A stretch of DNA of 64,000 nt from Takakia lepidozioides (Eukaryota > Plantae > Bryophyta), in contig CM060734.1 in assembly GCA_030704615.1 (NCBI GenBank), forward strand, positions 12,400,001-12,464,000. The letters run 5' to 3'. Below, one piece after another: positions 1 through 64,000 of the stretch. The position numbers and the translations under genes are program-made. Below the pieces are notes generated by a model. It did no database searches and had not been told where the DNA came from. It worked only from the letters and a program-made list of their open reading frames with translations. Each line of letters opens with the position of its first letter. Positions within the stretch are counted from its first letter, which is position 1.

Positions 1-1135
1 TATACCAACTCGATGCATCACCTGGAAGTCGTACTCTTGAAGCATAAGTGCCTACCGTGCAAGCTTCCATGTAAGCTTGTCTGACTCCATTAACCACTTC
101 AATGGTTGGTGATCCGTGACAAGGGTGAAGAGGTTGCCATAGAGGTAACATTTGAAATGTGCCACTGCCCATACCGCAGCTAGACACTCCCTTCATATGA
201 GCTATACTTCGCCTCAGCATCATTGTTCGAGCGGCTGGCATATGCCAGTGGCTTACCTGTGTGAGCACTGCTCTAATTCCCAGCATACTCCAATCCATAT
301 GTAGCTGGAAATGCCCCGAATAGGCCGCCTCAGAATAGGTGCAGAAGTCAATCGAGCCTTGAGTTCCTCAAAGGCTTCTTCTTGCTCCTCCTCCCACTGC
401 CACTCCTGACCCACCTTGGTCAACTTGGTAAGAGCCTTTGCTATGCTGCTAAATCCCTTGACAAACCGTCGATAGTAGTTTGCCAACCCCATGAAAGCAC
501 GAACTCTGCTAACATCTATGGGACGTGGAATGCGTGCAATGGCCTCCACCTTCGTCTTTTGAACACCCAATCCTCCAGGGTATATCATATGGCCCAGATA
601 CTCAATTTGGTTGTGGAAGAACTTGCACTTCCCAGGGTGCAATTTCAACCCATGCGCTCTCAAGCACTCAAACACCATCTGAAGATGTCTCTCATGCTCC
701 TCAACCGTAGCACTAAAGACGATGATGTCATCAGTGTAACACTAGGCAAAGTCTAGCCCCGCGAGAATCCTATCCATAACCCTCTAAAACTCTGCATGAG
801 CATTCTTCAACCCAAACGGTAGGAACCGCCATTGGTACAAGCAATCCTTCCCATGTTGGTCAATCCCCCAAAATACCGTCTTTTGTTTGTCAGCCTCTTT
901 GATTGGCAACTGGTGGTAACCGGATCGCAAGTCCAATGTGCTAAGCACCTTTGCATGCCCAATGGCATCAAAGATCTCTTCTGGAGTTGGCATGGCATAT
1001 CTATCGGACTTAGTCTGACGATTAACAGGACGATAGTCCCCACACATCATTCTTTCTGTCCAATTGCCATAGATATCCTTCTTAGCTGACATTACCGTTG
1101 CCGAGGCATACTCCCCGCCTAACAACTCCACCAAT
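1..1135 (-). mobile_element. Ty3/Gypsy RT-RNase H fragment, degenerate; same family as the 51276-63286 element
   Basis: Minus-strand ORFs 784-1599 and 253-678 give RMMCGDYRPVNRQTKSDRYAMP, LDLRSGYHQ, FLPFGLKNA, KLHPGKCKFF and FMGLANYYRRFV, nearly the same peptides as 59770-60500. The fragment runs off the window start. Confidence 0.9.
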
Positions 1136-1199
1136 CCAGTACATTGTTGGGGCTTCGAACAATGTACTATGGAGCTTCGAACAGCTCCATAGTTCGTGA

Positions 1200-1678
1200 C
1201 ACAGCCAGTACATTGTTGGGGGTGGCTACGGCAATTTGCCAAGCTCCATTGTTTTCTGCCACGACAATTGCAATGCTGGGGATGTGGCCAGCTGCAGTGT
1301 TTAGACTGGTAGCTGCACCCTGGATTCAGGGTGAAGACAGCCACAGCTGCACCATGGCAAGCGGCAGCTGCAAGGTTACAGGAGTTGCCAGCTAGACCAG
1401 CCATTGAGCGTAGTATGGTGACTCTTGGGGTAGTCCTGGTGATGGTGTGTTTCAGTTGGGTGGCCCAGCCGGGAGGAGGTATAGGCCACTGCGGGTCTTG
1501 TTGGACTCGGGAGCACAACCATTGACGTTGGGGAGAGCAGCAATTGCAGGCTTGGGCCTTACAGAGGCGGATTTGAAGCCTTGCCCTTTTCAAATTCAAA
1601 CATCTTTGGGCGGTTCAGAGAAGGCACGAGGGATTACACGCCATGAGCTCTTCAATCGATTGCAGCCAGATCATCCTT
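1200..1678 (+). mobile_element. Gypsy gag-protease linker and aspartic protease fragment, inverted relative to the RT fragment
   Basis: RPLRVLLDSGAQPL..GRAAIAGLGL..PCPFQIQTSLGGSE matches 57420-57610 of the full element. Confidence 0.85.
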
Positions 1679-4600
1679 GAAATCCCCAGCTAAAACCCAG
1701 TTGGAGATATGAGGCATTCCAATGATCTTCTCTCTAATAACGTCCCAAAGGGCAGCCCTTTCAAGCGACTGATTCGGGGCATAAACATTAATGAAGGCTA
1801 AGTGGCCAAAGGGGGAGGACTGTTCAGTGACAACACACTGGACTCGTCCTTGAACCCAATTTTGGACTTCAAGAATGCATCCTTCTCTGCTATGGAGTTA
1901 ATGCAAGCTGCCGAGGTGCTGGCCTCCCTCAAAACTCCAGGCCTTGACGGGCTCCTTGTAGAGTTCTTCCTGGCCCTGTGGGATTCTTGGTGACGACTTT
2001 CTTCGAATGGCTGATGACGTCTTGGAGAAATGCATCATGCCTTCGCAGCTATCAAAAGGTGTTATCACACTCATCTACAAAAAAGGCAACAAGGAAAGTT
2101 TGGCTAACTACAGACCTATCACGCTATTGAACTCAGCTTATAAAATTATCGCTAAGGCTTTAGCATTGCGCCTGCAACCCTTGCTATCTAAGCTCATCAG
2201 ACCGGAGCAGACAGGCTTCTTTAAAAACAGGATGATTTTAGATAACATCTTGCTGGTCAATGAAGCCCTTCACTTAGCTCATTCTGAAAACCAGCCTTTG
2301 GCCTTGCTTATGTTGGACTTTGAAAAGGCTTTCGATAACATAAATTGGAGCTTCCTCTTGGGGGCCCTACATGCTGTCGGAATCAACTTCCTCAAATGGA
2401 TCCAAATCCTGCTGTCCTCGGCCTCTAGCAGAGTTATGCTCAATGGCATGATTGCAAAGGCCTTCCCTCTTTTTAAATCGGTCAGACAGGGATGTCCTCT
2501 CGCCCCCTTGTTCCTGATTGCAGCGGATGGTTTAAGTCATCTTATGGACAAGAGGAAAGACTCGCTGGGTCTGATAATTTCCAACTCCGGTGATGACCCT
2601 CTCTCTTCCTCGATTAAATCATCACTCTATGCTGATGACACCACGCTCTTCATTGACAACAGTCAGGGAGCTAATGTGGAAGCAACCCTTAGTTCACTCA
2701 CTGCCTTCTGTGGAGCCTCGGGGTTGAAAATCAACTGGAACAAATCAGTCGGGCTGCTCAGTCAGCTCTCAGACCCCTCTGCAGCTTGCCACTGTGATAC
2801 TTGGGGGTTGGATCTCGGTCTGAAATGGCTGCAGAATGGTCAAACACACGAGCTGTTGGGACACTTTGTCGGCATCAACCTCAATGATGATCTTCGCTTC
2901 TCAACAGTGCTCATGAAGCTCAAACGGAGGCTTACTTACTGGTGTTCAGTTCATCTTTCAATCATTGGAAGAGCGCTAATAGCGAATCAAGTCCTTGAGG
3001 CTTCAATGTGGTTTGTCTCCTCGGTATGGGCCCCTGGCACGCCAATCATTAAACAGATTAAATCCTCGATGAGGAACTTTATTTGGGGAGCCTCACCTAC
3101 TTCTCCCAGCAGACGGGCGCTTGTTAGCTGGGATCAACTTTGCCAGAAGAAAAAGAATGGGGGCCTTGGGGTTTTGGATCCTCAAAAACAAATTACTTCC
3201 CTACTTGCAAAGTGGGTTCCTAGGGTGTTAACACACCTCTCCAGCCCCTGGAGCCGACTGGTGAGACAGCATATCATTGCAGCCATACCCCGAACCAGTG
3301 CTAAATGGAAACATTCCCTTTAGATGGATGGTGCAAGGGGACCAATCGAATTCAAAGCCAGGCTTGAGTTCTCAAGCGTGGAAGTCCATTTGGAGCGCCT
3401 GGTGTAAGATTCGCCCAAAAATTGCCTTCTACTTGTCACGAAGTCCTTAGACAGCCGCTCTTTGGTAATTACAACAGGGATTCTGAATTCTTGATTTCCT
3501 GCTCCAAGCGCTGGGCTGAGTGGGAAGAAGCCGGGCTTTCGCATCTTTTGCATTTTTGGAATATTTCAACCAACTCCTTAATCTCGCCCTCCTCTGCTGC
3601 TGAAGGCTTCTCTCAGAGAAGGATACATCTTGGCTGGGACTCTGTAGTGGGCAGTTTACCTTCAAGTTGGACAGATCTACTGTCTCAACCCCACCTCTTG
3701 AAACTGCCAGGCTGGTTTGGATGGTCAGTGGGGCCCAACCTTAGAGCGTTTTTTGCCACTTCCTGCGTGGAACACTCTCTCTCTGGCATCAGCTTTAAGG
3801 TCAGAAAAATTGGGTTGCTTTTTGCCCCTGAAGTAGCTCAAGTTCCAGATACCAGCAGTTTATACGAGATCAGGGTATGTTGTCTCCTCTCGGGCAACCC
3901 CAGGCCTGAACCTCCTCTCGAGTTGCAACATTATAGTGGCTCTTTCATTTGGTTTCTTTCAGCCCCATTGAAGCTACTGCAATTCGACCCCGGAGAGTGG
4001 TTCTGGAGAAATAAGGGTCATGATCCATTCTTTAAGTATTCAGTCAAGACGGGTATTCTCTGCTATCTCCTAAGAGAGGGTTTGACAGGAAATGGAACTC
4101 TAAGTGGGCTCATCGTCCTGGTCCTCCGATACCTTGGAAAAGGGTTTGGGCCGATATATGAAAAAACACAGGGCTACCAAGGTTGCTGCCTTTTTATGGA
4201 AGGTTGCTAACAAAATTATTCCAGTGGCGGCCATGTTCCCTAATACATCTGGTTCCTGTGCCTCCTGCATGCTGGCAGCGAATGAAAGTGTGGAGCAGTG
4301 AAAGGTGAGCTGAGCCTTAGATCTGCTTTTTCCTAGAGGTACGCTTATGTCTCCAGTTGATGTCCAAATCCACAGATTCCAGCGGCGATGGCAACGAGCT
4401 GATGTCACTGCCAGCACGAAGGGAGGGAATCTTCCCACACGACCCTAGTATGTGCCGAAGCGTAAGAGGGGTAGTTCGTAGCTTTCTTTTTCCTTGGTGC
4501 TTCCGATCTTATCTCCGTCTTCTTCATGTAGATTGTCCTGCTCGAAGCTGCCTTGCTTCCGGAGCAGTACTCTTTTTTAGGCAGTCTCCTCCCTCCCTAG

Positions 4601-4744
4601 TGCTTTGGTTATAGAGTGGTACCTCTTTACTTGCCTTATGGCTTCCTTGTAAGGTTATTTTTTCCTTACTTAAATAAAGATCTACAGGGATACAATCCCC
4701 CTGTTCTCTAAGAAAAAAGAAAGAAAGAAAAAAAAAAAAAAAAA
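1679..4744 (+). mobile_element. 5'-truncated L1/Tx1-like LINE (RT plus C-terminal zinc-finger region) with poly(A) tail
   Basis: PGLDG, NYRPITLLNSAYKIIAK, LDFEKAFD, VRQGCPL and YADD occur in ORF 2007-3323. AFLWKV...CASC...ESVE lies near 4190-4300. AATAAA, a short hairpin and an A-rich tail follow at 4672-4744. Confidence 0.9.
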
Positions 4745-4979
4745 GTTTTTCCCCGACATAAATTACACAGCAGGAGACCTGGTGGGCACGCTAGAGTGAA
4801 AGTAACTTGGTCGCGGCAAATGGTAATTATCACCCGGAGGAGGGGGAGAGTGGCAGAGCTTGAACTGCGTTGGAGGGCATCGTTCCTTCTGGTGGCTGCT
4901 CGTCTTTTTTGTGGTCTTCCGGATCGGTGCTTGCCCTCGATCTTCAGAGCTTGAGAGGGCCGGATCGCAGCTCGCCAAC

Positions 4980-7900
4980 ATGGCGGCCGCAAGCGCTCCC
5001 ATCACTATGAAGGAGGCCTTGACGGTGAGTTGCTGGGAAGGGCTCACTTCTATGGGGGAGGAGGTGGCAGTGAGAAACCTTGTTTGGGGTGCGGTTAGGG
5101 CTGGAAGATGTGTTGTGGCGCATTTTGGCTGGTTTTCCTGCTGTTTGCGTGATACGATAGGTTTGAGGCAGGAGGTTGTGGAAAAGTGCGATGCAGCAGC
5201 AACTGAATATGTGGCAGAGATCATGTCATACGGAAATGTTGGGTGAAGTAACGCAGCTGGCGGATGTTTTCGGAATTGTATCTTTCTGTGGACTGTGGTT
5301 ACTTTTGAACTTTGATTGACAGAGGGAAATGTTGGCTGGGGAAATGCAGCTGACGAGCCTCGGAATTAATCAACAATTTATCACATTCACGCATGTCACC
5401 ATGGAGTCTGATAAGTATATATGTGTGCGGGAGACATCACCTCAAAATAGCGTGGTAATCATAGATATGGCTATGCCCCTCCAGCCGCTGCGACGTCCTA
5501 TAACTGCTGACTCTGCCTTGATGAATCCTACAAGCAGAGTTCTTGCCCTAAAAGGTGTGATCGTCTTGGATCCAACTTCTTTGTATGTAAGTTGAGAAGA
5601 TCAGCCCGGGATTAAAACGGCCAACTTACTGTAACTGGCCAAATGTAGGAGAATGGAGCACCTCTCTCGAATGAGGCATCGCTAGTTGAACCTTGGGTCA
5701 TTGCAAGAGTCGATAAGCTTCAGTCCATGAGCTAGGCGTTTTCCATGGTACTGAGTAGATCTAGGCAACGGGATGGACTAAAGCTTGGAAGTGTAATTCA
5801 AGTAGGCACTCACTGGTTCTGTTCATGGTATGTTGGAGACAGCTCAAATTCCGGGGTCGACACAGGATCATCTCCAAATTTTCAACATCGAGCTCAAGGC
5901 TAAAATGAAATCTCATCAGATGCCAGAGCAGGTTGGCCATGCTATGCGTTGATACCTCACTTCAGATACTAAAAGCAGTTGAGTAGGTCTGTTAGAAGCG
6001 CAGCTGAAGTTAATCCAAGCCATTGGAATCTGAATCAGCATAGTGGTCCAGTTGTTGGTATGGGGTGGGGTTTAGCAGGCTCATTGACTGGAAGTGTACA
6101 TGGTTGGTTGTGGTTGTCAAAGGTGGTCTTCTGGAAGTGGATCACTCCGAAGTTGCTTGGACTTGTAACTCAAACAGCAGTTTACCACTGGTCTATCGAA
6201 GGTATGGAATGCTGCACATAATATCTGGTTCCATTGTGTTAAGGAGTCTTCATTTGCGTCCGGAGGTGCGTAACTCCAGTGACAGGGGGCCTTCAGTATG
6301 TTGTTTATGATTGTCTCTGTCTCATCTGACTTTTGAAACAGGTGACTCTGAACCCCTGAGGATGTTTGAGAGAACGGCAAACTTGAGTGGTAACCAAATC
6401 ATCAACTACCGATGTGATCCCTCTGAGAAGTGGCTCGTCCTGATTGGCATTGCACCAGGAGCACCTGAGGTACTATCCGATTGGATTAGTGCATACATTA
6501 ATCTCCTACCAAACCACAATGATGCTTTCAGCTTGTGCCCGTTACCTCTTGGTTTTGGTGATTTGACTCTGTTTCATCTGTCCCCTTCCTCCTGGTGATG
6601 TGTTCTCAGAACACCGAGCAGGCTGCCAGCAACTCTCTACCTCTAACTGTCAACTATACTCTACATGTGCTTGCCAGCGTCCCAGCTGCCAGCAACCAAC
6701 CATAGACTACATTGAGATTGGGACATTGTGGTGCTTGACAGCGTCCCCAGCTCGTAAAAGGAAACATGCAGCTCTTTTCAGTGGACCAGCAGCGGAGCCA
6801 GGCATTGGAAGCACACGCGGCATCTTTTGCATCTTTCAAGGTAAGGTGTTACCTGATTGTTGCCCGTTCACTTCATTGCTAGTCAATGAGAGATGTGAAA
6901 CGAGATGAAAAGGGCTTCATACTTTTTGTTTTGAACTATCTACGATGCATGGGGGTTAATGGGTGAGTCTGTCGTCAAGTGCCTGCAGGTTCCCCTAAAG
7001 GACCAACCCTCCACTCTCATTTCATTCACAACAAAGACTATTTCGGGCGGTCAGCTAGTTTCCAAGTTGCACATAATTGAGCTGGGTGCTCAGCCAGGTC
7101 TGTCCTTTCTTTTCTCACACACCACAGTATACCCTTGATTGATCCCAGGTGACAGGGAGCGAAACTCCATCACTTTTGATTGCGTTTTCAACAAAATCCA
7201 TTAATGCCGGTCAGCTTTCGTCAAAGCTGCACATCATTGAGCTCGGGGCTCAGCCAGGTTGGTCAGACCTAGATCAACTTATTGCAATCCGACTATGCTC
7301 TGAATTTCTGGAAGTCCAGGTTTCTGAAAGTCCTGAACTATAGCCTTGGGAAGAGACGGTTTAATCGCTGAATAATTTGGATGTTTGGTTAGAATCAAAA
7401 GACGATGTTGTGTGATCTGCCAGTCTGGATATATCTGTACCTAGAACTTTTGCAGATTGAAAGCCAAGGTTGCACAGTTGTGTTGCTATTATAGCTGGGC
7501 TTCTTGTTGTGACAAACTGATGGTATTTGCCATTGGCATATGATGGGAAACTGTGCATGGAGTGAATCAGCAGAATGCCCCGGTGGTTCCATGGCAGTAC
7601 CTTGCAGAAATTCCACACCTTCTCTTGCTTCATGGTTAGCTGTGGTTAAAGCACATTTATCTATAAGATGCAGGGTCAACGAAAGACTGTGATGAGGTCT
7701 TAAAAGTAAAATGGAAGATTGTTCTAATGAATTAGACTTGTGGACTGCTTTTTCCTGTTCAGGTAAACCTGGATTCTCCAAGAAGCAGGCAGATCTCTTC
7801 TTCCCTCCAGACTTCGCAGATGATTTCCCTGTATCAATGCAGGTGGGTGTATTTGCTATGTGTTTGTTTTACTATCTTAGACATGACGAGTGTCTTAGGT

Positions 7901-10900
7901 CTCCTATTATCTTTGTGTCTCAAAGTGTTTATTTATGAAAGGGTTTGACTGGGCAGGTGATTACCTTGGTGAGTGAGCCATAGAAAAAGGTAACGAAGTT
8001 GTCAATGTTGTAGATGCTGGAACCCTTTCTGTCCAATTTCATGATGGTTTCACACTCTCTGACCTTGTTGCATTGTTGTATACAGATATCAGCAAAGTAC
8101 AACCTGATCTATGTGATCACAAAGCTTGGTCTTCTATTTGTTTATGATTTGGAAACTGCCACAGCTGTATATAGGAATCGTATTAGCCCCGACCCCATTT
8201 TTTTGACAGCAGATGCTCCTACAGTAGGGGGCTTCTATGCGGTGAATCGTCGAGGACAAGTCCTACTTGCCACTGTGAATGAGACAACAATTGTCCCGTT
8301 CGTAAGTGTACAGGTATGAAACTGTGCAGTGCTACTCTTCGCATGTGGAGCAAAGATAGGGTCAAGCATTGCGCAAGCACTTTATTTGGGCCTTATCACA
8401 TAAACTCGTGTGACTTCCACTATGAGGATTTGCATGAGCATGATGACTTTGTGACTTGGTGGCAACTGTACATTGCATGATTACTCGAAAGAATGTCAGA
8501 ATTGGGAGGTTGTTCGTTTCCTGTGCCAGTGGGGTCATCGCTGTTCTGTGCTCAACTTCTCTTGTTTGGTCCTTTCAGCTCAATAATCTGGAACTGGCAG
8601 TCAATCTTGCAAAGCGTGGAAATTTACCAGGAGCTGAGAACCTGGTATGATCAACGAGAAATTGCTCTCCTTTCCAAGAGTAGAGTTCTGATTGTTACAG
8701 ATGAATTCCTTCAAGTCACTAGAGTTATTTATTTAAGCCAAGTGTAAGGTAGCAAAATACAATGGTTGAAGCAGCAGATGCTGATTATGACATTTTAAGA
8801 CTGAGGGGCACTCATAATCTCTTTCCTTTTGTTCTCCATATTAAACTGTGCTTTGACAAAGGTATACTACCATTCCTGCTGTCACAGGTTGTACAACGAT
8901 TCCAAGAGTTGTTCTCTCAGATGAAATACAAGGAAGCAGCAGACCTTGCAGCTGAGTCACCCCAGGGCATTCTTCGTACACCGGACACTGTAGCTAAGTT
9001 TCAGGTAGGCAGACTTGTTGGCTACATTGCCCCCATGGGGTGATCAAACCATCATGGTAGTCCTATGCCTTGAATGTTGAGATAGGTGCTCTTGAGATGA
9101 ACTGCGTAGCTGCTTGATTGATAATGCTATTTGGATGGAGAGGCTTCCTTACTCCTGTAGTACCTGGATAGTCTCACATCAAGGGGGTAGTGAGGAAATT
9201 TTTGGGATTGATTCAGATTTCTCGTCTATCATTTGTACCTTTTGATTTGAAAGGACCCACAAGCAGGGTGGATTGCCAAATGTTCAGGGCATTCTCGCCC
9301 TGTGTTTGTTTGCCGTTCAGGTCACTGCGTCCTGCTGTATTGTTGTTATAGACTGTTCATGAGGGAGCTTTCCATGTTTGCAGCATGCTGAATTTAACTG
9401 GTGGCTTCTCTATGTTTTTCTTGCAGAGTGTTCCAGTGCAGCCTGGGCAGACGTCCCCACTTTTGCAATATTTTGGCACTCTGTTGACCAAGGGAAAGCT
9501 AAACGCCTTTGAATCCTTGGAGCTCTCTCGCCTAGTTGTAAATCAAAACAAGAAGAATTTGCTTGAGAATTGGTTGGCGGAGGACAAGTTGGAGTGCAGT
9601 GAAGAGCTTGGAGACCTTGTGAAGGTGAGATCCACAATGTGGCATTGTTCTCTGATTCTGATAACACCTGGTTCACTGTCAAACCTTTGTCTAGTGCATG
9701 CTCATAGACCAAGAGCTCGGGGATGGGGAATGGCTTACATTCCTAGCTGAGGAGGTACAGCTGTCAATTGAAGCTGCATAGACATTCAGGCATGGATGTT
9801 TATTACTTTTACCCCAACTTGCACTGCCAAATGTCAGGAACTGATGAAGGCTGTGGGGACTCTTAGGAGCTAGTCTCTGCTGTTTGATTGATTGATGTGT
9901 ACTCTTGTGACTGACTCTCTGACGCTCAATTGGTTTTCTTTTATTTGATTTACAACCAAACATTAATACAACCTATTGCATTCATGTAATTGGTAATCAT
10001 GCTGGTCAAACTAGCAAGGTCAAACTAGCAAGGGTAACATCTCAATTTGTTAAAGAAGGTGCACCTGTGTCTTGTATCTTGGGCCATTCTAGTGATACCA
10101 CATTTCTACCTTTTACCAGACGGTGGACAATGACATGGCTCTGAAGATCTACATCAAAGCCAGGGCTACCCCAAAAGTGGTGGCAGCTTTTGCTGACCGC
10201 AGAGAGTTTGACAAGATTCTGATCTACTCCAAGCAGGTAAACTGTAGGACTTCCGACAAGGCCAGTGTTATCTAAATGTTTGATTGGCTGCTGTCCTATG
10301 TTTTGTTTTTTCTCAATCTCATCCTCTCAAGTCATGGCATTTGACTACAAGTTATAGATTTCTATTTAATCCAGGGTATTTGGATAGGCCAGAAGCTGTA
10401 CAAGCAGGTATGGATGGTTACATTTTGTTGTGGCCTGTGCTGTCAGGTTGGCTATACGCCAGACTACTTGTACCTGCTGCAATCTATTCTGCGATCAGAC
10501 CCCCAGGTGCGACTACACCAATACTTATTTTAGTGAGACATGTTGTTTTCTTAGAGTTGACTCTAGAATATGCTTTCAGGAGTGTGTTTGTTGTACACAA
10601 ATTCAATAAAGCAGCTTCAAATTGGCTGCAGGGTGCTGTGAACTTCGCTCTGATGATGTCTCAATTGGAAGGTGGTTGCCCAGTGGACTACAATACCATT
10701 ACAGATCTGTTTCTCCAGGTATATACCCTACACTTGTGATAATTTCCCTCTGCTTAGCTTTGTGACCAGAAAGTGGTACGTAGCCCCCGATAGCTGTTGG
10801 GCTAGGTGAACCCTCCGTTTGGGATGTATGCGAAAGTGTTTACATATCTCCAATCGTGGAACAGATGGTCTTCTGCGAAAAGGAGCTGTGGCATGGGGCT

Positions 10901-13900
10901 CATTTTAGGGACATCAGAACAAAGTCCACAGTCTCTAAAAGCTTTGTGAAGGGGTAAATGTAGGATTTCTGACATCCTTGAATTGTTTCTCTGCAGCGTA
11001 ATATGATCAGAGAGGCAACTTCTTTCCTTCTAGATGTCTTGAAGCCCAACCTACCGGAACAGGGCATGCTTCAGACCAAGGTGAGTTTGGTCCTGCCATC
11101 ATCAGATTGGAGATGGAGAATGAGAGTTGCTGCAGTCTTACTTGATGTTTCCCTCCATTGAGCACTGTTGGTTTGTGTCTGTGTATAGGTTTTGGAGATC
11201 AACCTCGTTACTTTCCCCAACGTTGCAGATGCAATTTTGGCAAATGGGATGTTCAGCTATTATGACCGTCCTCGTGTTGCACAGCTTTGTGAGAAAGCTG
11301 GTCTCTATATGCGGGCACTTCAGGTTTGGGTTCTGCCTTACTTCATCAGGGGGAGCATTCAGTGTAGTGCCCAGAATTTCTGCTAGCTTCCGATCATGGC
11401 AGAGTTAAGGATAGCACGTAGTACTTTCTGCACCTTTTGTTGTGCCTATTAGAATCCTCAAACTCAATGATGAGAGGCCAGTTGTGGGGTGTTGTGATTT
11501 TTAACAGGGACATGAGAATAGTGACTGTTACTGTTTTCAAGTGGTGATTGACATAAAATATTTCCTGTTGGTGTTGGTGCAGCACTATACAGAGCTTAAT
11601 GACATAAAGCGCGTTGTCATTAATACACATGCAATCGAGCCTCAGGTATGGAATGTGGCAGACCTTGTCCTGTCCTCACGCTCTCATTCTTGAATTTCTG
11701 ATGGAGAGATCAAAGTCTCTATGACTCTGCTTGCTGTTCTTATCTATCAAGCATGCCCACTTTGCCCTTGGCAAAAGTAGGTCACTGTTAAGATGATGTT
11801 AATTTGTCTTGTTCTCTTTGATTGACCCTCTTAAGTCATTAGATGCTTTCTTTCTGGATTCGTTCCTTTTGGTATTGTCTGTTCCCTTCTGACATTTTGT
11901 CCTGGTGCCTTGTTTTCATCTCATGTAATCTTTCAAATGTGAGTTCAAAGTTTACTAGGCTCCCACTTTGATGTATATCTTATATGGATGCGTCATTTTC
12001 TTTCAGGCCTTGGTGGAGTTTTTCGGAACACTGTCAAAGGAATGGGCATTGGATTGCATGAAGGAGCTTCTTCTGGTCAACATGCGAGGAAACTTGCAGA
12101 TCATTGTTCAGGTGTGAGACCGCTAGGGATTTTGTGCACCACCTCTGTGACATGAAAGACAATAATTTCTTCTGGGAGAGGAATGCAGATTGTATATCTT
12201 ACCTGTCCTCAACAGGCTTGCTGTGATCATTATATTTTCTGTGTGGCTTTAAATATCTGGAGTCCAGTGCTTGTCAATTTATCATGGCATATCACTAACC
12301 CTGGGTTTAACTTGGAGCTCAGCAAACGTGGAAGAGTTGAATCTCGCCGTTCACCCAAGGAAGGCTGGGTAAGAAAGAAGCCTATAGTTGCACTGAGGAT
12401 GCCGAATTGAAAGGCACAACCTGGCTTACTGACAGGTTTGTATCTCCTTTAACTTTGCCTCTGAATTTAACCATGGTTATTTTGCATTTGCAGGTGGCGA
12501 AGGAGTACTCAGAGCAGCTGGGTGTGGATGCATGCGTGAAGCTGTTCGAACACTTTAAGTCCTATGAGGGACTTTACTTCTTCCTCGGTGCATACTTAAG
12601 TTCTAGGTGAGTATTGTCGACATTCTCATTCAAGATAGCTTAGTTTTATCTAAACAAGGAGGTTGCTTTCCTTGCTTAGAAAAGTTGTGGGGTACCAAGG
12701 ACAATTGTGACGTTGTTGGGATTAGACACAAATTCTGATCATCTGAATTTATCGTGCTCTTTGCATAGGATCTTAGGACTTGAATCTTATGTATCCTTGT
12801 TACCGGTCTGCAGTGAGGACCCTGAAATCCACTTCAAGTATATTGAAGCTGCTGCCAAGACTGGTCAAATCAAGGAAGTGGAGCGTGTTACAAGAGAGTC
12901 TAATTTCTACCCTGCAGAAAGAGCTAAGAATTTTCTGATGGAGTCAAAGCTGCCAGATGCGCGTCCCCTGATCAATGTTTGTGACCGTCATGGATTTGTG
13001 CCTGATCTCACACATTACCTCTATGCGAACAATATGCTCCGGTATATCGAAGGTTATGTTCAGAAGGTAAAACTAGCACTGTGCTGCTACGGATTTGCGG
13101 GGGGTTGGGACACATGGATAATAATAAATTCAATCAGCGCTACTTTGTGTCAACAATAGTCACTACCCTTCTGGTCAATAGTTTGTGTGTGATCTTTTGC
13201 AGCGATGCCCACTACACCCTACTGTGGGCACAAGATGCTAAGAAGGGCCATCAATAGTAAAAGACAAGTATCAGAGAGGATGGGTCCATCCCAATTTGGT
13301 CCAACAATTTTTGGCATACTTGTGATCTAGGGTCAGGTTTGTCCAACTTGGAGGTGAGTGTGACAAATGCTCATGCCTCCCTATAGTGTCTTTTAGCCTC
13401 CACCATGGTGTCTGTTAGGGGAAAGGGTTGATGCCGACCTCATGGGTAGGACATCAAACTGAACTGAGACGGAGCTTTCACAGGTTAGCATAATTTGGAA
13501 GGAGAAGGTGGTTGATGAATTGCTCTTTGAAGCCCTCATCGCTATCGTAGTCACATGAGACAGTGGGATGCTTATGTGGGCACATTGACTAAAGGATACA
13601 CTGGTTCTGATAAAATTGTTCACTGTGCAGGTCAATCCAAGTAACGCACCTCTGGTTGTTGGCCAACTGCTGGATGATGATTGTCCTGAAGACTTCATCA
13701 AGGGTCTCATTTTGTCTGTACGATCTCTACTGCCAGTAGAGCCACTTGTGGAGGAGTGCGAGAAGAGGTGATTGCCTTTTTTGACTCCATGCTTCTGTAA
13801 AAAGGAAATGAATACTTCTTGCATGGTTCCTCACTTTAATTGGTAGATGTGCCCCTCACAAAAGCTGTATCTGCATCACACAGTGAACTCCTCCTTGAGC

Positions 13901-16900
13901 ATGTTCATGGTCAAGTTCTAGAACTTTGTTTCTGTGTTTTTTGCACTTACCGTTTATCCCATGGTTTGATGAGGTGTTTCTGTTCATTTCAGGAACCGGC
14001 TGAGGCTGCTGACCCAATTCTTGGAGCATCTAGTGAGTGAGGGAAGTCAAGATGTGCATGTGCACAATGCTTTGGGTAAGATAATTATTGACACCAACAA
14101 CAACCCCGAGCACTTCCTCACCACCAACCCATATTATGATTCTCGCGTGGTGGGCAAGTACTGTGAGAAGCGTGACCCAACCCTTGCGGTTGTGGCCTAC
14201 CGACGTGGCCAATGCGATGATGAGCTTGTCAATGTCACCAACAAGAACTCTCTCTTCAAGCTTCAGGCTAGGTGAGCATATGATTCCCGTCTTTGTAGCG
14301 GTGGTCCTATCGAAGATGGAAGTACCAGAAACTTTAATCTTGTAAGCATGTATTGGATAACAGACGCCAATAACCAGTTGAGAAACATTGGGTCAGACCA
14401 AGTGTTCTGTTTGATTAGTCATACCAGGGACTTGAATCTAAGCTGCATAGTGTTGACTGGAAAAGCTGATCACATGTACTGGTGTTCTTGAAGGTATGTG
14501 GTGGAACGCATGGAACCGGATCTGTGGTTGAAGGTTCTCAATCCAGAGAATCCCTTCAGGCGGCAGCTTATTGATCAAGTTGTGTCCACGGCACTGCCAG
14601 AGAGCAAGAGTCCAGAACAGGTCTCTGCCACTGTGAAGGCTTTCATGACTGCTGATTTACCCCATGAGTTGATAGAGTTACTTGAGAAAATTGTTCTCCA
14701 AAATTCCGCCTTCAGTGGCAACCCCAACCTTCAAAACTTGCTTATTCTTACAGCTATCAAGGCTGACAAATCGCGGGTCATGGATTACATCAACCGGCTG
14801 GATAACTTTGATGGTCCAGCAGTGGGTGAAATAGCTGTCGGGGCAGAGCTGTATGAGGAGGCTTTTGCTATCTTCAAGAAGTTCAACCTCAACGTGCAGG
14901 CAGTCAATGTGCTTTTGGATAACATTCGCAGCATTGAACGAGCTGTAGAGTTCGCAGGTCGCATAGAAGAGGATGAAGTGTGGAGCCAGGTGGGAAAAGC
15001 ACAGTTAAGGGAGGGGCTCGTCAGTGATGCCATTGAGTCCTTCATTCGTGCAAATGATGCCACTCAGTTTAATGAGGTGATCAATGAAGCTCAGAAGGTC
15101 AGGGCCTTTGAGGATCTGGTCAAGTACTTGCTGATGGTGCGCAAGAAGGTGAAGGAGCCCAAGGTGGACTCTGAGTTGATCTATGCCTATGCCAAGATTG
15201 ATCGACTGGGAGAGATTGAGGAGTTCATTGTCCAGCCCAATGTTGCCAACTTGCAGAACGTTGGGGACCGTCTCTTTGATGAAGCACTCTATGAGGCTGC
15301 CAAGATCATCTTCACTCACATTTCCAACTGGAGCCGCCTTGCAAGTACACTTGTGAAGCTGCGCCAATTCCAAGCAGCGGTGGATGCTGCCCGGAAGGCC
15401 AATAGCTCCAAGACGTGGAAGGAAGTATGCTTTGCCTGTGTTGATGCAGAGGAGTTCCGGCTGGCTCAAATTTGCGGTCTCAATGTCATTGTCCAGGTAT
15501 GTATTGAAGTTGTAGTGTCTGCTAAATATTGTGCAGCAATGTGGCCTTATGTTGTTTGTTTCAGTCTTGATGGAAGCTCTCAACTCTCAGGTCATGTAAC
15601 AACTCTGGTTTGTACAAATTCTTCCTCTGAGAATCAGTACAGGCTACCTGAACTGTTAATGTTGCAAAAGTGTTCGAGAAAATTAAGGGAATTTGTTGTT
15701 GCAATGTGGGTCCAGGTCGACGATTTGGAAGAGGTGAGCGACTACTACCAGAACAAGGGTCGCTTTGATGAGCTTATTACATTGATGGAGAGTGGACTAG
15801 GCCTGGAGCGCGCCCACATGGGTATTTTCACAGAGCTTGGAACTCTGTATGCTAAGTACCGGCCAGACAAGCTGATGGAGCACCTCAAACTCTTTTCCAC
15901 GCGCATTAACATCCCAAAGCTCATCCGTGTGTGCGACGAGCAACAGCACTGGAAGGAGCTTACGTACCTGTACATCCAATACGATGAATATGACAATGCA
16001 GCTGCGACCATAATGAGTCATTCCCCAGAGGCCTGGGACCACATGCAGTTTAAGGATGTGTCTGTCAAGGTGGCAAATGTGGAGCTTTACTATAAGGCCG
16101 TACATTTCTATCTACAGGAGCATCCGGATCTCATCAACGATCTATTGAATGTCTTAGCTGCACGTGTGGACCATACCCGCGTGGTGGATATCATGCGCAA
16201 GGTGTGCTCTCTTTGGCTGCTGCTTGTTACTTGATGTCTTTGCCTTATCTAGGTGTCCTGACCATCTTTGCACCCTGTAATTCACTAATTATAGTCTAGT
16301 GTGCCCTTTCACTCAAGAACACTCATGGTTCAGTCTGCTCCAATGCTTATGGTTGGTTTTAAAAAACATTGTGCAGGCTGGACATTTGCCGCTTGTGAAG
16401 CCATATATGGTGGCAGTTCAGAGCAGCAACATGGCCGCTGTGAATGAGGCTCTAAATGAGCTTTATATTGAGGAGGAGGATTATGACCGACTCAGGGAGT
16501 CGATTGACATGTATGATAACTTTGATCAGATATCTTTGGCACAAAGGGTAAGGTTATCTTTCTTGCTATTATATTTGTTCTTTTCGCTGGATATTCTAAG
16601 GTTGATAGGATTTCATCCATATTTTTTACCAATAGAGAATTTTTATTAAACAGGGAAAGAGGCCCTGGAAAGTTCCTTTTAACTCCTTCAGGAAAACCAC
16701 CGGAAAAATAAAGATTTACACACCTGGAAAGGGCAAGGTCAACAAACAGGATGAGTAGCTTTAGACCAAAGGCCAGGCCGAGGATGACCCAAAGTTTGTC
16801 AAGGATTGATCCTGGGCCCTTTAAAGGGGGCCACACATTTGTTGCTTTGTGAGGTTCAGAAATAGTTATGCTCAAACTTGAGATGAGGCTTGCTTGTGTT

Positions 16901-18356
16901 GGCTCTTAATGGATCAAAAGAAGAAAACATTTAACTCGGCCTTCACGCTTTTCAGGTCTAACCCCTTCCCACTTGTTAATGACAGGTTGAGAAGCATGAG
17001 CTTCTGGAAATGCGACGGATTGCAGCTTACATTTACAAGAAGGCTGGAAGGTGGCGCCAATCTGTTGCACTCTCTAAGAAAGATAACTTGTACAAGGATG
17101 CCATGGAGACGACGTCCCAATCCGGGGACCGTGAACTTGCGGAAGAGTTACTTACATTCTTTGTGGATCAGGTATTAAAATGTTCTGATCTAAAATTAAC
17201 CCTCAGTGTTGTTTTCAAGATCACCCTCACTTGTTGGGCTTGTGGGCTTCCCGAAAGATTTGTCACTTGTGTCTGAAGAAGGCATTCACGTAGTGTATAG
17301 AAATTGTGACCTATTTTTTTGAGAGTATCTTTCTGTAGGGTGGGATAACACCATGTTTACTGGGATGATTTTTTATTTTGGTTGCGCAGGGCAAGAAGGA
17401 GTGCTTTGCAGCATGCTTGTACACCTGTTATGACCTCATTCGTGCTGATGTGGCTTTGGAGCTGGCCTGGATGAACAACATTATGGACTTTGCCTTCCCC
17501 TACTTGCTACAGGTATGTTGCATGTGTATTCTGGGCTACAGTAGTGTTGCTTGTTATGTGCGCCCATAACCACCAACATTGGCACTTCGTTCTCTTTACA
17601 ATTTCCTTTGAAGAGGAGAGCCAAAGACAAACCTGCCAGCAAACTCACAATCAACACAACCCACAGCATCGCAACAACAATCAATCAGCAAAGGAAAAAT
17701 CACCTTGTGTTGATTTCACTCATGTCTTTGCGATGCTGTATAGTACCTTGTTTTAAGTTAGCTGGCACAGTTGTCTGTGTCATCCATTTGTCACGGCCTA
17801 TCTGGTCCATATCAACGTAACAAGATATTTTGCATGACTGTTTGTCAGTTCTTGCGGGAGTACTCAACAAAGGTGGATGACTTGGTCAAGGACAAGCAGG
17901 AAGCACTCCTAGTGATGAAGTCCAAAGAAATGGAAGAGAAGGATCTAGTCGCACAATCGGTACAATCTGTTACTTCAATTGTGCCTCCCAGTGTTTTCAT
18001 GGATAGAAGAAATCACATGCTGTTCCATTTGAAATCTTCATGATATGCATTGATAATCAGCTGCACCTGTCTTTTTATTTGTTTGGAGGAAGTTTCCTAC
18101 AGGAATATGGCTTGCTTCCTCACAGTTTTTGGTTTATAATGCTTACAATGAATGGATGTGGGGTCACTGTGAAAGGCTTATGGCTCTCAGTCAGTCTGAA
18201 GACCATGTGTATTGTATGCAGAATATGTACGCACAGCTTTTGCCGTTAGCTCTACCTGCTCCCCCCATGCCTGGGATCGGTGGGGCCTATGATGGCGGTA
18301 TGCCAGCATATGGGGGTATGCCAGCCTATGGCATGCCACCTGTTGGAGGCTACTAA
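4980..18356 (+). CDS. CHC: Clathrin heavy chain, about 30 coding exons
   Basis: GT-AG exons: 4980-5024, 5350-5554, 5843-5931, 6123-6201, 6342-6469, 6742-6840, [6989-7097 or 7149-7257], 7763-7842, 8086-8313, 8579-8644, 8888-9004, 9427-9624, 10120-10236, 10447-10506, 10632-10718, 10997-11080, 11189-11323, 11583-11645, 12007-12111, 12494-12606, 12814-13066, 13631-13767, 13993-14271, 14494-15496, 15716-16201, 16377-16547, 16986-17171, 17390-17512, 17849-17959, 18222-18356. Peptides [40 protein letters not shown] and [15 protein letters not shown] are typical of plant CHC. Confidence 0.97.
6989..7097 (+). CDS. CHC: CHC alternative exon 7a ([36 protein letters not shown])
   Basis: Flanked by tgcAG and GTct. 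It is 109 nt, open in the required frame, and homologous to exon 7b. Confidence 0.85.
7149..7257 (+). CDS. CHC: CHC alternative exon 7b ([36 protein letters not shown])
   Basis: Flanked by cccAG and GTtg. It is 109 nt with the same phases as 7a. Confidence 0.9.
16620..16880 (-). mobile_element. Probable LINE 3'-end remnant inside a CHC intron
   Basis: The reverse complement contains cggcctggcctttggtct and cagggcctctttccctgtt followed by AATAAA and an A-run, resembling 42305-42383 and the tail at 4672-4744. Confidence 0.45.
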
Positions 18357-19916
18357 GAGGGCTCTGTCCCAATGTGACATGACGTACATGTGGTTATGCC
18401 TCGTGCTGTATATGCAAGTATTGGAACGTTTGAGATGGCCTTGGTGGATCACAGCTGGAGCATACTGGTCCCAGGATTTTTTTTGTATGGTGGAATTAGT
18501 GCTAGATTAGTGTTGCAACAGCATGTTCTTTGAGTAGGTGGGGGGGGGAGGTGGGTAGTATTGATGGTATAAGATGGGCCCTGTGGGTCGCCATTTGTTT
18601 GTTGGGTTATCATGCCACGTGATTACAGGTAGGGTGGTTGGGGCTTTTGTGGAAAGTAAGCTTGCATGGCATTGATAGATCGTAGGTAGGAGCGTTCATA
18701 TCCGTGCTATTGCAACCATAGAGAGGGAGAGCTGCAGCAGCCTTCTCTTTATGTAAAGAGATCATTGTCATGGCTATGGTTCTTTTGCCAGTCGTGTGCA
18801 CATGTGGTAGTTGATGGGATAGATGTTTTTGCACCAAGAATCACCAACAGAATGTATATATCAAAGATACCAAGATTCCCCCAACCGAGATGGAGTGCGA
18901 AGAACGAGGGTGACGCCAACAGAGATGCTGTCACACCCAAGACAACATTATGTATACATTAGTAGGTTACTATTGTACCCTACTTGGGTGCCCTTGTCAG
19001 AAAATGGAAGACTAGGAATAATGTAAGAACTTAATGGATGCATGCGATTTGACGGTACTTTTGCCGGATTCCGGCAGACTGGGCTCCTCCGGCGGGGTCC
19101 CTGTCAAATCCACCCCACCCCCTTGTGAAGACTCATTTCGTGCTCAAGAGAGTATGCACCTTTCCTCTTGAATGAGCAACTTAAGCAAAGGGGGTAAACA
19201 AGGAAGAGTGGGCTACACTGCACGAGGAGAATCAACGCGTTAGAACTGAGACACTTTGACATGCACAGAAGCTCGAGCACCTTCATACACTCCCAAATAC
19301 ACGCGCACACAAAGACCCCTCACCCAAGGTCAGGAGGGGGCTTGTACACAAACCCTAAAGAGCTCACGGCCTGCCGCGTGGCGAGGCGCTAGACGCCAGC
19401 CACGCGGCGTCTTTTCTACACACACTATCCTGCAAACAGTCCAGATCGAGCCAGCGGCTAAACTAACCCTAACCAAACTATGATTGTAACATAAACTAAT
19501 GGTACAATCGCCGAGAAAATATGAGGATGGATGAGATATAACTAATGGATGAAATAGGTAACTTAGGGCATAGGAGAGAATGGGGCTTCACATCTTTGAA
19601 GACTATCCCCCGGGAAAAACCTGAGCTCCGTGAGGTAAAATAATGAAAATGAAGTGTTTAATGTTTGTTAAAATCGCCCTCCACTGCTGGGTGAAAAACC
19701 TACCAAGGGAAAACCTAGCACCTGCAAGTTGGGCCGAGGGCAAAACCCTTCGATAGGAAAACCGTGCATGGTGATTTATCTGAAGTCCAAAAAATATCTA
19801 AGGACTAAAATATCAAAGCCGCAGCCTAAGACTAAGCCGAAGAAGATCCAGAAATCACCCCACCGTTCGTCCTTCCACGTTGATGCATGTGAGAACAAAA
19901 ACCAATTCAGAATGCA

Positions 19917-20340
19917 CTAGATCAGTGAGAGAAACAGGTTCATCATGCGCTTGAACAATAGGCCCCTGGGGAAGAAGGAGAGCACGTTGCCCACGTAAAA
20001 TTTGATAAACAAGTATGGACCGTCGATCTTGAGCTTGGACTTGCGTGCATGCTTACCACGCTGCAATCTAAGGCACACGGTCTGTCCCACTTGAAACATA
20101 TTAGAATACTTGACATGTTTGTTAAAATTCATGGATGGACACCACGTGTCGAGCATGAACTTCCTCAATGAAGGTATCTAGATTAACCAGATCAGAAACA
20201 GTGGAGATAAGCGGGGAAGAATGCAAAGGAGAACAGATTTGCGACCATACAGTAATTCAAAACGAGTCTTCTTAGTGCTAGCATGACGGCGGTGCGATAA
20301 GCAAAGAAAATGTTTGCACTGCATATAAGAGGTAGACAAT
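19917..20340 (-). mobile_element. Degenerate Gypsy integrase C-terminal fragment
   Basis: TRFELLYGR and FQVGQTVCLR...SKLKIDGPY (GPY/F-like motif). Confidence 0.55.
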
Positions 20341-20369
20341 GGGTTTAGCGAAGGAATCAAGATGATCTT

Positions 20370-20796
20370 TATAACAATGGACAAGAGTACAAGATACTGG
20401 AAGTTGACTTGGATACTGGAATGCTGGAAACTGGACTAGAGTACTGGGACTGGAAACAAGAGTAGCTTGAACTTGTGTTGGCGAGACTGAAGAGTGTCCA
20501 ATCTCACCTCCTATATATACTGGCTACTAAGAAGTCTCCTAAGAAGCTTCCCCTATGGAGGTTTCTTGATGGAGAAGTTTCCAAGAGTAAACAAAGGTTT
20601 CTTGATGGAGAAGCTTCTTTAAACTAAGGAGGTATCTTGATGGAGAAGTTTCATCCAAAGGAAGCTTCCTGAGCAGTTTCCCAAGTTACTCTTGGTAATT
20701 TGGTAAACTCCCGGTAACATGATAACTTGATAACTTCTGGTATTTATTCTTGGTAAGTTCCTCTGGGCTATATCAGTGACATCACCTCCTCCTCTA
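20370..20796 (-). mobile_element. LTR preceded by a polypurine tract
   Basis: The minus strand reads the purine tract GAGGAGGAGGTGA and then TGTCACTG. There is a TATA-like tatatatag and internal short repeats (ttcttgatggagaag x3). The far end is approximate. Confidence 0.55.
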
Positions 20797-20819
20797 GCAC
20801 CAAGTTCCTCAAGGAGCGG

Positions 20820-21327
20820 TAAAATCTTGGACTTGCTTAGAGTTGGAGAAAATCCAAAATCCGGCGAATGGTACTTGCCAAGTATTCGGCGAAGATCGTG
20901 TGTGGCTTCTTCAACGGGACATACAAACTTTGCGACCATCAAAGAAGTTGGATTATCAACGCCTGGGACCATTCAAAATTATTCGACAAATAAATCCGGT
21001 CAGTTTTCGGCTTGAACTCCCACGAAGTATGCGCATCCATCCAGTCTTTCATGTTTCATTATTGGAGTTGTATCATCCATCAAATATTCCAGGGAGAGTC
21101 TCCGTACCACCTCCACCAATCGAAGTCAATCAGAAAATTGAGTATGAAGTCGACGAAGTCCTAGACTCTCGCATCAAGTATAAACGTCTTGAGTATTTCG
21201 TACATTGAAAAGGCTACGACATCAGCGAACGAACGTGGGAACCTTCATCCAACCTCGCCAATGCATCTGACAAAGTCCAAGAGTTTCATCAACGATATTC
21301 AGCTAAGCCCCGAGCTACACATCAATA
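20820..21327 (+). mobile_element. Chromovirus integrase C-terminus with GPF motif and chromodomain
   Basis: [13 protein letters not shown]...[10 protein letters not shown]...[11 protein letters not shown]...LEYFVH*KGY...TWEP..NL. Confidence 0.9.
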
Positions 21328-21927
21328 AGACATCACAACGATGATGTCAGCCAAGTTAGCTTCAAGGTGAAGACTCCACATTCAATGTACCTGATACACG
21401 CTAAGGAGGGAGGAGCACCACACATCAGTATATATAGCTACACTTCCAGCACTCTTGCATTTTGTATTGGCAACATGGAGTCACATGAACCAGATACATT
21501 GGAGCTGTCGCTTACCCAACTACCAGATCAGCCGTTCCGACTCTCATGACTTTCAACATCACGCCGACGCTCTCGAGACGATGGGCCACCAATGTGACGC
21601 GTATTTCCTCGTCTGAACCCCGTACGACGGTAAGTGGAGCCTACTCGAAGTCTGATAATTCTGTTGGAGGTTGAGGCTTTGGACCCAGAGGGCAACGAAA
21701 TCATGTTTGAAGACAGCTTCGAAAATCAGAATGCTCAAATCACTGCGTGGTCCCAAGTTCAAGGTGTTTGACACTATCGATGGTTGCAGGAACCTATAAA
21801 TCATTTGAGTCAATGCAGGAATGACTACCTGGTTATGGCTTTGCTCTTTATAGCACCATAAAAAATACCCAATTCTGATATGTTGCTGGTAGATGTTTTG
21901 TCTGAATACCAGGTGGTAAACCCCTGC

Positions 21928-22420
21928 CAAATACCTGCCCCCTTTGGTTTTGTACACATGTTTTACCCAAAACAAGGGGTGGGTAAACACTAAAAGTCTG
22001 ATATAAGATTCTTTCCTGATTGTTACTTTATGACCTTGGGAATTGAGGGTTCTTTCACTGGCCTCTTCTTCCGGTCACCAGAGCTTATATATAAACTAAA
22101 AGGTAAAACTTTACATTTTGATGTATGTGTTGATGTACCTTCGTCTGTGTCACAACTTGCCAACTTGGAACATGCCAATGGCAGAAAAATTCATTGCCTA
22201 AACCTACCCCCATTGGTTTTGTACACATGTGGTACCCAAAAATATGGGCTAGGTAAACACTAAAGGGTTGATAAAAGTTTATTTCCTGTTTGTTGCTTCA
22301 TGAATTTCGGAGTTAAGGTCCCTTCATTGGCCTCATCTTTCCATTATCAGAGCTTATGTGTAGCTAAAAGGTAAAACTCTACATTCTGATGTAATTGTAG
22401 ATGTACCTTTGCTTGTCACG
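21928..22420. repeat. Diverged tandem duplication, period about 270 bp
   Basis: ttggttttgtacacatg...ggtaaacactaaa...cagagcttat...ctaaaaggtaaaact...gatgtacctt occurs twice. Confidence 0.8.
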
Positions 22421-22796
22421 GTTTGTTTTGTTTGTTGACCTTCGAGAGTTGAGATTGTAGGCATGTTTATTTCTATGGTTCCTTTGTAACCAGAAGTAAA
22501 AGCTACAAAGAAGAGGGATGTCATTTATGTGATGGGGTCTGGTATGCACTCATACCACACTCACTCCATAAGGAGCTGCCATACCAGGGGATGGTTGGTG
22601 GGTTCCATCTCTCTCCCTCTCTCTCCCTCCCTCCATGGATCTGGCTGGTTCTCTTAAAACTTGATAGTTTAAGACCAATGGTATGTTACCTAACCCCTAA
22701 TTAACCTTCTTGGAATTTGGTTAATTTCGGTTATTTACATTACCCGGATTTTTGGTATAAGGTCAGGATCCTAATGGAGCCATCCTATTATTTAAT

Positions 22797-22995
22797 TTTT
22801 TCATCCATAAATGGATGTCATCCTCAGAGGATGACACGGATGAAAAAATTGATAGACAATTTCATCCAACGCGGATGAAATCGCGATAGATTTCATCCTG
22901 CGCGGTAGAGTTCATCCCGTGTGATGGATTTTCATCCCGAATGGATGAAATCGTGAGAAATCACGTGGATGAAATCGCAGGAAATCGCGCTTCAT
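22797..22995. repeat. Cluster of GGATGA(A)/TTCATCC motifs, possibly DNA-transposon subterminal repeats
   Basis: About ten copies in both orientations within 200 bp. A similar cluster lies at 36350-36485. Confidence 0.55.
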
Positions 22996-24956
22996 CTCTT
23001 CCCTGCCCTAACCCTCTACACGACGATCGTGCTTAAGGGATGGCTGGAGTTGAGAGATGGTGGCGGGGGGTGCATGGACCTCGATTCAGGCGCCCTTGAA
23101 TGCCATGGAGCTGCACCATTAAGGCATTTAGGTGTTCTGGCAAGATTCAGTACCTTCTTCCCCTCTCGGGGTGCGCAATGGCGGCAGTACCTGCAATTTC
23201 CCTGTGGCGGTTGTCTCTAATGCTTGGCGGGCGATCTACCAAAGACTACTTGGTATTCTTCCACGTCAAGTACAGCTTGGTACTTTCCAAGTTAACATAG
23301 TAAAACTGAACCTGTTTCAAATTCAAAGGATCGTTCCAACATTTGAGCCAAAGAAAAGGAACTCATTCGTATCATAAGGTATCTAAATCTGACATAAGGC
23401 ATCGGCTACATGGGACCGGCAAACAAGAGTAATGTGCACTGACCGGATCATGTATAAGGTGTACACGTCTACTACAGCAGGCTGTCTTACCAAGGCCTAG
23501 CTCAAAATTTCAGCATTCAGAAGCCCTATATATGTTCTATGCTTATCTCAGGTACCTTCAAGGATGCCTTACTCTCCATGCCCAACTAGCCAACATATTT
23601 TTGCTGGAGAAGATCTTACCTTATGAAGGACTTGCTTGCTCCACACCATGGTCATGGCGGGAGAGGAGGCTGATATCTCATGGCTTTGGCCTTCCCATTG
23701 CCTTGGGTTCATCACTTCAATCAGGAACATATTTGATAACCTTTTGTCATGCTCAGACCAAGGTGTTAGTAAATCAAACATAAAACTGAAAACAGAAGGG
23801 AGATTGGTTGATAATGTGTACAAGAACCACCAAGTACACTGGTCTAAATCAGAGAGGGAAGATATTTATGTCTTGTCGAGACATGGACAAAGACTTGACA
23901 AGGTCATTGTAAAATTAACGACAAATCAGCCTCATAACAAGGCATTATCAACCATTCTTCATTCACAAGTCAGCTTTATGACAAATCCCAGACTTCAAAG
24001 TCAATGAAGTCTCTGGGTGGGGGGGTGGGAAAAATTAGAGACTCGATTACCACTGTTCATAGTAGGAAACCATTGTTCAGCATGCTAAGAAGTGCCATTC
24101 ATGACATGCCATGTCATTCAGTCTGTATTTTTTGGTCAGCTTACATACCAAGGCATAACCAACCATCCTCATTTATTGTTGGCCCAAAAACTAGTATAGT
24201 TTTGGGTTCTTTGTATCATTGGACATACCAAAGTCAATGCAGGAATGACTGTACCAAAATGGACGTTACCGGCACAATTTTAGATGACTGCAATTGATGG
24301 TGTCATCAATTTTTTTTAATTAACCCATTAAAACCAGCAAATATATATATCATTGGATTCCTAGCTTCAATACACACACATAGCAACTCTCCAATCATGA
24401 ATCCGATAAGAAATGACAACGTTATTGACTTTTGAAGATCATACAGTGGGCTTGTTTCTGCAATGAACGGAATTACAATGGACTCAAGAAGTCCTATGTG
24501 CCATTGGTCAATTCCATTGAAATTTGGACATAAGGTGGCCATTTTGGTCCACATCATAGGTATGGATTTGAAGTGGCAAACTCATTTGTCATTTGACTCA
24601 TATGGATTAATGTATATCAAAAAATAGGCGTTTTTTGAAAAGTCCATAGCTCATCTTGGTTTTTGGATTATGGGTGTCATTGTTTTTCTAGAAGTATTAA
24701 AACCTATAATCTTCAATGTCTAGGTGGCATATTGACAAAAAAAATTAAACTCTAATTTTTAGTTTTTGATAATTTCTCTAAGTAATAGACTAAAATATTT
24801 AATAAAATATATCTTTAATATTTAGGGTAGGACTCTTTACTAAATATGTTCAGTATACCATTATCTATCACTAAAAAAATATTTTGGATAGTATCCTCAA
24901 CTTTTGTTTTTTTGTCATAGACTTTCATGGACTTGGATCTGTCGTTTTTGGTCCAC

Positions 24957-26140
24957 TCAACCTTGTTGCCCAGCTGCCCAGCTGCTAGTATTGTTGGTAT
25001 GTAGCTTGGTTTCTTGTAAGAGAATAATGTGCGGGGGCGTGGAGTCTGTGAGAAGGTGGATTAGACTTTGGATACTAGTGGCCAGAGAGCAGACGATCCA
25101 GGTGGTGATATTGAGGTCATTTGAGTGTGGTTCGGTAGTGGTTGGGGTATGGTTGGAGGGACGGATGGTGTGGGCGCCCAGACATGGGTTGGCATGGGCT
25201 GTGGGGGTTTGGGGTGGTGGCGGCGCAGGTGGAAGTTGGAATCTAGGGAGGGAAGTGACGGCACTAAGAGTAGCAGAGAGGATGTTCTCGGATAGGAATG
25301 GGAATTTATTAGTGATGGTTTGGTAATCTTGATCTGGTGTTGTAAGAGTAGTTAGGTGGTCGCCTAGTATTTTGTGTACCACACCGGAGTTAGATTGTAG
25401 AAGATTGAGCAATGTATGTAGTTCGGATAAGCAATGTGGAGGGGCCAAGTAGTTATTGGGGTGCGGAGGCAGTTCTTGTAGATTACGTAGGAGGAAGTGG
25501 ATTTCAGAGTCTAGTTGGGATTCCAAATATTTGTTGCATGTATCCGGTAGTGGGGAGATGATAACAATAAGGGAGAAGATAAGGTGTTGTGTAGGGTATG
25601 ATTTGAATTTTTTAGAGGCTTTAATAAGTGCTGCGTATAGGCAAGTGGGGAGACCGAAGGTGGCAATGATGTGTGTCAGTCCGCTGGTGTGTAGGGGTAG
25701 TGGCTAGTGGTTTGGAGAGGAAAGGAGTGAAGTGGTCAGAGCGGTGTTGGTAAGCATGGGTAAGGGATAGGGTATTCTGTTTAAGTATAGCGCGTATCAT
25801 TCTTGGGGGTCCACAGGGAGTTGGCTAATAATGTCGTCGATAGTAGGGGGTCCAAGGTTTCGGTGGATGTCCCCACACCTGAGTAGCGTGAGTGTTATGC
25901 ATATGTTTAGGTACAAGTTGTTTGGTAAGGGGGGATGATGGTGATAATGTTTAGATTTCAAGGGGTGTTGATGGTAACGTCCGTGTGGACTATGGGTAAT
26001 AATGAGGGACTTGATATACATGACATGGGATATCTTGGGTAAACGAGGGTTTGTGGTATGTGGTCAAGGACTATGGGGCTAGGGCTTTAACAAAGGATGA
26101 GGGTGGAGCTGGTGGTCGATGAGTGTATGGGGGAGTCGTA
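24957..26140 (-). mobile_element. LINE fragment: N-terminal region with 2A-like motif and start of the APE domain
   Basis: ITTWIVCSL...PPHIILLQETKLH (APE motifs I/II), homologous to 26540-27170 on the + strand. LLRCGDIHRNLGP lies at 25848-25886. Confidence 0.8.
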
Positions 26141-26519
26141 TAATAAAGAATTTAAGAGCATTTGATTTTGTATTTCGTCATTAGCAAAATATTTAGGTGG
26201 CAATGATTTGTGGCATGTAACTGTGAGATAATGTAGCTAAGTACTTGAGAGATATTTCTTGTGTGATACATCTGTGAAGATGGTGTAATGGGTTGTGTCC
26301 AAGTACTGTATTTGAATAATATAACTGAATGGGCAGCAATAGCTGCTCAGTCACTCCCCCCCCCACCTTTTTTTTTGTTTTTTTTTCCTCATCTGTCCCT
26401 CTCTCTCTCCCTCTGTCCCTCCTCTCTCTCCCCCTCTATCCCTCTCTCTCCCTCTCTTTTCTGCTCACAAAAAAAAAAAACCAAAGAGGGAAGATATACA
26501 TGTCATGTCAAGACATGGA

Positions 26520-28400
26520 CAAGACCACTAGGGTCATTGTCATTGAAAGACAAAGCAGCCCTTTACAAGGCATACTCATCGTCGCCATCTCCCCTTTACC
26601 CAACGAATGTGACGACTATCTTGCCACACAATCAGACTCCCAAATCATTCATATCCTGCAAGAATTACAGGCTCTACCCCTACACCCCAACAACTACTTG
26701 GCCTGGCACTCCACTGCCTATCAAGCTACACCAGTCGCTCAATCTATTACATGGTGTGCTCCATAAGAAACTGAGTGACCATCTTAGTACTCTAACCTCT
26801 TGCACGGATGAGGAACACCGAACCATCGCCAATAAATTCCCCTTCCTCTCTGAGGAGATCCTCTCTGATACTATTAACTCCGTAACACCCATACCCGTCC
26901 CTCAACCACCATCTATACTTACACCGCCCCGGCCATCAATATCCCTAACCGGCCAGCCCCAGCCCCAGCCCCAGCCCCCCCCCATTGACCACCTCGCCCA
27001 GGCATTCACCCAACTCCCCTGACCCCCACTCTCACGCTCTTAACATTACTACCTAGAATGTTGGCTCCCTAGCCTCCAGTATCCAGAGTCTGATTCACCT
27101 CCTCACAAGTTCCACGCCTCCCCACATTATTCTCTTACAAGAAACCAAACTACATACCAATAACTCCAGCACCTCTTATATAAACAAACTCATTCTCTCC
27201 TATTACCTCCTATACGGTACCCCTCTGCCTGCCTCACAATGCCTCCGACGACGCTATGCCCCATACTGCCCTTCTCGGGGCGGAGTGGCTTTCGGCATCC
27301 ATCGGACACACCACTTCTCCATCACTACCTCAAAAAATACCTGTCCCTATCCCTCTCCGCTCCCACAGGTACAAATCATCCAACTCCACCTACCAACACT
27401 TAACCCCATTACCATAATTCACTTATACATGCCCTCACACACTGATGATGTAGCGTTGATCCTAGATATTCTACACACCATCTCTAATGCTATTTCCAAT
27501 CTTGAACAACAACACCATAACTGCATACTAGCAGGTGACTTTAACCAAGACATCGCCCTCCTAGGGCACACATTTAATGGCCTCCACAAACCCCCATCCC
27601 CACTAGACTACAAATGGGCTAAGTTTATTCAGCAACACCAATTTTGTTACATCCCGGCAGATTATCACTACTCACGATAGGGAGGGCTTCACTATTCATC
27701 CTTAAGCCTTATTGACGGATTCTTCCTCCGGATACGAGACAACATACCCACATACCCTAAAAGCCACATCCACATTGACAACTTATGTAACTCCGACCAT
27801 TACCCGGTCTCCGTCTCTCCCCCCCATGGATCTCTCATCCCCATCCGACCTATGCCACAGGTACCAACCTCCTCCCCTCAGCCTCGGATACTATCCCGCT
27901 ACCGCAACGCAACATTACTGCATTCCAAACCCACTTCCACCTTATTGCTTCAATCCTCACACTTAAACTCGCACACATCCTCTCTGATACTAACCTACTG
28001 CATTCTCCAGAAGCCACCTGGCTTGAGGCCGAACGCACACTCTCATCCTTAATACAAGAAATGACTCAGAGCGTCACTGCCACATGCTCCGCCCTGACCT
28101 CCCCCAGACCACCCGCTCAAAACAAAATGGTGGTTCCTAACTAGATCCAAAAGCGTGCATGGAATTCTCACCTCAACATCTATCACACCATACGTCAAGC
28201 CCTCACTGTCATACCCAACTCATCATTGCCGTCACTACACAATAATTGGAGATCTGATATCTGCATCACAAGCCTAAACACCCTCCCGGCATGCCGTGCC
28301 CTTATGCCACCTCCTGATGACCCTGCCACCCTTCCCACTTGCGTTGTTGCCATATCCAAACTTGGTAGAGAATCCAAAGAGAGAAGACTTCAGCCAGCAT
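26520..28400 (+). mobile_element. LINE fragment with a complete but degenerate APE domain
   Basis: NITT*NVGSL, IILLQETK, GGVAFGI, IHLYMP, ILAGDFN, SLIDGF and NSDHYPV in the expected order. Confidence 0.85.
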
Positions 28401-28413
28401 AGCTAAGAGCCAC

Positions 28414-30153
28414 TTCGCCTCACGGCTACTGCCCCACTACACTACACTGATGGCTCCCTGACAACTAGCATGTAGCCCAGTGGTAATGGGCACATACCAC
28501 GTTGGATGTGGTTGTGGGTTCAAACCACGGTCTGGTGTGTCATGAAGGTGTCCACCTTTCAGCTGGAAGGCAGTAGCCCTTGTGGTGAAGAGACACCATA
28601 AGTTACGCTCCCTTCGGGAGGCGTCATACTTTCTTGATGGGTCCCTTTCAGGCCCCAATGCCGGTTACGGTGTTTATCACGCTGCTACTAACAAGGGTAC
28701 GGCTTCTAGACTCCCTGGACTTGCCACCATACTCCGTGCAGAACTTATGGCCATCTATGAAGCTCTCTCCCAACTATCCTCATTCTCCCCTCCCCACTAT
28801 ATATTCACGGATGGTCTTACATCGCTTTTTCTTATCCGTAACCACCTTGCTTGCCCCTCGTCACATCACCACCACCCAGACCGCAACCTTATCTCAACAA
28901 TAGCCAGTCTAGCCATATCCGTGGAACAACCCATCCACTTTTTAAAAAGTCCGCTCACACACCGGTATTGCTGGCAACAAGGAGGCTGACCTCGTCACAC
29001 AAGCAGGTGCTCTTATGCCCTGTGTTGACCCCACCAACGAGCCGATTCATATTGCGCATGCACATCCATTCTGGCTGGTACACCCCATTCCCAATCCTCC
29101 TGATCCTAAGCCTGTACGAAACCTCCTCACCATCCTCACTAAAGAAGCTAATCAGCAAGCTATGTCATCTATGAGCCACACCAAAGTCCATATCCAAAAA
29201 TGGACACAATCCACAATACTCCATCACAAACTGTCAAACTATTTCTATGCAACTAATGCTCAAATTAGACAAACACTTAAATTCCGTTATGCTCAATATA
29301 TGGGCCACCAACGCAAACACGTTTTCTGGCCGCGCCTATTCCCCTCACCATATTGCCCTTTATGTTTACATACCCATCAGGTTAGGGATACATGGCTGCA
29401 TCTCCTAAGCCAATGCACCCACCCAGTCATTCATTGTCTACATATTACTCGTCATAACCATACAGTCTAGCACATCCACAAACTCCTCATGCAATGCTCC
29501 AAAACCCGGTGGTTCTCACTTATCAATGCAGGCACCTACCAAGGCAAGCCACCAGACCATACCGTCCCACCATGGCTACTACCATGCACATGCTCACGCC
29601 ACCCCTGCACCTGCCCTGCCAGACTATGCCCTGACATCCTGCTTGCACATGGCCTACCCATCAATACCCACCCGCCCACCTCCCCATCCCCGCATATTAC
29701 CATCCACTTTACATGTTGTCACGATCGCTACCCCACCTCTTCCATCTTGGAAAAGCGACAAAAATATGCACCTCTTATCTTTGCTATCTGTCAAAGGGGC
29801 TGGAACACCGGCCCACTCTCTGTCATTATAGCCGGTACCCACGGGGGTATCCATAATGCTAGCATAGAGGCAGTGCACGACAACTTTCATATCCCGATAT
29901 CCCCTATCCACAAGTGTTTCAAGGCAATACACCTCACGGCCCTACGCTCTCTCACAACTATCATTACAAACAAACGACAACTCAAATCCAACCCCCCTCG
30001 GCACCCCAGACCGTTGGACACCCTCGGTATCACGGGTACCCAGGGTACCTTGAGTACCCCTAATACTTCCATCCCCCGATACCGGGTGTCCCCTAGACAC
30101 CCGCGTTATTCATAGGGCCCACCCCCAAAAGGGGGCAGTAGCCGTGAGGCGAA
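28414..30153 (+). mobile_element. LINE 3' part: RNase H, CCHC, restriction-like endonuclease (RLE) and structured 3' UTR (Dualen/RandI-like)
   Basis: RNase H motifs YTDGS, ILRAELMAI and IFTDG; CPLC...HLLSQC..RHN; RLCPDIL...EKRQKYAPL (RLE). The 3' end is hairpin-rich. A SINE interrupts the RNase H. Confidence 0.85.
28460..28634 (+). mobile_element. tRNA-derived SINE, copy 1
   Basis: A-box TAGCCCAGTGG and B-box GGTTCAAACC. TSD tgatgg(c/g)tccct at 28448-28459 and 28635-28646. Confidence 0.88.
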
Positions 30154-30845
30154 TTGACAGTTCCCTTGAGATTGTTCTAGAGTACCCCTCAATAGTTGCT
30201 AGGTGGCTGACAAGACCAACTGTGAAGATAGACATCATAATTGAATTGAGTATAGCAACAGGGGCAGTAGGGATTTGAATTAGGAGAGCAGGACAGGGCC
30301 CAATGCTAAAGACTTATTCTTGTGATGTGACTTAGACATAAAGGTGAAAATGAGCGTGGTTTTTTTTGCTTCTGTATTTGACATATGTCATCTGTAATAT
30401 GAATGGGGGTGTACATACTGGATTTGTCTTTTTTTTTTTATGAATGAGGTAATCTGCCTTGGGGATGAATTCCCACTTTTCTCGTCATCTTTTGACCTAG
30501 ATTCACGGGCATGACGAGTGTGTGCAGGGGAGGTGCAGTGACGGCTTGGCAGTCTCAGAATTGAGGTATGCATACATCACATTGGGAGGGTGGCATGACC
30601 AGGTGAGAGAGAGGAAATACCCTGAGGTGCCTGCAATGAAATGGAGTGATTGATCTGCTGAATGGGAGGGACAAGCACTATCTAAACGGTTGGCTTTATT
30701 GAACCTGAAGGACCTGTAACTATCATGAACAGTATGGGTGCCTAATATACGTGTCATCTTCATTTGATGTGAGAAGATAACAACAAGGGATGGGAGAGAC
30801 AATTTGAGCTACTTTTATAACTTGGGAAAAATGGTGGCATGACCA

Positions 30846-30848
<3 letters not shown>

Positions 30849-30905
<57 letters not shown>
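30849..30905. repeat. (GA)n microsatellite
   Basis: About 28 perfect GA units. Confidence 0.97.
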
Positions 30906-30909
<4 letters not shown>

Positions 30910-31375
30910 GAAAAACCCTGAGAAGATATGTGAAATGCCTCAGTGTCAGTCTAGAAGAGTGATCAATGGACAAGTGGGTAGTTCAGTTCAGCTGCTGAAC
31001 ATATTAGCACCTGTGTGGAAAATGACATACCCTATGAACTACCAAATGAAAATCTCTTTAACCATAACTGACCCTGCATTCATGATGTTCTAAGTGTGAC
31101 TTGAGCACAGGAAAACACCACGTTGGCGTATGCAATTACCAATCAACATGACACCTAAAACAAGACAGAGGTAGATGGGTAGTGCTGGCAGCCTTACCTT
31201 TATCTTCTCTTTCGTTGTGGTAAGGGTAGGGTGAGGAATCTCTGATCATGGTAAGTCAGTAAGTAACACAGCTTAGGCTTTTGGGCCATCTCTTTTAACA
31301 CTACATATCCTTCTCTTTTCTCCCTTCCTATCATTCGAGTATAGCAATGGATCTCACCATGTGTTCGGGCTCTGT

Positions 31376-31790
31376 AATCAGAGCAAATACGTAGTAGCAC
31401 TGAAGGTGCTGTTCAAAAGTAAGCTACAACAACCACAAGTTGAGCATAAGCTACGTCGAGAGATTGAAATTCAATGCCACCTCCGCCATCCCAACATCCT
31501 CCGCCTCTCTGGCTACTTTTATGACCAGGTATGCAACTTTTCTACCATTCATTTCCAAGTTGTGGATTGATACTTGAAATGCAGAGAGTTATGTAGATTG
31601 GTACTGAGGAATTTGGATGAGTATCCAGGTAGCGAGTGCCTGCAACATTGTGCAAATAGTGTTTGTCAACATGCTGACTAATTTTCTATGGGGTGGTGGA
31701 CACAGATACGTGTTTATTTGATACTGGAGTATGCAGCTAAGGGTGAGTTGTACAAAGAGCTCCAGCGATGGAAAGTCTTCAGTGAGAAGC
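31376..31790 (+). pseudogene. AUR: Aurora kinase gene fragment (two exons plus intron)
   Basis: [53 protein letters not shown], then IRVYLILEYAAKGELYKELQR (31706-31790). No flanking exons are visible. Confidence 0.85.
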
Positions 31791-32022
31791 TTATGAATTT
31801 ACGGTGATTGACTTATGATGTCCTTTCGTTTACATCCATGTTTCTGTTATGCAAAAAGAAAGGAGGCCATTTTTGGATGGGAAAGTAGGGTGATTGTTAG
31901 ACTGACAAAGACAGATAGCCGCGGAAAGTTTTGAAAAAAGAATACTGAGAAGGGTTTGTTGGTGGTTGGTATGCAACTTGCAGTTTGTTGAGTAACGAGA
32001 TGGAACAATTTATTATCAACTC

Positions 32023-32193
32023 GACAACCAGCATGTAGCCCAGTGGTAATGGGCACATACCACGTTGGATGTGGTTGTGGGTTCAAACCACAGTCTGGTG
32101 TGTCATGAAGGTGTCCACCTTTCAGCTGGAAGGCAGTAGCCCTTGTGGTGAAGTGACACCATAAGTTACGCTCCCTTCGGGAGGCGTCATACT
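32023..32193 (+). mobile_element. tRNA-derived SINE, copy 2
   Basis: Near-identical to copy 1. TSD tttattatca(a/c)ctc at 32009-32022 and 32194-32207. Confidence 0.9.
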
Positions 32194-35100
32194 TTTATTA
32201 TCACCTCACATGTGAGGCGATCCGGATGTGGAAGACCAAGTGAGTAGTTCATTTTGCATTCGAGAGGGGTAGCCTTGTTATGAATGAGACGTTTATCATG
32301 CAAGGGTTGGTTTCCAAGTAGTGTTGGCTCACGTGTAAGGTATGCAGAAAAACAATTGTGCCACAGTGAAAAGTTATCTAGGGGTGGTTTTAGAACTGTC
32401 ACTCTCCATGTTGCAAAATTCTGAATAATTGGATAATATAAAGTGAAGTGACATTTTGCACCCGTGGGTCGTTTGGCCTCTTCTGCCATTTCTTTATGTA
32501 CCTTGATTTGGCCATTCACCGCTTGTTTGATGGGATCTATTATGTCTTTCATCGTTTTCGCATTTCTAATGACATGATCAGCTCTCTTGTATGGCATTAC
32601 ATGCGTATGTAGTAGTCGGCTCACTACAAACACCAAAATTTCAAAGCATCAACCATTATAAATGATTGTTCAGGTAATTTTGAGTACTTCATTTAAAGTA
32701 GTAAACCAGTGGTTGTGCCGACTTTCCCTGTCGCATTTGCTACTCGACATTTAGCACTGCGAGTTATGTGCTCGACTACCACGTGGCGCCTCGGCTGTGC
32801 GGCCACGTGTCTGCACACAGCTGAGTATGTGCATTCCACGTGCTTTGTCGCGACGATGCCACGTCTGCGTCCGCGTCCATGTGTCACCTTGTTCCTGTAA
32901 GTCAAATCAATCATCGGAAGTAAAAAATCAAAGTCAACCTAAAAGTCAGACACATGGACAGAGCGTCTAAACACGCCACGTGGCTCTCCAGCAATAATTG
33001 CAGAGCAGTAATTGTTACAACTGTCCGTTACCACTCAATTTCCGGCATGTCCATTTCAACTGGGATGTCTATTGTAACTTGTATGTTACTACTTCGGAGT
33101 CCGGAGTCGTTCTTGTATGTTTTGACTCAAAATGAGTCGTTTCCCGAGTCGTAAAAGACAAACTTCTTTCTAGTGTAGAAGTTGAGGAGACTCTGAACAT
33201 TGAGGCGCCACGATGAAAGCTTCGCAACTCCAAGTTGAGGAGATTTTGAACATTGGAGCCACGCTTAACACCCTGCTCGTTTTGATATTTGATCATCGAG
33301 CTCTTTGCCATCGTGGGTCTGGTGCATCGCAGTGGTGGTTATGTCAAACTGCCACTCTTAGTTCCTCATTCCCTCTTTAACACGACCAGGGGATAAAAAA
33401 CAGAATTTTAATCTATAGTCTTTTGACGCGTGTCATTGTAATTATGAAACAATGCACACTCTAGATTACAAATAATAAAAATGTCCACGTGTAGTCGCAC
33501 CTGCAGTAGTCAAAACAACTCGTAATTTCAGTAATTTACCAATTAATTTTTCTCCTATTTCAAACAAAATGGCCCATAAATCGGCGGCCAACCCGTAGTC
33601 GTCCAAGCAACTTCTCCACTTCATCCGCAATGCCAGCGTGGCATGAATAAATGTCTGTGACGACTTGTAAGTTGTGGACTTGACTTGTGAGTCGCAAATT
33701 GAGTGGTTTCGGACAGCGTCGCACGCCGAGTTTGGGGTCATGAATGTATAAGCCTCAAGAAACTGTCTACAATCATCTGACCAGTTGTCAGTGTCTGTGA
33801 AAATGGCCCAACTGGGCCCGAAAAGCAGCGTTTCCTACTACTGTCCTAATGGTGGTCTTTTCAGCCACTGTGAATGCAGATGGCCCCCCTCCCACCCCCG
33901 GGAGTACCTCTGGGCTACCAACAGTTGGTTCAGAAGGGGGCTGAGCTATCACCGCAGCCCCTTTTGCAGGTACTGCTGCTTGAGCCTTAATGAGCACCAC
34001 AAACTCGGCCAATTGCTGCTCCATTCCACACAGTAAAGGTAATTCCAGCAAGTGCAACTATCATGTGTAATCATCCATGAATGATATGGGGTCTTTCTTT
34101 TCACACTACAAGTCAAATTTGCATTTGGTCTATGTGGTTGGTGGGGAATTGTAGAAAAAGAATAAGGCCCGCAGCCCGTCTATGTCCGAACTTGGGGAAG
34201 CGCAACTATAGGCGGCCGTGGGGACCACCTCAGATGCAACAATGACAAGGGTAGGTTGCAGCCCCACACATTTGTTGGGCGTGTTGCAAGGCACTGTTAT
34301 ATGTTACTGAAATCATGTGGATGCATACTGATTCTGGCTGGGCGTCAAAAGGGTTCATTTTGAATTTGTAGTATGTCTCTGTGTTTTCCAAGGAGGTCAA
34401 AACTCTATGGCGTATCGTTTGGCTGAAATGGAGAAGCAACTGGCCAAAAAACAGAATTCAAGCAAAGTATTATGACAAAGATTCGCCACAAGAAGAGCCA
34501 AATCTCTACCTACTTGGAAACGTAAGTACAAAACAACGGTGGGGTTCGACACCTCTGACTGTTTACTTACCTCCCGACAGACGCACCATTTATATGACGA
34601 GCCCTGGGCGCGCGCGGCCAGGGTGACGACATACTAGCTAAGGGGTCGGGGCAAATTGTGGTGTAGGTTAGGCTCGAAGAACCGCCTACCCGGCTGCGAT
34701 TAGTGCAGGGGTCTGCGGCATGGTTTTGGTGGATACTCACAATACCTAGTTTTTAAGTTCCACCAGTTCAATAAGTTCAATAAGGCGCTTTTAGCCTATT
34801 TAGGAAGTTTAGGAAATAAAAATAATTATAAATAACAAAATTAGGAAAAATACCTCCTAAGTAGAGAATCCTGAGGGGGATCCAGAGATACCATTGGCAC
34901 CTCCAATGGAACATGGGAACCCCCTGGGAACCAAGCTAAACTTCTGGGAACTTCCGGGAACGGGAATCGTTGCCCGCCGCGGGGAATGGCGCGCTGCCCT
35001 TGGATGAATGAAATCGCTGAGACAAAGCCCTTTCCGCCCATCCGTTAGTGTAGAATCCGCCTGCCTAAAATATAAAATAAGTCCATGGTGGGTCCTAGCC

Positions 35101-36349
35101 TAGTTCTACTGCGTTTATAGTAGTTTAAGGCCCCGGCCGCACCTACCGGTTAGCTAGTGGGCCAGTAGCCGACGCTACCGTGCCTGCTAGCTAGTAGGTC
35201 TGGCAGGAAATTTTGCAAGGGTGCTTTCTCCCCTATGGAAAAGGTCATCCCCTACCTTTGGATCTGACACGCTTTGTCACTGTAGCCTAGAATTCCGGCC
35301 AGAGTACTTTGTGTTCACCTCAGTCTCCCGCTGTCTCTGTATATACCTCTGGACTGAAATGTCCTATGAGACTCCTCTATAGCTCAAATGAAAGCTCTCT
35401 CCAAGGGTCGTCCCCTCAAAAGCACAAAATTTTTCTACCATTGGAACCCATCTAAAAGCTTCCCCGGCCCTTTATCATGGGTATAAATTAAAGGAATAGT
35501 CGTAGGTAAGAGAACCCCCCCCTTAAAACCTTATCTGCTGCGGGGTAAAGGTTGCCCCCCGCCACGTGGCAGGGCGTGGTTCTGCGCGGGGCGGTCCGCG
35601 CCGCGGACCCCTGGTCTCTGCTGTGGTTGACACTGGTGACCGCCAGTCCGCGGGCCAAAATTTTACCCGGCGGACAATAGCTCGCCCTTTTCGCCCACTT
35701 TGTGTGCCTCGTGCCTCCCAGCCACGCGGCTCTGTCCTTTCTCTCAAGTACAATGGAAGTCAGCGGCTGAGGGCCCGCGCAGCCGTTGCGCGTGTCCACG
35801 GCAGCCTCCCGCTTATGAAATCTCGAGTTCCTAGCTCTAAGGCGCGGCTCCCGGGCCTACCCCGGGCTGCTCGCGATGCCTGGGCAGATCCTACCAGCCC
35901 AAGAGAAAACCCCAACCCCAAAAAAAACAACAAAGCCCCCCTTTGTCCTCAATGGACCTTCAGCGATGAGATATCGCGAAAAAACAAGATACTGCATCAA
36001 GGCAACGGCCGGTCACGGTGGCTTCAGGGTTAAGCGGAGACTTCCCAGCGATGCAGGAGAAGACGGAGATGACTCTGGAAGATCTGTGACCCAGTGGCAA
36101 GGCCAAAGACCCCCAGGGGCAACATCAGTAGATTATTTATCAGGAAGCAACAAACTTCCTATGTGGCGAAACCACTAAACCGGCGATTAAAGTATATTTT
36201 CATCCCCGATTATCCTGAGAATTTGCAGGCTTCTACGGGATACCTAATCATAATTATTCACCAAGTTTGGTGATTTATGGAAAAGATTATTGACGACATC
36301 AAATTATCAAGCCAACGGCACTTGCGGAGGCCGATTAATTGCTTTTCTA

Positions 36350-36485
36350 CTTCATCCATGGGATGAAAAATGATAAATTCGCCCTGGAGGCTAGATGGAT
36401 GAAACATGACAACTAGCGCCAACTAGCCATCCAAGGGATGGATGAAAAAACATTTATCATTTGCCTCTATTATTTTCCATCCAAA
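36350..36485. repeat. Second GGATGAAA/TTCATCC cluster
   Basis: ttcatccatgggatgaaaa, ggatgaaac, ggatggatgaaaaa. Confidence 0.5.
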
Positions 36486-36872
36486 TTATTAGTTTATTTT
36501 ACTCTATTGTTTTTAGACTATAGATCCCTCAAGTTTATAATAGTTTAAAATTATTTCCCATTAGTTTTTTAGGCCCAAAAACGATATATAAGGAGGGCCA
36601 CACCCCAGTTTCATTGTATAGTTTTCCTCTTGCTTGTTGTAGTGTTGCTTTGCTAATCTTGCTTGATGAGGCCTAGGTCCTAGGGAGTGGAGCTTGAAGC
36701 TCCCTTGTGTAGGAAGGTTGTTTTTGGAGAGCTAAGGCAAGGTGTCATAGTTCATTGTTGGCCTTGAGGCCCTTGGGAATTTATAAAGGATGTACAAACT
36801 ACTTCTACCAATCGCCAAGACTTCTCCCATGTGAGCCTAATGGACTTGAGAGAGGGGATATATATATATATA

Positions 36873-37038
36873 GACGCCTCCCGAAGGGAGCGTAAATTAT
36901 GGTGTCTCTTCACCACAAGGGCTGCTGCCTTCCAGATAAAAGGTGGATAACTTCATGACACACCAGACCGTGGTTTGAACCCACAACCACATCCAACGTG
37001 GTATGTGCCCATTACCACTAGGCTACATGCTGATTGTC
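36873..37038 (-). mobile_element. tRNA-derived SINE, copy 3, with a (TA)n 3' tail
   Basis: Reverse complement of copies 1 and 2. TSD tgagagag(g/a)gga at 36847-36858 and 37039-37050. Confidence 0.88.
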
Positions 37039-37907
37039 TGAGAGAGAGGAGAACAGATAGATCACAACCTGTAATTCAAACAGTCGTCGTGTATGTTCGA
37101 ACAGATCCAACTGCTGTTATGGGTATCAAACTGGTAGCCTATCATGCTGTCGATGCAGCTTCCTACGGTCGGTTTGACGCTAGAGTCCTACTCCATGGTC
37201 GTCGCAGACGCTGACTAAATTCCTAAGTGCTTCACCAACAACTTCCCAATAACTAACAGATTGCCCTGCTTTGGCATTACAATGCCAAAACTGCTCAAGA
37301 TAAAAAACGATCCAAAAAGAAAAATGTACCATTATATGCATCTACAAGCAGCTGCTTACATTCCCATGATGTTCAACGCTACAATTACGCTCCAAGGCGT
37401 GTGACTCGGAGTGCTTGGGGCTACCTTGGAGTTGTCTTGAATGAATGAGCACTAAGGGAAGGAGAAAAGGTTGAGAGAGAGATAAATGTGTGGTGTAGCT
37501 CTGGGTTCACTGTTGAATGACCGCGTGATGGGGTGGTGACGATACAGTGCTAGTATTTGATGAAAACCCACGGGTATATCACCCGAGTGTGATGATGTTA
37601 GTCGAATGCGGCACACCCCTGGCATATGCAATCATTGAGTTCGGTTTTTATCACCGGTGAGCCCCTGCTTCCTCTTCTCTTCCGCTACGGGGCAGCATGT
37701 ACGGAATATGAACGCCAGATGTTGACGGGTAATACCTAGGTGGTTTACGTAGCCCCATTTTTTCACACCACAAACTCACTCCCAGCTGGTATCTGATCCA
37801 TGCCACCACATCCAATTCTGAACAAAAGCTTCAGAACTCTATCAGTGACTCTCTCATTCTCTCCATGTATCTGATAAGATGGATGAAAGTGAGTCCACAA
37901 ATTACCA

Positions 37908-40040
37908 AACTTGATATCAGCCTCTGTCAACTTTGTTGCAACTCCAAAGTCAGCGAGCTTACACCAACCCCTATTTATACAGCCCACCCACCAGCATGCA
38001 TACTCAAATGTCAAGAAAATCTGCCTCACCAAAAGATTTGGAAGTTGGCTGCTCATGCAAGAAAACCAATCTTTCCAAAAACTGCATTTGCAGTGTATTG
38101 AATGTAGTGTTATTGCACCAGTATAGAAACGGTATCCACACTCATCACGGCTGCCAACTAATCATCTTTGTACAACATGTGCTCCACATAAGTAGTGTAT
38201 CATTAGATGACCATTGGTTTTCTCTAATTCTGCAAACCAACCTGTCCAAACAAGTCAGGACTCAAAAGAATGACAACACAATTAATACGTTTGTACATTT
38301 TCTTCATAATCCACTACCATTGCTCACCACTTTCCCTACAACTTTATGCTCCATCCAGATTGAATACCAAATGAGATCTCTCGCCGCAAGAGCATGGTAA
38401 ATAATAGGTCCTCTAAACCAGAAATTTCCAACCTACCATCATTTAATACAAACAAGTTGTGAGTCACAAACCAGGGCAATATAAACAGCCACCAGCGACT
38501 TTGGAAATGCCCCAAACTTAGCCGAAGTTTGACGATGCTGGCCAATGACCCATACTCCACACAGCTGGACACCCCCACACTTTCTGTACTGAAGAGCACA
38601 CCATGTTTACAGAAGAGCATTGCAATCTAGAAGTTGAAATTTCAATGCAATAAGAATGAACCTATAGCAAACGATAGCAGTTTACTCGAGGATGATGTAG
38701 AGGTGAGTTTTCGTCTTGAAAGATCCTTGGTACTTCACAATATTCTTATGGTTTAAATTCTGCACAACACATCCACCAACCATAACTCTCTAGTAGACAA
38801 GACTCCAAATATGACTTGAGCTCACTACAGAAATCCCAAAGAGACCAGGATATCCAACCTGCTAAGATATATCAAACAATCATCTTCTGTTTTGTCCAGG
38901 CCATGCTCAGTGGGCCCACAAAATTTCATGATGTTCACATCACACAAGATGCCAGTTTCTTTTGCTCAGTAGGTTAATTTAATTTCATTAGAAAATTACA
39001 TTTACTCAAACCAAGCAGGAGTGGAAAAGCACATGCCCCAATAAGTTGTGATACTGGACTGGCCAAGAGACCCTGCGACTTTAAGTTCTTGAGGCTCTAT
39101 TATGCCAGCCTCAATATCCAACACTGCGGTACTTTCAATGAGATATCAAGCATTTACCAATAAACAAAGGCAAATGCTAAAGACAGGGTTCAGACATACC
39201 TTCAAAAGATCAATCTTTGACCGTGTTTGCACATCCAAAACCACCCACACAAACCACACGTCAGTCCAAAGTCACATGTGGATGCTCTCCGTACCAGTAC
39301 AAAATGGCTCCACTCTAGATAAAAACAGGAAGGCCAAACTGGGCAAGCAATGAACACTCATCTGCAACTATTCTTTCTCTTTTGTCATCTATTCTCTCCC
39401 CACTCTATACATAACCATTGTACATCGCTTCACACTCCACCATCACGAATGATGAGAAAAAAAAAATATAGCCTGCAGCTAGAATCAGTAGAGATTGATA
39501 TCCAAGAAATTCATACCAACAAGGGCAACTTACCCATGAATCCAAGGCCAGTTCAAAACAACATTTTTCTCACCCATGAAGCAGAGCACTCAGGGTATCT
39601 AGAGTCCAACAATGTGCCTTAAACAGAGGAGCAGACATGTTGCAGCATCTCTCTACCAGCTCAACCCACTACGACACCCGGAGTAAAGACTTCAACTTTG
39701 ACAATGGAGTAGGGAGGAAAAGTTGTCCTTGGCCCCAAGCCTTCTTTTTTGTGCGTACGATCCTATCTAGTTGGTATTCCACCTTTTCTCTCATCATCAC
39801 AAACACAAGTCCAAAAGAGAAGCGCATAACACTAGCAGAGCTGAGAGAACACACCATAATAATGGTAAGATCCTCAGGGGGTATATTCTCCAGAGACACC
39901 TACTTAATTGCAACGAAATTCCCATTTTCCAAGTCCAAGCTTTTGTAATATACTCGCCCATAGGCGCCTTTCCCTATCTCATCCCCCAACATCTGTACCT
40001 CATTAAATTATGTCAGGTTTTAAAGAAGCTAGTACAGGGT
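37908..40040 (-). pseudogene. MAP3KE: MAP3K-epsilon (Cdc15/Cdc7-like) kinase pseudogene, N-terminal exons only
   Basis: Spliced pieces MLGDEIGKGAYGRVY..LDLENGNFVAIK*VSLENIPPEDL (~39855-40000), KIDLLK (~39200-39220), NLNHKNIVKYQGSFKTKTHLYIILE (~38686-38760), VEYGSLASIVK..FGAFPKSLVAVYIA and KLADFGVATKLTEAD. It has a stop codon and frameshifts and is truncated after the DFG motif. Confidence 0.88.
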
Positions 40041-40825
40041 GCATGGGAACAGGAGCTTTCTTTCTCGGCGTCCTGAGGTAATTCAAATTGAGGAGGGTAG
40101 CCAGGGGAGTGTGCCAACTATGATCCTTCTCCTTTAGATCCCACCTCCGTCACTATCAAAAACCCAAAAACAAATAGAACAGCTATTGTCTAGCTTTGAC
40201 ATGCTATGTGTATATATCTCTCTCTCTCTCGCACAATCACAGTTTTGTGCATCTCCAAATTTTAAAATCGCAATCAGCCTGTACTTATGATTTGCCATGG
40301 CATGACAATGGCATCATGAGACTAATTATGTCTTGTCATACCTCGTAAAAGCTCAGAGGGCGGGGTTGATCATCACATGGCCTGTCTTCGAAGTGGACTG
40401 TTTTGCATCCGGTGGCCAGCAAACTAGCACCTTTCCTGTCTATGGGGACCCCCTTCCAAAGCCCCATAGATGCGCTTTCATGCTAGATTCTCGAGTCCAC
40501 TTTGGTGACTAGTACTTTTGGATACCCTAGATTCCTTGGCCGACAAGTGTTTACATTTCAATCAACAAAGATTGTCATGAATCTCTGATTTCTCTGATGG
40601 GAAAAGCAGAGTTCTAATGATAGCACCAAAAGGTCAAATCAATGGAAGTTCACGGCCATTAAGCATGTTTATTTGGGAATATCCCCACGAGGATCTTGGC
40701 AAGAGTATTCACATCAGAGATCTGCCTTAGCATCCAATCTCATGAATTGGGTGGACTACTGCAAATTCTTGCAGATTGATGTGGATCTCATATTACTCTG
40801 GGGCCTCTTCCATGGTACATTGAAC

Positions 40826-41000
40826 ATACTGGCCAAGTCTCAAAGCGAACCAAAATCATTTGGATGGGCAACCATCCGTTGAGCCATCGAATGAATTTCG
40901 ATTGATCTGATATTAGTCCGGGACCTGTGAGAGGGTGTCTCGAACGTACTGGCAAAGTTTGGAAGCAAACAAAAATGATTTGGATGGGCAACCATCCGTT
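40826..41000. repeat. Two-copy direct repeat of about 55 bp, period about 120
   Basis: tactggc.aagt...aa.c.aac.aaaat.atttggatgggcaaccatccgtt occurs twice. Confidence 0.75.
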
Positions 41001-42304
41001 CACCCATTGAATGTATTCTGTTGGATCTGCTATTACTTTGGGACCTGTTGGACTGCGTTTCGCGTGCTCAAGTTTTTTTTTTTCATTCCGTTTTTGAATG
41101 GGGCGTGTAATGACTCCATATGCAACTAGGTTATATTGAAAATTTTACTGAAATGCTTTTGGCGTCAGAACCCCTCCCAACAGAGCTGTGAGTTGACATC
41201 GGGATACGGTACATAAAACTTAAAGTGACTTTACTAGATTGAAGAGTCAGTGCTAGGGCCAGGGTTTATGTTCTGGACTCAAAGGAGACTTTGCAACTAT
41301 GATCTAGATACCATGGAGTGTCAATGCTAAGGAGGGTTTAAGCCTTGGATCCAAAACATCCAGACTTCCTGCATTGACCCAGGTATTAGAGGCACAAAAT
41401 CGAGAGTGTAAGAGCAAGAGTTTCCACCTGATGGCCACAAGGCTATGGCTTAATAGTACATTCTCTCACGCTCTCTCTATCCCTCCTGCAGGAAGATATG
41501 GGCCTTTGAGTACCGTGTACCTCCCTTGCACCAACGTTGCGCTGTGTGGATTGCCAATCAAGAACCTGAAAACACAACATTGAGGGACGAATCCGAAAAA
41601 CATTAGTCGAGTAAAACAACATCAATACAATATGCTTGCATTAAGTGGAGAATAAGAGAACACATGGTCGAGACAGGTGTTGGAGGCCATTCATGGACAA
41701 CCAATTGACAGTTCTCCCTTTGGCCTGATCTTGTTGTACCTTGCAGGTACGGTTTGGTGTGTGTGAGGCGGCGTTTTCTCTTCATAACGTCTTCCCCGGC
41801 CTTAGCGAGGCCCTCCAAGCGCTTGAGGGGACAAACTATTGCAAAATGCAATTCCTCAACCACAACAAAACCAAGATGTTTTTAATGGCCAGACTGATCA
41901 GAGCAATCCAGCACTATGAAAAAAAACACAAATGTGATTGCCAGCGAGTAGATAAAGCCCAACAGGCACACGTTGGTAAATGCTTCGAGCTCACCACCTT
42001 TCTCCACCGCCGTCTTTCCAGATGCTGGAGAAACGTTTTGAACAAGAGTTCGTGGGGAACAAGGGCTTGAGGGGAACAAACGAATGTCGGGAATTGAAAA
42101 CGCCGATATCTGTCTAAGGTTCTCCAAAACGGACCTCTAAACGTACACTAGTTAACCCCCCCCCGGCACCCTTAACCCTTATCGCCTCCGATTAAGCATG
42201 CCGGACAGGCCCCGACAGGGTTCGTAACCACTCCGCTTTGTGCGGCCCTGGTTAAGGAAAATCTGGCGGGTAGTACACCATATTTGCTCCTTAACCCGGC
42301 AGGT

Positions 42305-42383
42305 GCGGCCTGGCCCTTAGTCTGAAATAAAATCTAACCAGGGCCTCTATCCCCTGTTCTCTCCAAAAACAAAAAACAAAAAA
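42305..42383 (+). mobile_element. Very short LINE-type 3' tail upstream of DRG2
   Basis: aaataaaatctaaccaggg...cccctgttctct plus an A-rich tail parallels aaataaagatctacaggg...ccccctgttctct plus A-tail at 4672-4744. Confidence 0.6.
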
Positions 42384-43285
42384 CGCGGACTCTGGAAACC
42401 TAAATGTCAACCCTCGCTTGGCTCTAAACACAGCGATGCTGCTAGTCGGAAAGCCGATGTGCTTGGGGAGGCCTTCCAGCCATGGAGCTCGTGGTCCTGA
42501 GAACGGTCGGTAGCTGTTGTGCGTGAAGTAGGTCCGAAGATTATCGTCATCGCAGGTGCATCTTCGTGCTTGTGATCCAGTCTTGCACTTTGAGGTCTGC
42601 AGATCAGTTCGTGGCCAGTGGATCTCGTGAATGTCTTCTCTACCTCTTTCCCAGAGAAAGAGGAGGTATTTTCCTCTGGAGTGTTGATTGCATTAGTGTC
42701 ATGCTCAGTTTCTTTCAGCCAGAGCTGAAATAACATGTGCGCCGACTTGGACACGTCGTCAAATTGCTTACACTGCTTCATTGACGTACTGTCGGCTGTG
42801 AGGTTCTTTCATCTATCTTAGAAATCACGTTGGATAAGCTTCCTGCCTTCCGTTCATGACAGACATCACCCCCATGCTGTACGGAAAGGGCCTATTAAAG
42901 TAAATTCAGGCCCAATTAGAGGAAAGCGATCACTAGATCTGTATCCAGAACTTGTTGTCATTCTGACACCTATGCATCAACTGCCAGCGGTGTCAATTGC
43001 TGTGCACACGTTGTGCAGTCGCTTTTGGAAGCTAACTGACTGATTACAAAGGTACGCATTTGTCCTAAACCTAAGTGTGGCTATTGGCATCTGGTGTCAA
43101 TCAGTATGGACGATGCACAAGGTGGCAGAGATTAAGAGCTCTTAGCAGAGAAACATTTTAAGGAGATTGTGCACGGGTACGCCGTCTGTCCTCCCTTTTA
43201 ACCCCCTTTACCTTGCCACATACAGGGATCGACAGCTAATTGAAGACCAGAAGCATCAGGATTTGCCACAGCACCTTCAGTCAAT

Positions 43286-46200
43286 ATGGGGATAATCGAG
43301 AAGATTAAAGAGATTGAGCTCGAGATGGCTCGAACTCAGAAGAATAAAGCCACAGGTCCACTACTCTGTACCTTCCCAACGTGGCTATGGGGTTTAACCA
43401 ACCAGGGTTGCACAGCTGACACAACCCGGCCATAGAGACCAACACACAGGACACCTTCTCTTTGTTTGGTATTCCAACAATACTGAAGGGCAGGCTGTAG
43501 CTTTGGACTGGCAGTGACTGCACTGTAAGTCCTTCGAGAATAATTCTTGAGACAGAGAAAGAAGGGAATTTTGTCAACAGCTCATAGTGATAAGTGTGTG
43601 ATGGTAACATTCAGTGGTCATCGTTGTCATATTAATGTGTTGGGCCTTGGATGCATGCGGTAATGACAATGAAAAGTCAAATTACTTCAGTTCTGAAATG
43701 TGTGGAGATGGGCCTGTTTTGGTGAGTAAAGTGTGTTTCTTTTCCTTCACCAAAAATATGTATATATACATTTTGGGGCACTGCTAACATGGTTGAAGAT
43801 TGTATGCAGAGTATCATTTGGGGCAGCTGAAGGCAAGGATAGCAAAGCTGAGGACACAACTACTGGAACCACCTAAGGTTATCCTAGCTCCTACTTGCAT
43901 ATGCTTTTGTTTCTTCTGACCACTGCCATTAACATATGTTATTCTCTGTAGAATTACCAAATTGCTTTCCAGATGTTCTGGATTGGTTTGGATAGTTTTT
44001 CTTTTTCTGGTATCCAATCCTCTTCTTCAATGTCTGGACCTGGATGCATTCATTAGTACAGCTTGATAGAGAGAGGATCTTGCCATGATGTTTGGATGGA
44101 CTTATTGGAATTGTGTGCTGGCCATGGATTGAGTCATTTTGTGCTACATTCTCTAAATTCTCATGGTGTTCTATGTGCCATGTTCCACAGGGTGCCAGTC
44201 AAGCAGGAGATGGATTTGAGGTCACAAAGTTTGGTCATGGTCGTGTTGCCCTTATTGGGTTTCCAAGGTACGGAGTGCTGACTACCAGGACCAGTTGTAG
44301 TCCTTGCTAGAATGCAAACAGTCTGCTAGATTAACCTTTCGTTTTGTCATTGTGATCAACTACAAGTGCTCTCAGTTTAGTTGTCACTGTAGGTGATTTG
44401 ACCACACCAGGCAGCGGATGTTCAACACTTAAGAGTTTTTGCTGTCCCAGTAGCAAACAGAAGCAGAGAGGAAAGGGGGACGTAAGTGCCCATTGTGTGG
44501 GCAACCTGAAGACAATATTCACTTTCTGATTCTTTGTCCTGGGTACTCTCACCAGAGAGACGGGCCTCTTCAACTCCATCAAGGGAATTGTGCCTGTACC
44601 TCTGTTTACGAACTTCGAAAGTCTCGAGGCTGAGCCAAAAGCCCAGGCCCTTTTGGGACCTAGTTATTGGGCAAACCACACACAGCAGATTGATGCCTGT
44701 GTAAAGGGATTTCTAGAGGATATCTGGAAAACTCGGATCAATTGTCTGTTCCAAGGTAAGTCAAGCTACCGGTGTCAGCCCCTGACAAAGGTAGTTTCTG
44801 TCCCTTTGTGTTCCGCTCAAACTGAGCGCAGGGTCAATGGCCACAAGGCTACGGCAAACAACGTCTTATGAGTACATTCTTTCCCAGTATGTTTACATCA
44901 GCTGCTTTTGTCTTTTGAATCCCATGCAGTTATCCTTTTGCACTAATCCTCATCATCTGGTCTGCTTTCCCAGTGTTGGAAAGTCTACACTGTTGACTCT
45001 CCTTACAGGTACACAGTCTGAAGCTGCAGCATATGAGTTCACCACACTCACTTGCATTCCGGGTATCATCCACTACAATGATGCCAAGATCCAGCTTCTT
45101 GATCTTCCTGGTATCATAGAGGGTGCTTCTGAAGGCAAAGGTCGTGGCCGACAGGTACTACTAGTGTTCCATATAGGGCAATGAGCAGACAGGACACTGG
45201 TCCTGCTTCAGGGTCATGATACATTTCTAGACATAGAACTCCTTTTAGATTGCCAAGGGATTAGGGAACCGTGGTCCCATGTAGGTGACACTTTGTTCAA
45301 ATATACATAGGCTTTATGTGGGAGCATGAGTCAGACAAGACAGTTGGAGGGTGGGACTCTTCTTAGTCTGAACAGTGGACATCGGTGTTGTGGATTATTC
45401 ACCGGTTGACCCTAGAGCCCTGAAGCAAGTGTGATTGGTCGAGTCTGCAGGTGATTGCAGTGGCCAAGTCTTCAGATCTTGTGTTGATGGTTCTTGATGC
45501 TTCCAAGGTAATTTTGTGTGTATTCAGGTCCTTTCAGTTTTTGTTACTGCCTTTGAGATTTAGCTCTTTGCTGCGTCCTACAGAAAATTTATCTTGCATG
45601 TAAGGAGCCTGACCTCTGGTTCTTTCTCCACTGCAAGTGCTTATATACAGAGAGGGTATACTGATTAGATCACATTGCTACAGGTTTTGCTATAAATCCT
45701 GTGCCCAGCTGGATCATAGGTGTGGTATCATTACTTACATGTCTGGATTTCCGAACCGTTTCTGCACGTCAGGGTGCAATTTTGTCAATCAATTCCTCTA
45801 AGAATGAGAGAACTATCTGGTGCTTATGTGGGACAGAGTGAGGGCCATAGGCAGATATTAACAGGGGAATTGGAAGCTGTAGGGCTCCGCCTTAACAAGC
45901 GGCCGCCACAGGTAGGTCTTCTGCGTATCACAGGTGACTGACCTCCCATCTTCAGCTTTTACGACAATTTTTTTAAATTAATGACATTATTTTAATGAAT
46001 AACGTATGTCTTGATCTGTATTAATGAAAATGTGTGTGCTGTAGGATCTGGATTTCATGTTTCGGTTTAGGAACACTAATAGGATTTAATGTTGAAGATT
46101 AGCGATGAACATAGCAGTCGCAAATGCGGTACTGTGGTTTTCCCAAGTGGTGTTGCAGTTTCATGCAACACCAACCAGCAGGGAGATTTTACCCCAAGGC

Positions 46201-48135
46201 TGGATGACTTTTTGTGCTATGCAGAAATAAGCATTTTGTTCACGAAATGACAAGAAGTCACCAGTCATGCTGACAAGTTTGTGTTACACTCAAAGTACAT
46301 CCATCTGCAATGTGGACATTGTTCCATGGTATTGTTTGTTCAAACTTAATTTCCAAAAGCTGGTTCCTCACCTCCCCTACCTTTGACTGTTGGGCAGATC
46401 TACTTCAAAAGGAAAAAAACTGGGGGGATCTCTTTCAACAGCACAATGCAGCTGACACATGTGGATGAGAAGCTTTGTTACCAAATTTTGCACGAATACA
46501 AGATCCATAATGCTGAGGTGACTACCATCCATGTTCTTTTTCACTAATTTCTAGGTGTCAAAGGGTGCAGTTTTGGGATCTGTGCCGTGAAGTGCTAATT
46601 GGTGCTTTAGAGCTAACCATGGGAATGCAGGTGCTGTTTAGGGAAGACGCCACTGTGGACGACTTGATTGATGTGATAGAAGGCAACCGCAAGTATATCA
46701 AGTGTGTGTACGTTTACAATAAGATTGATGTGGTTGGCATTGACGACGTTGACCGCCTTGCCCGCCAACCCAATTCCATTGTCATCAGCTGTAACCTTAA
46801 GGTGACTTGTTGTAACCTTTTCAATAGACTTTGTTGCCAGACTCTTCTGATGGGGTTTCTCTCGCTGTAGCCTTTTTGGCCATACAGACTGAGGTGGTTA
46901 AGGGTGGAGCAGACGTGCACCTGATGCAGTAGCTTTGTGTACATGTTTGGCATGGGTAGTTGTGATCCAGCTAGGGGATGGTTTGATGAGCATTGTGCTG
47001 AAACTATATTTTTTGAAGATGAGGTGATTGTTGTGATAGCTGTAGTGATGGTGGTTGTGGGATGTAGTTGAACCTGGATAGATTGCTAGCTAAAATGTGG
47101 GAGGAGATGGGACTTGTGCGTGTCTATACTAAACCTCAAGGCCAACAACCTGACTTCTCCGAACCCGTCGTTCTCTCCACTGTAAGCTCTACAGTACCCT
47201 TTCCCCAGTCTGTCTGTATGTGTGGATGTGGTCCCATAAGCTCGTTGACCTTTTTGTGGGTGTTGTAGAAGTCCCTTCTTCATCTCTTTTTTGCTTTCTT
47301 CCTCCCCCCTTCCTCCATCCTCTTTGCTATTTCGAGTTGCGCTCTGGCATAGAGGCATAGAAGGGTCCGAATGGTTTTGAAGTTCCTGAGATGTGGAGGG
47401 AAATGGGCAGTTAGGGTACTGCTGCACACATGGAAACATCACAAGATGTGACGAGGAACAGGCTCAAAATATGTACAACTTAGGTTGCGAGTGCAAGGGG
47501 TCAATAATCGTGGGATGTTCAACTTCCAGGACAGAGGGGGATGCTCAGTAGAAGATTTTTGTAATCACATTCATCGTAGCTTGTTGAGGGACATCAAATA
47601 CGCGCTTGTCTGGGGTGGAAGTGCCAAGCACTATCCGCAGCGTTGTGGCACCTCTCATATCCTTCATGATGAGGATGTGGTTCAGATTGTCAAGAAGAAA
47701 GTAAGTCTCAGATCTCCATACATTCTGTGGGTTGGGGCAAGGTAGAGCTAGCTTGAAATTCATTATCTCCATCTGTTCACAGCTCAATTTTTTTTTCTGA
47801 CTGTCTGGAGTAAAGCTCAATCCTGTAGACAGGATGATGTTTGCTTAGAGAGAGTCGTGGCAACTTGCTAGTAAGAATGTCTCTGTATTATTTCACTTGG
47901 ATCAATGGCTCAAGGCTGCCGCATGGTTTGGCAATTACTCTTCCAAGTACATTGTCTTGAATTGTGTATCTCTGTTTATATCTTTGATTCCAGCATGTCC
48001 ATCCTTTGCTGATATTGTAATGTTTACTTGCTACAGGAGAAGGAAGAGGATGGAGGGAGAGGTCGATTCAAGTCACATACAACTGGTCCAGCCCGAATTG
48101 CTGATCGAGAAAAGAAGGCCCCCCTCAAGACATGA
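43286..48135 (+). CDS. DRG2: Developmentally regulated GTP-binding protein (DRG2-type, OBG family), 11 exons, about 400 aa
   Basis: Exons 43286-43355, 43810-43877, 44191-44267, 44974-45154, 45451-45507, 45837-45911, 46398-46517, 46631-46801, 47068-47181, 47530-47700, 48037-48135. Motifs [52 protein letters not shown] and a TGS domain. Confidence 0.96.
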
Positions 48136-48254
48136 TACGAGCTGTGCATGTGTCCTATTTCTGAAACATCTCTGCAGACATTTGATGTCTGTTATGTGAA
48201 TTGGCTGCCATGGAACCCTCTCATGTACCTCTCTTTAAATGCCCGGAGGGAGAA

Positions 48255-49745
48255 CAACGCCGTATTCTCAGTGACCCACAAGAAGGTTTTCGTGCTACGC
48301 GAAGCACTACTAGACAAATCCAATATGTTATATCTGCCCTAGAAGATGCCAAGCTTACTAAACAAGACATCTACCTCATGTATATTGATTTTAAGAATGC
48401 CTTTGGCTCCTTAGATCATCCTCGCCTACTAGCCATTATGGCAGATTTAGGATACCCTACTGATGCTATCCAACTCATTGGTAACATCTACACCAATAGT
48501 ACCACAGAATATTGCGGTTTTTATTACGGCACTACCCCTCCTATCCCCATTGTACGAGGCACCATCTAAGGAGACACACTAAGTCCCTACCTATTCATCA
48601 TCTTTCTTGAACCTCTACTAAGATGGCTCGCGGGCGGTAACCTAGGATACCAATACAAAACCTCTTTTAATGAAATATTCGTGGCTGCCTATGCCGACGA
48701 TCTCGCCATTCTAGCACACAAGCCCCAACACCTCAATCGCCAGGTTGACAAATTATCTCGCTTTAACCAATGGTCCGGTATGGAACTAAGCCTCCACAAA
48801 TGTGTGATCACTGCAGCCACACACCACAGTAAATTCACTAAATCTACGATAGCCTCTCATTGCAAACTTCACATACATTACCAACAAAAACCCTTCCCAT
48901 TTTTAGGCCCGAACGAACCCTACACGTACTTGGGTATCTAGCTGGTTCCCTCATTCAAATGGCATATACAAAAAATCACCAAACTTTCTAAGCTAACCAA
49001 TAGAAGTCTAGCCCTCCTCAAATCTCCAGTTTCCATCCGCCCCAAACTAGCCATCATCCAAAAAGTCCTCAAACCGCAAGTCCAGTACGCCTTTCATGCG
49101 GCCCCCTTCTCCCTACCTGACGTCAAACTACTCGACAAAACTATTACTCAACTCACAAACGTATTTGTGGCCTACCCACCAGTACCCCGAACGCTCTTAC
49201 TCAACTCCCACAAGACAGCTGTGGCATTGGATCGAGCCCCTTAATTATCTCATATGCCCGCACCCTTGGTTCGCAACTTCAAGAAGCCCTCAACGACCCT
49301 GGTCGCCTTGGGCTCATTTTCAAAGGACTTCTTCAACATCTAGCGGTTAAATTTAATGGGCTATATTCCCTCCCCACTCTCCACCCTCAATCTTGCCTCC
49401 ATTTCCCCACCGCCCGCACACTGTTTATCCTACGACAAATGAAGATTCGCATACAAACCGACTTACCGGGGTACCCCAACTCTATATCACCACTTGAACG
49501 TGCCTGGCTTCATAGCCCCTTTTCATCACAATTTGAAACCTCACACCCACGTCAAAAGAAATTCATCATTGCCTACTTTAAAGACCGGCATATAACTAAC
49601 CTTACCCAACTCACTACTGCCATTGGGGTTCGGCTCCTAACCCCAAGCCAATTCACCTTGAAACACTCCGCGCCACTGTCAAAACACATAGATACCTGCA
49701 CAACATCTCCGCCTCCTATTTTGTCCCCCGACTGCCACGTGCACC
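48255..49745 (+). mobile_element. LINE reverse transcriptase fragment, probably the same Dualen-like family
   Basis: QEGFR, YIDFKNAFGS, RGTI*GDTLSPYLF, AYADDL and YTYLG. The sense strand is C/A-rich like the other fragments. Confidence 0.88.
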
Positions 49746-51275
49746 CGTGAATGTGAGGTGTATGGCTTTGAAACATTTGTGAATAGCGGTGATAGGGAGT
49801 TGAAAGTTGTTTTGTAGTGCTGAGATGCTGGCATTATGGATGCCCCCTCGGGTGTCGGCAGTGATAACAGTGAGTGGGCCTGTGGCCCATCCCCGCCGCC
49901 GAATAGCAAGGATGAGTGGTGCGTATTTTTGGCGTTTTTCTAGGAGGGAGGAGCTGGGGAAGCGGTCATGACAGAACGTGAATTCTATGAAATGTATGGT
50001 GATGGTTGGGGATGGCGTGAGGGGTGGATCAGCATTAATGGGAAGGCCCTGGACTAGGAGGATGTCCGGGCATAGTCTGGCAGGGCATGAGCATGCTATA
50101 TGAGGTCGGCATATACAGGGAAGTAGCCACGTTGGTACCGTGTGGTCAAGGGGCCGTCCTTGGTACGTGCTAGCATTGATGAGTGGGAACCACCTAGTTT
50201 TAGTACGGCGTAATAAGAGTTTGTGTAGGTGCCATACGACATGATTGTGGCAGGCAATACGAAATCCATGGAGGACGGGATGGGGGCATTTGCTGAGGAG
50301 ATGAGGCCAGGTATCTCGCGTGGCGTGGGTGTGGGAGCAGAGTGGGCAGTGCGGGGATGGGAATTGAGTAGGCCAGAAGGTATATTTGCATTGGTGACCC
50401 ATATATTGGGCATATCTGAATTTAAGTGTTTGCCGTATTTGTGCATCAGATACGGCTTTAGAGTTCCAGAAGTGGTTTGACAGCTTGTGATGGAGGACCT
50501 GGGAGAGGGACCATTTTTGGATATGTAATTTAGTATGACTAAGAGACGCTGAGGCTTGTTTGTTGGCTTCTTTAGTCAGTGTGGTAAGAAGGTTCCGAAT
50601 TGGGCGGGGTTCTGGAGGGTTAGGTATTGGGTGAATCAGCCAAAAGGGATGTGTGTGAGCAATGTGAATGGGGTCGGCTGTGGGTTCGACTGGGGGTTTG
50701 GAGGCCCCCAATTGGGCAAAGAGGTCTGCCTCCTCATTGCCATGAATACCAGTATGTGAACGGACTTTGAGAAAATGAATGGGTTTATTGATGGAGATGG
50801 CGAGTTTGGCAATTGCGGAGAGAAGGTTTCGATCCGGGTGATGGAAATGGGAGGAGGGGCAGGCAACGTGGTTACGAAGTAAAAAAAAAAAGTTGAGGCC
50901 GTCCGTGAAAATGTAGTATGGCGAGGGGAATGCGGTTAATTGTGATAACGCTTCAAAAATAGCCATCAGCTCGGCACGGAGGATGGTTGCGGCACCTGGC
51001 AGTCTGTGGGCGGTCCCGTTGCTGGTGGCGGCATGGTAGACGCCGTATCCAGCAAGGGATCCTGATTGGGAGCCGTCTGTGTAGTGCGAGTGGAGTGGGG
51101 AGTATTTGGGGGAAGTAGGCCCTAGGTGGACCAGGGGGGCTTCATGGGAGGGTAAATTGTACAGGGTACTTGGACGAGGTGGAGTCTTGTCCCATACTAT
51201 GCTATGTTTTGGCCTTGGGGGTGGTTTGGCGGGAGGGCTTCGTAGGGGCAGAGGGGGGGTAGGTGGTAACCACCA
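49746..51275 (-). mobile_element. LINE RNase H-CCHC-RLE segment in one open frame
   Basis: ORF 49716-51281: YTDGS, RAELMAI, IFTDG, KVRSHTGIHGNEEADL, CPLC..H..C..HN, RLCPDILL..FIEFT..EKRQKY. It continues beyond the Gypsy insertion at 63287. Confidence 0.92.
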
Positions 51276-51628
51276 TGTCAAGTTAAATAAGCACAGTGTG
51301 AAAACAGCTAGAATAAAACTAGTTATTTATATTTAACACTTGGATTTAGGTCAAGTGTTAAATCAGGTGTCAAGTTTAGTTTGACACCTGGTCCGTCTTA
51401 TCTTCACGAGAGCGGCAGTCGCGCAGCTCATCTCTCTCGAGTTGAGCCTGCGCGACCAAGCTCCTTCATGCGTTTAGATCTGAGTGTGCTTCTGATGGGA
51501 GTGTAGGTTGTTGTGGGGTGGAGTCCCCATAGCTTGGGGTGCCCCTGGCTCGACTTCTATTATAAAGAGTGATAGTGATGGATTTCATATGTTTTGTGTC
51601 AACAGTGTGTTAGTGGGTTTTCTTATCA
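51276..51628 (+). repeat. LTR segment B (5' copy)
   Basis: 353 bp, about 4 substitutions versus 62848-63200. Confidence 0.95.
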
Positions 51629-51645
51629 CTCGAGAGAGATGAGCT
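51629..51645 (+). promoter_or_regulatory. Self-priming primer binding site
   Basis: CTCGAGAGAGATGAGCT directly after the LTR end TTATCA is the exact reverse complement of 51425-51441. Confidence 0.8.
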
Positions 51646-51679
51646 CTATCTAGTTTTCTAGTGCTAAGCTAGATATGAT

Positions 51680-53630
51680 GTTTTTGTTTTTTTTTTAAAG
51701 CACTATTATAATATAGATGGTCATGGTCTTGTACACAGCTCAAGCAATGAGCATAGAATGGCGCTAGCTGGAGTTTTTCACATCCTCAGTCGCAATGGTG
51801 GGACTCGGGGGGTATAGGTAGAAGAGAGAGTAATGGTGGTATGTCCAGATTCCTGTTGGCATTGGTGAGGTGTGTTTCCACTGTAGGGGCGCCGCCGCCT
51901 GTGGAGGATATGCCGATGGCAGCTGGTGGTGGTGTGATGTCAGGGCCCCCATAGAGCCCGCTGCGGTGAATGAGAGCAGCGAATGGGGCAGCAGTGAATG
52001 GGAGTTCAAGTAGAGCCAGTGGCTGGTGAGCCTTTGGGTGTGCATTCTCTGCGATAATGGCCGCGCCTTGCCCTGTGGGTTGATTGAGCCTGCATGGGGG
52101 GGGTGGGTAGCTTTTCAAGTACCTTATTTGCATGCTCGTAGAAGAGTGTTAAGTTAGCACCTAGATTCTCTGGGGATGGAATACTGGAGCTACAGGAGGT
52201 CAGTGTGATGTCCTTCCTGCCGGGCAGCCATGTTGATTGAGACCTTATTTTCCATGGCCACTAAATCCTCTTTGATATCTGTCTTGATGGAGATGGCCTG
52301 AGCGGCTAGTCGCTTGTTGATTTCTGCCATTAGTGAGTCGTGGCCTTGTTTTTGGTTTGAGGTCGTCTTGAAGCTGATTGATTGTACAGTTTCGGCAAGG
52401 GCCTGGTTGATGTTGGCGACTCTCGGTCGCTCGAGTATCTCTGCAACAGGGGGGAACAGCCTTGTTCAGGCTGTTGATATGCAACTCGAACTGGATGTAC
52501 TTGTCAATGACTAGAATGGGTGGCCGATTGCACCATTGTGTGTAGATACTCGGGTTCCTGCAGGTGATGAGGGCCAAGCCGATGTGCTTTGTCTTCTCAG
52601 ACCTGGTGATCTTGCCGAAGTGAATTTGAACGATGTTGTCTTTGCCAAAAATGCCTTGAAGTGCGTTTACTGTTGCTGCTTGAGAGTGCAGTGGGTTGAG
52701 GTTTTTTTTTTTTGCTACCAATGTGACGGCGTCTCTCTCAGCAACAATCTCCTGAGGTGTTGCAGAGATGTCAGTCATACTGGTTTTACGAATGCGGAGC
52801 TGTGGTTTGATGAGTGTATGATTGACCCGCATCCCTAGTGCTAAGCATTCTCTACTTGGAGTCGTCGGTTGCCTGGTAAATGAAGCAGAACTTCGTATGC
52901 GGATTTGCTTTGTAGACCATGAAGAATTCCAGAGGCCATCTCTAGAACGAAGGTGCGGTTTCCTTTGAGCAAGGCGATACCATCTCTGGCGGGATGCAAC
53001 AGTTCAACCTTGAGTAGTCCTGGCCAAGTCTTGCTACCGTGTTTGGTGTACGCGGTGATCGGCGAGTAGAGAACATTACACAGGGGGATATGCATGTGGG
53101 CGAACCTTTTGCTGGTCAGGGCCTGCTCCTTTGGCATGTCTGTGTAAGTGGAAAGAGTTGGCCCTCCTTCCCGTGGAAAATAGAGTTGGGGGAACGTGAG
53201 GAAAAGCCTTCAAATCATGTCGCATCTCTTGGATCGGTGATATAGGGAAGTGCCAAGTCATATGCATGTTGTTCTAATGCAGGGTATCCCACCCAAAGCT
53301 GGGGCCCCATCTGTGAATTGGAGATTTCCATATGTGGGGAGGACCCCCCTGACCTTTTTTTGAGCCTGAGTGGGAGCTGGCGATATCGCTATTCAGTGTG
53401 CTGGAGGCTCGCTTGAGACAAGGGCCTGCGGGTACCAGCCCTGCTGGTGTGAGAGCTGCTGCAGGCAGTAGCGTCGGCTGTTGGTGAGACGAGATAGAAG
53501 CACTTTGGGTCTTCAATCCTGAGTGCCTCAGTACGTGAGCATTGTCGGCACCAGCTTGATTTTGCATAGACCTGGAGGGGAACGGCCTCGGGAACCCGTA
53601 GATAACCAGGGAACAGGGAACCAAGACAAG
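51680..53630 (-). mobile_element. Nested insertion with a degenerate ORF1-like (RRM-like) coding region and no RT
   Basis: Frameshifted minus-strand ORFs (GIFGKDNIVQIHFG..KHIGLALITC..KYIQFELH). It is bounded by T-tracts and interrupts the Gypsy leader. Confidence 0.55.
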
Positions 53631-53955
53631 TATTTTTTTTTATAAAAAAGAGTTTTCTTTGTATTTGTTTTGTCTTATTTTATTTTATTTTTAAAGGGAA
53701 AGAAAAAGAAAAAGGTGTTATGTTTAAAGAGCCTGGTTGGTCATATCTTCGTCAAATGAGCTCCGTTTGACTCAGTTTTTGAGGGGATAGCTGCAGAAAG
53801 GGAAATCTACCTATCTAGACCTGGTTTTTGTTTTGGGACTCTGCTAAAAATCTATGGAATTTTTAGAGTGTGAGTGTGCCATGAAAGATCCACAATCCTG
53901 TTTCTAGAACCTGTTCTGGTCTACATGAGAGACAAATCTGGGATGTACTCCTTGT

Positions 53956-54701
53956 ATGGCTGGGGGAAATGAGGACGTAATTGAAGGGCAGGTCTCTTCT
54001 CTTAGCCTGTGCACCAAAGGGGACAAGATTTATGTTTCCCAAGGAACTCAGACTGATTTGAGTGGAGAACAGTTGGACGAGTTGATTGCATACTGGGAGT
54101 CAGGCATTAGCAGTAGACAACAAACTGCTGTAGTTGGCGTTGAGGGCCTCAATATCGCCTTGGACAGTCAGAACTCTGTTGGAGCCAGCAGTTCTGCAGC
54201 TGTAGGTGAAATACCAAAGTGGGTGAAAGCTAGGCTTGGAACACAGCCAAAGACAGCCCCGGGGACCAAGGTGTTCAGCCACAAGGCCGTGGTGTACTGG
54301 AGCAGAGGAGCAGGAGCTACACAAGTTTGTGCAATCAGACATGGTTGCAGCCGGATACGCTCTGCACAGGGCAACCACGAGCGGGGGTTCATAGCAATGA
54401 CATGTTTGTTGTGCGTGAAGGAGATGCAGTCATTCGCAATGAGGACACCCGCAACCGTCTCAAAGCTTTCGAGTTGAGAGACTATCAGACCTACCTTTGT
54501 TTTCTTTAGTGTTCAGTGAGGGAGATAGGGGAGTATTGCTTTGTCTCTACCTGGCAGAAAGAGGAGGAGGGTTGGTTAGAGCGAGCTACTGTAGCTTGGG
54601 ACAAGGTTAGTGGCAGGTTTCTGGACATAGATATACCTCCTACACCTTACCATCATGCAGAGCGAGGCACTTTGAGAGAAGTCTGGCAGTTGATAGCATA
54701 G
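53956..54701 (+). CDS. Extra ORF of unknown function in the Gypsy leader (frameshifted)
   Basis: ORFs 53956-54477, 54327-54509 and 54516-54701 join into about 245 aa with one frameshift and one stop. Confidence 0.45.
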
Positions 54702-55217
54702 ATCAGGATTAGATCTTGCTTGGTCGGGCTTCTATTCTTCCCCTCCATCTCTGTACTATTTTCATTACCTTGTACTTGTAGTTGCCAAAGCCTCTCTTGG
54801 TGGAGGCCAGTCAGTCCGGGGTTTGGGCTGGGCTATTCTGCAGGATCAGCATTGCAGCTGGATTTTGGTGGGGGTGTTGATGTTTTGATTTCTTGTGTTT
54901 GGATCCCCCCCAACACCTGCATGCTTGACTGTGCGCCATGTTGGTTTTGTGTGGGCGCTTGCTTTCATAGGGATTAGGCCGGATTTGATCACCGGTCAAT
55001 CCTAGAGTATGCTGTCGGTGGTGAGGCTGGAGTGATGACCAGCAAGACCACCAGTGTTTCTTCTATGGTGAGGCTGGGTTGATGACCAGCCAACCATAGG
55101 AGTTCTTGCGGTGGATGCAGGTGCAGGTGCCCTGAGCCATTGGGATATGACCCTTAAACTGCAACAGGTGCCCACCCGTGTCACTATTAGATTAGTACTA
55201 GAGCCTTATAGTGTCAC

Positions 55218-56863
55218 GTGGAGGAGGTGCACATTGTGAGTGTCATTACGGAGTTACCCAAGGGTTTTGAGGGGAGTACGGCTACAGGCAGTAACAGTGA
55301 GAGTGGGTTCACAAGACGAGGTATTCGGTTCAGACCACCTTCACCGCCACCCTCAATTACTGTAGAGTCAGACACAGACTCGGAGGCTTCATCAACAGGT
55401 GTGCACTTTCATTCGCCATTGTTGTGGGACGACATGGAGGAGATGTATGGAGCTACCAAGGGGCCTCGTAGGTACTCTGGAGCTGTGGGCACAATCGAGT
55501 TGGATGACTTTATCCAGGAGTTCGACAGCTGGTGTGATTTGCAGCAGATGCGCAATCCACAGCTATTCACCCCATTCATGGCGTGGAAGGGACTGTTCCA
55601 GCATTTGGAAGGCCCGCCTATGGACGATTACCACGAGTTCAGGCGAGGACATGAAGCAGAGATTGAGGAGTGGAGGATGTATTGGTCACCTGACTACGTC
55701 TCCATTACTCGAGGCACGACGCGACCAGTAGCTGCATCAGTACCAATAGCTCCCACTGCCAGCACTAGTAGTGGAGCAAGTAGTGCTGGTACTTCTGCAG
55801 GTGGTACCAGTTCAAAAGGTGCTACTACTCCTCCTGCCACGACTACAACACATGTGCCTAGATTCAACCCGGGGTGGAGTTCTTCCAGGAGTTGCGGAGG
55901 AACTACCAAGGTGTACGGACAGAGAAGCTGCGAAGTTTGCAAGACTTCCAGCGCAAACCCAGTGAGAGCCTGCGAGAGGCGTACACTCGTATGAGGCGCT
56001 TGATAAGTGTGACCCAAGGGGTTACTGAAGCTCAGGCAATCCAGTTTTGGTATGGAATTCTGGACAAGGAGCTCAAGAGAAGGGTGCGAGATGCAACCCT
56101 GTTACAAGCAGCCCAACCCACATTAGCAGATGTGTTTCTGCTGGCTGAGCGGATTGAGCTCAACATGGTGGAGGAGCGAGTTGTTACAATTGGATTTGGC
56201 AAGGACATGCCTGCACGGGGCACAGCTGTCAGCCCACAGGCACAAGGGACTGCCCAACAGCGTGGTCAGGGGGGCAAGGTTGCCCAGCCCAAGTTCCATG
56301 GAGCTTACAGGGGACCTCAGGTGCAGAGGCCCGTGGCATCTTTTGCAGGCCAACAGCAACCAGGGGTGATATGTTGGACATGTGGAGGACCCCATGTCAA
56401 GAGAGATTGCCCAGAGAGTGGCAAAAGGCCGGCACAAGCACAGCCTGCACAGTTGCAGTGTGGGCATTGTGGCAAGTATGGGCATGGAGATGCCCAGTGT
56501 TATGACTTGCATCCTGAGTTGCGCCCAGGCCAGTTCCAAGGGAACAATGGTGGCCGGGGGCGAGGTGGACCAGCCCAGAGAGGACGAGGTGGTCGGGCAC
56601 GAGGTGCAGGCCAAGGGCAAGCTCAACATGGCCAAGGACGCGGAGGTCAGGGTGTTGACCAAGGCATGGCCAACCGGCTTCAGCAGCTAGAGCAGAGGCT
56701 CGCTGCCATGGCTATAGCTCAGGCGGTACCGGCTCCCAGGCGGGATGGTCCACCTCCTGCTCCTGAGGGAGGAGATATGGGAGGCATGGGATTCATGTGC
56801 ACTACCACTAGAGCAGGTGGAGTCTGCTGCAGCCGTGACTCGAGGAGCAGCACGAGTTCCTGA
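55218..56863 (+). CDS. Gypsy Gag
   Basis: Retrotransposon-gag-like LQDFQRKPSESLREAYTRM, knuckles CWTCGGPHVKRDC and CGHCGKYGHGDAQC, and RGG repeats. One frameshift near 55874. Confidence 0.85.
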
Positions 56864-57302
56864 GCCACGAGGTGCAGAGGTGGAGTTGGATCCACAACGT
56901 GGGGAGGCAAGCCGTCAGGCGAGGCTCCTCAGTCATTCACCTTGGCGGAGACAGTGTCAACCATCCATGGCACCTAGTTCTCGCCCGACTGTTACCGAGG
57001 CGGAGGTTACTATGCCATTGGGGAGAGCTACACGTGCAGCACTGACACCTGCTGCCAAGGCTAGTGCAGCCGGTGTGTTGTTGGGGGCAGCCACCTCTGT
57101 GTGTCAAGCCCCACTGTTCTCGGCAACCATGATTGCGACGCCGGGGTGAGACCAGCTGCAGTGTTCAGACTAGCAGCAACACTCTGTGAGAGTGGGGAGG
57201 TCACTTCATCTTCTGCGGAGTTAGTGGAAGGTGTAGTGGCAGAGGGATCCTCGGATTTGAGGGTCAAGACTGCCACGGCGCCTGGCAAGCTGCAGCTGCC
57301 AG

Positions 57303-57725
57303 TTGACGGAGCTGCCAGCTAGGCCAGCCTTTGAGCGCGCCATGGTGACACCTGGAGTTGTCTTGTTAGACAACCAGGGAGGCATTTTCACTTTGAGTGG
57401 ACCGGCAGGCAAGAAGTACCGGCCACTGCGGGTCTTGTTGGACTCGGGAGCTCAGCCACTGATGTTGGGCAGAGCTGCTATTGCAGGTTTGGGCCTCATG
57501 GAGGCGGATATGGAGCCTTGTCCTTTCCAGATACAGACATCTCTGGGAGGATCAGAGCAGGCTCGGGGCATGACACGGCATCAGTTGGCCATTAGACTGC
57601 AGCCGGATCATCCTGTAGATGGCTCAGTGATGCGAGCCAAGGCCATTGTGACAGACGCGGTCTCTTACGATGTCCTCGTTGGTGGGGCAGTGTTATACCC
57701 CATGGGCTTCACCCTGGACTTTGGG
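57303..57725 (+). CDS. Gypsy aspartic protease
   Basis: VLLDSGA...YDVLVGG. Confidence 0.85.
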
Positions 57726-58148
57726 AGGAGTCAGCATCCTACAGGCCTGGATGGCAGTCAGGGATGGTCGCCGTGCAGCTCCCTGTGACATTCATTGGGG
57801 GTATTGCGGCTGCCCAGCGGGGCAAGATGCCAACACTAGCCGCCTTACAGCTGCAGTTAGTTGGCCTGGAGAGTTGCTGGAAGGCAATGCCCATGCAGAG
57901 GATGTGCCACCTCCAGCAGAGCAGGATGACATGCATGGTATGGCGGAGTTGCCTGCCATGGTTGCTCACACTCCATTGTGGGGTACGAGCAAGGATTTGC
58001 AGCAGGCTGCTGATGGACGGGTGCAACAAGCCTGGGTAGAAGCTTTTGTACCGTCAGGAGAGGAGGAGAGTGCGGTGATTGCACCAGGACCACCTCAGTT
58101 GTCGCCATTGGACACCACCTCTTGTGTGGCAGGCCGGATCGAAGGCAA

Positions 58149-59100
58149 TGCCTTCTGGACTTATTTGGCGGGATATATCAGCACTGGATTGGCTGCAGTG
58201 CTGGCAGGCAGGTGTACGAGTTTGACGTTACCTGTATGGGAGAGGGATGAGCGCACGACGCGTCTCACTGCGCCATGTTGCTCAAATGCTGCAGCAGTAC
58301 CTGAGTTGTGCAGGTGTCTGCAGTTCGTGGATATCAGCAGGCTTGCCAGCAGACATTGCGTTGCTGGGGGCGCAGGATTTGGAGCGGGTTGGCTCCATTG
58401 ATCTGGTAGTGGCAGGTTGGCTGCCAAGGGCATTCATCAGCCGGGCATGGCAATGGATTGCTAGACTCGAGGACGGGTTTGTATTGGGAGATGGTGCGGA
58501 TTTTGCGCCACTTGCAGCTTCATCAAGCTGTATCTCCGACATACATCTTGGAGAATGTGCCGACTGATGGGTGATTCTCGGGCCAGGGTGATGGCCAGTG
58601 TGCATCAAGTCCGGTCGTGGCTTGGGTCAGCAATGTTGCTGGATATAGCTGCAGTGGGATCAGGGCTCATCGTCCACGACTATGGTGGACTAACTTGATG
58701 CCACCCGCACTGCTCAAGCGTGCATTTTGATGGGGTGCAGTGGCCAGCACACCTCACCGTGGATGGCATTTTGGACACAGGAAGGCAGTCTCAAACGTGT
58801 GAGACACGATGACCGTTCGCCTTTGGCAGTGGTCAACAGGTGGGGTCAACCACGAGCAGCATTACCTACACTGCTCAGCTTCCCAGGATCCCATGCTTTT
58901 CGGGATGGTGGACCTGGCCTCCTGTGGGATGCTCAGTTGCACAGTTAGTGGAAGCCTAATGCCGACGAGCGAGAGCGGGCTATGGGGTTTTCCACTGGGA
59001 CCACGGCGGTGCCTTCTCTTTCTGAGGCATCACGTCGTCAGGTGTTGGGGCAAGCAATGGATCTCAATTGCTTGACCTGGATTTATCAGCTTGGCTATGG
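58149..59100 (+). CDS. C5 cytosine DNA methyltransferase domain (DNMT3-like) inside pol, frameshifted
   Basis: Motif I LLDLFGGISTG (58152), IV DLVVAGW[P]CQG (58400-58430), VI YILENVP (58542-58562), VIII AHRPRLWWTNL (58665-58697), IX ERERAMGF (58967) and X RRQVLGQAMD (59033-59062). Confidence 0.88.
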
Positions 59101-59649
59101 CTGAGCAACGTAGAGTGCGGAGCGCACTTCCCTTGACGGTCTCTCTGCTACCGAGACGGTACAAGCAAGCGAGTGGGGGCGAGCGGTGAGGACCACGGGG
59201 TGTAGACATCCATGGCACACGTGGGAGGTGCTCGAGGTCAGAGGGAGTTGGCAGCCAAGGCAGCTGTGATGGATGAGGTTGGGGATTCTTCTCGGGTTGA
59301 GGAGGTCTCAATGATGAGATGATGGGGCAGGATGAGGCCTTGTCATTGACTGAGCAGGAAGGGAGTACTGCTCAAAGAGGTTGCAGCATAGCAACCACGG
59401 GACGCGTCTCTACCTCTAAGCCCACTGGACTTAAGGTTGCAGTACGGAGGACAATTGGGAGCCTGACATTGGACCCTTGTCACCGGAGGAGAGAGACGAC
59501 GTATGCGGCGGTTCCTGAGGGCTTACAGGAATTGCTTTGCCTTCAGTTTGAAGGACTTGGAGCACTGAAGGTCAAGAGATTCGCATTGAATTGGCTACTG
59601 ACACGCCAATCTTTCGGAGACCCTATAGATAAAGTGACATGGAGAGGTC

Positions 59650-60875
59650 CTTGATTCAGATGAGACTCAGGTCTTTGGGAGGCAGGTTTGGTGTGGAGCT
59701 CTCTGGTGGAGAGTATGCTTCAGCCACAGTGATGCCAGCCAGAAGGATGTCTATGGCAATTGGACGGAGAGACGTATGTGCGGTGATTACCGGCCTGTAA
59801 ATCGTCAGACCAAGTCCGATAGGTATGCCATGCCGACACCAGAGGAGATCTTTGATACCATTGGGCATTCCAAGGTCTTTAGCACGTTGGATTTACGATC
59901 CGGATATAACAGTTGCCGATCAAGGAGGCGGATAAGCAAAAGACGGCATTTGGGGGATCAATGAGCACGGGAAGGATTGCCTATACCAGTGGCGGTTCTT
60001 ACCATTTGGGCTTAAAACGCTCCCGCTGAGTTTCAAAGAGTCATGGACAGGATTCTAGCAGGGGTGGAGTTTGCTCGGTGCTACATAGATGACATCATCA
60101 TCTTTAGTGCTACGGTGGAGGAGCATGAGAGACACCTTCAGGGGGTATTTGAGCGCTTGAGGACGCACGGATTGAAGTTACATCCGGGCAAGTGCAAGTT
60201 TTTCCACAACCAGATTGAGTATCTGGGTCACATGATATATCCTGGAGGATTGGGGGTACAGCAGACTAAGGTAGAGTCCATTGCACAGGTTCCACGCCCC
60301 ACGGATGTGAGCTGAGTTCGAGCTTTCATGGGGTTAGCAAACTATTACAGACGGTTTATAAGGGATTTAGTGCCATTGCAAAGGCTCTAACCAAGCTGAC
60401 CAAGGTGGACCGAGTGGAGTGGCAGTGGGAAGATGAACAAGAACAAGCTTTTCAAGAGCTCAAGCGAGGTTGACCTCGGCGCCCATCTTGAGACGACCTA
60501 TCAGGGGCGTCCTTTTCAGCTGCATACAGATTGGAGCATGCTGGGGCTTGGGAGCGGTGCTCACACAGGTGGATGATGAGGGGAGAGAGTCGTAGTGGCT
60601 TATGCTAGCCGCTCGAACAATGTTGCAGAGTCTAAGTATAGCTCATATGGAGAATGCTTAGCTGCAGTATGGGCCGTGGCACACTTCAGGTGCTATCTAT
60701 ACGGCAATCTCTTACCCTTGTCACGGATCACCAACCACTCAAGTGGTTGATGGAGTCAGACAAGCTTACGGGGAAGCTTGCACGGTGGGCACTCATCCTT
60801 CAAGAGTATGACTTTCAGGTGGTGCATCGACCGGGTTTGGTCAATCGCAATGCAGATGGGTTGAGTCGCAATCCA
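59650..60875 (+). CDS. Gypsy reverse transcriptase and RNase H (frameshifted)
   Basis: MCGDYRPVN, LDLRSGY, YIDDII, LHTDWS, LVTDHQPL, NADGLSR. Confidence 0.92.
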
Positions 60876-61259
60876 TGCACGAGCCAGCAGGATGACACTG
60901 GAGCTCGGTGGCATGGTGAGACGGACGAGGAGATGGTGCCCGGATGGCATGCATCTGCATTTCTGTGTATCTTGGCAGGAAGGCCAGGTTGGACCTGCAA
61001 CAGGGATAACTGTAGATCAAGTGTCTGAGGACTCTGAGGCCAGCAATGAGCAAGGTGGCGCCAAAGATATACATGAGGATTCAGTTGTGTTGGACTACCT
61101 CCGCACTGGAGACACTGCAGCCACTGTGACTCCCAAGGAGAGGGATCGGATCCTACAACGAGCCAAGAGGTTCAAGTGGGATGGGACACACCTGCTCCGA
61201 GTGTGGGAGGATGGTCGAGTGAGGATTGTGCCTCACCCAACACAGCGGGCACGGTTAGT

Positions 61260-62300
61260 GCGGCATGCCCATGAGGAGTTGGGGCATTTTGGGGTGCGAC
61301 GCACTCATAGTCTACTGCAGGGGCAGTAGGTGGCGTGGTATGCACACAGAGGTGCAACAATTTGTGGCTAGGTGCATGGTGTGTGACAGGGTGCGTGCTT
61401 CATTCAACGCCCCTACTCCACAATTGCACCCTCTTCCGATCATGGGATTGGGCTACAGGTGGAGTCTTGACTTCGCAGGGCCGTTGCCACTGACCATGCG
61501 CCACAACAAGTACGTGTTGGTGATGGTGGAGCACTTCTCCAAGTGGATTGAATTGGTTCCATTGCCTGATAAGGCTAGTGAGGGAGCTGCGTATGCATTC
61601 TTGGATTGTGTGCTTAGCCGATTCGGTGCTCCAGCTGAGGTACTCACGGACCAAGGGAGAGAGTTCTTGGGGGAGTTTCAGGCTTTGTGTGACAAGGCCT
61701 TGATAGACCACCGCACCACTTCTCGGGATCATCCTGAGGCCGATGGCTTGGCAGAGAGAGTTGTTCAGACAGTAAAGAGGGGTTTGCACAAGTATGGCTT
61801 GCAGAAGGGACACCTAGGAGATTGGGACCTTCAGTTACCCTGGTTAGCCATGGGCTACAGGTTCAGCAAGCAAGCATCACTTGCCTCCTTCTCACCATAC
61901 TTTCTTCTCTTTGGCCGAGAGCCGGATTTGCCTACATCCATTCGTAGAGAAGCTGCTACAGTTCTTAATCCGGATGTGTGGGCACGTGCATGTGAGCAGC
62001 GTGCAGAGTTGTTCAAGAGAGTCATGCCCATGGCTTTCGAGAACCTTGTCATTGCACAACACTGTGATACGTTGAGTTTTTACCATACGTGGTGGGGGCT
62101 ATCGTCTTGGGGTTCGGAGATTCAACCCTGGTGACTACGTCTATCTGCAGCAGACTGCTCCTACGACCTGGATGTGACTGCAGGACGTGTTATTTTGAGG
62201 GTTCGAGAGGTCTTGCCCTCAGGCATCTTGGTCTTGGAGGGTCGGGATGGCATAACTTGGAAGGACCATGTGCGTAATTGTGCGCACCATGTCACTTTCC
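61260..62300 (+). CDS. DDE integrase
   Basis: H..H..CMVC zinc motif, WSLDFAGP, VLTDQGREF, AERVVQTVK, SPYFLLFGR. Confidence 0.93.
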
Positions 62301-62349
62301 GAATGTCGATGGCAGGATAGACCCAAACTTGGCAGTGGTATCTGCAGGT

Positions 62350-62499
62350 TTGAGGTGCATGTTGTGTGGGTCTACTAAAGGGGCAACCACCATGCTGGTG
62401 TGTGATCGATGCTCTAGAGGTTGGCATATGGGATGCTTGACTCCACCTCTTGAGATGGTTCCAGATGGGGATTGGTTATGTCCACATTGCATTGGATAG
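62350..62499 (+). CDS. PHD finger at the integrase C-terminus
   Basis: CMLC...MLVCDRCSRGWHMGCLTPPLEMVPDGDWLCPHC (C4HC3 with the conserved W). Confidence 0.9.
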   Translation: MRCMLCGSTKGATTMLVCDRCSRGWHMGCLTPPLEMVPDGDWLCPHCIG

Positions 62500-62759
62500 T
62501 GGGAGTGGATACAACCATGGAAGGCTAACAAGAAACGCAAGGCCCAGCTACTAGGAGACCTTGAACACACGAGATCCTGGCTCAAGTTCACAGATTGCAA
62601 GACGGCGACTAACGATGGGGCTACTCTTGTACCCGACCTCTTGGTCTATAGAGTTTGAGTACAATAGGGACAGTGATAGAGGACTTAGTACGGCTGTGGC
62701 TATTACATCTTGTAGCTATCTGGAGGTAGAGGGACCTATCCACCAGCTAGGGGGGCGAT

Positions 62760-63200
62760 TGTGGCAGACTACTTTATTGTGCATATATGTGTGGTGTGGT
62801 TTGGACAGCGATGATGTAGTTGTGTAGCGATATGTGCGCACGACAGCTGTCAAGTTAAATAAGCACAGTGTGAAAACAGCTAGAATAAAACTAGTTATTT
62901 GTATTTAACACTTGGATTTAGGTCAAGTGTTAAATCAGGTGTCAAGTTTAGTTTGACACCTGGTCCGTCTTATCTTCACGAGAGCGGCAGTCGCGCAGCT
63001 CATCTCTCTCGAGTTGAGCCTGCGCGACCGAGCTCCTTCATGCGTTTAGATCTGAGTGTGCTTATGATGGGAGTGTAGGTTGTTGTGGGGTGGAGTCCCC
63101 ATAGCTTGGGGTGCCCTTGGCTCGACTTCTATTATAAAGAGTGATAGTGATGGATTTCATATGTTTTGTGTCAACAGTGTGTTAGTGGGTTTTCTTATCA
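62760..63200 (+). repeat. Complete 3' LTR (A 62760-62845, GC, B 62848-63200) after PPT AGGGGGG
   Basis: TGTGG...TATCA, preceded by a polypurine tract at about 62749-62758. Confidence 0.9.
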
Positions 63201-63201
63201 T

Positions 63202-63286
63202 TGTGGCAGACTACTTTATTGTGCATATATGTGTGGTGTGGTTTGGACAGCGATGTAGTTGTGTAGCGATATGTATGCGCACGACA
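63202..63286 (+). repeat. Second copy of LTR segment A
   Basis: Matches 62760-62845 except for two small indels; ends GACA and is followed by the TSD. Confidence 0.92.
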
Positions 63287-64000
63287 ACCATGTTATTGGT
63301 GTTGATTAGAAGGTTTTTGAGACGGGTAGGGAAGTCTGGGGGTATGGAAGTGTAGGGGTTGTTTTGGACCAGCAAAAGTAAGGTTAGGGTGGGTTCTTTG
63401 TGACGAAGGTGTTTAGGGAAGGGCAAGTTACGATTGTAACGAAGTTGGTTGGGTTCAATGGCGGCTAATGGTGTTACCCCTAGAGGAAGTTGTAGAAGGG
63501 GGTGTAGCTGGTCGGGTGACCTTTGCTGTGTGAGAATAAGGATAGTGGTGGCGGAGGGGAGGCATGTGCGGCAAGACGTGCCCATTGGAGAGCTACGTGT
63601 GTGAGGGGCCTAGGTGGTGGGTGGGCAAGGCCACCTCCCGACCAGGTATGATGTGTTGCCGAGCCTAGGGCTCCGAAAACACAGTCTCGAGGGTGCGGGC
63701 TGCCATAGGAGGAGAGCTCAAGGGGGCATGTGAGTGGGCTTGAGTAGTAGGAATGGGTAATCTGGAATGAGGTGATAAGAAACTTGAGGATGTCTGGAGG
63801 GATGGAGCAGTGGGTATGGGCTTGGGCTAGTTTGTCGAGGGCACAAGGTTTTTTTGTGGGTGTATCATTTAGATGTCTGACAACAAGCCAGCCGACTTCA
63901 GTGGCGAAATCCTGCCTTGGGGGTTGCAGCTGTGTAGTGCGGGAGATGGAGGCGGTAGATCTGTCCCAGAGCCAGGCGAGTCTGATATGGGAGAGAGACC
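63287..64000 (-). mobile_element. Continuation of the LINE upstream of its RNase H
   Basis: Joins 51275 across the TSD and has the same compositional bias. Confidence 0.7.

Follow-up and report, generated by a model that had tools for sequence, protein, structure and literature searches.

Anatomy of the clathrin heavy chain locus in Takakia

The window, the whole stretch of 64,000 nucleotides of Takakia lepidozioides DNA analysed here (contig CM060734.1, forward strand), harbours a clathrin heavy chain (CHC) gene in which one 109-nt coding exon occurs as two adjacent homologous copies, referred to below as exons A and B. Full-length plant CHC proteins, which were traced via a Sphagnum-like metagenome locus, gave 27–30 collinear HSPs on the window in tblastn searches; the exon cores, compared across 1,244 aligned residues, match the CHC of Marchantia and of Sphagnum at 92–93% identity, and individual exons of the gene match the Pfam families Clathrin, Clathrin_propel and Clathrin_H_link. 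Propeller repeats, linker and CHC repeats are found in one collinear gene, an arrangement that identifies it as a clathrin heavy chain gene. Window exons were analysed singly, with Physcomitrium patens database proteins serving as stand-ins for the spliced window protein. Further 5′, at 1962–4207 of the plus strand, long open stretches of 453 and 280 amino acids resemble, by eye, a LINE-type reverse transcriptase. The features of the gene and of the region around the exon pair are as follows:

4980..18356, plus strand: clathrin heavy chain (CHC) gene, ~29 coding exons; start codon at 4980, stop codon at 18354–18356
6742..6840, plus strand: upstream constitutive exon, recognised by translation; transcript contigs join its end to 7149
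6989..7097, plus strand: exon A, upstream copy, 109 nt, open frame, AG/GT sites; zero depth in two transcript contig sets
7098..7148, plus strand: spacer, 51 nt, GT..AG; proposed basis of mutual exclusion, presumed too short for intron removal
7149..7257, plus strand: exon B, downstream copy, 109 nt, AG/GT sites; the form present in spliced contigs of two runs
7258..7273, plus strand: intronic stretch 3′ of exon B including a weak GTTGGT donor; candidate regulatory element from a three-moss alignment
7763..7842, plus strand: downstream constitutive exon, whose first two bases complete the split codon; transcript contigs join 7257 to 7763

Both exons are entered in phase 0 and left in phase 1, and they align without gaps at ~65% DNA identity, with 24 of 36 encoded residues identical; the introns that flank them have no mutual similarity. 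Over the final 12 codons the encoded peptide is identical in A and B, all five differences being synonymous. Searched with a pattern that requires the tandem layout, the window gave a single match and 100 shuffles gave none. Adjacency, equal length and phase, homology and intact splice sites, the features expected of a tandem exon duplication, are thus all observed. An earlier sequence-only reading of this DNA had described two homologous 109-nt exons of identical phase with intact splice sites, a shared 12-residue end written with different synonymous codons, a 51-nt spacer forming the shortest intron of the gene, and a frame broken by inclusion of both copies; coordinates and AG/GT sites were verified, and each of the other points was borne out, the remaining 27 introns of the gene having estimated lengths of 125–564 nt (tblastn) and exon B, when read after exon A, meeting a stop codon inside B.

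The exon pair in other mosses

Two further mosses have this pair too, likewise with A before B and with a 53-nt spacer, in agreement with the conservation that had been proposed as a check among related bryophytes. Contig L006, which stems from sequencing of a moss-like relative, contains the upstream exon, an A-like exon (278–386; 109 nt, open, AG/GT sites), a spacer of 53 nt, a B-like exon (440–548) and the downstream exon; on a Physcomitrium patens chromosome (locus L017), an A-type exon at 3583–3691 and a B-type exon at 3745–3853 are likewise separated by 53 nt. The P. patens gene is represented in the NCBI annotation by isoforms XP_024386288.1 (X1, A-type) and XP_024386291.1 (X3, B-type), each of 1710 aa, which differ at 15 positions, all of them inside the 36-residue block at residues 217–252; both are database models, recovered as cluster members of the P. 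patens CHC protein.

A profile-free comparison of exon A with 1.84 billion protein representatives returned 84 short fragments, all of them at most 76% identical to A. Among these, only P0001, called as a read-through gene from a genomic contig, contains an A-like piece; it is matched in two stretches, and L006 is a sister of its contig. At three second-strand residues that are otherwise invariant, the A-like exon of L006 (278–386) carries replacements (His to Tyr, Glu to Gly and Gln to Leu), which may reflect a loss of function of exon A in the lineage of L006.

Predicted barriers to joint inclusion and joint skipping

Either exon alone keeps the reading frame, whereas translation of exon B after exon A runs into a stop within B and skipping of both copies shifts the frame. 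The spacer measures 51 nt in the window, 53 nt in L006 and 53 nt in P. patens, with its ends conserved among the three mosses, and is less than half as long as any other intron in the window and P. patens genes (at L017, all other introns are ~118 nt or longer). Steric interference between neighbouring exons has been defined by a distance of <50 nt from donor to branch point, and frame incompatibility coupled to nonsense-mediated decay is the commonest back-up among mutually exclusive exons (PMC5740500). Judged by sequence, a short spacer and frame incompatibility would together act against both joint inclusion and joint skipping, and from the length of the spacer we infer a steric block.

Regulation through RNA structure of the docking-site and selector type was considered by means of a local fold and an intron alignment, a design that covers long-range pairing less than exhaustively. 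The fold of 6960–7300 is not more stable than that of shuffled sequences (z = +1.09), and no docking-site or selector arrangement emerged, the sole conserved intronic stretch being ~16 nt long and located at the exon B donor. This stretch, directly 3′ of exon B, is kept in all three mosses (window 7258–7273; L006:549–564; L017:3854–3869), the remaining intron being unalignable, and is put forward as a candidate regulatory site.

Selection on the two exons

Selection was compared among the window, L006 and P. patens, three genes between which synonymous sites are saturated in the flanking constitutive exons (pS 0.72–0.95, with pN/pS of 0.05–0.07) and introns are unalignable beyond the splice sites. 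Exon A nevertheless lacks stops and indels and keeps its AG/GT sites in three of three species, with 69–74% DNA identity among them and pN/pS of 0.41–0.45 (Fisher p 0.002–0.02); for exon B, pN/pS is 0.17–0.25. Because frame, splice sites and a depressed pN/pS hold where the synonymous sites of the flanks are saturated, exon A has persisted as coding sequence under purifying selection on its protein, though less constrained than B. Weaker constraint on one copy is usual for the minor member of a mutually exclusive pair. Both copies are thus conserved as coding sequence in the three species. At seven columns (exon positions 2, 4, 6, 12, 14, 20 and 24), the set of residues found in A and the set found in B never share a member across the three species.

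Synonymous divergence of both alternative exons is 0.43–0.69, below the 0.72–0.95 of the flanks, which hints at extra RNA-level constraint on the alternative exons. Lowered synonymous divergence is often seen in exons subject to alternative splicing.

Single-exon plants and the origin of the pair

Marchantia polymorpha (L012) and loci L007, L008, L009, L014, L015 and L016 have one exon at this position and show no vestige of another copy; L008 is a moss-like locus with the B type only. The Sphagnum-like locus L001, also B type only, has two introns in its whole CHC gene. A search of metagenome contigs with the tandem-specific DNA pattern gave no match, and a scan with the protein pattern gave three loci, all with a single exon at this position. 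The flanking exons of L016 encode protein identical to that of the window, and the single exon of L014 is identical to window exon A at 30 of 36 residues.

The CHC at L001:5785–11307 (also L002–L005) is 97% identical to the Sphagnum compactum protein and has two introns, in comparison with ~28 in the window and P. patens genes; this looks like wholesale intron loss, perhaps by way of a processed copy. Loci L014, L015 and L016 (metagenomes ERZ1034377 and ERZ1034381) point to one plant with at least two CHC loci that have a single exon at this position.

In a tree of the 36-residue blocks, B exons cluster with the single exons of other mosses and those of type A from L006 and P. patens form a pair of their own, while window A falls among generic plant exons, apart from both. 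As 36 residues make too short a tree to decide the matter, the orthology of window A rests on its position and on the conserved length of the spacer. The moss-type signature of exon B and the sharing of the pair with P. patens mark the window as most likely of moss origin; by CHC identity, the liverwort and Sphagnum proteins are about equally close to it.

Position of the exon in the terminal domain

Structural placement was obtained by aligning a 151-residue P. patens piece to solved mammalian terminal domains (E 1e-38); the 36-residue exons alone found nothing in the PDB at E up to 1. The exon maps to mammalian residues 206–237, with a four-residue insertion in the hairpin, and encodes the loop from blade 4 to blade 5 together with the first beta-hairpin of propeller blade 5. 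The claim that the pair belongs to the terminal-domain beta-propeller is thereby upheld. AlphaFold modelling of the P. patens domain in its A-type form (mean pLDDT 68; exon 73–81) likewise depicts the exon as a loop followed by a beta-hairpin.

In the mammalian terminal domain, the arrestin-box groove sits between blades 4 and 5 and is lined by nine side chains (PMC5182127). By alignment to the solved domains, the upstream exon at 6742–6840 carries the arrestin-box residues equivalent to mammalian L183–I194, among them R188 and Q192 (mammalian numbering); three of the nine groove-lining side chains, F216, I231 and V233, fall in the alternative exon and are identical in A and B. The type-specific positions are distributed over the loop linking blades 4 and 5 and over both strands and the turn of the hairpin, beside the groove-lining residues. 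Mapping of the variable residues onto the propeller, which the sequence-only reading had called for, hence puts the seven type-specific positions alongside the arrestin-box groove and leaves three groove residues invariant. Altered partner binding between A and B forms is possible on this placement; the moss exon resembles the mammalian arrestin-box site in covering F216, I231 and V233, although any effect of the exon on binding is conjectural.

Transcripts of the Takakia gene

Transcript data comprised two small contig sets, from two runs of two studies, placed on 6600–8000. Contigs of both runs omit 6841–7148 and 7258–7762 at GT..AG, with joints 6840>7149 and 7257>7763; given the GT..AG joints, they derive from spliced RNA. 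Since the spliced contigs of both runs join through B, exon B is the main and default form of the window gene. Exon A has zero depth in the spliced contigs of both runs, neither A nor A+B being seen, and word and profile searches recovered no A-type transcript fragments from any species; the 67-aa open stretch around exon A likewise yielded no candidate by word search. Assembled contigs drop rare variants, and a blank on exon A is correspondingly weak evidence; we infer that exon A is used in Takakia as a minor or conditional form.

The junctions that had been predicted to distinguish the two forms were accordingly recovered in part, 6840–7149/7257–7763 (B) being found in the two contig sets and 6840–6989/7097–7763 (A) not being seen in either. 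The proposal that one gene yields two isoforms fared similarly: two annotated P. patens models differ only by the alternative block, but B alone is present in the Takakia contigs.

Interpretation and alternative explanations

The structural reading as a mutually exclusive pair is strengthened by the comparative data, namely the pair in two other mosses, the P. patens isoforms and the selection acting on exon A. An old tandem duplication, retained by mosses, is probably the source of a mutually exclusive pair of CHC exons. One 109-nt coding exon would have been duplicated in tandem long ago, mosses retaining both copies, each of which would supply the same 36-residue piece of the propeller. The 51–53-nt spacer would place the donor of A too close to any branch point for B, so that steric interference would prevent it from being spliced out, and mRNAs with A+B or with neither exon would be lost to nonsense-mediated decay because 109 is not a multiple of three. 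Use of the A form would give a second CHC, differing at seven type-specific positions adjoining the arrestin-box groove. A further step is offered tentatively, as an idea that we find rather more doubtful than secure: a splicing switch exchanging one terminal-domain beta-hairpin beside the arrestin-box groove would predate the divergence of this lineage from Physcomitrium and have persisted in mosses ever since, giving two CHCs with different partner preferences or regulation.

Alternatively, the duplication could be old and exon A, formerly used and perhaps still in use in P. patens, a silent relic in Takakia, only the B protein being made here, an explanation that we consider unlikely while according it real weight. 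The spliced contigs of two runs, with B alone and zero depth on A, are in keeping with it, but absence from contigs that drop rare variants is weak. Some mosses have only B, as at the Sphagnum-like copy and L008, and exon A evolves faster than B; against this, neither of the other two A copies is as well preserved as window A, with the invariant second-strand residues, the splice sites and the frame all kept, it matches the single exon of L014 at 30 of 36 residues, and the five differences from B in its last 12 codons are all synonymous.

A regulatory poison exon, whereby inclusion of A along with B, or in lieu of correct splicing, would give a stop-containing mRNA and tune the level of CHC through nonsense-mediated decay, is a much less probable role for exon A. 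The premature stop produced by A+B inclusion is what such a role requires, but the 51-nt spacer should block that very inclusion; the reduced synonymous divergence of both exons would fit selection on RNA signals, but no unusual RNA fold is present in the region, replacements in A are significantly rarer than synonymous changes, which implies selection on the peptide, and the A-only isoform is in frame and annotated in P. patens. An artefact of assembly or of recent local duplication, for which the tandem layout itself and nothing further speaks, is refuted by copies only ~65% identical in DNA with saturated synonymous divergence and by the same layout in two other organisms, L006 and P. patens, from independent data sets.

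Relation to known systems and significance

If the pair is taken as a retained, mutually exclusive duplication, its closest mechanistic parallels lie in animal genes, where the classic steric-interference pair is formed by exons 2 and 3 of alpha-tropomyosin. The moss exons resemble such pairs in being adjacent alternatives around an intron with little room from donor to branch point (a spacer of 51–53 nt in three mosses) and differ from cases of the alpha-tropomyosin type in belonging to a plant and in being known from sequence, with a presumed branch point. Among human mutually exclusive exon clusters, 9% are attributed to steric interference and 60% are homologous and frame-incompatible (PMC5740500); the moss pair is similarly homologous, equal in length and phase, and of a length not divisible by three. 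Homologous mutually exclusive clusters are well documented in animals, whereas the moss pair is a plant case; reports of mutually exclusive exons in plants have been called rare, with Arabidopsis candidates listed but unvalidated (Kassiopeia, PMC3923563).

The P. patens gene, annotated as 'clathrin heavy chain 2' (X1/X3), has the same pair, order and layout as the window, with a 53-nt spacer, and differs in its saturated synonymous divergence from the window and in that both forms are annotated there, only B having been seen here. No description of alternative exons in plant CHC was found in the literature; the pair is already present in public P. patens annotation yet, as far as could be found, undescribed.

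Retention of the pair across mosses whose synonymous sites are saturated would provide a clear, testable plant example of mutually exclusive splicing; if the proposed switch is real, the pair would join a very small number of deeply conserved homologous mutually exclusive pairs known among land plants and would be the first of them from a core coat protein. Endocytosis and post-Golgi traffic have CHC as their central coat protein, and the exon lies in the adaptor-recruiting domain of CHC; a second CHC isoform would accordingly bear on the partner choice of plant clathrin. Presence of the pair in the standard laboratory moss P. patens makes direct genomic tests feasible, including exon removal and spacer lengthening.

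The pair also bears on annotation, gene predictors choosing either exon or merging both. In the latter category, an old P. patens model from MetaClust (P0325, 1749 aa) wrongly joins the A-type and B-type exons in frame via an internal acceptor.

Follow-up and report, generated by a model that had tools for sequence, protein, structure and literature searches.

Does the DNMT3-like methyltransferase domain in a moss Gypsy retrotransposon belong to the element, and if so, on which DNA would it act? The question arises from a 64-kb stretch of the Takakia lepidozioides genome, the whole of which we analysed and call the window, where a domain of this kind had been predicted between the protease and RT of a Gypsy element. 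Judged by comparisons with its relatives, the element is one broken member of a Ty3/Gypsy family that is abundant in bryophytes and whose enzyme appears to be under purifying selection between intact copies. The features of the element are collected in Table 1.

Table 1. Features of the methyltransferase-bearing element and its insertion site, in window coordinates.
Feature	Position	Strand	Evidence or remark
LINE-like RNase H ORF, cut by the left end of the element; target DNA	49716..51271	-	RNase_H E 6e-13
Left 4-bp target-site duplication, ACCA	51272..51275	+	repeated at 63287-63290
Repeat A1, 353 bp, TGTC...TCA, left end of the element	51276..51628	+	349/353 identical to A2, gapless
17-nt tract complementary to the PBS	51425..51441	+	A positions 150-166, exact complement of 51629-51645
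PBS, self-priming type, directly 3' of A1	51629..51645	+	
3.6-kb leader with antisense ORFs	51646..55211	.	element part or nested insertion
Leader antisense ORFs	52245-53003, 52841-53209, 53274-53639	-	
gag, frameshift-broken, CCHC knuckles	55212..56860	+	Retrotrans_gag E 0.004
Aspartic protease (LLDSGAQ)	57261..57788	+	gag-asp_proteas E 0.006
DNMT3-like C5 cytosine methyltransferase domain	58099..59159	+	frameshift-aware alignment, relatives' profile
Motif I, LDLFGG	ends at 58172		
Motif IV, AGW-x-CQG	ends at 58430		
Motif VI, YILENV	ends at 58559		
Motif VIII, RAHR	ends at 58673		
Motif IX, ERERAMGF	ends at 58990		
Motif X, RRQVLGQAMDL	ends at 59065		
TAG-CAA-CCA, conserved stop, Gag-PR-DNMT / RT	59389..59397	+	matches UAG-CAR-YYA
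RT (YIDD) and RNase H, frameshifted	59479..60980	+	RVT_1 E 7e-18, RT_RNaseH E 5e-9
DDE integrase and H2C2 zinc finger; D, D, E present	61066..62284	+	rve E 1e-14, Integrase_H2C2
PHD finger, integrase C-terminus	62296..62496	+	PF00628 E 4e-12
Polypurine tract (PPT), directly before B1	62747..62758	+	
Repeat B1, 87 bp, ends GACA	62759..62845	+	94% to B2
Palindrome GACAGCTGTC, B1/A2 join	62842..62851	.	two element termini head to head, 2-nt spacer
Repeat A2	62848..63200	+	
Repeat B2, 86 bp, ends GACA, right end of the element	63201..63286	+	depth collapses beyond
Right 4-bp target-site duplication, ACCA	63287..63290	+	

Three intact natural relatives (P0015; P0013, from Calypogeia fissa; and P0004, from Marchantia polymorpha) were aligned, allowing for frameshifts, to approximately positions 58099-59159 of the window, with 67% identity over 360 columns, 67% over 359, and 65% over 353, respectively. 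Six C5-methyltransferase motifs (I, IV, VI, VIII, IX, and X) lie at 58155-59065 in the order that had been predicted; the domain is unpermuted, not DRM-permuted. A profile of 26 relatives, searched against all six frames of the window, matched only at this domain, in four pieces with i-E values of 2e-15, 3e-26, 1e-10, and 6e-49. The Pfam DNA_methylase model matched one of five window fragments tried (E 0.0002; 21.3 bits, slightly below the cut-off of 22) and 13 of the 14 relatives scanned. The prediction of a methyltransferase domain at this place is confirmed.

In the alignment to the intact relatives, the window domain contains 14 frameshifts and two stops; one of the frameshifts cuts the Pro-Cys (PC) motif, in which the Cys codon is retained. 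Because of these lesions the copy, as assembled, would be unable to make the enzyme. There are hints that the frameshifts may be long-read errors. A1 and A2 differ by four substitutions and zero gaps, compared to 14 frameshifts in the DNMT kilobase; one X7 contig differs from the window by 38 substitutions and 34 gap letters over 2173 bases; and the 580-codon clathrin ORF of the window stays open, unlike the frameshifted element. A homopolymer signature is absent, with five of the 14 frameshifts near runs of at least three, against a background of 31%.

The clathrin heavy chain gene, intron-rich and located at 4980-18302 (+), also bears on the host. A tree of its exon columns (1652 residues; 92.5% identity to Sphagnum, 92.4% to Marchantia) places it as sister to Sphagnum plus Physcomitrium with an ultrafast bootstrap of 99, which upholds the description of the neighboring genes as embryophyte-type and makes an early-diverging moss the likely host; whole-gene tblastn identity failed to separate the hosts, whereas the exon-column tree did. 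One clathrin intron within 14492-16231 is open in frame. The segment at 44795-46867 (+) presumably holds exons of a DRG-type GTP-binding protein, judging by translated motifs. Rearranged remnants of a related copy of the element occur on opposite strands at 10-1131 (minus) and 1202-1677 (plus), with 80% (RT-RNase H) and 75% (protease) DNA identity to the element; the relatives' profile found no methyltransferase match in them. Several LINE-like fragments, two with RNase H-like regions, and a piece resembling a Gypsy integrase-chromodomain end are spread over 1962-3320 (+), 27057-30112 (+), 48186-49750 (+), 49716-51271 (-), and 20798-21205 (+). A 170-bp repeat, possibly a short mobile element, occurs three times (28454-28632, 32023-32195, and 36873-37044; 94-98% identity), once inverted.

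The domains of the element follow the order gag, protease, DNMT, RT, RNase H, integrase, PHD, as established by Pfam matches and by ungapped pieces of the window RT-RNase H that align to the intact locus L036; this is the Gypsy arrangement that had been proposed, with the DNMT between protease and RT. The L036 ORF has Ty3 as its best PDB match, and the window gag is 54% identical to Marchantia P0002 over 226 columns. The PHD finger is retained in relatives, and its best PDB matches are the PHDs of CHD4, PHF12, KDM5A/B, and ATXR5; the intact L035 and L036 ORFs contain this PHD and no chromo match. Of the leader antisense ORFs, two were scanned without a convincing Pfam match, none matched the relatives or the rest of the window, and the best match to the Atlas was 0.80. 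These pieces could represent ORF1 of a nested LINE or, alternatively, an additional ORF.

We compared P0015 to PDB sequences. The top 26 matches were all DNMT3A, B, or C, with the best E value (3.6e-11) for DNMT3A; DRM-type enzymes from tobacco and Arabidopsis (1e-6 to 4e-3) and M.HaeIII (5e-5) ranked lower. The predicted model of P0015 (mean pLDDT 63.9 overall, mostly 70-93 across the domain) also had DNMT3A as its best fold match (E 1e-15, TM 0.81 on target). By both measures for P0015, the element domain matches DNMT3 more closely than it does enzymes of the DRM, DNMT2, or bacterial type, as the motifs had suggested. The catalytic domain of human DNMT3A is about 23% identical to this relative, and the element enzyme, which is embedded in a retroelement protein, is without PWWP, ADD, and DUF3444.

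That the window copy is badly broken would suit a single, isolated capture in which a piece of a host DNMT3 was taken up and has since evolved neutrally, an outcome named in advance as a refutation. The spread of the family speaks against it. A protein search with the Marchantia domain returned 34 proteins, including 18 named Marchantia, one Calypogeia, and one Sphagnum fallax, and a metagenome scan returned 57 loci (42 non-redundant groups) with the DNMT at the same position, of which L013 and L014 cluster in the DNMT tree with the protein from Sphagnum. The contigs over 57200-63700 numbered 56,779 and 58,488 in two runs of one sample, where summed contig depth is no copy number; the depth over the DNMT is about that over the RT and integrase, and it collapses past 63276. 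The dN/dS values that had been called for are 0.115 (0.031/0.269, unsaturated) for L036-L038, 0.11 (0.16/1.43) for L035-L036, and 0.17 (0.29/1.68) for L009-L013, similar to the protease (0.029/0.234). In the decayed Sphagnum-type family, selection looks weak, with a mean ratio of 0.60 (0.98, neutral, for singletons and 0.57 for shared changes). Host DNMT3s of non-flowering plants carry DUF3444, according to the accessible part of PMC6453930, and this domain was absent from all 14 relatives scanned with Pfam. With spread, depth, dN/dS, and the absence of DUF3444 all opposed to it, we rule out one-off neutral capture, the probability of which is negligible.

A second layout, RT-RNase H-DNMT-integrase-PHD, was found in P0104 from Scenedesmus sp. 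PABB004 and in 81 other domains, so that the DNMT adjoins the RNase H or the integrase in 82 of 158 element domains. The DNMT tree parts this layout from the PR-DNMT layout with a support of 0.985, which indicates that the domain changed position at least once. P0119 is a single unbroken protein of 2188 aa that reads PR-DNMT-RT-RNase H-integrase. In total, 265 clusters at 50% identity reach an E value of 1e-30 or better. Viral contigs gave 30 loci (L058-L087) that match only about residues 308-558 of the query with 27-53% identity; these are probably phage enzymes, their likeness to the element enzyme being general to the family. They and the element enzyme have the AGWPCQG motif, or something close to it, in common. 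As an outgroup, in a tree that left out the window's own DNMT domain, the viral sequences gave no reliable root: six fell inside the PR-DNMT group and one inside the other group.

Many intact relatives are Gag-PR-DNMT proteins, roughly 1280-1450 residues long, whose C-terminus lies 45-138 residues beyond the domain. In L036, a 1369-codon ORF of this type and a 1047-codon RT-RNase H-integrase-PHD ORF share one frame with a single stop between them; L035, L009, L013, and L038 likewise have a single in-frame stop at this boundary. The context UAG-CAR-YYA is the tobamovirus readthrough signal, as given in the accessible text of PMC2754532. Among 36 non-redundant loci that reach this spot, 33 have a TAG or TAA stop and next to it CAR-YYA (5) or CAA-CCC (28), two have none, and one has another context; any TAR-CAR appears in 16% of shuffles. 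In the 28 CAA-CCC contexts (the Sphagnum-type family), the final base departs from CAR-YYA. P0001, the nearest sibling protein, terminates some codons ahead of the stop, and P0119 is without it, so the stop is not universal in the PR-DNMT layout. From the stop context, we infer readthrough, which would mean that the methyltransferase is made at the level of Gag.

This stop changes parts of the original prediction. The domain had been placed within pol; it does lie ahead of the RT, but in intact relatives it closes the Gag-PR frame, with the RT following after one in-frame stop. The proposed check on whether the catalytic motifs are intact and in frame with the RT comes out positive for the motifs (PC in 35, EN in 33, and RxR in 34 of 38 same-layout proteins, with the catalytic motifs kept in about nine-tenths of the members of both layouts), whereas the frame is shared but interrupted by the stop. 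The suggestion that the enzyme works together with the PHD reader fares worse: the two domains flank the stop and would be parts of different mature proteins, so that an extra assumption is needed.

The ends of the element were examined only in the window and in the metagenome loci. The element has the TG...CA termini, PBS, PPT, and 4-5 bp target duplication of Ty3/Gypsy, yet two whole LTRs are not present at its ends: A stands at the left, and B-A-B or B at the right. The full layout is A1-PBS-genes-PPT-B1-palindrome-A2-B2, with the 4-bp duplication ACCA on both sides. Taking the 353-bp pair as ordinary LTRs was rejected, because the duplication and the PPT disagree with those ends. A1 would comprise the promoter-side part of U3 plus R-U5, and B1 the distal part of U3. 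On the left, the element interrupts a LINE-like ORF with a related copy at 28624-29011; the right flank had no match to this other LINE copy.

All 12 non-redundant 5' ends begin at A, without an upstream B, and relatives have the same polypurine tract ahead of B. The 3' end is B-palindrome-A-B in the window, L018, L042, L043, and L053; B-A, cut by the contig end, in L013; and PPT-B alone, without a second A-B, in L006, L010, L037, and L050. It is rearranged or interrupted in L025, L041, L048, L004, and L020. The five copies readable at both ends all have 4-bp duplications (window ACCA, L043 AAGG, L042 TCTC, L050 ACTA, L025 CACA). The palindrome occurs only once within the window; it is kept in L013, L043, and L035, nearly the same in L018, L036, L042, and L053, and conserved between families with otherwise differing repeats. 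The A/B junction is exact within one base in four of six cases, with a shared one-base overlap, and has extra letters in the other two, which are PPT-like in L042 and PBS-like in L025/L029.

An RNA fold of 51420-51660 pairs the 17-nt tract with the PBS (z = -3.74, 0 of 200 shuffles). The same layout occurs in relatives with other letters, exact over 9-16 nt in six of seven loci checked, and their tract lies about 26 bases past a TATA-like box where the box is intact. The tract is likely the 5' end of the transcript and its self-primer, to judge from these pairings. In a single X7 contig, a loose end occurs at 62997, where the self-priming tract begins, and the letters of this end match the reverse complement of the sequence 3' of the PBS. 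This is a hint of a fold-back at the transcript 5' end, from one contig whose status as RNA is a guess.

The reading we favor, with a probability of roughly 0.55, is that Gag-PR-DNMT methylates the element's own new cDNA and that integration proceeds from an LTR circle opened at the internal palindrome. Transcription would start inside A1 near 51425, and the first ~17 bases would pair with the PBS, priming without a tRNA; the pairing is computed, and from it we infer self-primed reverse transcription. Most ribosomes would halt at TAG-CAA-CCA and give Gag-PR-DNMT, and readthrough would give RT-RNase H-integrase-PHD; the methyltransferase would be packaged in Gag-like amounts, outnumbering RT and integrase, and would lie beside the cDNA. 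Methylation of this cDNA is favored because the enzyme would be packaged with Gag and sits apart from the PHD. With the PBS following A and the PPT preceding B, ordinary LTR-type copying would, by established retroviral logic, yield a linear DNA with B+A at both ends. The A-internal-B-A-B form would arise if the ends of this molecule were joined and it was then reopened at the left B/A palindrome; an LTR-type scheme offers no way to copy B2 from the parental B2, so the ends must be joined and then reopened. A cut after CA in each strand of GACA-GC-TGTC would leave CA-3' ends and 2-nt overhangs, as DDE integrases use. The integrase would insert the opened circle, producing the 4-bp duplication that is observed, and its PHD finger may recognize the tails of histone H3 at the insertion site.

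The junctions are consistent with this route. The PBS-like and PPT-like letters at the A/B junction fit ligated cDNA ends, and variation at the A/B junction is what the joining of such ends should leave, whereas the B/A palindrome is kept across families. From a one-LTR circle, A-internal-B would result, as in L050; the four copies with PPT-B alone fit such circles, although later deletion would account for them as well. Two equal palindromes are present in a two-LTR circle, yet the mirror product A-B-A-internal-B was seen at none of the 12 5' ends, so the circle model needs a bias of unexplained origin or quick loss of the extra A-B. This gap is where its main rival gains: there would be no free circle, the RT would jump between cDNA ends, or two cDNAs would join end to end, and the integrase would trim the resulting longer linear DNA at two palindromes. 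A directional jump accounts for the single orientation, and the one-base overlap and the precision of four of six A/B junctions are what a template jump could give. The middle palindrome must still be spared, however, the ligation-like junction letters remain, and the clean duplication around A-internal-B in L050 fits a one-LTR circle. We regard this rival, which would leave the role of the DNMT unchanged, as unlikely.

For that role, a different target is conceivable. The enzyme might act mainly on chromatin, at or after integration and guided by the PHD, marking the insertion or its neighborhood. Fingers of CHD4, KDM5 PHD1, PHF21A, and ATXR5 read H3 tails unmethylated at K4, as does the DNMT3 ADD, and the PHD that relatives have kept is most like these fingers; moreover, the second layout puts the DNMT next to the integrase. 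In the PR-DNMT layout, though, the DNMT on the Gag side and the PHD on the integrase side of the stop would be separate proteins in unequal amounts, and we consider a chromatin role quite improbable. It is more doubtful still that the domain is kept for binding DNA or RNA, or that it methylates one palindrome (CAG/CTG) against the integrase and not the cDNA in general. Each insertion must spare one palindrome, the palindrome contains a symmetric CAG/CTG site, and the Klebsormidium domain showed no methylation in yeast, a result its authors call inconclusive in the accessible text of PMC5890265. The yeast result also counts against the favored methylation of the cDNA. Against binding alone stands the conservation of the catalytic motifs in both layouts, and against shielding, that nothing points to sequence specificity for the palindrome.

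Two-LTR circles are dead ends for retroviruses. Extending the favored reading, we put at somewhat short of even odds a clade of methyltransferase-bearing Gypsy elements spanning the green lineage in which the integrase sites have moved to mid-LTR and two-LTR circles would be the obligatory precursor of all replication-competent insertions, with a Gag-level DNMT3 that would mark the cDNA and possibly choose the palindrome to be cut.

By its published description, the closest known system is KnitGypsy-Dnmt3 of Klebsormidium nitens, which de Mendoza et al. (2018; PMC5890265) describe, in the text accessible, as an acquisition of the K. nitens lineage. It shares with the moss element the Gypsy domain set, an intronless, unpermuted Dnmt3-like domain, and purifying selection, and the legend of its Fig. 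4 calls its repeats DIRS-like despite the Gypsy domains, a likeness judged from that legend; the link to Klebsormidium elements drawn at the outset holds to this extent. Its host is a charophyte alga, whereas the present elements are found in land plants, and its enzyme is placed in the Pol ORF, whereas that of the present elements closes the Gag-PR frame ahead of a leaky-type stop. The main text of PMC5890265 has 0 occurrences of PHD, its accessible sections give no mechanism for the repeats, and its supplements, as far as searchable, contain neither 'KnitGypsy' nor 'Marchantia'. The relatives found by our protein searches include no Klebsormidium-named protein. Later papers, in their accessible parts, give the range of KnitGypsy-Dnmt3 as 'streptophytes' (PMC12344493; bioRxiv 10.64898/2026.05.21.726589); the words Marchantia, bryophyte, and land plant are absent from that part of the latter. 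Our literature search, which is incomplete in coverage, found no description of a bryophyte Gypsy-DNMT3, of which an earlier mention may exist, and none of an integrase element with split or permuted LTRs explained by a circle.

The Ngaro/PAT tyrosine-recombinase retrotransposons have split direct repeats, A1-coding-B1-A2-B2, explained by circle integration, and this arrangement is also that of the moss element. In contrast to DIRS/Ngaro/PAT, the moss element has a DDE integrase, a protease, a PBS, a PPT, and a 4-bp duplication; no tyrosine recombinase match was found in it, the rve integrase and 4-bp duplications being present instead. Tf1/Sushi and plant Tcn1 Ty3/Gypsy chromoviruses, which are present in mosses, self-prime with a PBS that complements their own 5' repeat (PMC6317226, accessible part). 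The moss element resembles Tcn1/Tf1 in its PBS, as far as pairing goes, and differs in having a PHD and not a chromodomain, a methyltransferase, and split in place of whole LTRs. Foamy virus integrase has been proposed to cleave a palindromic two-LTR circle junction, giving processed ends (PMC1180852, accessible part), which is a precedent for the cut proposed here. In foamy virus, that palindrome is where the two LTRs meet, and a normal provirus results, whereas in the moss element the palindrome is inside the LTR; the integrated form is therefore permuted and so records the route.

Retrotransposon-borne DNMT3 has been described from one charophyte alga and from dinoflagellates, and as far as the literature searched reaches, it is known in print only from algae. 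The methyltransferase of the moss element extends the range of a known element to land plants; more surprising are its permuted ends, which are based on a palindrome. The integrated form A-internal-B-A-B cannot derive from normal linear cDNA, and these ends bear on the old question of whether circular DNA can serve a DDE integrase as a genuine precursor of integration. The putative integrase substrate is a defined 10-bp palindrome, open to assay. LTR finders that expect two whole LTRs would miss or mis-cut such DNMT-bearing elements. The DNMT3-bearing element is an abundant, selected family in mosses and liverworts, with the second layout in a chlorophyte (Scenedesmus), an occurrence that speaks against its having been acquired in the Klebsormidium lineage alone. 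The family includes many gene models of Marchantia polymorpha that carry the annotation 'hypothetical proteins', and the Marchantia copies bring the question of the enzyme's role into a genetic model.
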